Below are positions 1 through 64,000 of a stretch of 64,000 nucleotides of DNA, one piece after another; position 1 is the first letter of the stretch, and each line of letters opens with the position of its first letter. Location of the stretch: the NCBI RefSeq assembly GCF_026210795.1, contig NC_089434.1, positions 1,550,001-1,614,000 of the forward strand. Direction: 5' to 3'. The position numbers and the translations under genes are program-made. The notes beneath the pieces were generated by a model that ran no database searches, was not told the DNA's origin, and worked only from the letters and a program-made list of their open reading frames with translations. This stretch comes from Rhizophagus irregularis (lineage: Eukaryota).

Positions 1-319
1 CAGATGTCCAATTTGAAAAATTTTCATTTAAATAATTTCGAACACAATATTCACAATATAATGTAGCTAAACATTTTTGGTTACAATTTTCACAAATTCT
101 TCTTGTACCATCATTATCCATAACTTTATTTCGATCATAATCTTTAGTTAAATATCTTATTGTTTCAGTTTTTTCTTCACTTGTAAGAATTTTATCAGCA
201 AGGACTGTTTGTTGTTGGAACACAAATTGTTTATGTATATCATTATGAATATTAGTATCTGTTAACATTATTACTCTACTCTTTGTTGCAGCAATTAAGT
301 CATATCGAAGAGTGGACAT
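1..319 (-). CDS. 5' part of a Glomeromycota-type protein kinase (paralog of 14955..17280), runs off the window
   Basis: ATG at 319 gives MSTLRYDLIAATKSRVIMLTDTNIHND...RICENCNQKCLATLYCEYCVRNYL...NWTS, closely matching the N-terminus of ORF 16657..17280. Confidence 0.85.
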   Translation of the reverse strand, partial: MSTLRYDLIAATKSRVIMLTDTNIHNDIHKQFVFQQQTVLADKILTSEEKTETIRYLTKDYDRNKVMDNDGTRRICENCNQKCLATLYCEYCVRNYLNENFSNWTS

Positions 320-2932
320 AATGTAATATAAATTAAAAGGAAAGAAAGAATTTCGGTGTTTCAAGTTCGTTACTCCGAGATAAATTAGTAAATGCAAATT
401 GTTGATCAAAACTTGTACCACTCCTATACCACCATGTGAATTTAAATTCTGTGATCTCAAGGCGCAGTATCGACGCTCAAATAAAATGAGTACGGTATTT
501 TTAAATTAATAGAAAACATAAATCTGTGTGACAAAAACTTTCTCAATAAATTAATAGTATTTATTATTTGATTTCATATTGATTAATATTTTATTTTGAC
601 GAAACAAAAAAATCTAATCTTTCAAAGTGATAGTGTAAATTAGTAATTAATTGTATTATTTAAAATTCAATATAAATATGACTGGTAAATTAAGAAAAAA
701 TTCATCTTTTTGGATATTTTCAATTGAATTTATTCAATAAACAACAACATATCGAGTAACGGATATTAAAAATTATAAGAAGCCATTCAATTTATTATTA
801 AACCATATTTAAGTTAGAGAGGAACTGAACTTTTGTAGAACTATCATTTCTTTTTTTGTAGATATGGATTACGAAATAATGATTTGAATTAAAAATATAT
901 AATTTGATAAAAGCACATTAAAAATTAAATGAATGAGAAAGAAACCATCACTTTGAAATAAATAAACGTAGTAAGCTTCAGTACGTATGGAATGTACTAG
1001 TTCCATTATAGTCGGTATTACTGTTTAATAATAATGTTGTTTCCCAATTAATAAATTTCAATTTAACGTTACGGAAAAATTAAAAATTATTCTTTCAGAA
1101 AAATAATCATAAGCTTCTAAAACTTATTTAAATGATTTGGTAAATACAAACGTCGAATGTAAGTCTAACCTAATTTAATTACATAAATTAGTCATTTAAG
1201 AATAAACAAAATCATTGTTTAAAAAAATATAGATTAAATAAGTGTTAAGCCTCAAAAGGGTGTAAATAATAATGAATCTTATTATTATACTTGGTCAGTT
1301 ACCATTTGATACTTTTGCTTCTTTAAAAGACAAAACCATCGACGTTTTTAATTTTTATATGTTTTATCGATAAAAAAAAAAGTTTAAAAAATACTTGCAA
1401 TGTTTATCAATCATAATAGGATAAGAATTTTGTTGTGCGCAAACGATAATTAATTGCTAGCTTAGCCTTTTTAATGATATAATAAATTGAAAAGCAAATG
1501 AGCGGTAGTCATTAATTTATAAATAAATAATCATCAGATTTTTTAAAAAAAATATTTTGTATTAAATTTTTTTTTGATAATGATATGGTTAAATATTTAT
1601 TGATGTTTCATAATAAATCTATATGTTTTTTATAATTAATTTTTCATCCAAACTTATAATAATAGCCATAGTAACTATCACATTAAAGTTTTTGAGTTTC
1701 TACATTTAATAATTTTTAAAAACGTGACCTTAAATTTTTAATCAACTCGTCAAGTCTCACAATGAGTAACCAGATTTTATCTAATGAGATCGATAAAACA
1801 AATGATTATGCCTATTACGAATCTATACCCACCAATGATAGGGTCGAGTTGATTTAAGTATTATTATTCATCAAGACATCAGGATATTTCACATATGCAT
1901 AATCTTCCATAAAAACAATAAACTGAATTTCAATCATATTTTCATTTTCTAAAATTAAACAAGATACAAGAGAAATTCATATTTATATTTATATTACCAT
2001 ACTTAATAGTCGTCCATATGGATGATGTTTAATTAAAAAGTAGATTAATAAGTCTAAAAAAGTTTATTGATAGTTAACATAAATTCACTTATAACAAAAA
2101 TAAATATATGACGATTGTCACTGAAACTATAACAAAACGTTCACTTTAACATTTTTTTCACCCATGTCTATTTTATTGACTGTCACTAAAAATTAACATC
2201 ATTTTTAAATCCAAATTGGTTCAATACTTGTAATAAACTAATAATACTATTTATTATAAATTTCACTAGAAATATATTTTTTGTTGTGCGATATAATGTG
2301 TGTGCGAGGTCGTATACATACATTTGCAGTAAAAGTGATGAAATTAACAATTTAACGGATTATCCAATAACCGTTAAAGTCAACCATTATCAAGTAATTA
2401 TTAACAAATTTTTTTAAAAAAAGTTTTTTCTTTGTTAATATAACGTTAAATAGAAAAAAAAATATCTTTTATAAAAAAAATAAAAAAGATAAAGAAATGC
2501 GCTTTTTTTTATAATAAAAATGCACTTTACATTTTTTTTTTATTAATAGGAATATAATAATAGGAATAACAAATTGCGGCTTTGTTTGTTAATAAAATAA
2601 ATAATAGTTATTAAATATAAAATTATTTTTATTGATAAAAACTTTTTTCGTTAATATAGTATTTAACAAAAAAATAATTTTTGAAAAAAAACTACATTTT
2701 ATACCTAAAAAATATACAGTATTTTTTTAAACTAATAAAATTGGTTTCACGAAAATTATTTTTACCGTACTGTACTACTGTTGATAGCTTATTTTCAAAT
2801 CGTCTTAAAAAGAAAAATCGTCAAAATAACAAACTAAATATAAAAACTATAGTAAATAATAGGTAGGTTTGTAGGTTTGTAACGGGGAGGATTTACGTAT
2901 CCTATGCTACATGTTTGATCTTCCCCAGTAAC

Positions 2933-3896
2933 ACCATCAAAAAAAGCTCGGGCATGTGATTTTTGAGCATGTGATTTTGTTACATACGGCGCAGTTTGTG
3001 GCAACTGATCTATTTAAATATTTATCGCGTATTACTGTAAGCTATTATTTAAGCTTTCTTTTCGCGTCTACATTACCAAATACCAAGAATACAACTTTTT
3101 TTTTTAAAATAAAAAGTTGGCTTATTTTCTTTACAATAGCTATAAATCTTTTAAAACAAAAATCGCAGAAAATATGAAACCTGTAGAAATATCAAAGTAA
3201 GCAATAATACCAGTTCAACAAACTAAATTGCAACTGTTATTTTGACAGCCTAATTAATGCAACCTTTTCTTCTAAAAGAGCAAAACTAGTCTGTATTATA
3301 AAGTAGTAAGGAAGTCATAGTCCTAATGTCCTATTAATAAATTAGGTGAAGACGTTGAACATTATCAAATAAGTGAACCTGCCATTAACATGGAAGGGGC
3401 ATACTGATAGCACTCATAAATTAATGTATTTTAATAAAATTGAAATTGAATAAATTTTATTGTTAGATTAATATTACATTCTATTTTAATAAAGTAATTA
3501 CTCAAATTTCATTAAAGAATTTGTTTTACTCTTATGAATTAACATCTATAAAATTTCATTATATTCTCAAGCAATCATCTTTGGAGTGGAGTATCTTAGG
3601 GTAAGGAAAGTTAGTTTAGGCCGAAGTACTTATCTTTGAAGATAATATTGACGTTGGAGTATCTTAGTGTTAGGGTAAGGAAAGTTGGTTTAGGCGGAAA
3701 TACTTATTCTTGAAGATAATGTAGAGTGTAGACGTTGGAGTTTCTTAGGGTTAGGTAAGGAAGGTTAGTTTAGGCTGAAACTTTTCCTTTGGAATTAGTT
3801 AGGGTTAAGTAAGTAGCAATAACTGCGTACTGTAGTGCAATTTCTATAGCCACAGTCAAATCACATGAATCACGTGCCCGAGCTTTTTTTGATGGT
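2933..3896. mobile_element. Non-autonomous TIR element (unclassified)
   Basis: ~28-bp inverted repeat ACCATCAAAAAAA(A)GCTCGGGCAYGTGAT at both ends; no clean TSD; no coding capacity. Confidence 0.5.
3587..3810. repeat. ~70-80 bp degenerate tandem repeat (x3) rich in TTAGG/TTAGGG
   Basis: Units beginning TGGAGT(A/T)TCTTAG at ~3587, 3655 and 3736. Confidence 0.7.
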
Positions 3897-6800
3897 TACG
3901 TGATAAATGATTAATGATCGTTTATTACCGGTAAAGCTCTTTTTTTTATCCATTTACATTGAATTTCACGTTCACAAATATTCTTTCCTTTAAAATTTTT
4001 TAGTGTAAGTTGATTTTTCCTTTAAAACTTTTTAATTTAAGTTGCGTATTTATATGAACGATATCCAGGATCATATATGGCGAAAATGACAATGAACCCA
4101 GTGATATTGACAATGAACCTGAAGTGAAAATGTTCAGGAAGAAGCTTTAGATACAATAAGAAAATGGAATAAGAATTAATACTCCATTTGTAAATCATTA
4201 TTTACGAAATTGTCCTGAAAAGAATGTAAAGTTATTTGTAGCGAAATCTAAATTTCTTTGTATTTTGCTGTCGCATAGAATTAAAAAATAAATTTCTTTT
4301 TTTTTGTGTAAATTTTTGATTAATTTTATGTAAATAATGTAATACATTAATCCACATAACAGATAACAGAATCTAATCAATATAAATTAATTATTATTTA
4401 GCTTTAAATGAATTATCCTTTATTTTTTCCTCAAGTTAAATATCTAGGATATAAGAAAAATCTCGGTAGGATGAAATCATTCTTAACGCTAACGTCATCT
4501 TTATTTGTAGGGATTTGATATTACGAGTCTGGACATGAATAAGGCTTTGAAATTAACGAAAGTAAAGTATGTTAAAAAAAAAAGTCTAAAAAACTTGGTA
4601 ACTTACGAGATCGATCATTGAATATTCGATTAGTTCACATCTTATTTAGCTCTGAATAATCGAGGAATATTATGACTTTTATAATTATTATAAATAATTA
4701 TTATATTGGTAAATACCTTGTAGTGGCAACTATAGCAACTACTTTCCCCTTTCACGTTAAAAGACTCGAAGATAATATACAGCTTATAAAAATCTAGAAT
4801 TAGTACACGAAATACCCTTATCCAATTTACTATCAATCTTCAAGTCTTAAAACCAAAATTTTTGATGGCATTCTAATCTTCTTTTGAAGGAATATTTACA
4901 AATGCATTCCGAACTTTTCATATACTAATACAATAATTTTCACCGTTAAACCTCAATAAAATAAGAGTATGAAGTCTTAATTCAACGGAACTAATAACTA
5001 ATTTTTCTGATGAAAAATAATACATACCGTAATGTACACCAAGACGCGGTTCAGGACAATTTCAGATACAATAGGATAAAATCGAAAAAAAAACTTAGTA
5101 TCGCTTGATGTGACTTGACAATATACTTTTTTTATTAATATATTCCGTCGGTTATAATAAGATAATTATTTTTTTTTAAAAAAAATAATTTTATCGATAA
5201 TTTTACTATAAATGAAATATATTTTAAAAAGTGAGTTTGATAAAAAAGAACTTATATTAGGAATCCTCTGAAAATTCTGTATAAAATTTGGACTTCTTGT
5301 TACAAGTCACAAGAATTAACAAACAAACAAAAAAATTATTATTTTTATTTATTTTTTTTCAAAGATCGTCAAATATCGGCGCACAAAACTTTTTAAACTT
5401 TTTAAACTTTGTTATCGTGATTATCGTGACCCAAAATACTTGATTTATAAAAAAGTTTTTTTTTTAAAAAAAAACGAGTTTTTTGAAACCTTATAAAAAT
5501 ACAAAAATTTTTAAGTTTCGGAAAGAAAAAAAAATTTTAATTAAATACCTAAAATAATTTCAAGGTTTTAGGCTTAGATTTTTAAGGAAACAGAATTAGG
5601 TAAAAAAACAAACTTTAATTTGTTTCAGATACTTAAAAAAAATATAATCATTGAAATTATCGGAATTATCGGAATATTATCGGAATAAACCATAAATTTA
5701 TGATGATCTTTTATATCGAGAGGGATAATCAGGAGTTATAGCTACGGGAATGATTTTGTTTTGTTTCTCATGTTTCTTATTGAGAAAAAAAAAATAATAA
5801 ATAAAATATAACTTTTTTTAAAAAAAGAAAAATATTTTTTAAAAAAGTCTAACTTAATACTCTTGGATGGTTAAATTTAAATGACCAAAATGACCAATAG
5901 GAACAATACATACCGGGTAGATCAATTTATGGCAATCTATTACTAAATTAATCATAGCATCTAATGCGCGAAAATGTTTTAAAAAGAGCGAACCCATAAT
6001 AATTAATAACCGAATATGTATAATAAATTCTTTTTAAAGACTAAACATTCAAACATAAGAGGAAAAGAATTTTATTTTTTTTAAAAAAAAATTAAATTAT
6101 TTATATCATAATATTAAAACCTGATAAAGTATTTATTTTTTTTTTAAAAAAAAAAAGATATCAAGATATTTTATACTTTTATATTTACTTTATATTTACT
6201 TTATATTTTTTATATATTCCGACCTTTTTTATCCGTATTGTCATACTTTAATTACAAATACAAATAAATAAATACATGTGAAAATTGCGCCATCCTTTTC
6301 TTTGCAGATAATAATGAGAAAAAAAGGTACGTTTTTGTTTACAAAAATTTAAGAATAAAGTTGACATATTTGACAACATATTTTACATATTTGGGTTTTT
6401 ATAAAAAAATTCATTATTATATATTATTACATTATCCCTTAATGGTTTGGTGAAAAAAAATGCGCCACTAAATACTAATACAGTATAAGAATAATCCTTC
6501 CTTATACCCTTAAATTATATAAATTTACTAAAAGTAGTATCAAAAAAATATGCATGTCTAATAAAAATTACTTTATTTTAATGGCGTTTAAACTTTAAAC
6601 TTAATTAGAAGTAAATAATGTATAAACTTTTTTTAAAAAATTTTTAAGCCTATTCAACTTTTTGAGTTATAATAGACCGATGTTCACTCGTGTCATATGA
6701 TCAATATTTACTTCATTAAGCAAAATGCACTTTTTTTAACGGAAAAAATATATATTTATTTATACCAAAAAGACCAAATCTCTCAAAATTGGTGATTATC

Positions 6801-7176
6801 ACTTTTTTTTAGCAAGTTTCAAACATGATCCGATACTTATTGATACTTATTGATACTTATTGCAACAATAATAAAGATTATCAATTTATGTAACAAACAA
6901 TTTTAGTAATCAATTTTGATTTCAAAAATTTCCGTTTCGGAAATTTCCATAATATTCTACATTTGGTCATCCCACAAACGGAATTTTATTTATGTTTATA
7001 TTTTCGCAATTTGACATCATATAAAATTTATTCAAAATAATTATACATAATATATACAAATAAGAGAAGTAATTATTAATGTAAAAAATTATCTATCTAA
7101 AATAAAAAAAAAATTGTCATTTTTAATTAATACGTATATATATACATATATACATTTTTTTTTAATATATGATCTA

Positions 7177-9490
7177 TTAATTTAATAAAACTTCTGCTGC
7201 TCTTACACAAGGAGCTCCGTTATTTAATATATATATATAATGTGGTCCAGGTGCAATTATTGTAGGATTTGGTGGTGTAGTTAAAGTTACAATATATTGA
7301 TTGGTTGCACCTGCATCAAAATTTGCTTGACTAATGTCTAACCCAACAAATCTATGTCCCATACTTTGTGAATGTGTTACGAAACCAAGATGCATAATTG
7401 CAGCTGTGAATGATGGATTAGGGTCTGTAAGTGAGACAACAAAAACTATTGGTTGATTGTATCCTATTGTTATTCTATTTCCAGCAATATTGGTTCCATT
7501 GAGACTAAGTATCGTTGGACGTGGTACATCTGTTAAGAGATAAGGAGGTTTGAAAATTTCGGCTCGATATCTAAAATTTTAGAATTTGTTAAAAGTCAAA
7601 TATGATAAAATTTTGATAAAATTTTTAAAAAAAATCAAAATCATACGTACTCTGTTGAGTATTTTATACCCTTCGCAACAGATGCTTGTGGATTACTACC
7701 GGCAACAAAAACGTAACCATCAGGAGATAAGGTTGCAACTGAATGATACATTCTTGCTACTGTTGACGGATTCATTTTCGTGTATACTTTTCCAACTGGG
7801 TCGTAAAGAACTGGGTTGAACGAGGGATTATCACTTAACCATAAAGGATTGTTTTTTTTGCCCTTACGAAAACCAGCATAACCAATTTGTGCTCCATTTA
7901 AAAATACAATTTGACCATTTGGTAATATCACGCTGTCAGGCATAACACGAGGAATTCCACCAAAATCGTCCATCTCCCAAGCAGGTGATTTAGCGCTTAA
8001 ATCCAATCTACCGCAAGAAGAATCAGCTGTTGCAGTAATTTCATATGTTGCTTGACCTCCACAAACCATAACTTCGGGTTTATAATTATTATTAGAGTAT
8101 AAGGGTAACATTACAGAAGTTCCGGTTTGTGGGTATGTACGTTGAACTGCTATTTTTGGATAGCTATAAACCACATTATTAGCTTCTAAATCAAATAATA
8201 CAGGTTGTTGATTGGAAAGAATGAATAACATATTTTTATTCTCTGCATTTGGTACAATGTGCAAGAATACATAGAGGTTGTAAGGGAGAGTATCTACAAG
8301 GAATTGTATGGGTCTATCTGGGTCCGGTGTTCCATCAGCAGTTGATGGTGGCCAAATATTATAAGTTGGATTATTAAGTTCGACTTTATTGAGACCTGTA
8401 CCACCAATAGAACCTCCTAATATAAGAACTTTTCCATCGACTAAACTATTTATTTAATAAAATATTATATTATATATTAAATATAATGATATAAAAAGGA
8501 CTCCAAGATTAAAAATGTTAATTATAACTTACGGTAACATTGTGGGATACCATCTTTTCGATGGCATCACCATAAGCTTTTCTTCCCATGTAGCGGTCAT
8601 TGGATCATAAAATCGTAAAGTTTGTTGACCTGGTACAAATGGAGGATCACCAGTATCACCACCGGTACCAACCAAAGTTCCATTTCCTAACCAAGATCCT
8701 GCCGAACAAAAAGTATCTGATGTAATATCAAGAGCTGTAAGTGTGTCTTTGTCAAGGTCGAGTAGTGAAGATTCTGCTGGTTGACCATTTGTTCGAAGCA
8801 ATGGATTTGTTTCAGCTAAAAAAAAAAGATTGAACAATCATGTGATTAAGTAGGTAGAACATAGGTGTGATAGATTAAAAGTTGAAATAATTACGTCTAT
8901 CAACGAAAACGTATTGGCCAGGACGAGCTACAAACATGTGCATTGCGTTGACACCCGTTAGTCTAGAAAAAGTATTTGTTAAAAAAAATAATGATAATAA
9001 TGAATGCGTTTAATAAAGTAATTAATTACGTTGGAAGGATTGTCCATGTTCCTCCTTTTGCATCACCAATTTCTTTGCCTGTTGGTGCAGCAGGTGGTAA
9101 TTCAGCTGGTGCTGGTGCTGGTGGTGCCGCGGCCTTTGGGTCTGCTTTTGGTGCAGCAGCCTTTGGATCTGCTTTTGGTGCTGGAGCCTTTGGGTCCGCT
9201 TTCGGTGCTTCCTTTGGGTCTGCTTTCGGTGCTTCCTTTGGGTCTGCTTTCGGTGCTGCTTTTGGGTCTGCTTTTGGTGCTGCTTTTGCTGCTGGTTCTT
9301 GTCGTCCTATAAATTTGTCAATAGATTTAAAATTTATCATTGTTTAAAAAAAAAAAAGAAAAAGAAAAAAGAAGGATAAATTACTTTGATTTTGTGATGG
9401 ATAAGCCAAAGCATTATTATTATTATTAATTGGTAAGAGAAAACCTCCAATAAGGAGGAATAATATAAAATAATTATAATAATTTTTCAT
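7177..9490 (-). CDS. Secreted copper radical oxidase (glyoxal oxidase-like, CAZy AA5_1), 6 exons
   Basis: Approximate exons 9490-9385, 9306-9030, 8962-8895, 8815-8533, ~8447-7649, ~7570-7177 with GT-AG introns; hydrophobic signal peptide; motifs FCSAG, RWYPT, RTYP, RVMPD, RMYHS, AGSNP, FVTHS supply the Cys-Tyr cofactor and Cu ligands. Confidence 0.9.
9130..9290 (-). repeat. Coding 24-nt tandem repeat (KADPK[A/E]AP) in the oxidase N-terminal linker
   Basis: Translation PKADPKAAPKADPKEAPKADPKEAPKADPKAPAPKADPKAAAPKADPKAAAP. Confidence 0.9.
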
Positions 9491-12400
9491 ATTTATTAAC
9501 ATATTTAAAGATATTTTATTTACGGAACAAAAATTTTTTTTTTTTTAAAAAAAAAAATTTATTTCAGAAAAAAGAAAATAGGAAAAAAAACGGTGATTAA
9601 ATAATTTTTTTTTTCCTTTGATTTTTTATTTCATTAATAGAAATTTGTGATCCCATTTTAAATTTTTTCAAAAAGGTTTTTTTTTTCTCAAAGGTTAGAT
9701 TTTTGAGATTAAATCGGGTTTGGATTTGATTTCTTTTTTTTAATCTATTATTTTTAAAAAAAAAAAAAGTTAAAAGGAAAGACAAAACTAATAAAATATC
9801 AAAATCTTTATTTTGAAATTTTTGACCCAATTAATTCAATTCTTTTTTGATTATTAAAAATGATGATGATTTATACGTCATGAAGCGTATATATAAGTGG
9901 TTAGTGAAAATATCGGTCGATGGGAAAAGTTTTTTTTTCATTGTAGAAATGAACCTTAACCAGCAATATAGCCAAATATGTAGTGTAACAATGCAATCAC
10001 TTGCCGATAATGCGAATTTCTGCATTGTCATTTTAACAATTACTTAAGTCATAGCGTGCATTGTGAATTTTTTATTTTTTTACTTGATTTTTTTTTTTTT
10101 TTTGCGGATAAATTCATCTCCCTTTAATCAGAATTCAGATACGGGTCAACCTTTATCAGTTTCTAAAAATAACTTAAAAAAAAAATTTTTTTTTTTTAAG
10201 ATATGGAATTGATTATTATAATGGATACCATTTTAAGTTGAATGAGAAAAAACTTTATTCAACATTTTTTTTTACAAATGATCGAAAACAATGTTACCAT
10301 ATTATTAATATATGACATATGATAACTTATTATTTGATTGACAAAATTATGCAAAGGTGACGCCGTTTTTGGAATATCATCACTTTATTTGAGAATCAGT
10401 GTTATTACATGTTTCCTTATTTAGGATAATCAAGGATTGTTATTTATATATATTTTATTTATTTATTCATTCATGTGTAATTATTATAATAATGAAACGT
10501 CGATAATGTGGCAACTGCTTCGTCACTATATAGCAAGAATATTGCATATTTTTTTTAAAAGGAACAACAATTTATGCGAAAAATTTATAATAAACTTTAT
10601 TTTGTATAAATTATCTTATTTGGAAAAAAAAAAAAGTTTTTTTTTTTTTAAAGTTCCATTTATTATACTTTGTTTTAAACTTTAGGTAAATATATATTGT
10701 ATAAAATTTAATTCATCCCTAAATAAACGTGATACTACCTAAAAATTGTAAAATTGTAACCCACTCGAACAGACCATCCGATTCAGATGAAAATGAACAT
10801 TAGTAATCAAATGTCAACAAAAAGGTCGGCATAATTGGTAATGTGTCACCCGAACAGATTATCCGATCTATGTTAATCCTAATAAGAAGAAAATCGTAGT
10901 TAATCCTAATAAGAAAATCATATTAATAATCAATTTAAATATACTATTACTAATAAGATTAAGTGTCAAAAATCAAAATGGTATTTCAAAAGAAAATCAG
11001 CACAAACCAATTTGCCGGAATTACAGCATATTTATACTTATTTATTAAAATTCGAAAATAAACGTAATAATTTCTTTTTTGTACTCATTTGTAAAGAAAA
11101 AATATAATTCGTATTTTTTTTCTTTCATTTCAAAATGAATGATCGATAAAAAAACGCCAATACGGCGACCAGTTATCCGTATTTTTCTGGAATAATAAAT
11201 CTCCTAACGGTTAGATAATATCGGAGAATGTGTCAAAAACGGGTTGTACGCCCACTGAACACTGATATTGAATTTTTGCTCTGCCATTGCTCATTGCTGT
11301 CATTACTCATTGTTGTCATTGCTCATTGCTGCCATTTAATAGTTCTATTACCAATGTATTATAAAAATACACCGATATACACTGATACTTTCGAAATTCC
11401 TGGTACTTTCTTAATGTATCAAAAATAAAAGTTTACAAGGAATTTGAGAGTTCTCAAATACATCAGCGTAACTAAAATGATGATTTTCCAATGATATTTT
11501 TAATAAATATATATTTACTTTAATTCATATCCATTAAAAAATGTAACCTTATAATTATTATTAATTCGCTCTTGTTATGTTTTCCACGCCAATAAAAATC
11601 AAAAATTCCAATGAACATTTAGTCGTCATGAAAAAAAAATTTAAAAAAATTAACGAAAAATGATGTGTATATATATTTTTTTATTCATCAAAAAAATTTC
11701 CTAAAGGGGATCCCAATCTTCAGAATTAAAAGGAAATCCATTATTCTTAAATTTCGTTTTATCTTTTTTTGGATTGGTGATTTAATAAAATATTTGAACT
11801 TTTGTTAATTTTAGCATCATCTTTATTAAATAAAATAAATTTTTTTATCGGAATTTTTGCATCAATTCCCGAAATATTACAAATAAATTTAGTATAGAAT
11901 AATTAAAAATTATGAAGGGCTTTTACAAAAAATGTATTACAAAAACTATAACGCGATATAAACTATAAAGTTAGAAAGTTTTTTTTAGAAAAAAAGTTTA
12001 CTTAGCCCAAATCTTAATCAATCAGACCTGAATACATACGGTACTGAGATATTACATTCTTAAATAAAAGTTTTTAAATGAAAAAGAAAAAAAAAAATAC
12101 TGAACGAAAAATTTAAAATTTTTAACGAAAAATTGAAAAGATTCAGATATTACACCAAAGATAAGAGTATGGATTCAACTTTCAAAATACTAACTTACCA
12201 CTGATTCTGGAGTACAATCTGATAAAATGTTCCGGTATTTTGGAAAGTTATTGGAATGTATTATATAGCAACGGTTAAAATGATCTACATATTCACGTAT
12301 GGTTTTTTATACCTTTCATAAATGTATGGTAGGAGCTATACTCGATTTAGAAAAAAATATGGACCTTGTAAATAGGTGTTACTTAAATGTATTTATTATA

Positions 12401-13066
12401 TGGTTTTTATGTGTGCACTGTATTTAATAAACTATAGTAAATCATACAGATTTTCAGCATACAGCAAATAACGATACAGTCGACACTACAATCATGACCT
12501 AATAAAAATAGTATTTTACAATTTTATAATTTAACAAATATTACTAATTAAATCAAAACAAAAAAAAACTTGATTTTCTAATTCAGTATTAAAGAGAAAG
12601 AAACAAGCAAATAATATGCGTTTACGCATTTGCAATTTTTTAACTTGTAAAATCATTAATATAGTAAATATCTCATTTGCATATCGAATGAGAATAATCA
12701 AATATGTGTCCTTTTAATATTTTAGAATCTTTCTCACACAGTTATTTAATAATTGTTAATATAAAGATATTTGAAAGAAAATTAAATAAAGACAACAGTT
12801 TATATCAAATTCTTTAAAGAGGATGACGTCGTGACGGTGGTTGATCAATTATCTATCAAAACCATACGTATGCACGTGATTCCTGTGTAAAGAGTATGTT
12901 AAATTGATGTACTTAGAATTACACTGGTGAATCTGGTGATCATACTTTTAACACCAAATCACGTTTTCAAATTTTTGAAATTTTTGGCCACATACCATTA
13001 TCTTATTTGCTTAATTCTAGGATTTGGTTAGGCACTTCAAAGTGGTAGCAGATTGTTTTTGGTTTA

Positions 13067-13236
13067 CAGTCAGAACTCGATATAACGAACCCTTCGGTTT
13101 AATGTTATAACAAAATTTTTATAAGTTTGATATAACGATTTTTATATTCTGATATGTTCATATATAAAAAGATAAATTTTAAAAAATCATTTATCGTGAA
13201 ATTCGTTATATCGCATAGTCGTTATATCGAGTTTTA
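13067..13236. mobile_element. Small Tc1/mariner-pogo-like MITE, right end truncated
   Basis: TA|CAGTCAGAACTCGATATAACGA ... TCGTTATATCGAGTTTTA inverted repeat. Confidence 0.55.
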
Positions 13237-14954
13237 AGGTTGGGCTCTTCAAGGTGATAAAATAATTTTTTTATTTACTTTTTTTTTTAATTTCATCCAT
13301 TTCATTAATTTCGTCTTTAACTCCTTTCTCCTCTTTTTTTAGGACTTTCGGTTACTCATCAAATATTTTATTATATTGTTATTTCTTTATTTTTACTGGC
13401 ATCGTTCGAGGGCATCGTGGAGTTGCACGATCAGTAATGTTCTATCTTGTAATTATCCTTCTAGGTGTTGTTGGCCTATCGTTATTGAATAAATTTTCTT
13501 CTATTTATAGGTTTGTTTAGGCGAGGCGCTCCAAGGTAGTAAGTAAGTGTTTTTCATTATTAATTTCATCAATTCTTGTTTTTAACTCTTTCTTTTTCTT
13601 TATTTAGGACTATTGGTTGATTGGACTTTTTTTTCCAAAACAATTTTCGCGTCTAAGCAAATCCTATTATTCATGAATTTGAAAAGGCACGAATTGATAT
13701 TTCTTTGTACAAGCCAGCTTTTGCTTGTAGAATCTTTGGATGTCCGGACGGAAGCTTGTAGGGATGTTATCAACTTGAAAGCCTACTCGAAATTATTCAA
13801 GAACTTGCGTTGACTTTCACAACAAAATACCTATAAATATTGTAGAATTTCGTGCAAAAATTCTTTCGAAAAAATTTCAAGAAGCGTAAAGTTGAGTTAA
13901 GATTAAATCAACACAAATTTAAGCTTCCAGTTTAAATACTTTTCTTTATTATTGATCGATACAATATAAAAAAAAATTTTAAAGTAATTTCAATTTTATA
14001 CTTTTTAGAAAAGGAAAAAAAAAATCAAATTAGAAATTTTGATTAAAAACTCGCAATCCCGTTATAGAAAAAGTTTATCGCAGAAACTAATATAATCTAA
14101 AAATTAAAAAATTGCTTCTCTTACAGATGTATTACATTAAAAAATTTAGTTTTTCCATAATGTATTTAATAATAGCTCTACCAAAGATAAAGATGATAGT
14201 TTACTTTTAACGTTATTTTACTGTTTATATATCTAATTGTATAGAGTACTGTACTAGTAGGTACAAATAGATTGATCAAAATCCGTAAAAGTGTATGGTA
14301 GTTTTTCACCATTGATGAATAATAATCAACAATCTTTCTGCTTCTACTACAGTCTATTACTGCATGGTTATGTCAAATTATTATATTCGTTTTGAAGTTA
14401 TTTTAATCTAATGTTGAAAACTACCAAATGGGTGGACAAGTGGTTATTGTATAAATTACGTAAAAAATTTGACAATCTAGCCTACTATTTATTGTAAATT
14501 TTTTAACATAGTAACGTGGGCACAATATTTATATTTTAAGCGTCGCTCCTTATCATGCTTTCATGAGATTAAAGATGACATGATGTTGATGAAAACAAGA
14601 TTATTCTTTCAATTTATTTTAATAATCCGTGTAATAAAATCTGTAATATTTTTCTGATTTATGATAACGAATGTCATGTTTTATAATATAAATTTACGTT
14701 AAGCTGTTTAAATCAATACAATATTTATAGTTGTAGCGGCACTAAGTATTTTTATTGATAATTTATACATTTAATAATTTGAATAAATTTATTAAAATTA
14801 TTTAAATTACAAACTAAGAATTTTGTAAAACATTTTACTACTCTAATCTTAGTGTTTAAATAATTCAAAATAAATAAAAAAAAATAGATAAATAAATGAT
14901 AATAATTTAAAATATAAAAAATATAAAATATTTAGTTGTTAGTTTGATTTCAAT

Positions 14955-17280
14955 TTAAAATCCGTCTGACGATAAAAAATAACAAATTAGTAAATTAGAT
15001 GATTGCTTTAAAAAGACATCTTATTTAATTAAGAAATTACCATCAGGAATTTCCAGTTCATCTTGTTCATTTGAATGAAGGCTTGGATTATTATGTGTGT
15101 CGTCATCATCATCTATAAAAAATAAATAAATATAATTAAATCTATATAAAATTGAAATCATTGTGTTCATTGTTGTAAATATTTTCGCCCTACCATCGAT
15201 ATTAATATTTTGAATTTTTGTTTGTTTTTGAACTATTTCTTTTTCATCATCTAAATTTTTAAATAAGACACGTTTAAATGTTTAATAAATGAAATGATAC
15301 AATACTAGTTAATTCGCTTATTTACTTACCATTCGAATATATCTGCAATTTTCTAAATTCTTCAGGTAATTTTTCGCCATCATCTAAAATTAAGAATTAA
15401 CATATAGATTTAATATTTAATTAAAATCGAATTTAATATTAATTCAAATACATTACCTTTAAAAAAATTGATTACTTTTGATGATTTATTACTATTCTGC
15501 TTATTTGATCCGTTAAAATCATTAACTGAAAACAAATATTAATTTATAAACATTTTTATGTAAAAAAAATTCAACGAATCTTTGTTAAATACTTACTATT
15601 ATCAGGAATGCTAAAATCATACGATTTACTACGAAATGCTATTAGTAATCATAAAATAAAGTATTTTAAAAATTAAATTATTATAATAATTAAAAATGGC
15701 AAGAAATTATTAATTCATACCTTCTTGTTCTTCTATTATAATTTAATTCAAAAAAAAAAGTAAAATCAATAATTTATTATAAAATAAAGATTTTAGAATC
15801 GTTAATAAAATGTTATTACACTCATACCTTCTGTTGCATTTCTAGGTTCAGGTAGATTTTCACCAAATTGATGAATTTTACTTGTAAATAATCTGCTACT
15901 TGTATAATTTTCTTTTACTTTATTCATTTCTAAATTATCTATTTTTGATTGGAAAAATTCATCTGACATATTTTGACAATCTATATTAAATCTTTGCATT
16001 CTTCTCCAAAATGTGTAAATATCAAGTCTTTTTAATGGATCAGCATCCCAGCATTGTACCATTAAATTTTTATATTCTAATGGAGTTCCTGGCACAATTT
16101 TTGGCCTTATACCATTAATAATGTTCATTGCAAGATCATAATCATGTTCATAATTTATAAATGGTGGTTGTCCAGATGAAATTTCCCACATAAGAATTGC
16201 AATACTATAAATATCAGATGCAAAAGTATATTCCCTTCCAATAATAACTTCGGGTGCTATGTAAGGAAGATTTCCATATATACTTTTTGATGATTTGTCA
16301 GCAGGTCCACAAAATCCAAGATCACTAATACGCCAATTATCATTATATTGTGAATATAATATATTTCCAGAATGCAAATCTCTATGAATTGCATTTTCTC
16401 TATAAATAAAGCAAACTGCGTTAATTATTTCATAAGCAATGTTAATTCTTTTTTTCCATGTAAGTTGATTATGATTTTGTTGTAAATATTTTCTTAAATC
16501 TATATCCATTTTCATCATTACAAGCATATAACTTCCATTTGTTTGATTTTGTGTTAAACCATAACATCGAACAATATCCGCCCATTTGTTACATATATTT
16601 AAATGCGATTTAGCCTAAATAACAAGATGCAGTTGTTAATACAAAAACTTAGGATTTTATAAATAAATTTCAAATAAAATTATACAAACCTCTTCAAACC
16701 AACTTTGATTTGCACTCTCAACATTTTCTAATTTTTTAAGTATTACTTTACAAGTTCCAAATCTTTTTAATTGTTTTTTTTCAGAATCCCATTCATCATA
16801 ATCTCCATTAATCCAACTTGCCGTATAAATTTCAGAAAATCCACCTTTTGTTAAATATTTAATATTTTCTAAATTACTATATGGAATCCATTCAACTACT
16901 TTACATGGCATGAGTGTTTTCATTTGACATTTTTGGATTAAATTATCAATATCATCATTTCCAGACGTCCAATTTGAAAATTTTTCTTTTAAATAATTTC
17001 GGACACAATATTCACAATATAATGTGGCTAAACAATTTTGGTTACAATTTTCACAAATTCTTCTTGAACCATCATTATCCATAACTTTATTTCGATCATA
17101 ATTTTCAGTTAAATCTCTTATTGCAAAAGATTTTTCTTCATTTGTAAGAATTTTATCAGCAAGAAGTGTTTGTTTTCTAAATTCGAATTCTTTATGTATA
17201 TCATTATGAATATTAGTATCTGTTAACGTTATTATTCTATTCTTTGTTGCATAAATTAATTTATATCGAAGAGTGGACAT
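14955..17280 (-). CDS. Glomeromycota expanded tyrosine-kinase-like protein kinase, multi-exon
   Basis: CxxC-rich N-terminus, KGGFSEIY loop, HRDLHSGN, SDLG, YIAPE, SDIYS motifs; several short 3' exons ending EQDELEIPDDGF*. Confidence 0.88.
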
Positions 17281-17472
17281 AACGTAATCAATAAAAAAGA
17301 GTGAATGAATTATTTTAAGTTCGTTCCGACGTTCCGTGATAAATTAGTAAAATGCAACTAAATTGCTGATCAAAACTTCATGTGCCCACAATAAATGTGA
17401 CCTTAAGGCGTAGTATTTTACGCCTTTTACGCCTCATAACCAAAAAAATAAAAATACACTAACGTAATAATA

Positions 17473-18431
17473 CAGTGTCCAGAAAAAAGTCAGTAACCAA
17501 TTAAAAAATTAGCAATTAATTAACAAAGTTTACTATTAAGTAAACTTTTTTTTATACTAATAAAATTACTCTTTATGAAATAAGTAAAGCTGTGTATTAT
17601 AATGAATTAAATATATCCTGAAAATTTCGTATTAATTTGATCTATATTGAGTTATTTATTACAATTTTTGTCCATATATTTCAGTATTTTTAACAAAATT
17701 TTTGGTTATAATTAATCATTAAATTTTTTGGTCTTGAAGTATTCTAATCGAATAAGCAAACTTGTTGGTTACTATGTTAAAAAACATGGTGCTTTAAAAT
17801 TTAAGATTAATCGGATTCATACTTTATACTAAGGTTTGCTTGACTTAATTACAAAATTTTACAATCGATCATGACTGATTATCTTTGTTATTTTATAAAA
17901 CTTGTACTTAAAATCTATAAATTTTTTTTAAATTTTGCTGACATTCTTTCAATAAGAAGTTTGAAATGTACGAGGAAAATAGAGACATAAATTTACTTAA
18001 TAAATGATCGACAAACAAAGCTATAAATAAATAGAAATGATCTTCAATCACGTGATTCATCACGAAATTTTGCATTTAAACAAAGCGAACTTAACGAATA
18101 TATATCCAGACAACCTGAAATTTTAAGGACCAATGTTTTTTAACATAGCCAACAAATTTTCTTAATTAATCACAACATATTAAGACTAAAAAATTTAACA
18201 GTTATTTATAGTTGAAAATTTATTATAAAAATACAAAATTTTCAAATAAAAATTGCACTATATAATTCATTTTGAATTTAATTAGCTTAAAAATTTTAGG
18301 ATAAATGTAATTCATTATGACGCACAATTTTAAGGCGATTTATTTATTATGAAAAAAAGTTTACTTAGTGGTAAACTTTACTAACTAATTGCTAATTTTT
18401 TACGTGGTTACTGACTTTTTTCCGGGCACTG
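17473..18431. mobile_element. Tc1/mariner-type foldback MITE (959 bp)
   Basis: TA|CAGTGTCCAGAAAAAAGTCAGTAACCA ... TGGTTACTGACTTTTTTCCGGGCACTG|TA; imperfect inverted similarity extends several hundred bp inward; TA TSD. Confidence 0.85.
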
Positions 18432-19558
18432 TATGTTTCTTAGTATTTTTTTTTCAAATTTGTTATATTTAGTGAATATATAGCGATAGTATTCCTTTAT
18501 GATATTGATTAATATTTTAGTTTGATAAAATAAAAATCTAAATCTCTCAAATGATTGTATATTTAATAGGCTATTAATTTATAGTTATTTTTAAAACATA
18601 TTTTTGATAAAAAGTCGATTTTTTTTTTCGCTATTTTCAAAATTTCAATTAAACTCTATTTTAAATAAACAACATGTAAGAAACCATTTAATTTATTATT
18701 TCTACTAAAAAGTTATGATTTAATAAAAAAAAATAAATAAATAAAATTGAATAAATGAAAGAAATTTTTACATTAAATAATTCAAAATAAAGCATAGAAA
18801 AACAAAAAAAAAATTCTATTATATGGACGTAATATTAATTTATTGTGGGTTGAAAGATTCTATAATTGGCTAAATAAAAAAATATGTCATAAATTATTAT
18901 GATAACTTGATAATTTGATTGAACTAATCGTAAATAACTGATAATCGCCACATTTGATTGAATTTTGCAACCAGAGATAATTTATCAAAAAAAAAAAAAA
19001 AAAAAATTAAAATCCACCTAAAGAAATGAAAAAAATTTAGTAAAAATAAATAGCGAAAATTTTTTTTATATCCATTTTCTGTATCGTCAATAAATAAACA
19101 CAACTTTTTAATCGCTAATATCTTTATAGTTCATAGTACTCCCGATAAATTATCCCTATCTGATATTTATTTTTTTTATGGATAAAGAAATGATGTTTAT
19201 TCAAGAGTGGATTAAAATTCTAAAAAGCGGTAATAGTTAAAACAAGTTCATCTATTTGGTAAATTGAGTTCTGTACACGAGCGAAATGTACTTGATCTGT
19301 CATTATTTTTATATAAGTGTTAGTATTCTCGAAATAAAGATATAAAGTAGATAAATAAGAATAAATAACGACAGTTCAACTTAAACATGGAATTTCCATC
19401 GACGGATAATTTTTTGGTTTGAAAGTAAAGATTATATATTATTCAATAATATACCACGATTTTATTTGTTTATGCCATAAAATTTATTTCCATAAAATTA
19501 TTATTTTCGTCTAAATTCGAATTATTACTGTTGCAACGATTAATAATGGTTATTATAA

Positions 19559-20021
19559 GATAATTTATACATTTAATAATTTGAATAACTTTATTACATA
19601 ATTATTTAAATTACAAACTAAGAATTTGTAAAACCATTTTACTACTCTAGTCTGTGTTTAAATAATTCAAAATAAAAAAAAATAGATAAATAAATGATAA
19701 TAATTTAAAATATAAAAAATATAAAATATTCAGTTGTTAGATTGATTTCAATTTAAAATCCGTCTGACGATAAAAAATAACAAATTAGTAAATTAGATGA
19801 TTGCTTTAAAAAGAAATCTTTATTTATTTAAGAACCTACCATCCGGAATTTCCAGTTCATCTTTTTCATTTGAATGAAGGTTTGGATGATTATGTGTGTC
19901 GTCATCATCTGTAAGAAATAAATATATAGAATTAAATCAATATAAAATTGAAATCATTGTTGCAAAAATTTTTGCCTACCATCGATATTAATATTTTGCA
20001 TTTTTGTTTGTTTTTGGACTA
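19559..20021 (-). pseudogene. Orphan copy of the last exons and 3' UTR of the kinase at 14955..17280
   Basis: Near-identical to ~14757..15234 (EKDELEIPDDGF* exons); stops abruptly within an exon at ~20021. Confidence 0.8.
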
Positions 20022-20061
20022 ACCATTTTATAGTATATTAATAATTTATTTGTACTTATAA

Positions 20062-23000
20062 ATTCAAGAGTATTTAACAAATTTTATAATACATGGAATA
20101 TCCCAAAATCCAGTTACAAAAGATTATATTATAGCTTTTTTAGATAAAGATTATTGTATAAACTGTAACAAAGCTTATACAGAAGTAAAAAATAGATGGT
20201 GTAAACAGTGCCAAATAAATAATTTAAGAAAAACTTTGACTAACTGGACCAGTGGAAACGAAAAAGTTGATTATTTTATTCAAGAAAAGCAATCACTATG
20301 GATTAATGATCCACTTGACGTAGTATTTGAGTGGATACCATACAATCAATTTTGTGATGTTAAAGAGTTAGATATTGATGACTTTTCTATAGCATTGTAT
20401 TCAGCTAAATGGAACAATGGTCCATTATATTGGAGAAGTTGGCCTAAAATATATACAAGAGAATCAGACATGAAAGTTATTATAAAACATTTATATAATT
20501 TACAAAATATTGATGAATTTTTAAATGAGGTAGGAAATTTTACTATGAATTGAATCATTTAATATAATATATTGATTTATTATTATACTTGAATAGGTTA
20601 AAGCACATTCAATCAATTTTACAGTATATGGAATATCTCAAAATCCAGATACAAATGATTATATTTTAGTTTGGAAAGATAAATATGGAGAATGTTGTAA
20701 AAAATGTAACAATGTTTATACAGATGTGGATGATCAATGGTGCAAAGAATGCCAAATAAATTATTTAAAAAATAATTTTATTAATTGGTCTAGCAAAAAT
20801 GAAACAATTGATAATTTTATTCAACAAAGGCAATTAGAGGCTAACGTAGTGCTTCGACCCGGATGAAAACCGTCATCCGGATTACACAAAAAAAAAATCC
20901 GGATTATATCCGGATTGACCCGGATTTTGAATCCGGATCAGATAATCCGGATAGAAACCGGAAACCGGATTGGATTTACAAATGATCGGCAATAATTCTG
21001 GCCAGAATTCATAACGCCTGCCAGAATTACAAATTGTGTAACATTAAATTTTCATGCCAGCCGATAAAAAATTTTTTGCCCGGTGGCTAAACTATTTTTC
21101 TGGTGTCACGTGATGTTAATTTCGGCCAGAATTAACAAATTTGGCCAAAATTATCCAAGACCACGAAATTTACATAATTCCAATTTCATTAAATACTTTT
21201 ATTTAAAACAATTTCTTTTAAACAAGATATTTTTATATACAGCTAAAGATTACTATAAATAGATGTGTTGGGTTAGTAAGGTAATTTTTTAAGGATTTGT
21301 TTCTTCTTTCAAAAATTAAAGAATCATTTGAATCAAATTATATAACACTAGTTTTAATTTTTTAAAAAAGTTGTTATAATTATATAAATTTATAATATTG
21401 AACAATTTTTCATTTAAAACAATAATTATTATTTTGTTGTAACAAAAATAATATAAAGTTTTTTTTCTTTTGAACGTTTGAATGTAAAATCTAAAATTAT
21501 TTGTTATTTGTTAATGTATAAATTTAAATAAACAAATCTGATACAAACTTCAATAAATAAATTATAATTGAAAAATCTTCTTAAACTTACTGTATTAAAA
21601 AGTTTAATATAACAAATATAAATTTAATAAATTTTAATAAAAAAATTGGTATTAGGCGCAAAAATAATTAGCCATAATATCATTTAGATATAGATCTTTA
21701 TGGATCAGCAAAATTATTATCAATAAAAAAAAAATAATAAAAATTTCATCCGGATTCCGGGTCAAACCGGATATTTTTCATCCGGTTTATAATCCGGATG
21801 AAAACCGTGAAAATCCGGATATCCGAAAAAAAAAAAATCCGGATCAATCCGGATTGATCCGGATACGGGTCGAGGCACTAGGCTAACGGCCGATTGGATA
21901 TAATATTGGAATGGATACCATACAATCAATTTTTTGACATTAAAGAAATAGGTAAAGGAGGTTTTGCCACTATATATTCAGCAACATGGAAAGGTGGTCC
22001 GTTAAATTATAGTGTTCATAAAAGCAAATATGCGAGAATTTTAGATAAAATAGTTGCTTTAAAATGCTTACATAATTCTCAAAATATTACTGATGAGTTT
22101 TTAAATGAGGTACGACATTTTCGTTATAAATTCGCCATTAATTTATAGTAATTTTTTTTTGTTTTTGTTTTAATAGATTAAAGAATATTCAATAGATAAC
22201 CATGGTAATAATATTGCTAAGATATATGGCTTATCCCAAAATCCTGATACAAAAGAATATATTATAATTCTTGATTATGCAGAAGGAGGAAGTCTTAATA
22301 ATTGGTTAAGCAAAAATTATAAATATTTTTCTTGGTTCGCTAAATTAAATACGTTACTTAATATCAGTAATGGACTTAAAGAGGTTCATCAAAAACAGAG
22401 AGTTCATCGTGATTTACATACAGGGAATATATTATTTTTTGTGAATAACATAAATATCTTCGATGATAATATAATATCAATTTCTGATATGGGATTATGT
22501 GGAGAAGTTGATAATATAGACAAATCAAATATTTATGGAGTTATGCCTTATGTAGCCCCTGAAGTATTAAGAGGAAATCCTTATACTCAAGCAGCAGACA
22601 TATATAGCTTTGGTATGATTATGTATTTTGTATCAACAGGAAGACAACCATTTGCTAAATATGCTCATGATGAGATTCTAGCATTAGATATATGTAATGA
22701 AATTAGACCTGAAATTAGTGAGCCAGAAGCACCAAAATGTTATATTGATTTAATGGAAAAGTGCTGGGATTCAAATCCAGAAAATAGACCAGATTCATTA
22801 ACATTATACAAATCGATTTTACAATTTCGTAAGTCATATAGAGGAGAAATTTTTGATACAGGAAGTGGAATTTTCGAGGGGCAACTTAATAAGTCATATA
22901 ATTCATATAGAGGAAAAAATTTAGGTACAGAAACATATGGTATTGGGGAGAAATTAATTGCGCCACATAATAAAAAAAGTTTAGGTATAGCAACATATGA

Positions 23001-23349
23001 TCAATCGAAAAAATTTTTAGATATAGGTAATATATATGGTGATGAAACTGAGAAGTACTATGATAATGAAATTGGTGAGCAGTTTGAAAGGTCACATAAT
23101 GGAGAGATTTTCGGTGCAGGGACATATGGTGAAATTGAGAAGTATGATAGTAATGAAATTGAGAAGCAATTCATAAAAGCAGAAGAATACAGAATAGGAA
23201 CTCTTTCATTTGAAGAAGATAATCAACTTAGTAATCAATCAGATACCCATCCACAAGCAATTTATACATCCCGATTACTTAATTCTTTTACCCAAGAACT
23301 AAAATTTGATGACAATCCTTCTGAAGCTTTAGAATGTGAGATAAAATAA
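20062..23349 (+). pseudogene. Protein kinase with repeated N-terminal modules, 5'-truncated and interrupted by a MITE
   Basis: Repeated GISQNP..DY / WC..CQ / NWTS / EWIPYNQF modules; GKGGFA, HRDLHTGN, SDMG, YVAPE motifs; no start exon found; exon split at 20847-21880. Confidence 0.8.
20847..21880. mobile_element. hAT-type non-autonomous element (1034 bp)
   Basis: TIR TAGTGCYTCGACCCGKAT; 8-bp TSD GGCTAACG (20839-20846 and 21881-21888); many subterminal ATCCGG repeats. Confidence 0.92.
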
Positions 23350-26300
23350 TGATTGATTTACTAAGATGCAATTCACTTGAATTAGGTAATTTATAAATAT
23401 TATTTCATTCAATATAATTTTATATTTTAAAATAAGTAAATAAGTTTTATATAGGATCTTAGTACAACACTTATTATAACTATAGATTAACATAAAACAA
23501 GATCACTGTGTAATTAAGCAATTTGTTTTTAAACTATTACTTGATAAATAAAATTTCTCTTTTTTTTTTTATATTTTGAAGTAATTATAAATATTGCTTT
23601 TAAAGATAAGATTTTACATATAGAATTTTGTGTATTTCCATTAAATTTGAACGAAAATTTTTCATTTTTTAATTCGTTTAAAAACAAAATAAAATGAGTG
23701 AATTTAATTTAATATTTCATCCGTTTAACTTTATAAGTGAATTAACAATACAATGTTATTTATAAACATACAGTATAATAAAAGTGAAGAAAACCTGGCA
23801 AAGTTTAATTCATTAGCATAATTTTTTACTTTGTCATCTTTTGTTATTGAAATCGAGGTCACCTCTAAAAATAACTATAGTCTCCTCAATGCCAAAGGTG
23901 CTATCTTGGGTGCCTTGATTGGTCACTTCAAAATTGTTATAAATGTCATCTTCTTTCTCAACATTATCTGCTTTCCTTTTGTGTGTTAAATCATCTTGTT
24001 TTTGCTGCACGCATGTACAAGATCAAAGCTGAATATCTAGATTCTGTGAAGAACTAAATATCAAAAAAAAAAAAAAAAAAATACCAGCAAGTCACAGCTG
24101 ATTCTTCCGATTCCTGAAATAATCTCTATTATCAGAACACAAGATTGTGGATAAGGTAATTACCAAAAATTGATCTTCATTTCTTTCTGATGGCCACTAA
24201 CCTATGCACATCAACAAGATAGATAAAGGCTTAAAAGACGACTAATCATCCGTACGAACCCTTCAAAACTATTTACATCATCGTCTTTCATGGACTTCAA
24301 AGGACTTTTCATAGTTCGGAACTGCTTATTTCATCAACGACTTAATGTTCGTCTGAAAATTGTAAGAAATAAAAATAATAATCAAATAATTACAAATATT
24401 TTTAGTAATATGCCATCAACTTTGCATCACCTTAGTTTAGCAGCTCACTTAAAGTTAAATCAACTTGAGACTTTGCAATCTCATCGCTTCTAATCCAAAT
24501 GATATCGATTATTTCTGATATTTCACTATTTTAAAAGGAAAATTTAAGCAAAAGAGAACTACTGAGTAGTAACTTTTTTATGATATTTGGAAATAGAAAT
24601 ATAAAACGCAAAGAAGCTACATATAATTTTGCGCTTTTCTTCATCCTCCCATCGGGTTAGAACAGCATTCAACTCTCCTCGACAGCATCGAGAGATATAG
24701 TTACATCACTTACATGTAGTAGAACCAATTTAACTGACCTTCAGTTAATTCTGTAACAATTTTGCTTTATTTACCGCATTTTAATCAGTTGCTTTGACAA
24801 CTCGTCACCTAGCAAAGAATGAGCTTGAATTCGCTTCTGAATCCAGTGTATATCAAAGATTTGATAGATCAACTCTCAATATTCATATTTAGCCAGTAAG
24901 TTGCACAAACAGTCCAGGTAACGACTGTAACACGCATATTAGTTGTAGTGTTAAGTTTCATATTATTGTATGTAGAGAAAGTGCCGATGGTAATTTTGAT
25001 GATAATGGCGGTCTGATGTAACATTCACGAGTTGAAAATAGACGACGACTCTACTTAATCTAAACTGGGGGTTCAGTTTTATTAAGATTTATTTCCATAC
25101 TGTTGCAGTAGAGTTTTCGCAGTATTTGTTTCGGAATAAACTTTTCCTAAAGTTTTTTCCGTAGACCATAGTAAAATGTATCATTAAGACTTAAGTACTA
25201 GGTCTTGTTTTCCGTTGACATAGCTACAGGTTTAGCTCAAACGAAAAAAATTTGCTAAACGAGGAGTTTCCGGACGAATGTTTATGTTTATCCGTCGCGT
25301 ATTTCGTTTCTATTTTATCAATCACATATTCCCGCCGTTATGTGATCCTATGACAATTAAACGTCATAACTTACAGATGAACACGATATACGTTTAAGAT
25401 ATCTTTATTTTGTTTCAAAGGAGATGACAATAAAATTCAACCGTTAATCGTTATTCATTATTAGTCAAAACTAACCAAAACTAGCTTTTTTATTTATTTA
25501 TTTATTTTATCTATTTTTTTTTTGTAAGGTTCAATGATGACAGAATGACTTGAACTAGTTGCGCGACTTAATAGTGAATGGGTAAATATTGAAAACGCTT
25601 TAATAATTTTTATTGTAATACATGAATTGGGCAAGTAGTATTTGTATTGGTACGATGAATAAATTTTGAAACCACATTGCTGATTTCAATTATAAACAAT
25701 AGGTATTATGTGAAAAATGGAGGAAAAAAAAATTAAATGTCTTGTTATGCTTTTTTACTAGCTTTTCTTTCTTTCTTTCCGGACAAATTGATTATTAACG
25801 TATCGTAATCTAGTATCAAAGTTAAAAATTTTATAATATTAAATAATTTTTCTTTGAACAACTTTACATTTTAATTCAAATAAAAATATTAATAAGTACA
25901 TGGAGCGAATATGGTTAAATTTAGAAATCGCGAAGAATTCATTGTGCAGATATATGATAAATAAATTAAAAGGTATATAAATTATGTGTTAAATTGTGTT
26001 TATAAAGAAATCTTGGCGAAATTTTTATCGTTCAAAATTAGTTTTTTAGTTACACAAGTTTCAATGTAAATATAATAATGACCCAAAATAATTATTTATT
26101 ATAAAGTATTTTTATAAGAAAAGGTTTTATTGTTACATACAGTACATATAACTATATTGATTATTCGTTGATTCAATGAAAGATCAATGAGAATAAAAAA
26201 GGAAAATCAATATCTATATCACAAACAGGGGTACGAATAACAGCCACCTAAAATCTTACTTAGAACAAAAAACTATTGTTATATGATGAAAATATTTTTT

Positions 26301-26445
26301 TTTAGATATTCATATTACTTTGTAAAATACTTTAACAGTTGTTTGATAATGTATGTAATTATCAAAAATTTAAAGAATAAGTTTATTTATAAAATTTTCA
26401 AAATTTTCAAAATTTCCCAAAAAATTTATGTTAAACCCATTAATA

Positions 26446-27981
26446 TTAAAAACCTTCCAATTCTTCTACATATCTTAATTTAGAATTAATAAACAAATCA
26501 TAATATTTTTGAATTTTAATATTATATAACTCAAATTCTTTCACTTCATCTTTAAATGAAGATAAATCAGTATTAGAACTAATAATAGCCAAATATTTGA
26601 TTCTTTTCTTTTTCATAATATATTTTTTTATATAGAATAAAATAATATCATGAGTATCACGACATTCCTCATCTTGATCTTCACTATAATTGATTAACAA
26701 TTTTTTAATATAAGTATTCTGAGAATTTTTTAAGAAAATTTCAAAATCTTCATATTTAATAATAAGAGTTAAACTTAAATATTCTAATTTAAGAGGAAGT
26801 AATTGACCTAAATTTTGTAATATAATTGAACTAAATTCAATAGCAAAGATTTTGATAGAAAGATGATTAAGATTTTGTTTTAGATTTTCAGTTAAATTGA
26901 ATAAAGGATAAATAATCCGACTATTAAATACAGTCAAATCAAGAAATTTAATATTTTTACAATATTTTATAATTGATTCAAGTAATTGTTGCTCCTCAGA
27001 TATAAACGAACTAAAACCAACTTCAAACCCAAAATTTTCCAAATAATCACCATATTTTTGTAATAATAATTGTAATAATTCAATAAATTGTAATTCATTA
27101 TTTCTATATAAGAATATAGATTTTAACTTAAATGGTTTAATTAAGTTAATTATTTTTTGAACAAAATCAGTACTTAAAATACAATAAATGATATGAACAG
27201 ATTCTAAAACATTCAATTGTTTAAATAGTTTGTCTAAATTGGTTATAACTTTAAAATTTAGGGAATATAAGATGATTGTATTTAAAGTATTTGATGAATG
27301 ATTATAATCTTTTGATAACAATGATGATTGATATATAGGAAAACTATTACAAGTTGATGAAATTTTTTTAAGATTTTGACATAAAATAATCATTTGAGGT
27401 GCAAAATTTTTAGCATGGCTAAGTAAGACATCAATACAACCGAGTTTTAAATTTCTAATATTATGAAAGAAATCTGGGTTTTTTAACATTAATTCAAGTA
27501 TATCATCTATATAGGAAAAATTGATCTGAATATCAAAAGTATGTATATTTACTTCATTTAAAATAAATATTTTAAATAATGACATGTGAATTAATCTCTT
27601 AAATCCAAGTATTGAGCTTTTTTCGAGTTTAACATCTTTAGCCCATTCTTTAATAGAAGAAATAATTTTCTGTGTATACAAATATTTTAAAAAAGTGGGA
27701 TAATTAAAAAGTGTATTTGAAGGAAATAATTTATCATCAATTTTATATTTACTTAATTGTGCTTTTAAATCACCATTTAAGTTATGTAAATAAATTATAA
27801 TAAAGTTATAATTTTTGTTAGGAATTGAAAATGGATTTTCCCATAATAATGGAATCGCTAAACGACACCATAATCTGTTAACTAATATACATGAATGTAA
27901 AGTTGAAAAATCATTCTTAAAATATTTTATAATATCATATGTTAATTCAGGTAAATCTGAAAATATTTTTGAATATGACAT
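26446..27981 (-). CDS. F-box protein with LRR-like C-terminus (Glomeromycota expanded family), 511 aa
   Basis: Intronless ORF; N-terminal DLPELTYDIIKYFKNDFSTLHSCILVNRLWCRLAIPLLW F-box signature. Confidence 0.85.
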   Translation of the reverse strand: MSYSKIFSDLPELTYDIIKYFKNDFSTLHSCILVNRLWCRLAIPLLWENPFSIPNKNYNFIIIYLHNLNGDLKAQLSKYKIDDKLFPSNTLFNYPTFLKYLYTQKIISSIKEWAKDVKLEKSSILGFKRLIHMSLFKIFILNEVNIHTFDIQINFSYIDDILELMLKNPDFFHNIRNLKLGCIDVLLSHAKNFAPQMIILCQNLKKISSTCNSFPIYQSSLLSKDYNHSSNTLNTIILYSLNFKVITNLDKLFKQLNVLESVHIIYCILSTDFVQKIINLIKPFKLKSIFLYRNNELQFIELLQLLLQKYGDYLENFGFEVGFSSFISEEQQLLESIIKYCKNIKFLDLTVFNSRIIYPLFNLTENLKQNLNHLSIKIFAIEFSSIILQNLGQLLPLKLEYLSLTLIIKYEDFEIFLKNSQNTYIKKLLINYSEDQDEECRDTHDIILFYIKKYIMKKKRIKYLAIISSNTDLSSFKDEVKEFELYNIKIQKYYDLFINSKLRYVEELEGF

Positions 27982-28343
27982 ATTTTAAGCGAAGTAAGAA
28001 AAAAAGAGGTATTAGTTTATCACTTATATTAATTTCGGAGTATTGTCGCACAATTAGGGCGTAAAAAAAGGTATTATGTAATTATGTTACAATTTGAATC
28101 ACGATGATTGATATATCCAAATACTTATTCTTTTCCATATTTTGAAATCATCCTTTTCTCAAAAATTTATTTATTGAAACATTACACTTTTTAATAGTAT
28201 AAAATGTTATTGCAAAGATAAATCTTATCATTAATCGATAAAGAACACATTTTTCGCATATATATGTTACATACATTGTTTCTTAAATTTTAATTACATT
28301 TTATTCTGTTACTATCACGTGACTAAATCAACATACAAAATAC

Positions 28344-28831
28344 TGTTAGAAGTCAGTTCTTGTATGCTTAGGATTAAGCTATGTATATAAATTTATATTT
28401 TGGGTTTAGGCAGAAGGTTATAATTAATGGATCATTGTTAACGCTAAAATTGAACTGATCAGATGTAAATAATGTATCACTCAACACTAGTGCATACACT
28501 CAGATACAAATAAAGGTCACAAATTAGCAAAACTCAAAAATCAAAGTGTATATTTTAAAGATAAACCTTTTTTATTAATTAAATCCTAATCAACCGATAC
28601 ATTTTAATGCTCTTCTTTTACAGGTCTATATATATGTAAAAATACTAGACTAAAAATATCTAACATATTGCATTTATTAAATAAATTAAACATATTTGAT
28701 ATATTGAACATATTTGATATGTTGCATATATTTGATATGTTTCATATATGCAACATATGCAACATTTCGAACATTGATCATCACCCCGTGATTAGGCCGA
28801 ATTTTTGTCACGTGATTGATCGTTCGTTACA
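28344..28831 (-). repeat. 3' LTR of Gypsy element
   Basis: TGTTAGAAG...CGTTACA; direct repeat of 60073..60560; adjacent to PPT. Confidence 0.96.
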
Positions 28832-29265
28832 TCATCCCCCGCAAAAATTTCAACTCCCGTTAAAATTCCAATGGATTCGGTTACCAGTTTCTGATATTCT
28901 TCATGGCTTAATTGCCGAATCATGGTTGACGTTGTTTGAGTAGTCCGTGTGATTTGGGCAACTCCAGGAAGCTCAAATATGTAATATGTTCGTATGGCTG
29001 AAGTCCGATAATGTATTGATAATTGCTGCACGTAATAACTCCGCAAAGTACCAGTCATTTCTTTTTCTAGAAAGTGACCCATATAGAACAAATTTGTCAA
29101 CAATAAGATTCTATTTCTGAAGCGTTTTGCTCGTTCGATTGCTTCCTTTAATATTTGAAACTTTTCTCCATGGTTAATATTATCATCAAATGGTGGAGGA
29201 TAAGGGACAACAACTGCCAGTTGGTTTTGATATAAGTCTGTATAGATAATTTGAAAAGCATCCAT
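28792..29265 (-). CDS. Extra 157-aa ORF downstream of the Gypsy integrase, unknown function
   Basis: ATG-initiated open frame in element orientation between IN and the 3' LTR, reading through the PPT into the LTR. Confidence 0.65.
   Translation of the reverse strand: MDAFQIIYTDLYQNQLAVVVPYPPPFDDNINHGEKFQILKEAIERAKRFRNRILLLTNLFYMGHFLEKEMTGTLRSYYVQQLSIHYRTSAIRTYYIFELPGVAQITRTTQTTSTMIRQLSHEEYQKLVTESIGILTGVEIFAGDDVTNDQSRDKNSA
28832..28842 (-). other. Polypurine tract
   Basis: GCGGGGGATGA on the minus strand immediately before the 3' LTR. Confidence 0.7.
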
Positions 29266-29473
29266 TTCCGAATGATTGTAATTTCAATAATAATAATAAT
29301 TAAATAAATAATAACAAAAAAAAAACTAATAAAACTAAAACTAAAATTCCCGAAATTTTCTTTACATATATATAAAAAAAAACATCTCTTTTTTTCATCT
29401 CCTATTCTATTGATCGTCAATATTTAGTAAAGATCATCACTTCCAATAATTACACTTCTCATTACATGAATAT

Positions 29474-30553
29474 TTATGGATCACCACCTGATCGTTGGTG
29501 ATACAGTTTCAAGCGTTCTGAATTGATGGGATCCTTCAAAATTTTCCCGTCTAAGGTTCGCAACTTATAGGCACCATTATTTATTGTTTCATGAACATAA
29601 TACGGCCCTTTCCAGCGTTCTCGCAATTTTTGTTTTTCTCGTAATTGACTTTGATAAAGGAGAACCAGGTCACCGATTTTAAACTGCACGTCATGAAGAG
29701 CATTATCGTGACGTTGTTTTTGTTTCTGTTGCGATTGGTATATTACATCCTGTGTTATAAGCCGATCTCCCACAATTTTTCCGGTCAACGTATGAATTAG
29801 GTTGAAAAGATCTTGTTGAATATCACTTTCAGGTAGATCTACTTGAGTAGTCCGAATAGCGAATTCAATCGGCAGTATAGCATCTCTTCCATACATTAAG
29901 TAAAACGGTTCGTGTCTAGTCGTGTTATGTCTTTTTGTTCTATAGGCAAACAACACAGACGATAAGTACACGTCCCAATCATCCTTGTTTTCATTGGCAT
30001 ACTTCGCCAATGCTTCGCATAACGTTCGATTGAATCTCTCTACCAACCCGTTAGTTTGAGGATGATAAGCTGTTGATAATCGATGCTTCACTCCAAGTTC
30101 TTGACAAAGTGAATCTAACATTTTATTTACAAAGTGGGTTCCTCGATCGGTAAGGATTTCCTTTGGGCATCCATGCCAGCATATTATGTCCTCGTAAAAA
30201 AAGGACACCACAGATGAAGCCTTTGCATTTGGCAAAGCTCGGGCTTCCGGCCATTTGGTCAAGTATTCCGTGGCGACCACTATATACATATTTCCTTTCT
30301 TTGTCCTTGGAAGTGGTCCAACAATATCCATACCGATTCTGTCAAAAGGCTGCCCCACTTTTATTGGATGTAATGGTTCGTTTCTCCAATTTTTGCCTCT
30401 TTTCTGACATTCATCGCAACTTTTGACATAAACACGAATGTCATTGAACATTTGGGGCCAATAGTATCGGATTTTTATTCTTCGATACGTTTCATCAATG
30501 GAGAAGTGCCCGGCCAATGGGTCCGAATGTGAGTGGTGTAATATGCTCTCAAC
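29474..30553 (-). pseudogene. Gypsy integrase, C-terminal part (HHCC, rve core, GPY/F)
   Basis: HSDPLAGH...CDEC zinc finger; GMDIVGP, TDRGTHF, NGLVERFN catalytic motifs; WKGPY; joins in frame with 55556..55750 when the insertion is removed (KESEVE|SILHHSH). Confidence 0.93.
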
Positions 30554-31039
30554 ATCGTCGAGCTGGTAGTGTAGTCACTACGTTCCTCCACCTCGGCCAC
30601 GGCCTCGCAGTACCTACATCCCCCTCCGTGGGGCAGGTTTACCTGCCACAGTACCATGGTCTGCCACGGTATTTTTCCACTTATTTTTTTTTCTACATTT
30701 TTTCTTATATATAACTTACTATGACAACTATGGCAACTATGGCAGACTACTTAAAAACGGAATAAAAACGCGAATAAAGCCGAAATCAAACAGAATCTCC
30801 TGCCATAGTACCTGCCATAGTACGAAAAATCTTATAATAATACTATGGCAGCCTTAGTCAGCCCCTCAGACCCCAAAATTCGATTCACGCTATGATTACC
30901 CTTTATATACTCACCTAGACCCTCCAAGTATGATTCCCTATGTCCTGAACTATGGCACCCGAACTATGGCACCCGAACTATGACCACTTACCCCCGTCAG
31001 AAAAAATATATTCGGCAATTGAAGATTAGGTAACTATAA
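30554..31039 (+). repeat. Left terminal inverted repeat
   Basis: Reverse complement of 55070..55555 with about 8 differences by my count; contains CTATGGCA repeats and 14-bp GAACTATGGCACCC tandem units. Confidence 0.95.
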
Positions 31040-31049
31040 GTAACATACA

Positions 31050-31564
31050 ATGATAAACTTACACGCCGCCACTTCTCTTGCCGAAGACCTCGGGCTTGAT
31101 CTTGTAGACATCTATGGAATCCGTAAATGGATCCAAATTCGGGCATCACCCTCAATGACCTGGACATAGTAGCAGAGATGGTCAGAAACCTTCCGGTTAA
31201 AGAATTCGGAAAACATCTCAAGATTAACAGACTCTGGTATAACTGTTGTAAAGCCGAGTTGTGGAAGCGGCATAAAGAAGCCGAAGAGGTATACAAACAG
31301 GCAGTAGACTACTACAAGGAAGCCATTGACAATTTCAATGAAGCCGATCAGAAAAAATACACCAGGTTTGCAGGGATGGTAGTAATAGAAAGAGCACTCC
31401 TCAGATGCAGCTTTATAACGCAAGAGTCCGACTGGGAGAAATGGACTCAAATAACGTACAACATCCAATTGCTTAAGGAAGGTCGCACTCCTGACGACTC
31501 GGATGATGAATCAGATGATGGAGAGGTATCTCTCGATGACTCAGATGATGAGGAATACTTTTAG
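31050..31564 (+). CDS. F-box-like protein with acidic tail (probable start 31050 with a 1-nt frameshift at ~31125; intact frame from 31127)
   Basis: LNDLDIVAEMVRNLPVKEFGKHLKINRLWYNCC resembles an F-box; D/E-rich C-terminus; promoter motif 23 nt upstream of ATG 31050. Confidence 0.55.
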
Positions 31565-31573
31565 AAGGCGGTA

Positions 31574-31894
31574 CTAATCCGTCTTCCTCTTTTTTGCCTC
31601 CTTAAGGCATTTATCAATACACTGCTTACACGTGTCATCAGAATCTAAGATTTTCTGCCCGAGTTTTTTGCATTGCCGATTGTACGCCGTCTGATGTCTT
31701 TTAGCCGCAGTTTCTTTTTTCTTCTCCTTGGTTTTCTTTTTGATAACCCAGTCTATCCCAGTAAAAGTATTCTTATGCATCCCACAAACTACACAGTCAC
31801 CATGTAAACGATAGCGGCCATTTGTGGTCATATCTTGTATTTCACTAGCAGTCTTGGTTTCCTTCTTACACTTTAGGCAGTAAAATTGTGTCAT
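31574..31894 (-). CDS. DUF5679-like zinc-ribbon protein (106 aa)
   Basis: MTQFYCLKCKKET...TTNGRYRLHGDCVVCGMHKNTF matches the YCxKC...NGR...GxCxxCG pattern. Confidence 0.75.
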   Translation of the reverse strand: MTQFYCLKCKKETKTASEIQDMTTNGRYRLHGDCVVCGMHKNTFTGIDWVIKKKTKEKKKETAAKRHQTAYNRQCKKLGQKILDSDDTCKQCIDKCLKEAKKRKTD

Positions 31895-31938
31895 CTTAAG
31901 ATTTGAAGTCTGAAATCTTTCCTTTAATTTGTCGTAAT

Positions 31939-33029
31939 ATGTCGCATTTAGAGAATTACTACAAATACTACAATCTCTCCAGAGTACCGGCACGAATTCT
32001 AAAAGGTGAGGAGCACTACAATCTATATAAAAAGCCCCTAAAGGAGAAGTCATCAGAGCGTCCACGAGTAGTTGTATGGAAACCAAATGCAACACATCAG
32101 GCAGATCTTGCAGAGATGCCAGTCGACCCCAAAGGATTCCACTATTTCCTCGTAGTGGTAGAAGTCGCGGGTAAACAAGTCGATGCAGAACCCTAAAGGA
32201 TAAGACTGCAAATAGGGTTCTAAACGGGTTTGTCAAAATCTACAGAAGAAATCGTATTAAGCCACCAACACACAGACTGGAGACAGACTCCGGATCAGAA
32301 TTCACTAACGACCAGGTACGTGATTTTTTCCTGAACAGCCTAGGGGTAATGATGAGGTTCGGCGAACCAGGAAGACACAAACAGCAATCATACGCTGAAC
32401 GAGCCATCCAAGCAATCCAGAAACCTCTCCTAAAACGAATGGTGGCACAGGAGTTGAAGACCGGGGTGACATCCGTGGAATGGTCAGAAGATTTCTGTGA
32501 TGTAGTTAATAAAATAGATGAAATCTGGCAGAGAAATCCCCCAGACATTCCGACAGGGTCACCCAAAGTGTCAAAAAAGACGGAACTTCTCTCTGAAGGA
32601 ACACATGTCCGAGTCAAGTTAGACGAACCTATTTCAGTACTCGGGAATAAACTCCATGGAAAATTTCGTACAGGTGACATAAGATGGAATCCCAATATCC
32701 GTGTCATCAAAAAAATGATCCTCTCACCTGAACAGCCTCCTACGTATCTTCTTGATGGACCACACGGGCGTCTAGGTGTATCCAGATGTGCGTACACCCG
32801 AAAAGAGTTGCAGATTGTTCCAGAAAATGAACATCCCCCACCTGACTCCGTGATAAGAGGGCAACCCGAAAGATTTGTACCTGAGCGGATACTCCGGCAT
32901 CGCATCAGGAAGGGTCAAGACCAGTATCTAGTCAAGTGGGAACGATACCCAGATACCGAAGCCACTTGGGAACCCGCTGACCGGTTGGAGGAGGATGTCC
33001 CTGCCTTAATCCGCAAGTTTTGGGAATAA
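31939..33029 (+). CDS. Polinton-type retroviral-like (rve) integrase with C-terminal chromodomain, one frameshift at ~32191
   Basis: HQADLAEM (D), ETDSGSEF (D), AERAIQ (E); chromodomain ERILRHR...YLVKWERYPDTEATWEP; adding one C to the CCC run restores AEPLKDKT, ~363 aa. Confidence 0.88.
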
Positions 33030-33043
33030 AAAATAAATATTCC

Positions 33044-35946
33044 CTATTTTTTGTCTCCTCGATTCACGTCAGAAACTATCGGGATAAAAACATTCTTCTC
33101 ATTACAAGTAAGGGCGATATGTTCACGTGATTCATGGACATCATAATTGTAACATTTCAGACACGTCTGGCTCAATCCAATCTCCCTATGCTTGTAATCG
33201 CTTAAAACTGCGAGATTCTCAGTGATTACACAATCAGGGTTAGTTTGATTGACACACCTTTTACCATGCCGAATGTCCTACCAGAACCCGGAGCGCCGGA
33301 TATGTTATGTGTAATACTCTTGTCGATATCCAACCCTAATTCTTCAGCGGCTTCCCTCTGAATAAAAGACGCGTTAGCACAAGTGTCTGCTAAACACTGA
33401 ATTGCTATCCCATTGACCTCCCCATCCAGCGCTAAAAGATCTTTAGTATTCTCCAAACGAGCTATGTCAATATCCATCGGGTCATCTTCCCTGATATCCT
33501 CTTCTTGTTTTTCCTCAACTAGGTCTTCTGGAATCTCCGTACTTTTACGAGCAGACTTTAATTCTTCCCGAAGAATCTCGCGGAGTAATTTTCTAAAATC
33601 TGCAGACCTTAATAAACTTAATGAATCATTTTTGGTGACGGCTTTTATAAGTGTGGGCTTACTACTAGTAACCTTCACAGGAATCTTAATAGGAGTCATT
33701 TTAACTGATTTTTTTGGAACAGATTTAAGAAGTTTCGAGATACTTACACCCTTATCCGAGTTTACTTTTTTTTTTTGTACTTCGAACTGCACAAATCCGA
33801 AAACCACCTTCCTCATCGGGAACAATTTTCAAGTCATCAAAACTCGCGGTATTAGTATCAATATCCATAGCATCATCATTAAGATCGAGGTTTCTCATTG
33901 CTCGGGCTAATTCCAGATCATCGCGTCTATCTTTAGCCTTCTGAAGTCTCTTTGGAAATCTTTTAGACGTCTCATATCCCATAATAAGATCAATAACATG
34001 TTGATCATCCTCACTAGTCCACTCAGGAGCATCAGGGTCACTAGGGTCATCACCAAAATCATGATCTACATAACCATCATCCCAATCAGGATCCTGATGA
34101 TCCTGAACAACGCGTGGCCGTGGCTTTGGCCGAACAGGTTTAATCTGTTGTCTATAGACCGGTGGTTTACGAACTGGCTTAGATGCTTGTAATTGTTTAA
34201 ATTGTGCCTGGAAATTCTTGGTAAGTTCCTCGGCTTGTGCCTTGAGCAATTCTTGTAATCGTTCTTGAGTAATAACGTCTGTCGACCTTTGTATTACAGC
34301 ACCTTCGTGTGGAGTCACGGGATGAGTATAGCCAGCCAATTCCTCTTTTTTAGCCTTTTCAATACCCTGACGCCTTTGTAATCCATAGAACATTTCACCC
34401 TTTCATCGCTCAAGATCACTCAATCTATCGATTAATATATTAAGAGGTGCCGCCCCGATTCTGGAAGCTTCAATAACGTTTTCCGGCAAAAGTCCTCTAT
34501 AGAACTGGTCAGTAACCATAATTCGATTATATCCTACAATATCCCCAGCCCTCTCAACTCGCTTATAGTAAGATCGAACAGGTTCACCTTGTTCCTGGTA
34601 AAGGTTACTAAATCGTATTTGAAGTCTTTCTTCCACGACGGTTGGAAAATTTGTACGCATATACATAAATGCTTGATCCAGGAGAATCCCCTGTAAGACT
34701 ATTGGTTGATTCTGGACAGCAGCATTAAATGGACCTCCATGATTTCCCAACCCATTAACGGGTTGATGAGTAGGACGTCCGCCCGCACGCCTCCACTGCT
34801 CTTCAACTTTAAAATTCGTTCTAACGATATCAGCGCGTGATGGGAAAAATGTTTCTCCAACGGTTCTCGCCGCATTAGCTAAAATCCTTGAATATGCATC
34901 AACATCAGACCCGGGTAAGTAAGTACCAACATGTAATCCATTAGCAACCTCAGGAACAGCTAAAGCTCTGAACGCTCGGCGAGTAGCACCGGCTCCACCA
35001 TTTGCAGTAGCCACTAACCGAATATTCGAGAGTTCCCAATTTTTTCCAGTAAGTTCTGCATCAAACCACCTCGCCGCTTCATCTCTCATACAGCTACGAA
35101 GAACCCCCATCGCTCGCACCCGACCCAGAGGTGCACCGGCATCGTCCAACGGATCAATACCAACGGTATTAATATACCCTAAAAAGTTATCAATAAAAAG
35201 ATTAAGATCTTCATCTTCCCGACCATGAAATATAGGGGCAGCTATACCAATGGCAGCCATATCGTATTTTGTGGATGGTTGAGAGGAGGTGGAGGAAGGT
35301 TCAATTGTCTGATCCGAAACCATTGTACTTGGATACGCAGAGCGGCTATTTGTTGGAAAAGTCGATTCCTAAGACGTCCCAATGTCCGAATTCCAAAAAG
35401 AACCCGATTATTGGCATATACAAGCCGATTTCGTGCCGCATCACGCTCGCCTATAGCTCTATTACGTTCACCTATAGCTCTATTACGTTCTCCTCTCATA
35501 AGATTATATTGCTGCTGAAGACGATGATTAGTCGTCCGCATACCACCAAACTCACGTTCCAATTCAGCCAAATTAGCTTCTAAACTAGTAATAGTATCTT
35601 GTACGTTATTTAGCTCATCTTGTGTAAGACCTAACAAACCCGTTTGAACCTCGAGTTCATCTTGTAATTCATCACGTTTTTTTCGAGATCGATCACGTTC
35701 CGCTTTTAATATATCGCGTTCTTCGTATGTTTCTCTACAGCGATGAATTAATAAATTAAGAGCATGTTTAAGACGATGGTTTGCATTTTGTACATCTTGA
35801 TTAACAACCATGCGATCACTGACAGTTAAAAAATCTGTTAGATCCTTAATTACCGCAACTAATGGTATATTATTCATATCACGCAAATCCCTAGGAGGCG
35901 GTCCAGTAGGCTCTGAAGGAGTATAAATTGCAATTGGTGTCGACAT
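33044..35946 (-). CDS. Coiled-coil + retrotransposon Gag-like capsid + retropepsin-like protease polyprotein (no RT/RH), 4 interruptions
   Basis: APIFHGREDEDLNLFIDNF...CMRDEAARWF and LYQEQGEPVRSYYKRVERAG...DQFYRGL (Gag CA motifs); MDID motifs; LDGEVNGIAIQCLADTCANASFIQREAAEELGL (protease); frame changes at ~35270, 33766-33776 and ~33238, in-frame TGA at 34403; ends ...FIPIVSDVNRGDKK*. Confidence 0.8.
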
Positions 35947-36523
35947 CGTATTTAAACTAAGATAGAATAAAATTCAAATGGATCTTTATGTATACAATTT
36001 GGACGAGTACACGACCGACTCGAGACAGGGTAATGAGTTTGCCCCATCATGGCCTTTCCGTCTTGCCGTAGCAGGAAGTTCTGACTCGGGTAAGACAACT
36101 ATGATTATTAATTTGTTAATGGGAGACAAGAAGGCAAAGGAGGATGGCGAAAGGTACATATTATGTGATGCGGTAATTCTAGTTGGCAGATACCTTGATG
36201 AACCGAAATGGGCAGTCGTACGTGATTTTTTCAAAGAAGAAGAAATTCCGTTTACCGCAGTATCCCATAGTGAGATTCCAAATGTTAAGGACTTCAACTC
36301 CACCCAGGCTACTGTGGTAATCTTCGAGGATTTGATGGATGCGCCTAAAAAAACCCAGGATCTCATCACTGGATTTTTTACACACGGGCGTCACAAAAAT
36401 ATCTCGTGTATCTATGTGGCCCAAAGATTCTTTACCATTCCTAAGGCTATTCGTGAAAATGTGAATTATATTTCCCTACATGGAGGTCACGGAAGTTTGA
36501 CCGATACTAAGAGGATCATCCGC

Positions 36524-37835
36524 TGTAGCCATAGATACTGGAGTAATCGCATAATATGGAGGAATAATATGGAATAAAAGATCAAACGATAGAAAGTCAC
36601 ATGATGGGATAAAATTAACCGGAAAGGATAAACTTTTAGGAGAAGGAATGATCTACATGATGTAATGTTTATTAAATGATTAACGGAGAACCAATAGATC
36701 AAGTGGGGGAGTTGATCGATGTGGCTTAGCAACCAGTTTATCAAGTTCAACAATAGGAACAATTAGGAGGAGTAATCATAAGCCACAAATGATAAATCAT
36801 ATAAAAAGGAAGGATAGCGAATTAAAGGAACAAAAAAAAATAGGAACATGTAAAATATTGATGAACTGCAGCCGCAGTAGAAGAATAGCTGACGAGACGC
36901 AGTAGAAAAGATAGCACAGCCACAAAAGATGGATCTTTACAATATAATATTTGAAAGATTATTTTATTTTAAAGAAAAGATAGCACAGCCACAAAAGATG
37001 GATCTTTACGATATAATATTTGAAAGATTACTTTATTTTAAAGAAAAGATAGCACAGCCACAAAAGATGGATCTTTACGATATAATATTTGAAAGATTAT
37101 TTTATTTTAAAGAAAAGATAGCACGGCCACAAAAGATGGATTATATCTTTACAACATAATATGCGAAAGATTATTTTAAAGAAAAGATAGCATATTAAAA
37201 TAGTATAACATATTAGAAAAGATAACATATAAAATAGCATATAAGATAGCGCATAAAAGATAACATATAAAATATTAGAAAGAAATAAGAAGTAGGAAAA
37301 GAAAGAATAAGAAAGTTGGTTTAAATAGGAGCGGAATGGGAAGTGAATTCCACAGTCGTCAGATACGATGTAAAACTTTAAGTAAATTAGTTAATTGTGA
37401 ATTTTATGAAGAATAAATAAAATACCCTTTATATGAAAATTAATTGTTCCGATTGTTTTTGTTACTATTTTCTTATGATGAAAAAGTAATTTTGTTTAAT
37501 TAATTGTTAGTAAAGCATAATGTTATTTTAAAGGTAATAGGTTCGCCCTAAACTTTACTGTAATGTTCGCTTAATTAATTTTAATTGGACAAATTCATGG
37601 TGAATTTAATGTCATAACAAGAATTATGAAATGAATAAAATATAAACTTTTGTAAAGAGAACTATCGTATTTTGAAAGAAGATAATGGATGAAATATCGT
37701 GGCGAGAGCTATCGCAATTTGAAAGTTAAGTAGTAATAAAACTAAACCAAGCAAGAATATTAATGTTTCGTGGAGAACGAATATACATTAAAGCAGGGAA
37801 GTTTGTTTACCGCCGGGTGGCAGACGGGGGTGACA
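36524..37835 (-). mobile_element. Probable solo LTR (1312 bp) of another LTR retrotransposon
   Basis: TGT...ACA termini; 4-bp TSD CCGC (36520-36523, 37836-37839); AT-rich and noncoding; no TIR beyond 3 bp. Confidence 0.8.
36905..37190. repeat. 69-bp tandem repeat (~4 copies, last degenerate) inside the solo LTR
   Basis: Unit AGAAAAGATAGCACAGCCACAAAAGATGGATCTTTAC...TTTAA. Confidence 0.9.
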
Positions 37836-38530
37836 CCGCCAGTATACAGAAGAATCGGAGTCACTAGCTCCAGTAATCGATGACTTTACTCTACAACGCG
37901 AATTTATAGTATTTGATCTTAGAAGATCTAAGAGCGATCCGTTATCTATTCGGGTTAGATGGGATACTAGTCTCAGTTCGATCACCGATCAATCTCAGTT
38001 CGATCCTAGTTCGATCTCAGTTCAATTCCCGTTCGATCCGAGTTTGAACCCAGTTCAATCGAAGTTCAATCCGAGTTTGAACCCAGTTCGATCGAAGTTT
38101 AGTTCCTATGGCCAGAAAGCCGTAGCTGAAGCAAAAAAGTCCTCCCAGCTAATCGAGTTTGCTCGGGAATATCCGTCGCCTAAAGAGAGAAAACACCTTC
38201 TCGTATCTGGTGTTATAGCTAAGAACGCAGATACCTGGATTAAGTACGTCTTTCGGGAAGCCTACGGACTATCTGGTAAGACCTTGGGATCAGACTTCCA
38301 AAACTTCTTAGCGAAAGTACGGGATAGGACCACGAAGACTGAAATTCCAAAACCTGAGACCGTAAAGGAGTTATTCTCCCGATATGAAGTCCTGAAGTCT
38401 AGTCACCCTTTGGATAATAAAAAATTAATAGAAGGCATCGGGGTCCTTTTACAGATCTTTTCTAAGGGTCATATGGACCGTTGAGCATTACGAGTAGGGA
38501 TCAATAGTATTTTGTAAGAATCTGGCTGCT

Positions 38531-38983
38531 TTAGCAACCCATCTCGTGAAGTTCTTCCACAGAAGCCCTAAGAATCATGGCGCTTTTTTTACGTCCTTCG
38601 AAGTCAATCCGTAGCATCCTAGCTTTTAACCCAATAGCTCCTAAGGCTCGAGAAGCAAAGTTCTTAGTCATCGGATTTCTTACATGACTTACATAGTTTT
38701 CATAGAATGTAGTAAAGGGTTCGTCAATACCATCCGGGTATGTATTCCGTAAGAACTGATATAAGGCAATTTCCCCACTGTCACATCCAATGGCTATAAG
38801 CTGTTCAAGAAGCCACTTCCTAGTATCCTCGTATGAATCTCCGTCCATAATTTTCATATCCAGTCTTTGTGTGAATAATTGCGTAAAATCCGCATTACTT
38901 GCCCGACGGATAATCTGGACCAACTTATCCCTGGCAAGTCCCAAGGCTTGTAAAGGTTCACTCTCGTCGCCAATCTTCTTTAT
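38531..38983 (-). CDS. Hypothetical protein of the Polinton-like element, start uncertain
   Basis: ~150-codon open frame converging tightly on the ATPase; C-terminal half loosely resembles a winged helix. Confidence 0.5.
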   Translation of the reverse strand: MKKIGDESEPLQALGLARDKLVQIIRRASNADFTQLFTQRLDMKIMDGDSYEDTRKWLLEQLIAIGCDSGEIALYQFLRNTYPDGIDEPFTTFYENYVSHVRNPMTKNFASRALGAIGLKARMLRIDFEGRKKSAMILRASVEELHEMGC

Positions 38984-39046
38984 AATCTATCTATACAACA
39001 CGCTGGATAATCCTCTATATGCCACTTTTGCAGAGAATACTCCACA

Positions 39047-39566
39047 AGGACCCAGAAATATATATACAGGGGTAGGGTACACAGATGCGTCGCCATCATA
39101 GTGGAATTAGACGGAGTAAAGTTTTGATTTGCGTACAATTTTAGAATTTTTCATCTATAGTTAGGTCATCAAGATTGCGTATTTTTTATCAAATTTTTTA
39201 TATGTAAAAAATTAGTTTGCGTATTTTTGACCTAAATTTGGCTAATCTTATATATATAATATATTTGCTGTACGTACTTATTTAATTAACCGAATTGTAA
39301 GAAATTTCTAAGGGTTAAAAAGTGAAATTTTAGAAAATATTATTAAAAAAATGGTAAATTCTATTTTTCACATTAGTATTTATAATATAGAAGCCATGAT
39401 AAAATAATTAATAACTTAATGTCTGAAATTTTATTTGCGTATTTTTGCAGGATTTTCAATATCAGGTGTCAATTATGCGTACTACTCATATAAAAAGTCT
39501 CTGCGTACAGCTCATAGTAAAAAATTTTTTCGCCACCTGACCCCTATATATATATTTCTGGGTCCT
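39047..39566. mobile_element. MITE (520 bp), superfamily uncertain
   Basis: 27-bp TIR AGGACCCAGAAATATATATAYAGGGGT; 8-bp TSD ACTCCACA (39039-39046, 39567-39574). Confidence 0.9.
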
Positions 39567-39770
39567 ACTCCACAGTTCTGACACTGGTTTATTACGATTG
39601 ATGTTGACATGGCTATCTTTCTTTGATTATTCGCTCACTTAGTATCCTTCACAATCTTTTTTATATATTGTTATCTTTAAATACCTGTCATTTGTATAAA
39701 AAAAAATAACTGGCATTAAGGGATCGACCGTTGGAAAGACCGGAGGACCAGAGGACCAGAGGACTGACCA

Positions 39771-40355
39771 TTAGGAAGCGCAGTCCTTGCACAACTTGTC
39801 CGTTAAGTCACTTGGGCTCACAGGCATGAGACATTCCCTACACAACTCAATATTAAGCTCTGCAAGTCTCGGGGCATGGTCCTCCAAAGTTCGTGGACGA
39901 CCGGAAGGACCAGAGGAAGGTGTCCTGTTAGTCGTATCTTGCTGTAAGATAAAATCATCATATTCATCTTGGTCAGCCTGAATAGCGGCCCTGATTTGTT
40001 GTATATCATTAAAAGTTAACCGCTGGCCATCAAGATTTTCCTCATTATAGCGCGTTTCATTGATGATTTCCTCTATAAGCTCCTCCTCTTCAGAATGAAC
40101 AAGGTAGTAGTCCTCAACTACCTCGTAGTCACTCTCAACCAGTCTATGATACGTTCTAGTACCGTGTTGAATATAGCGTCCTGTATCTGTATTTAAATAT
40201 ACAGGTTGTTCCTGGGGTGGAGGCGGTATGGTTTGTCTACGGACAAGCCTTCCATCGATATAATCATGGGATTCCATAACTATTCGATTAAAGGTATCTC
40301 CACCAACACGGATTGGACGTCCGGTTATAGGATTAGTTATATAAGGGTATGACAT
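39771..40355 (-). CDS. Protein with two NPxTGR-type (2-cysteine adaptor-like) motifs and C-terminal CxxC..CxxC finger, 194 aa
   Basis: NPITGRPIRVGGDTFNRI and NTDTGRYIQHGTRTYHRL; LCRECL...LCKDC; promoter motif 28 nt upstream of ATG. Confidence 0.6.
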   Translation of the reverse strand: MSYPYITNPITGRPIRVGGDTFNRIVMESHDYIDGRLVRRQTIPPPPQEQPVYLNTDTGRYIQHGTRTYHRLVESDYEVVEDYYLVHSEEEELIEEIINETRYNEENLDGQRLTFNDIQQIRAAIQADQDEYDDFILQQDTTNRTPSSGPSGRPRTLEDHAPRLAELNIELCRECLMPVSPSDLTDKLCKDCAS

Positions 40356-40699
40356 GTCTTTTTTCTGTACATACCTAATTGTTATCTTCAATTTACAATA
40401 ACCAAGTGACATCGTCATCAGTCCTTGTCAAGGTAAATATGGCATAGTAGCCTTTATCTTTATTAAATTTATTTAACGAACTTACAAAAATAAAATAAAA
40501 TTTTCAAAGTACAAAAAAGAAAAATAAAATTAACTAAAAACAAAACTATATAGTCTCCAAAACAGTAATAAAGCTATAAAATTAATTCAAAAAGGAAAAA
40601 ATCGCATAACACTAAAACTATCCTGATCCCCCGCCTAGATATATTCCAACCTAAGAAGAAGCAACTATGCAAACAAACCAACGAACAATGCGCCCATTA

Positions 40700-43600
40700 T
40701 TAAAATCGACACACCATCCTGCTAAAGCTGTTAGTAAGTTGCACCGTTAGACGACCTATAAAACCCGAATAGTGATTAAACCAAGGCAAACCATATTTCA
40801 TCGAGTTCTTTAAATAATCAACATCGGAGTCACATGCGGTATCGGAAAGGGTCGGAGGAGGTAAAGTTGAGAAGGGTAAGTACGTGGACTTTGGCAAATT
40901 AGAAGGCCGAGAAAGTTTGAGTTTATGAGTAATATTCATCGCGTCTTCCCATTTAGATTTATCATAGGAGCGCGGTAGCCAAATTCGTTTTCTGATCTTT
41001 TGGATAAAGTGATTGTGGATAGCAGAGATAACCTTCATCGCAGAATTACGTGGAATAGAAAGTTCTTCAAAAAATTCGACAAAGGATTTCGGAAGGCAGC
41101 CACGGACAAGGCTATATGAGGTCCAATTTGAAGAAGAAAAGGACCAACAAGGAAGAGATTTAAATTTGTTAATAATTAAAGAGGGATCTTTCTTAACGAG
41201 ATCACCAGCTTCTTGAAGTTTGTTGATAAAATGATGTTGGTAGGAGAGAAGAATCTGTTCCATAGCGATTCGTCTACATTTACACATAAACAAGTGTATG
41301 AAATCTTCCTTGGAGTCGAGGCATGAACGACACAATAAAATGTCGATGTACAAGTCCGGGCGAATTCTTTTAAGATGTTCCAAGGTAGGCAATTCTTCCA
41401 AAAAGAGTTTGAATTTGAAGGTGCGATGAGAGGAAGCATGAGCACGAGTAAAGGAAGCATCATGCTGAGGTTCAGAATTTAGCGAAAACCAAGTAAGATC
41501 CCAGTCAATCACGAAATCTGAAACAGAAAATAAAGTAAAAGTAAAATTGAAATGCGATAAACGCGTTAATCTATGCATCCACAACATCTGCGAATATTGC
41601 TTGAATAGGCGTCGAGGGTTGGATTCGCATAAAATATCATCATAGTTTAATATAAAATCGTGGGGAGAAACTTGATCCAGATCGGAAAGAAGAATTGCTG
41701 ATGAAGAAGTATGCGCAGAATTGGCCAAAGAGTCCGCGTAGTCATTATAAAAATTACCAGAGTGACCTTTCACTTTAACAGCTGTGACGGATAAAGATTT
41801 GGAGGAAATGAGACGTTCAATAATAGCCCAGAGTTCAAAATTGGTGGTCTTGTAATAAAGCCTGCTATTGGAATAGGAAAAGGTAGCACATAGACGAAGA
41901 CCATCTATGGCAGATTGAGAATCAGTATGAATAGTGACCGTTGAAGAGGGAGGAGTAACTGTAAGAGCAGCATGTATAGCGGCGATTTCAGCTCTTGTAG
42001 AAGAAGGCCAATTGTGAATAATTCCATGAGCGTGAGTAGCGATAGATTGGAAAAAACCAGCGCCATCGAGGACTTGAACCCAAGACCAACCCATAGAAAC
42101 ATCAGGAGTGCCAAGGTTAATTAAAGAACCATCGGTATAAAAACAATAATGGTTATCAGGAGGAGTCGCTAACGGTGAGGCAGCAAAAGCAAGAGGGGCA
42201 GCCGATCCCAAAGAGGGAGGAGGAGAAGGAGAAGGGAGAGTAATAACATCTTCTTGTAAAAAATTAGGTAGAATGTCCAAACGACCGTAATAGGATCTTA
42301 CAGTCTCGTCAAGGTCCGCCCAAGTAAAAGGAGAAGTAATAGTGGTGGTGTCATGTCTAATACGCTCCTGCGTTGTTGGGAGAAGTAAAGATCTAAGAGG
42401 AGAAAGTTTTGGGATGATACATAAAGGAGTAACATCTGTTGGATTGCATTTATTATGGGTAACTGGTACATGTTTAGAACAACCGGGACAAGGAGTAAGC
42501 GTGATAACATCATTAGGTCGAATCACACAATCAGAGGTCCAATGGACAATTTTGCAGGAATATTGTTGTTTGCTAAGTTGTTTTCCAAAAAGAGGAGAGC
42601 CATCTTCATCCAAAGTCACGATCCATTTCATGGATTTGCGAGAGGAACCAAAGGCTGGAGCCAAGTCAATATTTGAAGGAGTAGCATCGGAAGAGAATTG
42701 ATCCAAGAGCAGTGAATTGGAGTTTGGAACAGTGACGCATTGGTGAATATTATTAAACCATTTATGCGGGAGGATACGATGACCTTTCCTACTTGATAGA
42801 TTGGATAAATAAACATTCCAAGTGATCATATGGGTTCCTTGAGGCGTGATGAATTGAGATAGGTAATAGAGTTGCAAACTTCTTAGACGTCGGAAGTAAG
42901 ATATAAAAATTTTTGGAGTCATCACTTCAAATAAAGGCGTGTGACCATCAGGTATGGTGAGGTCAGACGAGGTTGAAAATCGAGAACGTGACAACTTGAA
43001 AGGAGTGGTGGTCAGGAGAGCAATAATGCAAGCGATATAATCCTGTTTAAAAGCGAAAAGTTTAGACCATAAAGTCCAATCTGTAACTAACAATGGAGAA
43101 ATGGGAATCAAAAAAGAAAATTGAATTAAACGTAATCTATATAAAAATAAATTTTTCATAAAAAAAGAAGAAGAATTAGCTAATAAAAACAAATTAGTTA
43201 AATGTGTTTGTGATTGGTGAAAAAATAAATTAATCAATCCCAAGCCTTGAGATAAAAACAAAATAGAATCTGGAAGTACACGTGAAAAATTGGCCTTATG
43301 TTTAACCAAGGAACGGATACTGCTGGTTGCCGACGCACATTCAGATTCAGAGAGGTGTGTGACTTGCATGCGATATTCCAATTTCGGGATAAGGACAGTG
43401 TTGTGTAAATAAACTACTTGCTTAGCAGATAATTTAGCAGGGCGAACGGTAGCAGCGAAAGAGTTACATTCTCGAGCAACTTGCTTTCTGACAAAATCAC
43501 GAGATCCAGCGACATTGAACCAGACGCCCAGGAAGCGGAAAGAACTATTCATGGAAATAGGCACAATAGAAATGGAAGGAACTTTGTTCAGTCCAGATAA

Positions 43601-46321
43601 TTGCAAGTCAAACACGACTGGAGAAGGCGAAGGAGCTGAAGTGGGAGGCAACGAATTAGTAATTAAAACATATTTGTTGTGATTAGCGGAAGTATTATTG
43701 ATCTGATAAAATTCTTCTGTAATAGAAAGCATCGATTCCATTCCAGATTTAGATGACGAAATTAAAGTGGAATCGTCCATAAAGACCAAGTTGTTGATGC
43801 GTAATCCATCGGGACTTATCGCAGCCAAGGGATTAGATAAAGAAGGAGCATGAAGTATATATGGATCCATCATTTCATTCTTAAGAACAGTCAATAAAGG
43901 GTCTATATATATAACCCAGAGTAAAGGAGAGATAACTTCGCCTTGATCTATACCAATACGAACGCGGTAAGAAGGTGTAGTTCCATGAGCAGTAAAAACG
44001 CGATTAGAGCGTTTCATAAAAAGGGATAAAATAAACTTGGTAGCAGAAGCAGGAAGTTTAATGCGTTCTAAAGCAAAACGCAACATCTTGAGATCAACCG
44101 AGTCGAAAGCTTTCGAAATATCTTGTGAAAGGATCCAAAGCGGCAATTTGTTGACATGAGCGTCATGGATAATAGATTCCAGGACGACAATAGGGTCACG
44201 ACAAGAACCACCAGGGAGACCGGCGAAGTTTCCTCCTTTGAGAACATCATTCGAAGCCAAAATGGAAGCGAGACGATTATAGAAGAGTTTGACCAAAGAT
44301 TTCCTAATTACTTCAAGTAAAGTAATAGGTCTTGTATTCTTAAGTTGACATTTCCATTCGTGAGGTTTAGGGATAGGGAAAACCATAGCTTGACGCCATA
44401 AATCAGGAATATCTGCAGTATGGAAGCATGACTGGACCAGGATTAAGACCAAAGCTGAAGCGCTGGAACCCAGATGCTTAAGCATCTCATAAGTAATCAT
44501 AGAAGGACCAGGAGCTTTGTCGTTAGGCATAGAAGAGACCGTAGACAACCATTCTTCAAGAGTAGGAGGATCCAACAAAGAATCATAAATAGAAGAATTC
44601 ACATCATCCATAGGGCGATAAGCAGAAGACCATTTTTCAGGAAGAGCTGAAATGTTATCAGGAGGAGATGATTTAATAGGTACGGAATTCTGGAAGTGGT
44701 TGATAACAGCGTCATCAATATCATGCAGGTCCGTTAGAAGTTTAGGTTGTGTAGGGTGGTCGATAAAGACTCGATCCAATGTGATATGACGTCGAGTCTT
44801 TGAGAGAGCCGAATTAATGAATGAGGAAATATCAGATTCAAAATTGTTGTCCCTATCATCCACTTTAGCACGAATGGAAGAATCTTGAAAATCTTTTTCT
44901 TTGAGAAGGAGGAGGCCATAAAGGGCACTGGAAATAGTCTTTAAGGATTCTAATAAAGAAATAAAACCGTCTTGCCTACATGTGGTTAAAGAAGTAGGTA
45001 AAACAGGGGGGGAGGGAATAACCTTCTTATAAAGATGAAGAATTTTCTTAAGTCGAATGAAATGTATGGACCAAACATGTTCATATCTATTAAAATATGT
45101 GGAAGGATATTTGCGCAATAAGCGTATCGAATGCAAAAGACGGCTGAGGAAACGATAATGTTGAGTTAAAGCTTCCAAATCTTTAGGCACCGTAGGTGTG
45201 TGTTGATTACCGACCGTGACAGATGGAAGAAAAGCATTAGCAGCTTTCACGATACGGGAATGTAAATATTCACATTGTTGATTGATGTGCCATGTTGAAA
45301 AAGTAGAAGGAAGAACGTCGCAAAGAGAGTCAGTGTGAGTGGAAAAAGATTCCCATTGTTGAGCAGTGACTGAATCAAATTTGAAAATGCGGCGAGTTCG
45401 ACGTTGAAGTTGTTTAGCACGAGCAACCTTGATAGACGCAGCCAAGAGTGAATTATCAAAATACGTGATGACAGGATTGTGATCAGAAGAGCAGGTATCA
45501 TGGGCGTCGAATATGTAGGAAGTGAGAGCAAAGCTTTTAAGCATCGGGCAGGACCAAACATAGTCTATGCGAGTAATCTGGTCATCACGGTGGAAGGTGC
45601 CTAGGGAATCAGAAGCATTAACAGGAATGGTTTCTTCATAACCATGAGATAAAAGATGATGCAACAAACGATAAGACCGTTGAGAAGCAACAGAAGGGCG
45701 GTTAAAATAAATAGGGTAATAAGTATCTAAATGCATATTAAAATCGCCACAAATGGCGTGATAAAAATTTTGTTGTTTAGTTTGCACTAGTAATTGTAAA
45801 AGGAGATCAATAGTTTCAGATCGTAATTTAGAATCGGAAATAGGAGGGATATATATAACAAAAATACGCAATTTAATGTTGCCTTTAAAATAAAGGTCAA
45901 CAGATAAAATACGTGAGGAATGTGAAACAAAGTCTTGTACATGAGAAGCAAGAGATTTTTCAATAAAAAGGGAAACGCCACCAGTAGATTTGACTTGTTT
46001 AGTTTTATCTATGTCAGAGGAAAAGACAGTATAATTAGGAAGGCATTTAGATAAAAAATGAATTTGTTTGGGGGATAAATGGGTATCTACGATACCACCA
46101 AGGGAAATATGTTTAAGGTTGAAAAAGTTTGAAATTTGTTCAATTTTAACTTGACTATTATGTCGAAGGCCGTTAATATTAAAGGATGAAATATTAAAGG
46201 AATTGGGGATAGGAGAAGAATTTAAGGTGGTAAATAAAGATTCATGTTCTGAAAAATTATAAATATCTACAGGGTTGGGAGGGTTCCGAACAAACGTATC
46301 ATAATTAAAATTGTCAATCAT
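40700..46321 (-). CDS. LINE ORF2: APE endonuclease, reverse transcriptase, RNase H, C-terminal zinc finger (1873 aa)
   Basis: SFNINGL, GDFN, RIDY, SDH (APE); KAPGP, RPITLL, DISKAFDSV, GIDQGEVISP, FMDD, FLG (RT); YTDGS, RAEIAAI, TDSQ, KVKGHSG (RH); CRSC...H. Confidence 0.97.
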   Translation of the reverse strand: MIDNFNYDTFVRNPPNPVDIYNFSEHESLFTTLNSSPIPNSFNISSFNINGLRHNSQVKIEQISNFFNLKHISLGGIVDTHLSPKQIHFLSKCLPNYTVFSSDIDKTKQVKSTGGVSLFIEKSLASHVQDFVSHSSRILSVDLYFKGNIKLRIFVIYIPPISDSKLRSETIDLLLQLLVQTKQQNFYHAICGDFNMHLDTYYPIYFNRPSVASQRSYRLLHHLLSHGYEETIPVNASDSLGTFHRDDQITRIDYVWSCPMLKSFALTSYIFDAHDTCSSDHNPVITYFDNSLLAASIKVARAKQLQRRTRRIFKFDSVTAQQWESFSTHTDSLCDVLPSTFSTWHINQQCEYLHSRIVKAANAFLPSVTVGNQHTPTVPKDLEALTQHYRFLSRLLHSIRLLRKYPSTYFNRYEHVWSIHFIRLKKILHLYKKVIPSPPVLPTSLTTCRQDGFISLLESLKTISSALYGLLLLKEKDFQDSSIRAKVDDRDNNFESDISSFINSALSKTRRHITLDRVFIDHPTQPKLLTDLHDIDDAVINHFQNSVPIKSSPPDNISALPEKWSSAYRPMDDVNSSIYDSLLDPPTLEEWLSTVSSMPNDKAPGPSMITYEMLKHLGSSASALVLILVQSCFHTADIPDLWRQAMVFPIPKPHEWKCQLKNTRPITLLEVIRKSLVKLFYNRLASILASNDVLKGGNFAGLPGGSCRDPIVVLESIIHDAHVNKLPLWILSQDISKAFDSVDLKMLRFALERIKLPASATKFILSLFMKRSNRVFTAHGTTPSYRVRIGIDQGEVISPLLWVIYIDPLLTVLKNEMMDPYILHAPSLSNPLAAISPDGLRINNLVFMDDSTLISSSKSGMESMLSITEEFYQINNTSANHNKYVLITNSLPPTSAPSPSPVVFDLQLSGLNKVPSISIVPISMNSSFRFLGVWFNVAGSRDFVRKQVARECNSFAATVRPAKLSAKQVVYLHNTVLIPKLEYRMQVTHLSESECASATSSIRSLVKHKANFSRVLPDSILFLSQGLGLINLFFHQSQTHLTNLFLLANSSSFFMKNLFLYRLRLIQFSFLIPISPLLVTDWTLWSKLFAFKQDYIACIIALLTTTPFKLSRSRFSTSSDLTIPDGHTPLFEVMTPKIFISYFRRLRSLQLYYLSQFITPQGTHMITWNVYLSNLSSRKGHRILPHKWFNNIHQCVTVPNSNSLLLDQFSSDATPSNIDLAPAFGSSRKSMKWIVTLDEDGSPLFGKQLSKQQYSCKIVHWTSDCVIRPNDVITLTPCPGCSKHVPVTHNKCNPTDVTPLCIIPKLSPLRSLLLPTTQERIRHDTTTITSPFTWADLDETVRSYYGRLDILPNFLQEDVITLPSPSPPPSLGSAAPLAFAASPLATPPDNHYCFYTDGSLINLGTPDVSMGWSWVQVLDGAGFFQSIATHAHGIIHNWPSSTRAEIAAIHAALTVTPPSSTVTIHTDSQSAIDGLRLCATFSYSNSRLYYKTTNFELWAIIERLISSKSLSVTAVKVKGHSGNFYNDYADSLANSAHTSSSAILLSDLDQVSPHDFILNYDDILCESNPRRLFKQYSQMLWMHRLTRLSHFNFTFTLFSVSDFVIDWDLTWFSLNSEPQHDASFTRAHASSHRTFKFKLFLEELPTLEHLKRIRPDLYIDILLCRSCLDSKEDFIHLFMCKCRRIAMEQILLSYQHHFINKLQEAGDLVKKDPSLIINKFKSLPCWSFSSSNWTSYSLVRGCLPKSFVEFFEELSIPRNSAMKVISAIHNHFIQKIRKRIWLPRSYDKSKWEDAMNITHKLKLSRPSNLPKSTYLPFSTLPPPTLSDTACDSDVDYLKNSMKYGLPWFNHYSGFIGRLTVQLTNSFSRMVCRF

Positions 46322-46368
46322 TAGAACACAATGATAATAGAGTACGGGGAAAGGAGGTGAGAAATCGG

Positions 46369-48501
46369 TTATTGCGAAGGAGCAGAAGCTCGATCGAAGG
46401 GAGAACCACCAAGAGAAGCAATAAAACCTTGGATGGAACCAGTGAGCGATTGTAAGGTATCTTTAATCGCTTTTTGATCTTGAATAACTGAGTTCAATTC
46501 TTCTTGCGGGGAGGGGTTGGGAGTGGAAGTGGAAGCAGAGTGCGGAACATTTTTGAGCGTAGATTTAGGAGAAGAGGATTTCTTTGCACCAGAAGATAAG
46601 GGAGCATTAGGATGTGGGATTAAGGTACCAGTAGTTTCAGGAGGGTCTTCTTCCATCCGATCAGGATCAGAATTGACAACAGGAGCGGAGGGAGGGTTGA
46701 TGCCTAAATGGGCTTCAATAGCAGATAGCCGTTGATTGTTAAGTTCAAGATTTGAAATGCGGGATTCCACACGAGCAACATCTTGTTGAAGATTCTTTAA
46801 AACATTAAGAATCTTAAGGGCAGCCTCAAGAGCATTAGGAGAATTCGGATCCAGGAGTGGAGCACGAGCATTGGACGAAAAAGAAACAGATCTATCTTTG
46901 CCTTTTCGATTATTGGAAGGCGTGCGTCCATGAGCAGTTGAGGAGGAGTTAACTGGACCAGAGGAGGAGGGTTTAGTATTGTTAGAGCTATTATTATTAT
47001 TATTAGAGCGGTTAGAGTTTGAATTCGGACGTTGAGCAGAGGCAGAATGATCTCGGGATTTAGAGCGAGAGCGAGACCGAGAATTATTACGCGGAGCTCT
47101 TTGTTGAGCAGGTCTTTGGCCAATGTTGAAGCGTTCTTTAAGGGCGGCAACAGGGTCGCGTGTACGTGAGCGTCCGTGGCGTTGATTGAGCGGGCAGGAG
47201 GTAGGAGCACAACCGAGCTTACCACATCTGTGGCAGAGAGCTTTTGAATCATTGGAAGTACCCCATCGAAGAGTACGACCTTGGAATCCAATTGTTTGTT
47301 CCATAGCGGCGTCCATTGTTTCTTGTGAGTTGAAGGTAACATAAGCCCAAGGCTTAGGTTTATATGAATTTAGGGAAAGAGGAATGTTAATAGCTTTAGC
47401 TCCATGTTCTTTAACTAACGGAGCGAGATGGATATCTTGAGTGTTAGCAGGGAGTCCAGAGAGGACAGCAACAAATTCACGACGAGCAGCTTTTTGTTCC
47501 ACTGAATAGTGACAGGGAGTAACGCGCAAACAGGTGGAAAAACAATAAACTGCCCATTGGGTGGTAAAACGGGCGATGGCATCGGCATGATCATAAATGA
47601 TGCGGGCTTGTTGCATTTTGGCACCTTTCCTTGAATAGAGATGAAGGGATAGCAGGTTGCCAAATTTCTTGAAATAGGATTGTAGTTGGGGTTTAGTAAT
47701 GAAAAACGGGATATCCGTGACTTGAATTGCACGGAGGTCATCATCGGACCAGAGCTGTTTGGGATCATACAGGTGGAATTGAAGGTCCGGAAAATCGGAG
47801 TGTATGGAACCAATACACAAGTCTCGAGCCTCCGCGGTATGGAAGTGAATGATGAGACGTTTAGCATCCCCTGAACCAGTCATACGAGCCCGACCGGTAT
47901 ATGATTCATATGTTTCTAAAAACAAATTGTTAACGGCATCAATGATTGCCTTATTAGTTTTAAATTTCTCTAGAGTTTGGGGAGCGGAGTTGGGCGCAGC
48001 CACAGCCAGGAAATCTTGACGATTAATGGTAATGGTAGGGGAGGGATCGACAGCCTGATCGGGCGATGTGCCATCATTTACGTCCATATTAAGGGACGCG
48101 TTAGGGGATAAGTTATTTTTTTTGTTTCGAGGTGCATGAATAGACGCGTTAGTTCCAGAGGACGCGTCTTGGCCAGGCGCAGTAGGCGCAGCAGAATTAT
48201 TCGGGGTAGAAGCTTGAGTATTTTCTTGGGCGGTGCTGCGGGAATTATTTTGTTGAGGAATAGCGGTCGAAGTTGAACCAACTAAACCACTGTCAGCCGG
48301 CGCGTCGGCAACGAAATCTTCATAGTCTTCATCCATAGAGTCTTTTGTAATAATACGGGAACGTTTTTGGGAAGTGTTATCACTATCGGAACCAGAGTTG
48401 TCAGAGAGTTGTTTTTTATTATTTTTCTTTTCTTGACGAGCAGCCTTATTACTGTTAGGGTTATAGCTGCCGCCACCTCTTCTAGCAAGGTTTCTAGACA
48501 T
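46369..48501 (-). CDS. LINE ORF1 nucleic-acid-binding protein (RRM-like, zinc knuckle, coiled coil), 710 aa
   Basis: 47 nt upstream of ORF2; RNP-like WAYVTF; CHRCGKLGCAPTSC; RS-rich tract. Confidence 0.9.
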   Translation of the reverse strand: MSRNLARRGGGSYNPNSNKAARQEKKNNKKQLSDNSGSDSDNTSQKRSRIITKDSMDEDYEDFVADAPADSGLVGSTSTAIPQQNNSRSTAQENTQASTPNNSAAPTAPGQDASSGTNASIHAPRNKKNNLSPNASLNMDVNDGTSPDQAVDPSPTITINRQDFLAVAAPNSAPQTLEKFKTNKAIIDAVNNLFLETYESYTGRARMTGSGDAKRLIIHFHTAEARDLCIGSIHSDFPDLQFHLYDPKQLWSDDDLRAIQVTDIPFFITKPQLQSYFKKFGNLLSLHLYSRKGAKMQQARIIYDHADAIARFTTQWAVYCFSTCLRVTPCHYSVEQKAARREFVAVLSGLPANTQDIHLAPLVKEHGAKAINIPLSLNSYKPKPWAYVTFNSQETMDAAMEQTIGFQGRTLRWGTSNDSKALCHRCGKLGCAPTSCPLNQRHGRSRTRDPVAALKERFNIGQRPAQQRAPRNNSRSRSRSKSRDHSASAQRPNSNSNRSNNNNNSSNNTKPSSSGPVNSSSTAHGRTPSNNRKGKDRSVSFSSNARAPLLDPNSPNALEAALKILNVLKNLQQDVARVESRISNLELNNQRLSAIEAHLGINPPSAPVVNSDPDRMEEDPPETTGTLIPHPNAPLSSGAKKSSSPKSTLKNVPHSASTSTPNPSPQEELNSVIQDQKAIKDTLQSLTGSIQGFIASLGGSPFDRASAPSQ

Positions 48502-49039
48502 GTTAGAAGGTATGAGTTGGGTAAAATATAAGAGTTATTAGTACGAAGATATAAAATTTTCTTTCCGAAAATTTTTGGTTAATAGATCGGCGGTAAGAGA
48601 TCTATCATCAGTATCAGTCCTTGTCAAAAAATGCGAGGATGCCTGATGATGAGGTTACATGGTCATCAGTCCTTGTCGCAAAACACGAGGATACCTGATG
48701 AATAAGTTATTGGATTATTGGCCTAAAAAGCATTCATGGAAAAACTATGGATTATATTACAGAAAATGTGAACGGAGTTCATGTCACGTGATACCCTGAA
48801 CAAATGTGTAGAGTGTCACGTGATTTCATGCGGTACGTAGATCATTTCCTTTTTGGGCGATACCCGTTTCACAAAAAATCGATTTTGGTAAAAATGCGTT
48901 TGGAACCTTGTGTAACATAAATTTCCTTTTTCGGTAATTCGGGATTACGCGGTAATGCCGGCCGGATCTAAAAAATATGACTCTGCAGGGTAATTCCTAC
49001 GAAAGTCAAGTACAAAATGCTTACTCCTGTTGAGTCCAT

Positions 49040-49426
49040 TCATACCACTCCCCAAGGATCGCCTCCCCATCTATGTTCACTTAATGCATGCTCTATGGTT
49101 TCCCTCTCTTGGGGGTCCACGACCATCCCATTCCTAAGCATTTTCTCCATAATATAAAGCTGATCCTCGGTGAGGCGGTCTATCCATCTTTTATAGAAGT
49201 CGTTTACATCTTCAAATGTTATCCAGTCAACATTTCCTTTTTCGAATGGCTTTCCAAGAGCTCGGACATACCCGATCGTAGTGGCATAATTTTTCCACCT
49301 CTTATATGCCTCTCGACGAACTTCCTGCCACCACACTCTATCTACCTTACTCGCTGCAATAAGGTCAGTATCCGGGATCTTTGCGACAATGCGTTCGACT
49401 ATTTCTACTGGTAATCGGTCTAACAT
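49040..49426 (-). CDS. Small F-box protein (128 aa)
   Basis: MLDRLPVEIVERIVAKIPDTDLIAASKVDRVW is a canonical F-box pattern. Confidence 0.8.
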   Translation of the reverse strand: MLDRLPVEIVERIVAKIPDTDLIAASKVDRVWWQEVRREAYKRWKNYATTIGYVRALGKPFEKGNVDWITFEDVNDFYKRWIDRLTEDQLYIMEKMLRNGMVVDPQERETIEHALSEHRWGGDPWGVV

Positions 49427-49535
49427 GATGTTATGTTACTTATACTATAGCTATCTTCAATTACTGTATGCCTATTACACATGGATAAAAAATATAGACT
49501 AAATTCGTACAGAATCGTAGGACCACAGGAGCCGC

Positions 49536-50006
49536 TTATGCAAGAAGTTCTGTTAAGGTTTTCTCAGCCTCGTTTTTAGTAATAGCTCGCTTTGGGGGAC
49601 CGGTTGATGAGTCCTTAGTCGCATTATAATACAATTCGAAGAGGGCCTCAAGCTTATCTAGGAGAGCTTGTTTATTCTTGTATGATTCGCGGATTTTTGC
49701 TATTTTAGCAGTATATGCCGCATTATCTGGGAAGAGTTTTCTGGCCACGAACTTCACATATGATACAGAAGAATTTGCCGTTTGGATTCGCTTGATATAC
49801 TTCACGTGGTCCTGGACGAGGTAACTGGTTTTGCTAAACCCAGATACTAATGCGATTACTATAGTATCTTTTAATGCGCGGATAATCTTGGGGACAGTTT
49901 CGTCAGAGACAACATTAGGCTGAATGCGCGATGCCTCGTAAATAACCTCCTCACTAGTGCTGTCAGTGCTGTTAACAATGCTTGCGAATTCGGTATATGT
50001 TGACAT
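49536..50006 (-). CDS. Hypothetical protein (156 aa)
   Basis: ATG ORF in a compact gene run, flanked by the element's promoter and terminator motifs. Confidence 0.65.
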   Translation of the reverse strand: MSTYTEFASIVNSTDSTSEEVIYEASRIQPNVVSDETVPKIIRALKDTIVIALVSGFSKTSYLVQDHVKYIKRIQTANSSVSYVKFVARKLFPDNAAYTAKIAKIRESYKNKQALLDKLEALFELYYNATKDSSTGPPKRAITKNEAEKTLTELLA

Positions 50007-50088
50007 GATTCTTTGTACTTTGTAAAAAATATAAATCTTCAGTTACCTGTTCATTCGAATGAGAAAAAATAAATATGAACCTCGGGGT

Positions 50089-50625
50089 TTACACTTGGGA
50101 TACTGCAAGACAGTAGAAGCGTCGCTCGGCCTTTTGCATCAATGGAGAGCCTGGTCTATATAACCAGGGGATAGCGACTTTCTGGATTATCCTAGCCGCT
50201 TTATTGTTCCTTCTTTCTATATATCTCCTAAAGGCATTCTGGATCATTTCAGCATGATGAGTATAATAGTCGAAATTAAAATGCTTTGGGCAACTATATA
50301 AATGTAGTCGCACCGCTTGATCCATGAAAGCGTCAGCTCCCCATCCACGATCAATAAAAGATTTACAGTAGGTACAGTACCACCTATTTGGTAGTCGTGA
50401 TACTATTCTCCTAATGTGCACAATATAAGTATATACAGCTTGACGAGACCTTGGATAAGGTAGCCGCCTATGAAAACCTATTCTACTACAAGTCTCATAA
50501 TATTGCACAGCATTCTGAATGCGCTTAGCCCACGCGTGGAAACTTTCGTCGTCTTGTCTACATAATCCGTCGGTGTTTTGCATTTGGGTATCTCGTAAGA
50601 TTACATATCCCATAGGTTTATTCAA
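50089..50625 (-). CDS. Hypothetical protein with CxxC..H..C finger and IQ-like motifs
   Basis: WYCTYC...LHLYSC; AEMIQNAFRRY and AARIIQK; first ATG is 4 codons into the listed ORF. Confidence 0.6.
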   Translation of the reverse strand: MNKPMGYVILRDTQMQNTDGLCRQDDESFHAWAKRIQNAVQYYETCSRIGFHRRLPYPRSRQAVYTYIVHIRRIVSRLPNRWYCTYCKSFIDRGWGADAFMDQAVRLHLYSCPKHFNFDYYTHHAEMIQNAFRRYIERRNNKAARIIQKVAIPWLYRPGSPLMQKAERRFYCLAVSQV

Positions 50626-50676
50626 TTATGCCATCACAATATGTCAGTAAAAAATAAACCTACCAGTTCTTAGCAA

Positions 50677-52529
50677 TCATGTCCAGATAACCTTGTTCGC
50701 ATTTTTCACATGGCAGTATCCCGCGGTTTCAAACTTGAAAGTCTTTAGAGTCGTATCTGCATTCTCTGAACAAGTGAAAAGCGCGGGACTATCTGGCTGC
50801 TCTTCTAAAATAAATCCATCCGTATGGATACGTCGTACTTTATCCTTGTATGGTTGAATTGCCTCAGATGTAATTTTGCGACCACGTGCTAATAAGAATG
50901 GGGCGATCCTGGGATACTCACCTTTGAAGGGATTACCTGGGTTTGTGAACTGGAATCGCCACTGGTCAGATTCTACTGGTATGATAGAGTCGAGTGTATG
51001 GCCCTCTGGAAATGTAAACGGGTCTGTTTGATCTGCGGTGAGTGTTTTGTAATTACGCTTCCTCTGGCATAATGCTTCCCATAATGTGTTGAGGACTCGC
51101 TTTGCCACGCGGCCAGCTACGCCACCCTGGTTTTTAATTTTGAAGAGGAAGTGTACATACTCACCGAATATTACAGTTCCAGGGATTCTCGCTTCTCTAT
51201 CATATATCAATGCATTTGGCTTCCCATCCTGTATTAACTGTATATTGAGACCAAGTTTTTTTGCTCGTTGTAAGTCAATGAATGTATAGATTCCCCTTTT
51301 ATTCTGTCGGAAGAGAATATTATTCCCACTTACCTTGGCACGGAATAATCCATACAAGGCATAACCCTGTGGTCAACAAAGTCATTAAGTGTCTGGAATT
51401 TACCCCGTCTGATTGGAAAGTTTGCATTCGATTGTTGAATACTCGGGTATAAACTTGTTGCATCGTACTGTCTTCCATAGCCCTTCCACTCGTTATCTGC
51501 CCAGATTAATCCTCCCATCATTGCATCACTTAACCACTCTGCTTCTATCGGGTCAAGAGGATCATTGGCTGGAATCCCTACACTTAATCGTTCGAATAAC
51601 CAGAGAGCCGTTCTTTTGTAAGACCAGTTATGGTATGATAAGTCGATTCCTAAACCGAACTTCTTTGTCTCCTGTAGAAAGGAATTCCGCTCTTCGTGGA
51701 TTCTCTGATATGCTTCTTCGAGAGTTTCATATACCCCAGTCTTACGGTTTTTCTCGACGGGGATGAAAGAACTCTTGGAATTCTTATTTTTTTGAAACTG
51801 CCCAATTGTGCAAGACTTAACCGTTTTGCCGTTGTATATTGTGACTACATTATTGGTCCCATCTTCATGGTATACAATGGGTAAATTACGCTTTTTATCT
51901 AATTTACTGGAGTGGAGTCTTCCGGGATTTAACGCGAGGGAGTAATGGCCTTCTGACAGGATGAGAGTCGCACGTCTATCGGACTTACTCTTAGAGATTC
52001 GGGTAATGTCCCCCACAATATTAATTGCAAGACTTCCTGCGAGTTGTTCAACCTTGTCCATGCATGAAACTGGGATGGAAGCATCACGATTGAGACCTAA
52101 TGCCTTTTTGATATACTCGGGCTTTTCGATTGACTTTGGCATTTTAGAGAATGTGCCGTAGATATATTTCAGGCATTCATACAGGCAATCATTTAGCTCC
52201 CCGTTGCAACCTCCTGCAACCGGTGGGGCATCTCTCACATAAATTATGAATCGTTCAAAATAATCAGGGTCTGCGTCATCCGGTAGTTGTGCTTCGTCGT
52301 AGTGATCCAAGAGTGAGAAAAGGCTAGCTGGTTGGTTTCCTGATGTCCATCCACCGGGTTTCCAGTTTTCATAGGGGAGCAGGATCTGAAATTTATGTGT
52401 CGGATACCGGGATTGGAGTCGCTGTCCAAGTTTTGCTATTGCTCCTCTGGAAAATCTTGCGCCTGAATACTGTAATTCTTTGATATCCGGTCTTGTAGGT
52501 AAAGCACGGACAATCTCTGAATAAACCAT
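50677..52529 (-). CDS. Short protein-primed family B DNA polymerase (~617 aa), one frameshift at ~51365
   Basis: MMGG, motif A YDATSLYPS, motif B KRVLNTLWEAL, motif C-like IHTDGF; N-terminal NDCLYECL...GHY; adding one G restores DHRGYALYGLF. Confidence 0.82.
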
Positions 52530-52612
52530 TTGATGTATTTATGAATTGTGTTCAGTTGTAATATAGGTTTTTTATACAAAAAATATAAGATAACTAAGAA
52601 GTGCTTATCTTA

Positions 52613-55041
52613 TTAAAAGGAGTCAATCTTGCTGCATACACAATCAAGATCCTCTTCATCCCAGTCATCGATGAGTCCATTGGCAGCTTCCCATTCACGT
52701 TCCATATCAGTTTTTGGACGTTCCTCGGGGATCTCTCGCGCTTTACCCTTATCTGCCCTCATAGTTTCATAACCAGAGGGGTGGGAATAATCTCGGCATC
52801 ACGATTATCCTTGTATATTCTTATTAAATCTGCGAGTTCTTTACGGCTAGGTATTTTAGGTAAGTATCCATTATATTCGATCCAGTCCTTGAAGCGGTCT
52901 ACTACCTCTATAAGGTAGTACTGGTACTCGTCCTCAATACGCGTTGTGGGACATTCCTCTATTTCAAACGCGAGTATTTCCCAGTCATATTCGTCTGATG
53001 CGTCTTGGTACTTAGCCCATAATTCCTTACTTGTATTGTAGAGATCATCGAAGGCCTGGTCTTTTGAATTTTTAACCCACGGTTTGCGATCCCATCGGTG
53101 TCTTTCATGCCAAGCCCAATGCGCTCGAGTGCCTTCCTTTGGTTCAGGATCCCGGTCAACTTCTGGTTCTGTGTCGGGTTCTGGGATAAATTGCTCTTCA
53201 GGAGCCGGTTCTGGGTCAGGCTTAGTGACAGATGCAGAAGATTCTGCGGGAGATTCGGGTTGTTGTTCAGGAGTTGGGTCCACAGTTGTAGTATCCGAGT
53301 CTGATAACAAGTTGTCTAAGACGTCGTAGTCATCATCTGGTTCAGGGGTGGGTTCTTCTTGGTCAGGTTTCTCGTCAGATAGATAACAGTCTGAGAAGTT
53401 ATCTATAGGTTCATCAGTGTCTGACTCATTAGTATCTTCATCGGGATCCGGTTGTTCTTCCCTTAACTCTTGTTGACGTTCTTTTAAGTGGTCAGGCTTG
53501 GGTGGAAGCGGTGGAGGAGTCTTGCGAATTACAGGTGCGGATTTTTCCTCGGCGGGTTCGGGTTTTTTCTCAGCGGGTTTTTCCTCAGCGGGTTTTTCCT
53601 CAGCGGGTTTCTCGGCAACTAACTTTACTCCCTCTACTGGTGCTTCCTGTACATCTTGTACATCTTGGATTACTTTACTAAAATTCTCCACGATTTTTGC
53701 TTTATCTAATATGTAATAGTTTATTCGGGTACCTGAGCGGCTTACACGCATTTTAGGGGTGAATTGTTTAATCTCCATACCGAATTTATTGTCACTTAGT
53801 GTTTTGTTTTCACCCTTCTCACTGCACCAATTCTGGTAAGTGCTATAGAAATTTGTACACGGGATTTCAAGTGTGTCGCAATTGTCGGGCCACATCATTT
53901 CAAGGTAATATTGTATAAAACGCTGGGGATTCGGGATACTTGCTTCAATTAACTCCCGTTTCATTTGAGTATCAGGAATAGATCGGGGATTGAAGCCAGT
54001 TAAGTCTCGGCTAAGTAGATAGGACATGAAGGAACTGGCTGTATCCGGATTTTCTAATACTTTTACGAGAGAACTGAAGTATTCTCTATTGCCCTTATAT
54101 TTGGCTGAGACGTTGAGAGCTACAAATCTTTCATCTCCCATTTCTATGCGGATTGGCATAGCATGATTACTGAGGATCATGTAGCCAGCAAAGTCATCAA
54201 TAACCTTCACATCTATCCCCTTTTCCTCAATAGAGATGTAAGGCTCGGTGATTAAACTCTTGAGTCAGTTGTTTGCCCCGTGCCATTCCTTGCCTGACAT
54301 ATCGCATTCATTGAGGATGATAAGTTTTTTGGCACGAACAGCCGCATTGAACCTTCCCATTACATCTTCAAGACGAGTAGTGGAGAGGAAATTTTCACGG
54401 CCGAGAATACGTTCTCCGATAAAATCGGTTAAGATATTCTTACCACATCTGGGGGGACTGCGCATGATAATTGCTGTACCGGGTTTTTTGTCTGGATTTT
54501 GAATTAAAAATGCGAGCCAGTTGAGGATGTATATAGTTAATTGCTTGTCCTCTGCACACCATACCTCATGAACATGTCGGATGATTGGATTAACTAGGTT
54601 TGGTTTGATGCGCTCAGCGGGTTGGGCCCTGAAACCTAGGAAGAGATTGAAGAATTCAGGATTATACTTTGGCGCATTTGGGGGATAAGGCATGAAGTTT
54701 ACATCTGTATAACAGATCTTTGCGATTGATGCTTGGAGAAGAAGATCCTTTAATTTGGTGGATGTGGTCACGTCACTGTCTTCTCCGGTATCTGACCGAA
54801 TAATTACCTTGTGCTTAGTAGAAATCCCCTTAAGATCTGTGGCGAACTCGAAGTATATGCTTCCATTGTAAGCCTTCTTTTTTCTAATCCACATGCTGGA
54901 TTTTGTGGTGATGAAAGCCACAGAAGCCAAGATTGCTGAATTGACGCTTTCTTTCATGTGTGTACCTACACATTTTTTAAGAAGGTCATCGTAGAAGAAA
55001 CGGTTGTTGGGGTTAAAGATTGCTGGAACTTGAGCGGCCAT
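52613..55041 (-). CDS. D5-like superfamily 3 helicase (DUF5906-like) with long acidic tail; in-frame TGA at 54265 and frameshift at ~52780
   Basis: FNLFLGF, LNWLAFLIQNP, Walker A SPPRCGKN, Walker B LIILNE, LKSLIT, motif C ILSN, ERF; winged-helix-like FYSTYQNWC...FG. Confidence 0.85.
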
Positions 55042-55069
55042 TTTTTGTTCTATCAAATCGAGTACTAAT

Positions 55070-55555
55070 TTATAGTTACCTAATCTTCAATTGCCGAATA
55101 TATTTTTTCTGATGGGGGTAAGTGGTCATAGTTCGGGTGCCATAGTTCGGGTGCCATAGTTCAGGACATAGGGAATCATACTTGGAGGGTCTAGGTGAGT
55201 ATATAAAGGGTAATCATAGCGTGAATCGGGTGTTGGGGTCTGAGGGGCTGACTAAGGCTGCCATAGTATTATTATAAGATTTTTCGTACTATGGCAGGTA
55301 CTATGGCAGGAGATTCTGTTTGATTTCGGCTTTATTCGCGTTTTTATTCCATTTTTAAGTAGTCTGCTATAGTTGCCATAGTTGTCATAGTAAGTTATAT
55401 ATAAGAAAAAATGTAGAAAAAAAAATAAGTGGAAAAATACCGTGGCAGACCATGGTACTGTGGCAGGTAAACCTGCCCCACGGAGGGGGGATGTAGGTAC
55501 TGCGAGGCCGTGGCCGAGGTGGAGGAACGTAGTGACTACACTACCAGCCCGACGA
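55070..55555 (-). repeat. Right terminal inverted repeat
   Basis: Reverse complement of 30555..31039. Confidence 0.95.
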
Positions 55556-55750
55556 CTCAACTTCACTTTCTTTAACAACTTTTATAGGTCTGTTCGGATT
55601 GTCTTTATTCTTCTTATACAGTTAATCATTCAATACGATAAAATATCTCAATTTTCATTTGATGGCAGCCCGCTGCTCTTTAGTTAGGTATGTTGGCATA
55701 AAATAGTCCGTTAAAAATTGTACGAGTGAAAAATATATAGATAAATCCAT
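55556..55750 (-). pseudogene. Gypsy integrase, N-terminal part
   Basis: MDLSIYFSLVQFLTDY...LYKKNKDNPNRPIKVVKESEVE with two in-frame stops; continues at 30547 after removal of the insertion. Confidence 0.75.
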
Positions 55751-55835
55751 TCCGTCAAATCAATATGGGTAGTCTGTAAAGTGGTGTCAATAATGCGTGT
55801 CCGATGTAAAAATATTCAAATGTAAATACTCTTTT

Positions 55836-58413
55836 TTAGTGTTTAATCCGACTAAGTGTATCTACGTTTGAGTGTAATCGCCCAGGGTGGTTTATAATTT
55901 CTAGATCATAGCCGTTAAGAATCATAATCCATCGTCCAAACTTGCCAACGGGTTTGATATATTCATGAGATATCTTAATGCCACATGGTCCGTTATAACT
56001 GTAAATCGTTGACCATGCAGGTAATGGTGAAAATATTTTACCGACCAGACAACTGCAAGGCATTCTAGTTCGGTAATTCCGTAATTTCGCTCATGCCTAT
56101 TTAGAGTCCTGCCCGCGTAGGTGATCACATGTTCCCTTTTTTCATCATCTTTCTGTGCCAGGATAGCTCCTAATGCAAACGTAGAAGCATCGGTATACAA
56201 TATAAACGGTTTTTCAAAAACCGGATATGCCAAAATTAGTGGAGTTGTTAGACACACTTTTAATTTTTTGAAAGCTTCTTGTTGGTCGTTTGCCCAAATG
56301 TAAGGAATATTTTTTTTGAGAAGGCGATGTAAAGGCTCAGCTATCCTCGAAAAGTTTTTTACACACTTTTGGTAATACGAGGCCAACGCAATAAACCCTC
56401 GGAGCTGTGTTAAGTTTTCTGGGATAGGAAACTCTTTGATGATTCTCAGTTTTTCAGGATCAGTATGGATGCCTTTCCGGCTTACAACATGTCCTAAGAA
56501 GGGTATTTTGTCCTTAAAGAAGAAACATTTCTCCGGACTTAATTTTAAGCCGGCCTGTGCTAGTCGCGAAAATACCTGTTCCAAATGCGATAGATGTTCC
56601 TCAAAAGTTTTTGATCCCACGTTGATATCGTCAATATATACAATGACGAATTGCCAGAAAATATCCCGCAGTACTGTATCCATGAGTTGTTGAAATGTGG
56701 CTGGAGCATTACATAAGCCAAACGGCATTACAGTAAATTCGTAAGTGCCAAATCTGGTGATAAAAGTGGATTTTTCACGATCTTCCGGGTCCAGTTCCAC
56801 TTGCCAGAATCCACTTGCCAGGTCTAGTGAAGAGAACCACTGAGAACCAGACAATGTTTCCAACATGTCATCGATTCGTGGCAGGGGATAGCAGTCCTTC
56901 TTTGTCACCTTATTCAATTTTCGATAATCAACGCAAAGGCGTTTCTTCCCATTTTTCTTCTCAACAACGACTACCGGGGAAGTCCATTGACTATTGGAAG
57001 GAACTATCAATCCGGCTTTCAAAAGTCGTTGTATTTCTTCCTTTATAAACAATTGGTTTTTATAGGACGTTCGATAGAATCTTTGCTTGATCGGTACTGC
57101 GTCTCTAGTGTTGATATGATGCGTAATCGCTGTAGTTCATCCGAAATCATCCGAATCCCAAGAGAATAAGTTTTTATGCTTATCCATAAATTCTTTGAAT
57201 GTTCGTTGTTGTATATCATCTAGTTCTCCTGTATGGAACATTCCTTTTTCTACCTCTTTATATTGGTAGAAGTATTCATTTTCAATAAATAAATCTTCCT
57301 TCAAATGTTCTTCAATTTCTTGTGCTTTTTCTTGTGTTATAAACTGTGTATTACAAAACATTTGTTCCTGGATATCTTCATCATCGCTTTCGTATTCTTC
57401 CTCGGATTCCTCTATAGGTTCATCATCATCATCTACTGCTTCGATTTCAGGTGCTTCAATACTTACAATGTGGTGAGGCACTTCCTGACATTCAGTTGCA
57501 ACTTCAATGACATTTTCTTTTCATTCAATAATCATCTTATTCTTATTATAATCAATAACGGCTTTGGTCTTTCGCAACCAATCGTTTCCTACAATAGCAG
57601 AATACGAATCGGCATCTGTAACAATAGCATCCATTGGTATGGTAAGACCTTGAATCATTAAAGGAATGTTTGTTACTGCGCCCAATGGTCTCCTTCGTTC
57701 ACCGTTAACATTTACCATTATCGTTTTTGACGCTTGTGTTATTTCCATGTCTAAATCCTTTAACAATGATAATGATATGATGCTTCCGGCAGATCCAGAA
57801 TCCACAATTAAAGGAAATTGTATATGTTTAATCAAAGCCTCACAATATAGTGCAGATGTTTTGTCACTATTTGGTCGAGCAGTATTCACTTGCATAAGGT
57901 CTTGTATTTCAGGAGCAGCTTCTTCTTCTGGGGCTTCATTATTTGTAGATTTCTTGATTGGCCTTTTTTCTTGTTCCTCGTCTTTTTTCCGAACAACAGG
58001 TTTTCTTAATTGTTTGGCGATGGTTAAGCCAAACTTAGGGTTTAGGGCTAATAATTGTCCGTTCGTGATGTTAGCGGGCTGATCGAAAAACTGTTGAAGT
58101 GTGTAGGGTTCGACCATTTTATTAACTGGAGCGACGATAGGCGATTTCTTCTTAACGATCCTGGTCGTTGCCTTTTTTATTTCGGTTTTCTTTGACTCTA
58201 CAGTCTTTACCGTTGGTTTATTTTTCGTTTGATTTAATTGAGGAATATTTTCATCCTCTTCCGTATTAATTTTTGTTGTTCCTTGTAAAGGATTATGTCT
58301 TGCCTTACTCCTAGTGATTCTCGTTGCGGGATAAGTTTCTAATAATGTGAGATTCGAGGGAATTGTCTTAAGGCTAGTACTCTCACCCCCCTGAGGTACG
58401 CCTTTTAGTTTAA
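55836..58413 (-). pseudogene. Gypsy pol (protease, RT, RNase H) with premature stops and one frameshift
   Basis: LIVDSGS (PR); RLCVDYRKLN, LDLASGFWQ, MPFGLCNAP, YIDD (RT); YTDAS, TELECLA, TDH (RH); TGA at 57521 and 57137, shift at ~55955. Confidence 0.93.
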
Positions 58414-58414
58414 A
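58376..58414 (-). promoter_or_regulatory. -1 ribosomal frameshift signal between gag and pol
   Basis: Slippery T TTA AAC (58408-58414) directly before the gag TAA, followed by stem-loop GTAC CTCA GGGGGG TGAG A GTAC; the -1 frame is open into the protease. Confidence 0.8.
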
Positions 58415-60023
58415 GACTGATTGTTCTCCTCTTCTTGTGATACTAATTGGGTTAGTAGCTGATGAATCTGGGCAAGCTGATTATCGATAGTACCAGTTGC
58501 TTGAGGCGTGGGGCGTCGATTGTTATTGTTATTACTACCGTCATTATCGTTACCACTGTTGTTATTGTTAGCGGGCGCCGTGTTATTATTCCGATTGGGA
58601 CAACTCCTCACGATGTGTCCTGGTTGCCCACAGAAGTAACAAATCACTCTACTTTGCATAGCAGGATTTTGCTGAGCTTGATTATTGGGTTGCGTAGCAC
58701 CTCATTGGCTATTATTATTATAGCCACTTCTATAGCCTCTATTCCCATTATTTCTGGTAGATAACTGTTGCACTTGCTTCGTCAACTCCTGAATTGCTTT
58801 ATGTAAATTTTCCATTTGTTTGTCTACGCCGGTGGGAGCAAATTTATTTAAATAGGCGTTAACAGCATGCTGGTCTTGATGGGTCAGTTCGTAGGCTTTA
58901 GCTCTATCTACTGCGCCATTCCACGTTTGATCATTATACGGCTTAACTGTAACATATAAATCTGGCAACAATCCATTGACGAATTTTCTAGCTTTGATAG
59001 CTTCGGGATAGATGAAAGCGTTGGTTTCTACTCTTTTGTAAAGTTCCTGTAAAGCAGCAGCATACGTGTTGACATCTTCTCCGGGCTGTTGTCACTTTTG
59101 TTCCAATTCCGTAGTCCAGATTTTGATCAAGGTTTGCGTTCTAAAAGCTGTAGGGAAATTTTGGATGAAATCAGTATTATTATTGTCGCCAGTCCATGCA
59201 ACAATTTTATTCGGATCATTATTCGGTAACGCTTGATTGGCATTCCACCAAGTGGAGGCGGCTCCTTTGAGATAGGCTGGTACAACCTCCAATTTTCGGC
59301 CATTTGCTATCCCATTTGCATTGCATGATCGAGTAAAGTCTTCTAACCATGCTATTGGGTCCTGGTTTCCCCCATAGAAGTAAGGTAACTCAGCCATCCT
59401 TCCCTCTCTACGCGGCGGGTTAGTGATTGCTTGGGTATTCCCGACTAACGCATTGTTAGTGTTTGGCAACGCTTGGGTCAAAGCGGTAATAGCAGCTCGT
59501 AGTTGTTGAAAATCTTGCTGATTAGGCTGTGCCATGTTATCGGGTTGTTGGGTTATCCGTTGTGTGTTTGAGTCCTCTGGTTCGGTGTAGCTTCTTCTGA
59601 AACTGGTGCTATTGAAAGACTAATCTCACTATAATTGTAGGCAATTATAAATATATCCAAGCGAAAACCTTGGGTAATACTATAAGCGTTCCAAATCTCT
59701 TGTTGTAAGGTTTCAAAACTTAGAGTAGGTGTATCTGAATACCTAATACTAAAAATCAAATCAATTATAGCTATCCAAATGTCGTCTCCTTCGACGTACG
59801 ATAGCTCCTCCAAATATTGTTGAGTGTACCGAGTATAGGTTATGGCTGGGTATTCCGAACTGTACCAGTCCCAAAAGGTACTAAAGTTGTCGGATAATAA
59901 TAGTTCGGGTGGGTAGCAGTGGTTGCAGGATCTGTCACGATGACGATAGGTGATATTAGGGCTTCTTAGGTCTTGATGTAATCTATCGTGGTTAATATTT
60001 CTTTGAAAATGCGCTACAAACAT
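58405..60023 (-). pseudogene. Gypsy gag with probable N-terminal extension
   Basis: LPYFYGGNQDPIAWLEDF...LKGAASTWW, QQPGEDVNTY, CYFCGQPGHIVRSC knuckle; in-frame TGA at 59092 and 58702; the upstream ORF joins by a 1-nt shift at ~59585. Confidence 0.85.
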
Positions 60024-60050
60024 ACACTTTGGGTCGGCAGGGGTGTTAAG

Positions 60051-60070
60051 GATTCTGGCAGAAGGCACCA
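60051..60070 (-). other. Primer binding site (probably tRNA-His)
   Basis: TGGTGCCTTCTGCCAGAATC 2 nt inside the 5' LTR; resembles the complement of a fungal tRNA-His 3' end (from memory). Confidence 0.7.
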
Positions 60071-60072
60071 AT

Positions 60073-60560
60073 TGTTAGAAGTCAGTTCTTGTATGCTTAG
60101 GATTAAGCTATGTATATAAATTTATATTTTGGGTTTAGGCAGAAGGTTATAATTAATGGATCGTCGTTAACGCTAAAATTGAACCGATCAGATGTAAATA
60201 ATGTATCACTCAACACTAGTGCATACACTCAGATACAAATAAAGGTCACAGATTAGCAAAACTCAAAAATCAAAGTGTATATTTTAAAGATAAACCTTTT
60301 TTATTAATTAAATCCTAATCAACCGATACATTTTAATGCTCTTCTTTTACAGGTCTATATATATGTAAAAATACTAGACTAAAAATATCTAACATATTGC
60401 ATTTATTAAATAAATTAAACATATTTGATATATTGAACATATTTGATATGTTGCATATATTTGATATGTTTCATATATGCAACATATGCAACATTTCGAA
60501 CATTGATCGTCACCTCGTGATTAGGCCGAATTTTTGTCACGTGATTGATCGTTCGTTACA
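60073..60560 (-). repeat. 5' LTR of Gypsy element
   Basis: Direct repeat of 28344..28831; adjacent to PBS. Confidence 0.96.
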
Positions 60561-61423
60561 ATACAATTTTACTTCGCATATATTTTACTAAGTAATGTCA
60601 AATTTTGTTATTGGTATATTACTTTTATTATTTCAATTTGACTAAACCAAAAAAGATATATCTTTTTTTTTAAAAAAAAATTAGTAATTTTATTGATAAG
60701 AAACACTCGTTATATTACAAAATAATTTATTGTTCCTTAAGGTCATAATATATTTTAAAACATGATTGTTAAATATAATTTCTGTCACCTCGATTTAACA
60801 GCTGGTCATATTAAATAATTTTTAATTAATAATATTATTGTTATTAAATGAGATTGTAATAAAAAATATGCTATATTTATATATTATCTTGAAAAATCAT
60901 TATGACTTTTTTTGTTTTCATGTGAAGGTTGTTCATTTTTCTGTAAATCTTCAGCTTCAAGCATAGGAATCCATTTGGTACAGAATTAACTTTTGGAATA
61001 AAAGATATCACTGATCGAACAAAAGAAATAAAAGTGGTATTTAAGCCTTTTTTTTTAATCGCCTATAGGATTAAAAAATCTTTTGAATTATAAATTATTT
61101 AAGTTAGTCTTTTTTTTAACGGAAATTTGCTAAATGTCACGTACATAATTTCTTTATTCGATAATTACATAAACGAATTTTTATTAATTTATAGTGAGAA
61201 ACCCAAGTCAAATTTTTTCAGGGATATTTCAATTTGATCATTTTTATTGAGAAATTATTTTCGGTTTATTTACTTTTAAATTTAGATAACTAAATGGGTC
61301 GGATACCATAGAAGTAATATTTTTTGCTTAAAATTTTTTATTTTTTTGGCTGAAATGCTAATGATTGACATAATAAATCGTAAGATTATTAGAGCACTAC
61401 AAAAAAAGAAAGGTTTTTCAATA

Positions 61424-62370
61424 TTTTTTTTTTTTAATATAAAACTTTATTAGTATTATAATAACTACAGTATACACAATAATCAATTATAATATAGACG
61501 TATACACATCTCTCAATAAAGTTTCCCTCTTTGTATCGTATATATTGAGATCTACCCATTAAGCGTTGGTTAATTATGCCTTTGATAGCTTCATGAAAGA
61601 TTCGTCCATTAAATATGATTTTCGATCTATCATCTAAAATATTGAGTAACTCCATCTGGAGTCGGTAATCTATCTTTAGATCCTTGCTTTCTAGATTATT
61701 ATTTAATCTTTTAAACGCTTCATTAATGATTTGAGAAATCGTGGTTTCGTTTTCTTTGCAGATCCATATGTGCGTCCAATTTCAACCGTTCGATTGCACC
61801 TAATTCATATGCTACGCGTATAAATTTCAGGATTTCTTTTGTTTAATAACCCATTACTGGTAAAATTTCTAATATTATACGCTGTACGATCATTATTAGT
61901 CCACAATATTTCATTTTTAAATTATCTGTACTGACGATCTCCACTCCATATCCATATCCTGAATATTCATTCTCAATGATCTATTCACAACCATTCCGCT
62001 TTACATTTAACTTGATTATATTTTTTCATGAATTTCTTGAACTTTCTCGTAATATTTCCTTTCCAATACACCATATATTCCCACGAAGTCTCACTATCGA
62101 TATTAATATACACTCGGTAATCATCATCCTTTTCATTCAACCCTTGTTTACTTAATGAATCTGCTATATTGTTTCCTGTATCATCAGAGTGGACCTTTAC
62201 TTTATTCATCACTATAATCAAATTATTATCTTTCACCAAATTATACACCATTTTCCATATCCCTATTGAATTAACATTCCAAATTCTCCTTGTACCCATT
62301 GTAGCTCATCGTCCTCAAACAACATTTTCCATACACTAACTACTCCTAAATTATCTGCAATATTTAACAT
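61424..62370 (-). pseudogene. Degenerate 3' fragment of a LINE (RNase H end, decayed zinc finger, poly-A)
   Basis: NKVKVHSDDTGNNIADSLSKQG RNase H motif; T-run at ~61425-61435 as poly-A; many stops. Confidence 0.65.
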
Positions 62371-62840
62371 CTTTTAATTTTAACTATAAATAAATTATTC
62401 CGAAATAAAATCGGTAATTCTACAATTACCGTATATTTTTTTTCATTGGTAAATGTTTATCATCAAAAACGAAGAGATAAAATCATTCTAAAATTAAGAT
62501 AATTTTAACTGATTTTGGTTATTAAGATCAACACTAAAATGTCCGTCCAGCACGTGACGTCGTACAATATAAGTTAAAAATAATTACTCATATGAGTCAT
62601 GATGTGAGTTTCGTCATGAATAATCGAGTATATAATTTAAATAACATAAATATATCTTTTATCTTCTTTTTTTTTCGTCTTCTTTTTTTAGGTCTTCTTA
62701 TCTTTTTTTTTTTAGGTCTATCTTTTCTCTGTCTAGGTCTTCTCTTTATTATTAGGCTCCTTTCTTTACGTCTTCCTTTAGGTATGTGGGTTGAGAGTAT
62801 GTAGGGTTGTGTGTGGGTGGTGTGTGTATGTTTGTGTATT

Positions 62841-63390
62841 TCTTTCCCTTTCGTATTTCCTTTCCCGTTTTCCCCTTTCCCTCACGTATTACCCTATTCC
62901 CCTTTCCCTCTCGTATTCCCCTTTCCCTCTCGTATTCCCCTTTCCCTCTCGTTTTCCCCTTTCCCTCTCGTATTCCCCTTTCCCTCTCGTTTTCCCCTTT
63001 CCCTCTCGTTTTCCCCTTTCCCTCTCGTATTCCCCTTTCCCTCTCGTTTTCCCCTTTCCCTCTCGTTTTCCCCTTTCCCTCTCGTATTCCCCTTTCCCTC
63101 TCGTTTTCCCCTTTCCCTCTCGTTTTCCCCTTTCCCTCTCGTTTTCCCCTTTCCCTCTCGTTTTCCCCTTTCCCTCTCGTTTTCCCCTTTCCCTTTCGTA
63201 TTCCCCTTTCCCTTTCGTATTCCCTTTCCCTTTCGTATTCCCCTTTCCCTCTCGTATTCCCCTTTCCCTTTCGTATTCCCCTTTCCCTTTCGTATTCCCC
63301 TTTCCCTTTCGTATTCCCCTTTCCCTTTCGTATTCCCCTTTCCCTTTCGTATTCCCCTTTCCCTTTCGTATTCCCCTTTCCCTTTCGTTC
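62841..63390. repeat. 19-bp pyrimidine-rich minisatellite (~28 copies)
   Basis: Unit TCGTWTTCCCCTTTCCCTY. Confidence 0.95.
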
Positions 63391-64000
63391 TCCCCTTCCC
63401 CCCTGATCAATGTTGCTGCACCTCAACGTGGTGATCAGGTGACAACAAGTTTTTAAAAAGACTTGGCTAAGTCAGCAACAAATAGTAACTACATATTACA
63501 TAAGCCATATCGATTTAATAAAACATACCACAAGTTTTAATTTTGAAAGAGCCGTTGTTATTAACTCACTTTCTGGAGGTCCAAAGGCTATTGAAATATT
63601 ATCATTGAAGCAGTTAATATAAATGGACGTATGTATATATATAAATTATTTTTCAACAAGTTCTGTGATCAATAAACTAATTAATTAATATTTATTGGTT
63701 ATAATAGGTATTATCAACATAAAAAGAAATTACAAGTTTTTGATATATATGTGCGGTACTCTAAAACCCCTCAAAAAAACCTTACCTTAATAAACAACGT
63801 GATACCAAATATAACAATCTTCATATAATTCTGAATAATTTTTTTGTTCCTATTGGATAAAGAATTATAATTCACAAAATCTGGACTTGTTTCCACAAGC
63901 AATTTATATTCAATTAGTTGGTTAAGGAATGCCTGTGTTTATACAGCAGAAACAAAGTACATCTATACAACATTGGAGATATACTCAATATCGTTTAACC

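What the first reader, a model, noticed from the sequence alone, without database searches (positions are those of the whole stretch)
33044..38484. Polinton-like DNA element whose morphogenetic module appears to be retrotransposon Gag + aspartic protease beside an A32 packaging ATPase, with no jelly-roll capsid
Seen: inside the TIR-bounded element a ~965-codon gene has Gag-CA motifs. They align by eye with the true Gypsy Gag in this window (APIFHGREDEDLNLFIDNF..EAARWF vs LPYFYGGNQDPIAWLEDF..AASTWW; QEQGEPVRSY..FYRGL vs QQPGEDVNTY..FVNGL). A retropepsin-like domain (LADTCA) follows, then a stop. There is no RT, RNase H, CCHC knuckle, LTR, PBS or TSD around it. Its stop lies 14 nt from the convergent integrase stop and its ATG 31 nt from the divergent ATPase ATG, so it is packed like a native gene. 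No other ORF in the ~15-kb element looks like a double jelly-roll MCP, penton or adenain. Established: canonical Polintons pair the A32 ATPase with DJR capsid proteins and a cysteine protease. Inference: this lineage replaced that module with Gag-PR, giving a chimeric dsDNA element that may build retro-type particles. I do not recall such an element being described but cannot check the literature.
Basis: partly seen in the sequence, partly recalled or inferred. Interest (0 to 1): 0.94.

Follow-up and report, generated by a model that had tools for sequence, protein, structure and literature searches.

The report
DNA transposon with retrovirus-type capsid genes
A family of large DNA transposons in a mycorrhizal fungus and in soil metagenomes keeps its DNA-virus-type packaging ATPase but carries, beside it, genes for a predicted retrotransposon-type capsid and a protease in place of the usual DNA-virus capsid, so it likely builds hybrid virus-like particles.

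Summary
The feature is real and conserved. The window holds a decayed ~15-kb Polinton/Maverick (486-bp TIRs, pPolB, D5 helicase, chromo-integrase, A32 ATPase) of Rhizophagus irregularis type, nested in a Gypsy element. The 'Gag gene' is three ORFs: a coiled coil, a Gag, and a retropepsin. The Gag model matches retroviral/retrotransposon CA (top 37 structure hits). In soil contigs picked by the ATPase alone, 20 of 20 with enough flank (12 clusters) carry this Gag divergently, 12 of 12 the protease, and 0 of 56 a reverse transcriptase. The protease lies in the -1 frame behind a run of exactly nine A in 13 of 13 loci, as in retroviral gag-pro. No room remains for a jelly-roll major capsid gene. 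Glomus Polintons are published as ATPase-positive and capsid-less, so this likely supplies their missing capsid. One 2021 figure legend already lists Gag/retropepsin labels for an unnamed PolB element, probably this one. Expression, particles and DNA packaging are untested.

The parts
30555..31039 (+). Left terminal inverted repeat (~486 bp); target-site duplication of 6 bp (with a 1-nt asymmetry) or 5 bp
31127..31564 (+). 145-aa ORF of unknown function (weak MIT-like helical hit)
31574..31894 (-). DUF5679 zinc-finger protein, conserved next to the integrase in relatives
   Evidence: E 8e-17
31939..33029 (+). rve integrase with C-terminal chromodomain; frameshifted near 32190 in this copy, intact (364-366 aa) in relatives
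33044..33776 (-). Retropepsin ORF (D-T/S catalytic motif), read in the -1 frame after Gag; broken near 33236 in this copy
33766..33776 (-). A-run at the Gag/protease junction (11 nt here, exactly 9 in 13 of 13 loci): candidate -1 recoding site
33752..35260 (-). Gag ORF: CA N- and C-terminal domains (residues 1-285, with a ~115-residue insertion in the NTD) plus a low-complexity tail without CCHC; in-frame stop at 34403-34405 in this copy
35242..35946 (-). Coiled-coil ORF, homologous to the N-terminal part of the CCHC-bearing sister Gags; its stop overlaps the Gag start
35978..38484 (+). A32/FtsK-HerA packaging ATPase (396 aa when intact) with a helical C-terminal extension; split by an insertion
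36520..37836 (.). 1.3-kb secondary insertion in the ATPase, with a 69-bp tandem repeat
38531..38986 (-). Conserved ORF (~200 aa in relatives), weak Pox_D5 winged-helix lead
39037..39566 (.). MITE-like secondary insertion with ~30-bp inverted repeats
39771..40355 (-). Conserved ORF with 2C_adapt-like repeats and C-terminal cysteines
40432..48612 (-). LINE (RRM ORF1; endonuclease-RT ORF2) inserted with a ~15-bp duplication
49040..49426 (-). F-box protein
49536..50006 (-). Conserved helical ORF (129-157 aa)
50089..50613 (-). ORF with IQ-like C-terminus, also seen in L036 and L037
50677..52529 (-). Short protein-primed-type PolB (624-628 aa in relatives; DxxSLYP, KxxLNxLWG, HTDG), frameshifted here
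52759..55041 (-). D5-like superfamily 3 helicase (DUF5906, Pox_D5), one in-frame stop here
55070..55555 (-). Right terminal inverted repeat
28344..60560 (-). Host Gypsy element (LTRs ~28344-28831 and ~60073-60560) whose pol gene the Polinton interrupts

Best explanation
This is a Polinton/Maverick lineage that carries a coiled-coil, a predicted retro-type capsid (CA) and a retropepsin as a fixed neighbour of its A32 ATPase, and it likely uses them as its particle-building module in place of the jelly-roll capsid. Shown: gene content, order, conservation, the CA and A32 folds (by prediction), purifying selection, absence of RT and of a zinc knuckle. Inferred mechanism: an ancestor captured coil-CA-NC-protease from a retroelement family, lost the RNA-binding knuckle and never kept RT; Gag is translated from its own AUG (likely by termination-reinitiation after the coil ORF), a minority of ribosomes or transcripts slip on the A9 run to give Gag-protease, the protease matures the shell, pPolB and the helicase copy the linear DNA, the ATPase would load it into or condense it for the CA shell, and the integrase inserts it again. 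Odds by step: native conserved module 0.95; forms particles 0.7; particles hold element DNA 0.6; ATPase pumps DNA into a preformed CA shell 0.4.
For: Linkage: ATPase-picked loci, 20 of 20 with >=1.5 kb upstream have CA, 12 of 12 with >=3 kb have protease, 8 of 9 with >=3.5 kb have the integrase, 0 of 56 match the Gypsy RT or integrase; the 20 form 12 clusters at 90% DNA identity. In named R. irregularis gene models 21 of 43 Gag loci lie within 5 accession numbers of an ATPase although the ATPase list was partial (GET series 15 of 25, random mean 0.8). Fold: pLDDT 87.9; the top 37 VIA rows are all CA-family (HIV-1 Z 9.9, rmsd 3.9, 141 aligned; RSV CTD Z 9.8, rmsd 1.9, 71; also PEG10, dArc, PNMA2, copia, Ty3); Foldseek agrees at weak E-values; Retrotrans_gag in 33 of 99 members. 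Recoding: -1 frame 12 of 12, A9 13 of 13 versus 0 in 8,247 other Gag nt. Selection: CA dN/dS 0.23-0.30 in four informative pairs, protease about 0.3. ATPase keeps Walker A/B and the GRH motif and matches A32/IVa2/virophage ATPases. No unassigned stretch above 427 nt in the element. Published: a Glomus Polinton scored MCP-, penton-, protease-, ATPase+ (PMC4028283 Table S1); its MCP is called still missing (PMC7805220).
Against: No expression, particle or packaging data. No known CA capsid has a portal or works with an FtsK-type motor (my knowledge). CA and ATPase distances correlate only weakly (Spearman 0.23, p 0.10 on 9 dereplicated loci; 0.27, p 0.018 on 14), so the two genes do not clearly co-diverge. 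CA is far more variable than the ATPase (dN/dS up to 0.87 in saturated pairs; 1.92 in one short near-identical pair). No conserved hairpin follows the A-run (z -2.6 to +1.6). NCBI gene models bridge both frame changes with introns, and I could not test splicing. CA Z-scores (<10) are in the range helical bundles can reach by chance; the case rests on their consistency. The short PolB has HTDG for DTDS and no recognisable exonuclease; its activity is unproven.
Confidence: 0.6

Rival explanations
1. The Gag-protease cassette is native and selected but does not package the element: it serves as an intracellular scaffold or as a dominant-negative restriction factor against competing retrotransposons, while the ATPase works in replication or segregation of the linear DNA.
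For: Endogenised CA domains act as restriction factors (Drt2 appears among the fold hits). Relatives also carry small ORFs with a CA-CTD-like domain, one fused to an F-box (L029, L010), which points to capsid-directed conflict. Weak CA/ATPase co-divergence.
Against: A full two-domain CA, a catalytic protease and a conserved -1 junction are the kit for assembly and maturation, more than restriction needs; the cassette is locked head-to-head with a packaging-type ATPase.
Confidence: 0.22
2. Particles form but DNA enters by co-assembly (as in caulimovirus-type capsids), or the particles carry element RNA that a reverse transcriptase copies in trans; the ATPase is then accessory.
For: CA lattices normally assemble around their nucleic acid (established knowledge). 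The host genome has RT-bearing Gypsy and LINE elements.
Against: The CCHC knuckle is absent in 6 of 6 full Gags checked and their tails are not net basic; TIR ends and pPolB indicate DNA-to-DNA copying; the ATPase is the best conserved gene of the module.
Confidence: 0.13
3. The cassette is a one-off remnant of an LTR retrotransposon that jumped into a Polinton and was copied passively.
For: This copy is decayed and has three other insertions. A CCHC-bearing sister Gag family exists in the same fungi.
Against: Same position and orientation in 12 clusters whose CA identity falls to 29-40%, with open frames and purifying selection; no RT, no flanking repeat.
Confidence: 0.03

Closest known systems
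Glomus intraradices / Rhizophagus irregularis Polintons (Polinton-1_GI, P_Gi1.1, P_Gi1.2)
   Same: Same host group; P_Gi1.2 is tabulated as ATPase+, MCP-, penton-, protease- (PMC4028283 Table S1 rows). Mavericks are expanded in Glomerales (PMC11952901 passages). Probably the same family; I could not compare sequences.
   Different: Those texts treat them as capsid-less or capsid-unknown (PMC7805220 passage; bioRxiv 10.64898/2026.06.19.733378 passage); none of the passages mentions Gag.
[quoted passage not shown] 5 of Starrett et al. 2021 (PMC8502044)
   Same: [quoted passage not shown] 3 legend. Likely prior annotation of this or a similar element.
   Different: Figure not visible to me and the supplement was cut, so identity is unconfirmed; section 3.4 does not discuss it. 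Here NC is absent, the cassette is three ORFs, and conservation and recoding are shown.
Canonical Polintons/adintoviruses (Polintoviricetes)
   Same: TIRs, pPolB, rve integrase with chromodomain, A32/FtsK ATPase; one relative (L019) joins this ATPase and coil ORF to a full 1,176-aa Polinton PolB.
   Different: No jelly-roll major capsid gene or adenain found; a D5 helicase and a shortened PolB are present.
Ty3/Gypsy and retroviral gag-pro modules; Arc/PNMA2/PEG10 domesticated Gags
   Same: Two-domain CA, retropepsin, -1 frame relation at the Gag end, coiled coil ahead of CA.
   Different: No RT, RNase H, LTR or zinc knuckle; resides in a DNA-replicating TIR element beside a DNA translocase.
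Coil-CA-CCHC-protease Gag family of Glomeromycota (P0446, P0458, P0352, P0350)
   Same: Nearest relatives; share the coil, the CA insertion and a lysine-run end; other side of one branch from the ATPase-linked Gags (87/97 support).
   Different: Coil fused in frame, zinc knuckle kept; genomic context unknown (no RT in 17 gene models), so their being LTR elements is an inference.

Membership tests
Polinton/Maverick | Long terminal inverted repeats | tested here: met
   486 bp, 98%
Polinton/Maverick | 6-bp target-site duplication | tested here: inconclusive
   One copy only; 6 bp with a 1-nt end asymmetry or 5 bp with a terminal mismatch
Polinton/Maverick | Protein-primed family B polymerase | tested here: met
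   DNA_pol_B_2 above cut-off in L047 (E 2e-6); motifs A, B, C with HTDG variant; canonical motifs in L019. Terminal protein not tested.
Polinton/Maverick | Retrovirus-like (rve) integrase | tested here: met
   rve E 7e-6 (below cut-off), chromo E 6e-17, D-D-E residues present
Polinton/Maverick | A32/FtsK packaging ATPase | tested here: met
   Pox_A32 E 1e-10; fold matches A32, IVa2, virophage and STIV2 B204 ATPases
Polintovirus (virion module) | Double jelly-roll major capsid gene in the element | tested here: not met
   By room: largest unassigned gap 427 nt, unexplained ORFs <=218 aa. No Polinton MCP profile was on hand; a helper in trans is not excluded.
Polintovirus (virion module) | Penton (single jelly roll) | tested here: inconclusive
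   No hit in Pfam, PHROGs, NCBIfam or the Atlas; the small ORFs were not folded
Polintovirus (virion module) | Adenain/Ulp1 cysteine protease | tested here: inconclusive
   No Pfam hit in any ORF scanned; absence by profile only
LTR retrotransposon (Ty3/Gypsy) | CA fold | tested here: met
LTR retrotransposon (Ty3/Gypsy) | Aspartic protease after Gag, reached by a frameshift | tested here: met
   Frame relation and motif shown; the recoding itself was not measured
LTR retrotransposon (Ty3/Gypsy) | RT and RNase H | tested here: not met
   0 of 100 proteins, 0 of 56 loci
LTR retrotransposon (Ty3/Gypsy) | CCHC nucleocapsid knuckle | tested here: not met
   0 of 6 full Gags
LTR retrotransposon (Ty3/Gypsy) | LTRs around the cassette | tested here: not met
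   No similarity between the 700-nt flanks; primer-binding site not tested
Virus (any) | Particles that protect and transmit the genome | not testable with these tools
   Needs bench work

The most novel reading that the evidence does not exclude
A cross-realm chimeric virus of mycorrhizal fungi: a linear dsDNA genome copied by a protein-primed polymerase and pumped by an A32/FtsK motor into a protease-matured, retrovirus-type CA capsid, with no reverse transcription step; the jelly-roll module was replaced wholesale by a Gag-pro module whose zinc knuckle was dropped.
Probability: 0.4. Interest if true: 0.96.

Novelty: new variant of a known kind. Interest (0 to 1): 0.84.

Why it matters
It offers a concrete answer to a stated gap (no capsid found in Glomus Polintons that still keep the packaging ATPase) and makes it testable. 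Capsid type defines the highest virus taxa, and packaging ATPases are thought to be tied to jelly-roll or HK97 capsids (my knowledge); a selected, long-lived pairing of an A32 motor with a retro-type CA would break that rule and show capsid swapping between DNA viruses and retroelements. Mavericks are recently expanded in Glomerales (PMC8647823, PMC11952901 passages), so particles could move DNA between nuclei or strains of a key plant symbiont.

Tried and rejected
No assembly was held for the window, so copy number and linkage came from gene models and metagenome contigs. IMG/VR scans with Gag-protease, ATPase and a sister Gag found nothing; one scan could not run on a diverse alignment. GTDB scans gave nothing and one 35-residue match (L057) that I dropped. 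BLASTP of the CA against the Gypsy Gag NTD failed. No PDB sequence hit for the short PolB. No Rfam match. No conserved structure 3' of the A-run. The ATPase-CA complex was not folded, so there is no verdict on binding. The window protease was misframed in the dN/dS script and its row is discarded. BFVD holds no close CA relative. The context of the CCHC sister family could not be fetched. Four look-ups of earlier scan findings gave nothing relevant. The MMBR 2024 polinton review was not held; Kapitonov and Jurka 2006 and Pritham 2007 were not read. Rejected readings: single polyprotein; ORF 37834-38484 as its own gene; Gag as a fragment of the surrounding Gypsy element (too divergent).
Full report
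1. What is in the window. Inverted repeats at 30555-31039 and 55070-55555 (98%) bound a 25.0-kb stretch that interrupts the pol gene of a Gypsy element (LTRs near 28344 and 60073). Three later insertions lie inside: 1.3 kb in the ATPase, a 0.5-kb MITE-like piece and an 8.2-kb LINE. Contigs of four public runs join across the first two and the LINE has a ~15-bp duplication. Without them the element is about 14,980 nt. Pfam finds DUF5679, a chromodomain integrase, a retropepsin, Pox_A32, an F-box, DNA_pol_B_2 (weak) and a D5/DUF5906 helicase. The closest proteins are 98-100% identical and named Rhizophagus irregularis. This copy is decayed: integrase, protease, Gag, polymerase and helicase each carry a break, and for the first three, contigs from other runs do not.

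2. The capsid. An AlphaFold model of 35260-34406 (99-sequence alignment, pLDDT 87.9) has two helical domains with a ~115-residue, partly beta insertion in the first. Against 48,161 solved chains the first 37 rows are all CA-family, covering both domains (HIV-1 CA Z 9.9, rmsd 3.9, 141 aligned; RSV CTD Z 9.8, rmsd 1.9, 71; HERV-K, MLV, PEG10, dArc, Arc, PNMA2, copia, Ty3 NTD, foamy virus); the first unrelated row has Z 4.7. Foldseek gives the same families at weak E-values (best 0.017 in PDB; 0.09 in BFVD). Independently, 33 of 99 members match Retrotrans_gag at E<=0.05, though the window's own protein does not.

3. Is it native? I picked loci by the ATPase only (56 metagenome loci, 47-98% identity). 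Of 20 with at least 1.5 kb upstream, 20 have CA on the opposite strand; of 12 with 3 kb, 12 have the protease; of 9 with 3.5 kb, 8 have the convergent integrase (L036 has another ORF there); 44 of 46 with 300 bp have the coil ORF; none of 56 matches the Gypsy RT or integrase. The 20 fall into 12 clusters at 90% DNA identity. L014, L026 and L047 continue to the polymerase, L047 to the helicase. Gag-side: 100 long homologues, many of them isoform models of the same loci, show aspartic protease in 90 and RT, RNase H or rve in 0. Of 43 Gag loci defined by accession, 21 lie within five numbers of an ATPase accession (GET series 15 of 25 against a random mean of 0.8, maximum 6 in 2,000; GBC 5 of 16 against 0.1). 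That count used only listed members of 10 clusters each, left out protease-only and unnamed members, and the two series overlap. dN/dS for CA is 0.23-0.30 in four informative pairs, higher (to 0.87) in saturated pairs and 1.92 in one short near-identical pair; protease about 0.3; ATPase 0.00-0.44. Against my reading, CA and ATPase distances correlate weakly (p 0.10 after dereplication), which suggests module shuffling among lineages.

4. Three ORFs, not one. In 27 of 27 loci Gag starts at its own ATG in the -1 frame of the coil ORF, with a purine at -3 in all 27 (the G at +4 is partly imposed by my search pattern); the coil frame stops 13 or 16 nt past that ATG in 25 and 29 nt before it in 2; in L008 the coil frame is broken. 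The stop needs an xTA codon that occurs in 35% of comparable positions, so it looks selected; termination-reinitiation is my inference. The protease is in the -1 frame in 12 of 12 loci behind exactly nine A in 13 of 13 (six clusters), with no such run in 8,247 other Gag nucleotides; 11 of 13 near-full-length representatives also end in a lysine run. The window has 11 A; contigs lacking two make up all depth in two runs, 44% in one and 5% in another. Ribosomal -1 frameshifting or transcriptional slippage both fit; no conserved downstream hairpin was found. Gene models bridge both junctions with varied introns; RNA evidence is lacking.

5. Origin. The nearest Gags have the coil fused in frame, the same CA insertion, a CCHC knuckle and a protease, and occur in Rhizophagus and Entrophospora. 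In a 48-row CA tree the 13 ATPase-linked rows and the 10 CCHC rows lie on opposite sides of one branch (87/97, below the starred level; midpoint root only). Capture from that family with loss of the knuckle is the simplest account, but direction and the donor's nature are not shown.

6. No jelly-roll capsid gene. After assigning genes, the largest free stretch is 427 nt, and overlapping contigs L010+L047 and L014+L026 leave no room either. Unexplained ORFs are at most 218 aa and gave no capsid, penton or adenain hit; they were not folded, so a penton is not strictly excluded. PMC10640383 (section 9 read) reports no MCP in five R. irregularis strains, but it also missed A32 and D5, so it is weak support. 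The ATPase (model pLDDT 79.8) is an FtsK/HerA-A32 protein with intact motifs and a ~140-residue helical tail of untested fold. By a rough estimate, 15 kb of DNA would fill about half of a 40-nm cavity (Ty3 capsid size recalled), a density that would need a motor.

7. Literature. Nine full-text searches (open-licence library only) found no text describing this architecture. PMC4028283 (passages and supplement rows) lists a Glomus Polinton with ATPase but no MCP, penton or protease. PMC7805220 (passage) says its MCP is still not found. bioRxiv 10.64898/2026.06.19.733378 (passages) places Glomus/Rhizophagus A32 ATPases with Maverick-Polintons. PMC8502044 (section 3.4 and passages; figure unseen; supplement cut) and its preprint (passages) have a legend with Gag/retropepsin and S3H labels, which probably anticipates the annotation. 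PMC11952901, PMC8647823, PMC11075540, PMC11161782, PMC11296320, PMC13533422 and two further preprints were seen as passages only and do not link Gag to these elements.

8. Verdict. The chimeric architecture is solid; the particle is a hypothesis. I file it as a new variant of Polinton, possibly labelled once before in a figure, with a 0.4 chance that it is a new kind of virus that pumps DNA into a retro-type capsid. Interest 0.84.

Noticed in passing
L029:2508-2879 (-) and L010:128-445 (-): Small accessory ORFs with a CA-CTD-like domain, one fused to an F-box: possible capsid-directed ubiquitin adaptors or competitor-restriction proteins.
   Followed up: partly
L019:2154-5681 (-): Same ATPase and coil ORF but a canonical 1,176-aa Polinton PolB with an endonuclease VII insert, so the replication module varies within the family.
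   Followed up: partly
window 50677-52529 (-); L014, L026, L047: Short PolB (624-628 aa) with HTDG in motif C, no recognisable exonuclease, and a Cys/His pair in the N-terminal half recalling an OTU-type protease (motif reading recalled).
   Followed up: partly
window ~58405-58415 (-): The host Gypsy gag ends in TTTAAAC plus stop with pol in another frame, a classical -1 slippery site.
   Followed up: no
window 34690-35050 (-), CA residues ~70-190: A confidently modelled ~115-residue Gly/Ala/Asn-rich insertion in the CA N-terminal domain, shared with the sister Gags and not covered by known capsids; may be a surface spike.
   Followed up: partly
P0446, P0456, P0461: CCHC-bearing sister Gag-protease models also end in lysine runs, hinting at a second frameshift into an unseen downstream gene.
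   Followed up: no
window 36520-37836: 1.3-kb insertion with four 69-bp tandem units and no coding hit; type unknown.
   Followed up: no
window 35947-35977: A TATTTAAA/TATTAAA-like motif recurs in the short divergent spacer in most loci and also just before the Gag ATG in L035/L036; possible element promoter.
   Followed up: no
window 62782-63499: 19-bp tandem array of about 37 units outside the element.
   Followed up: no
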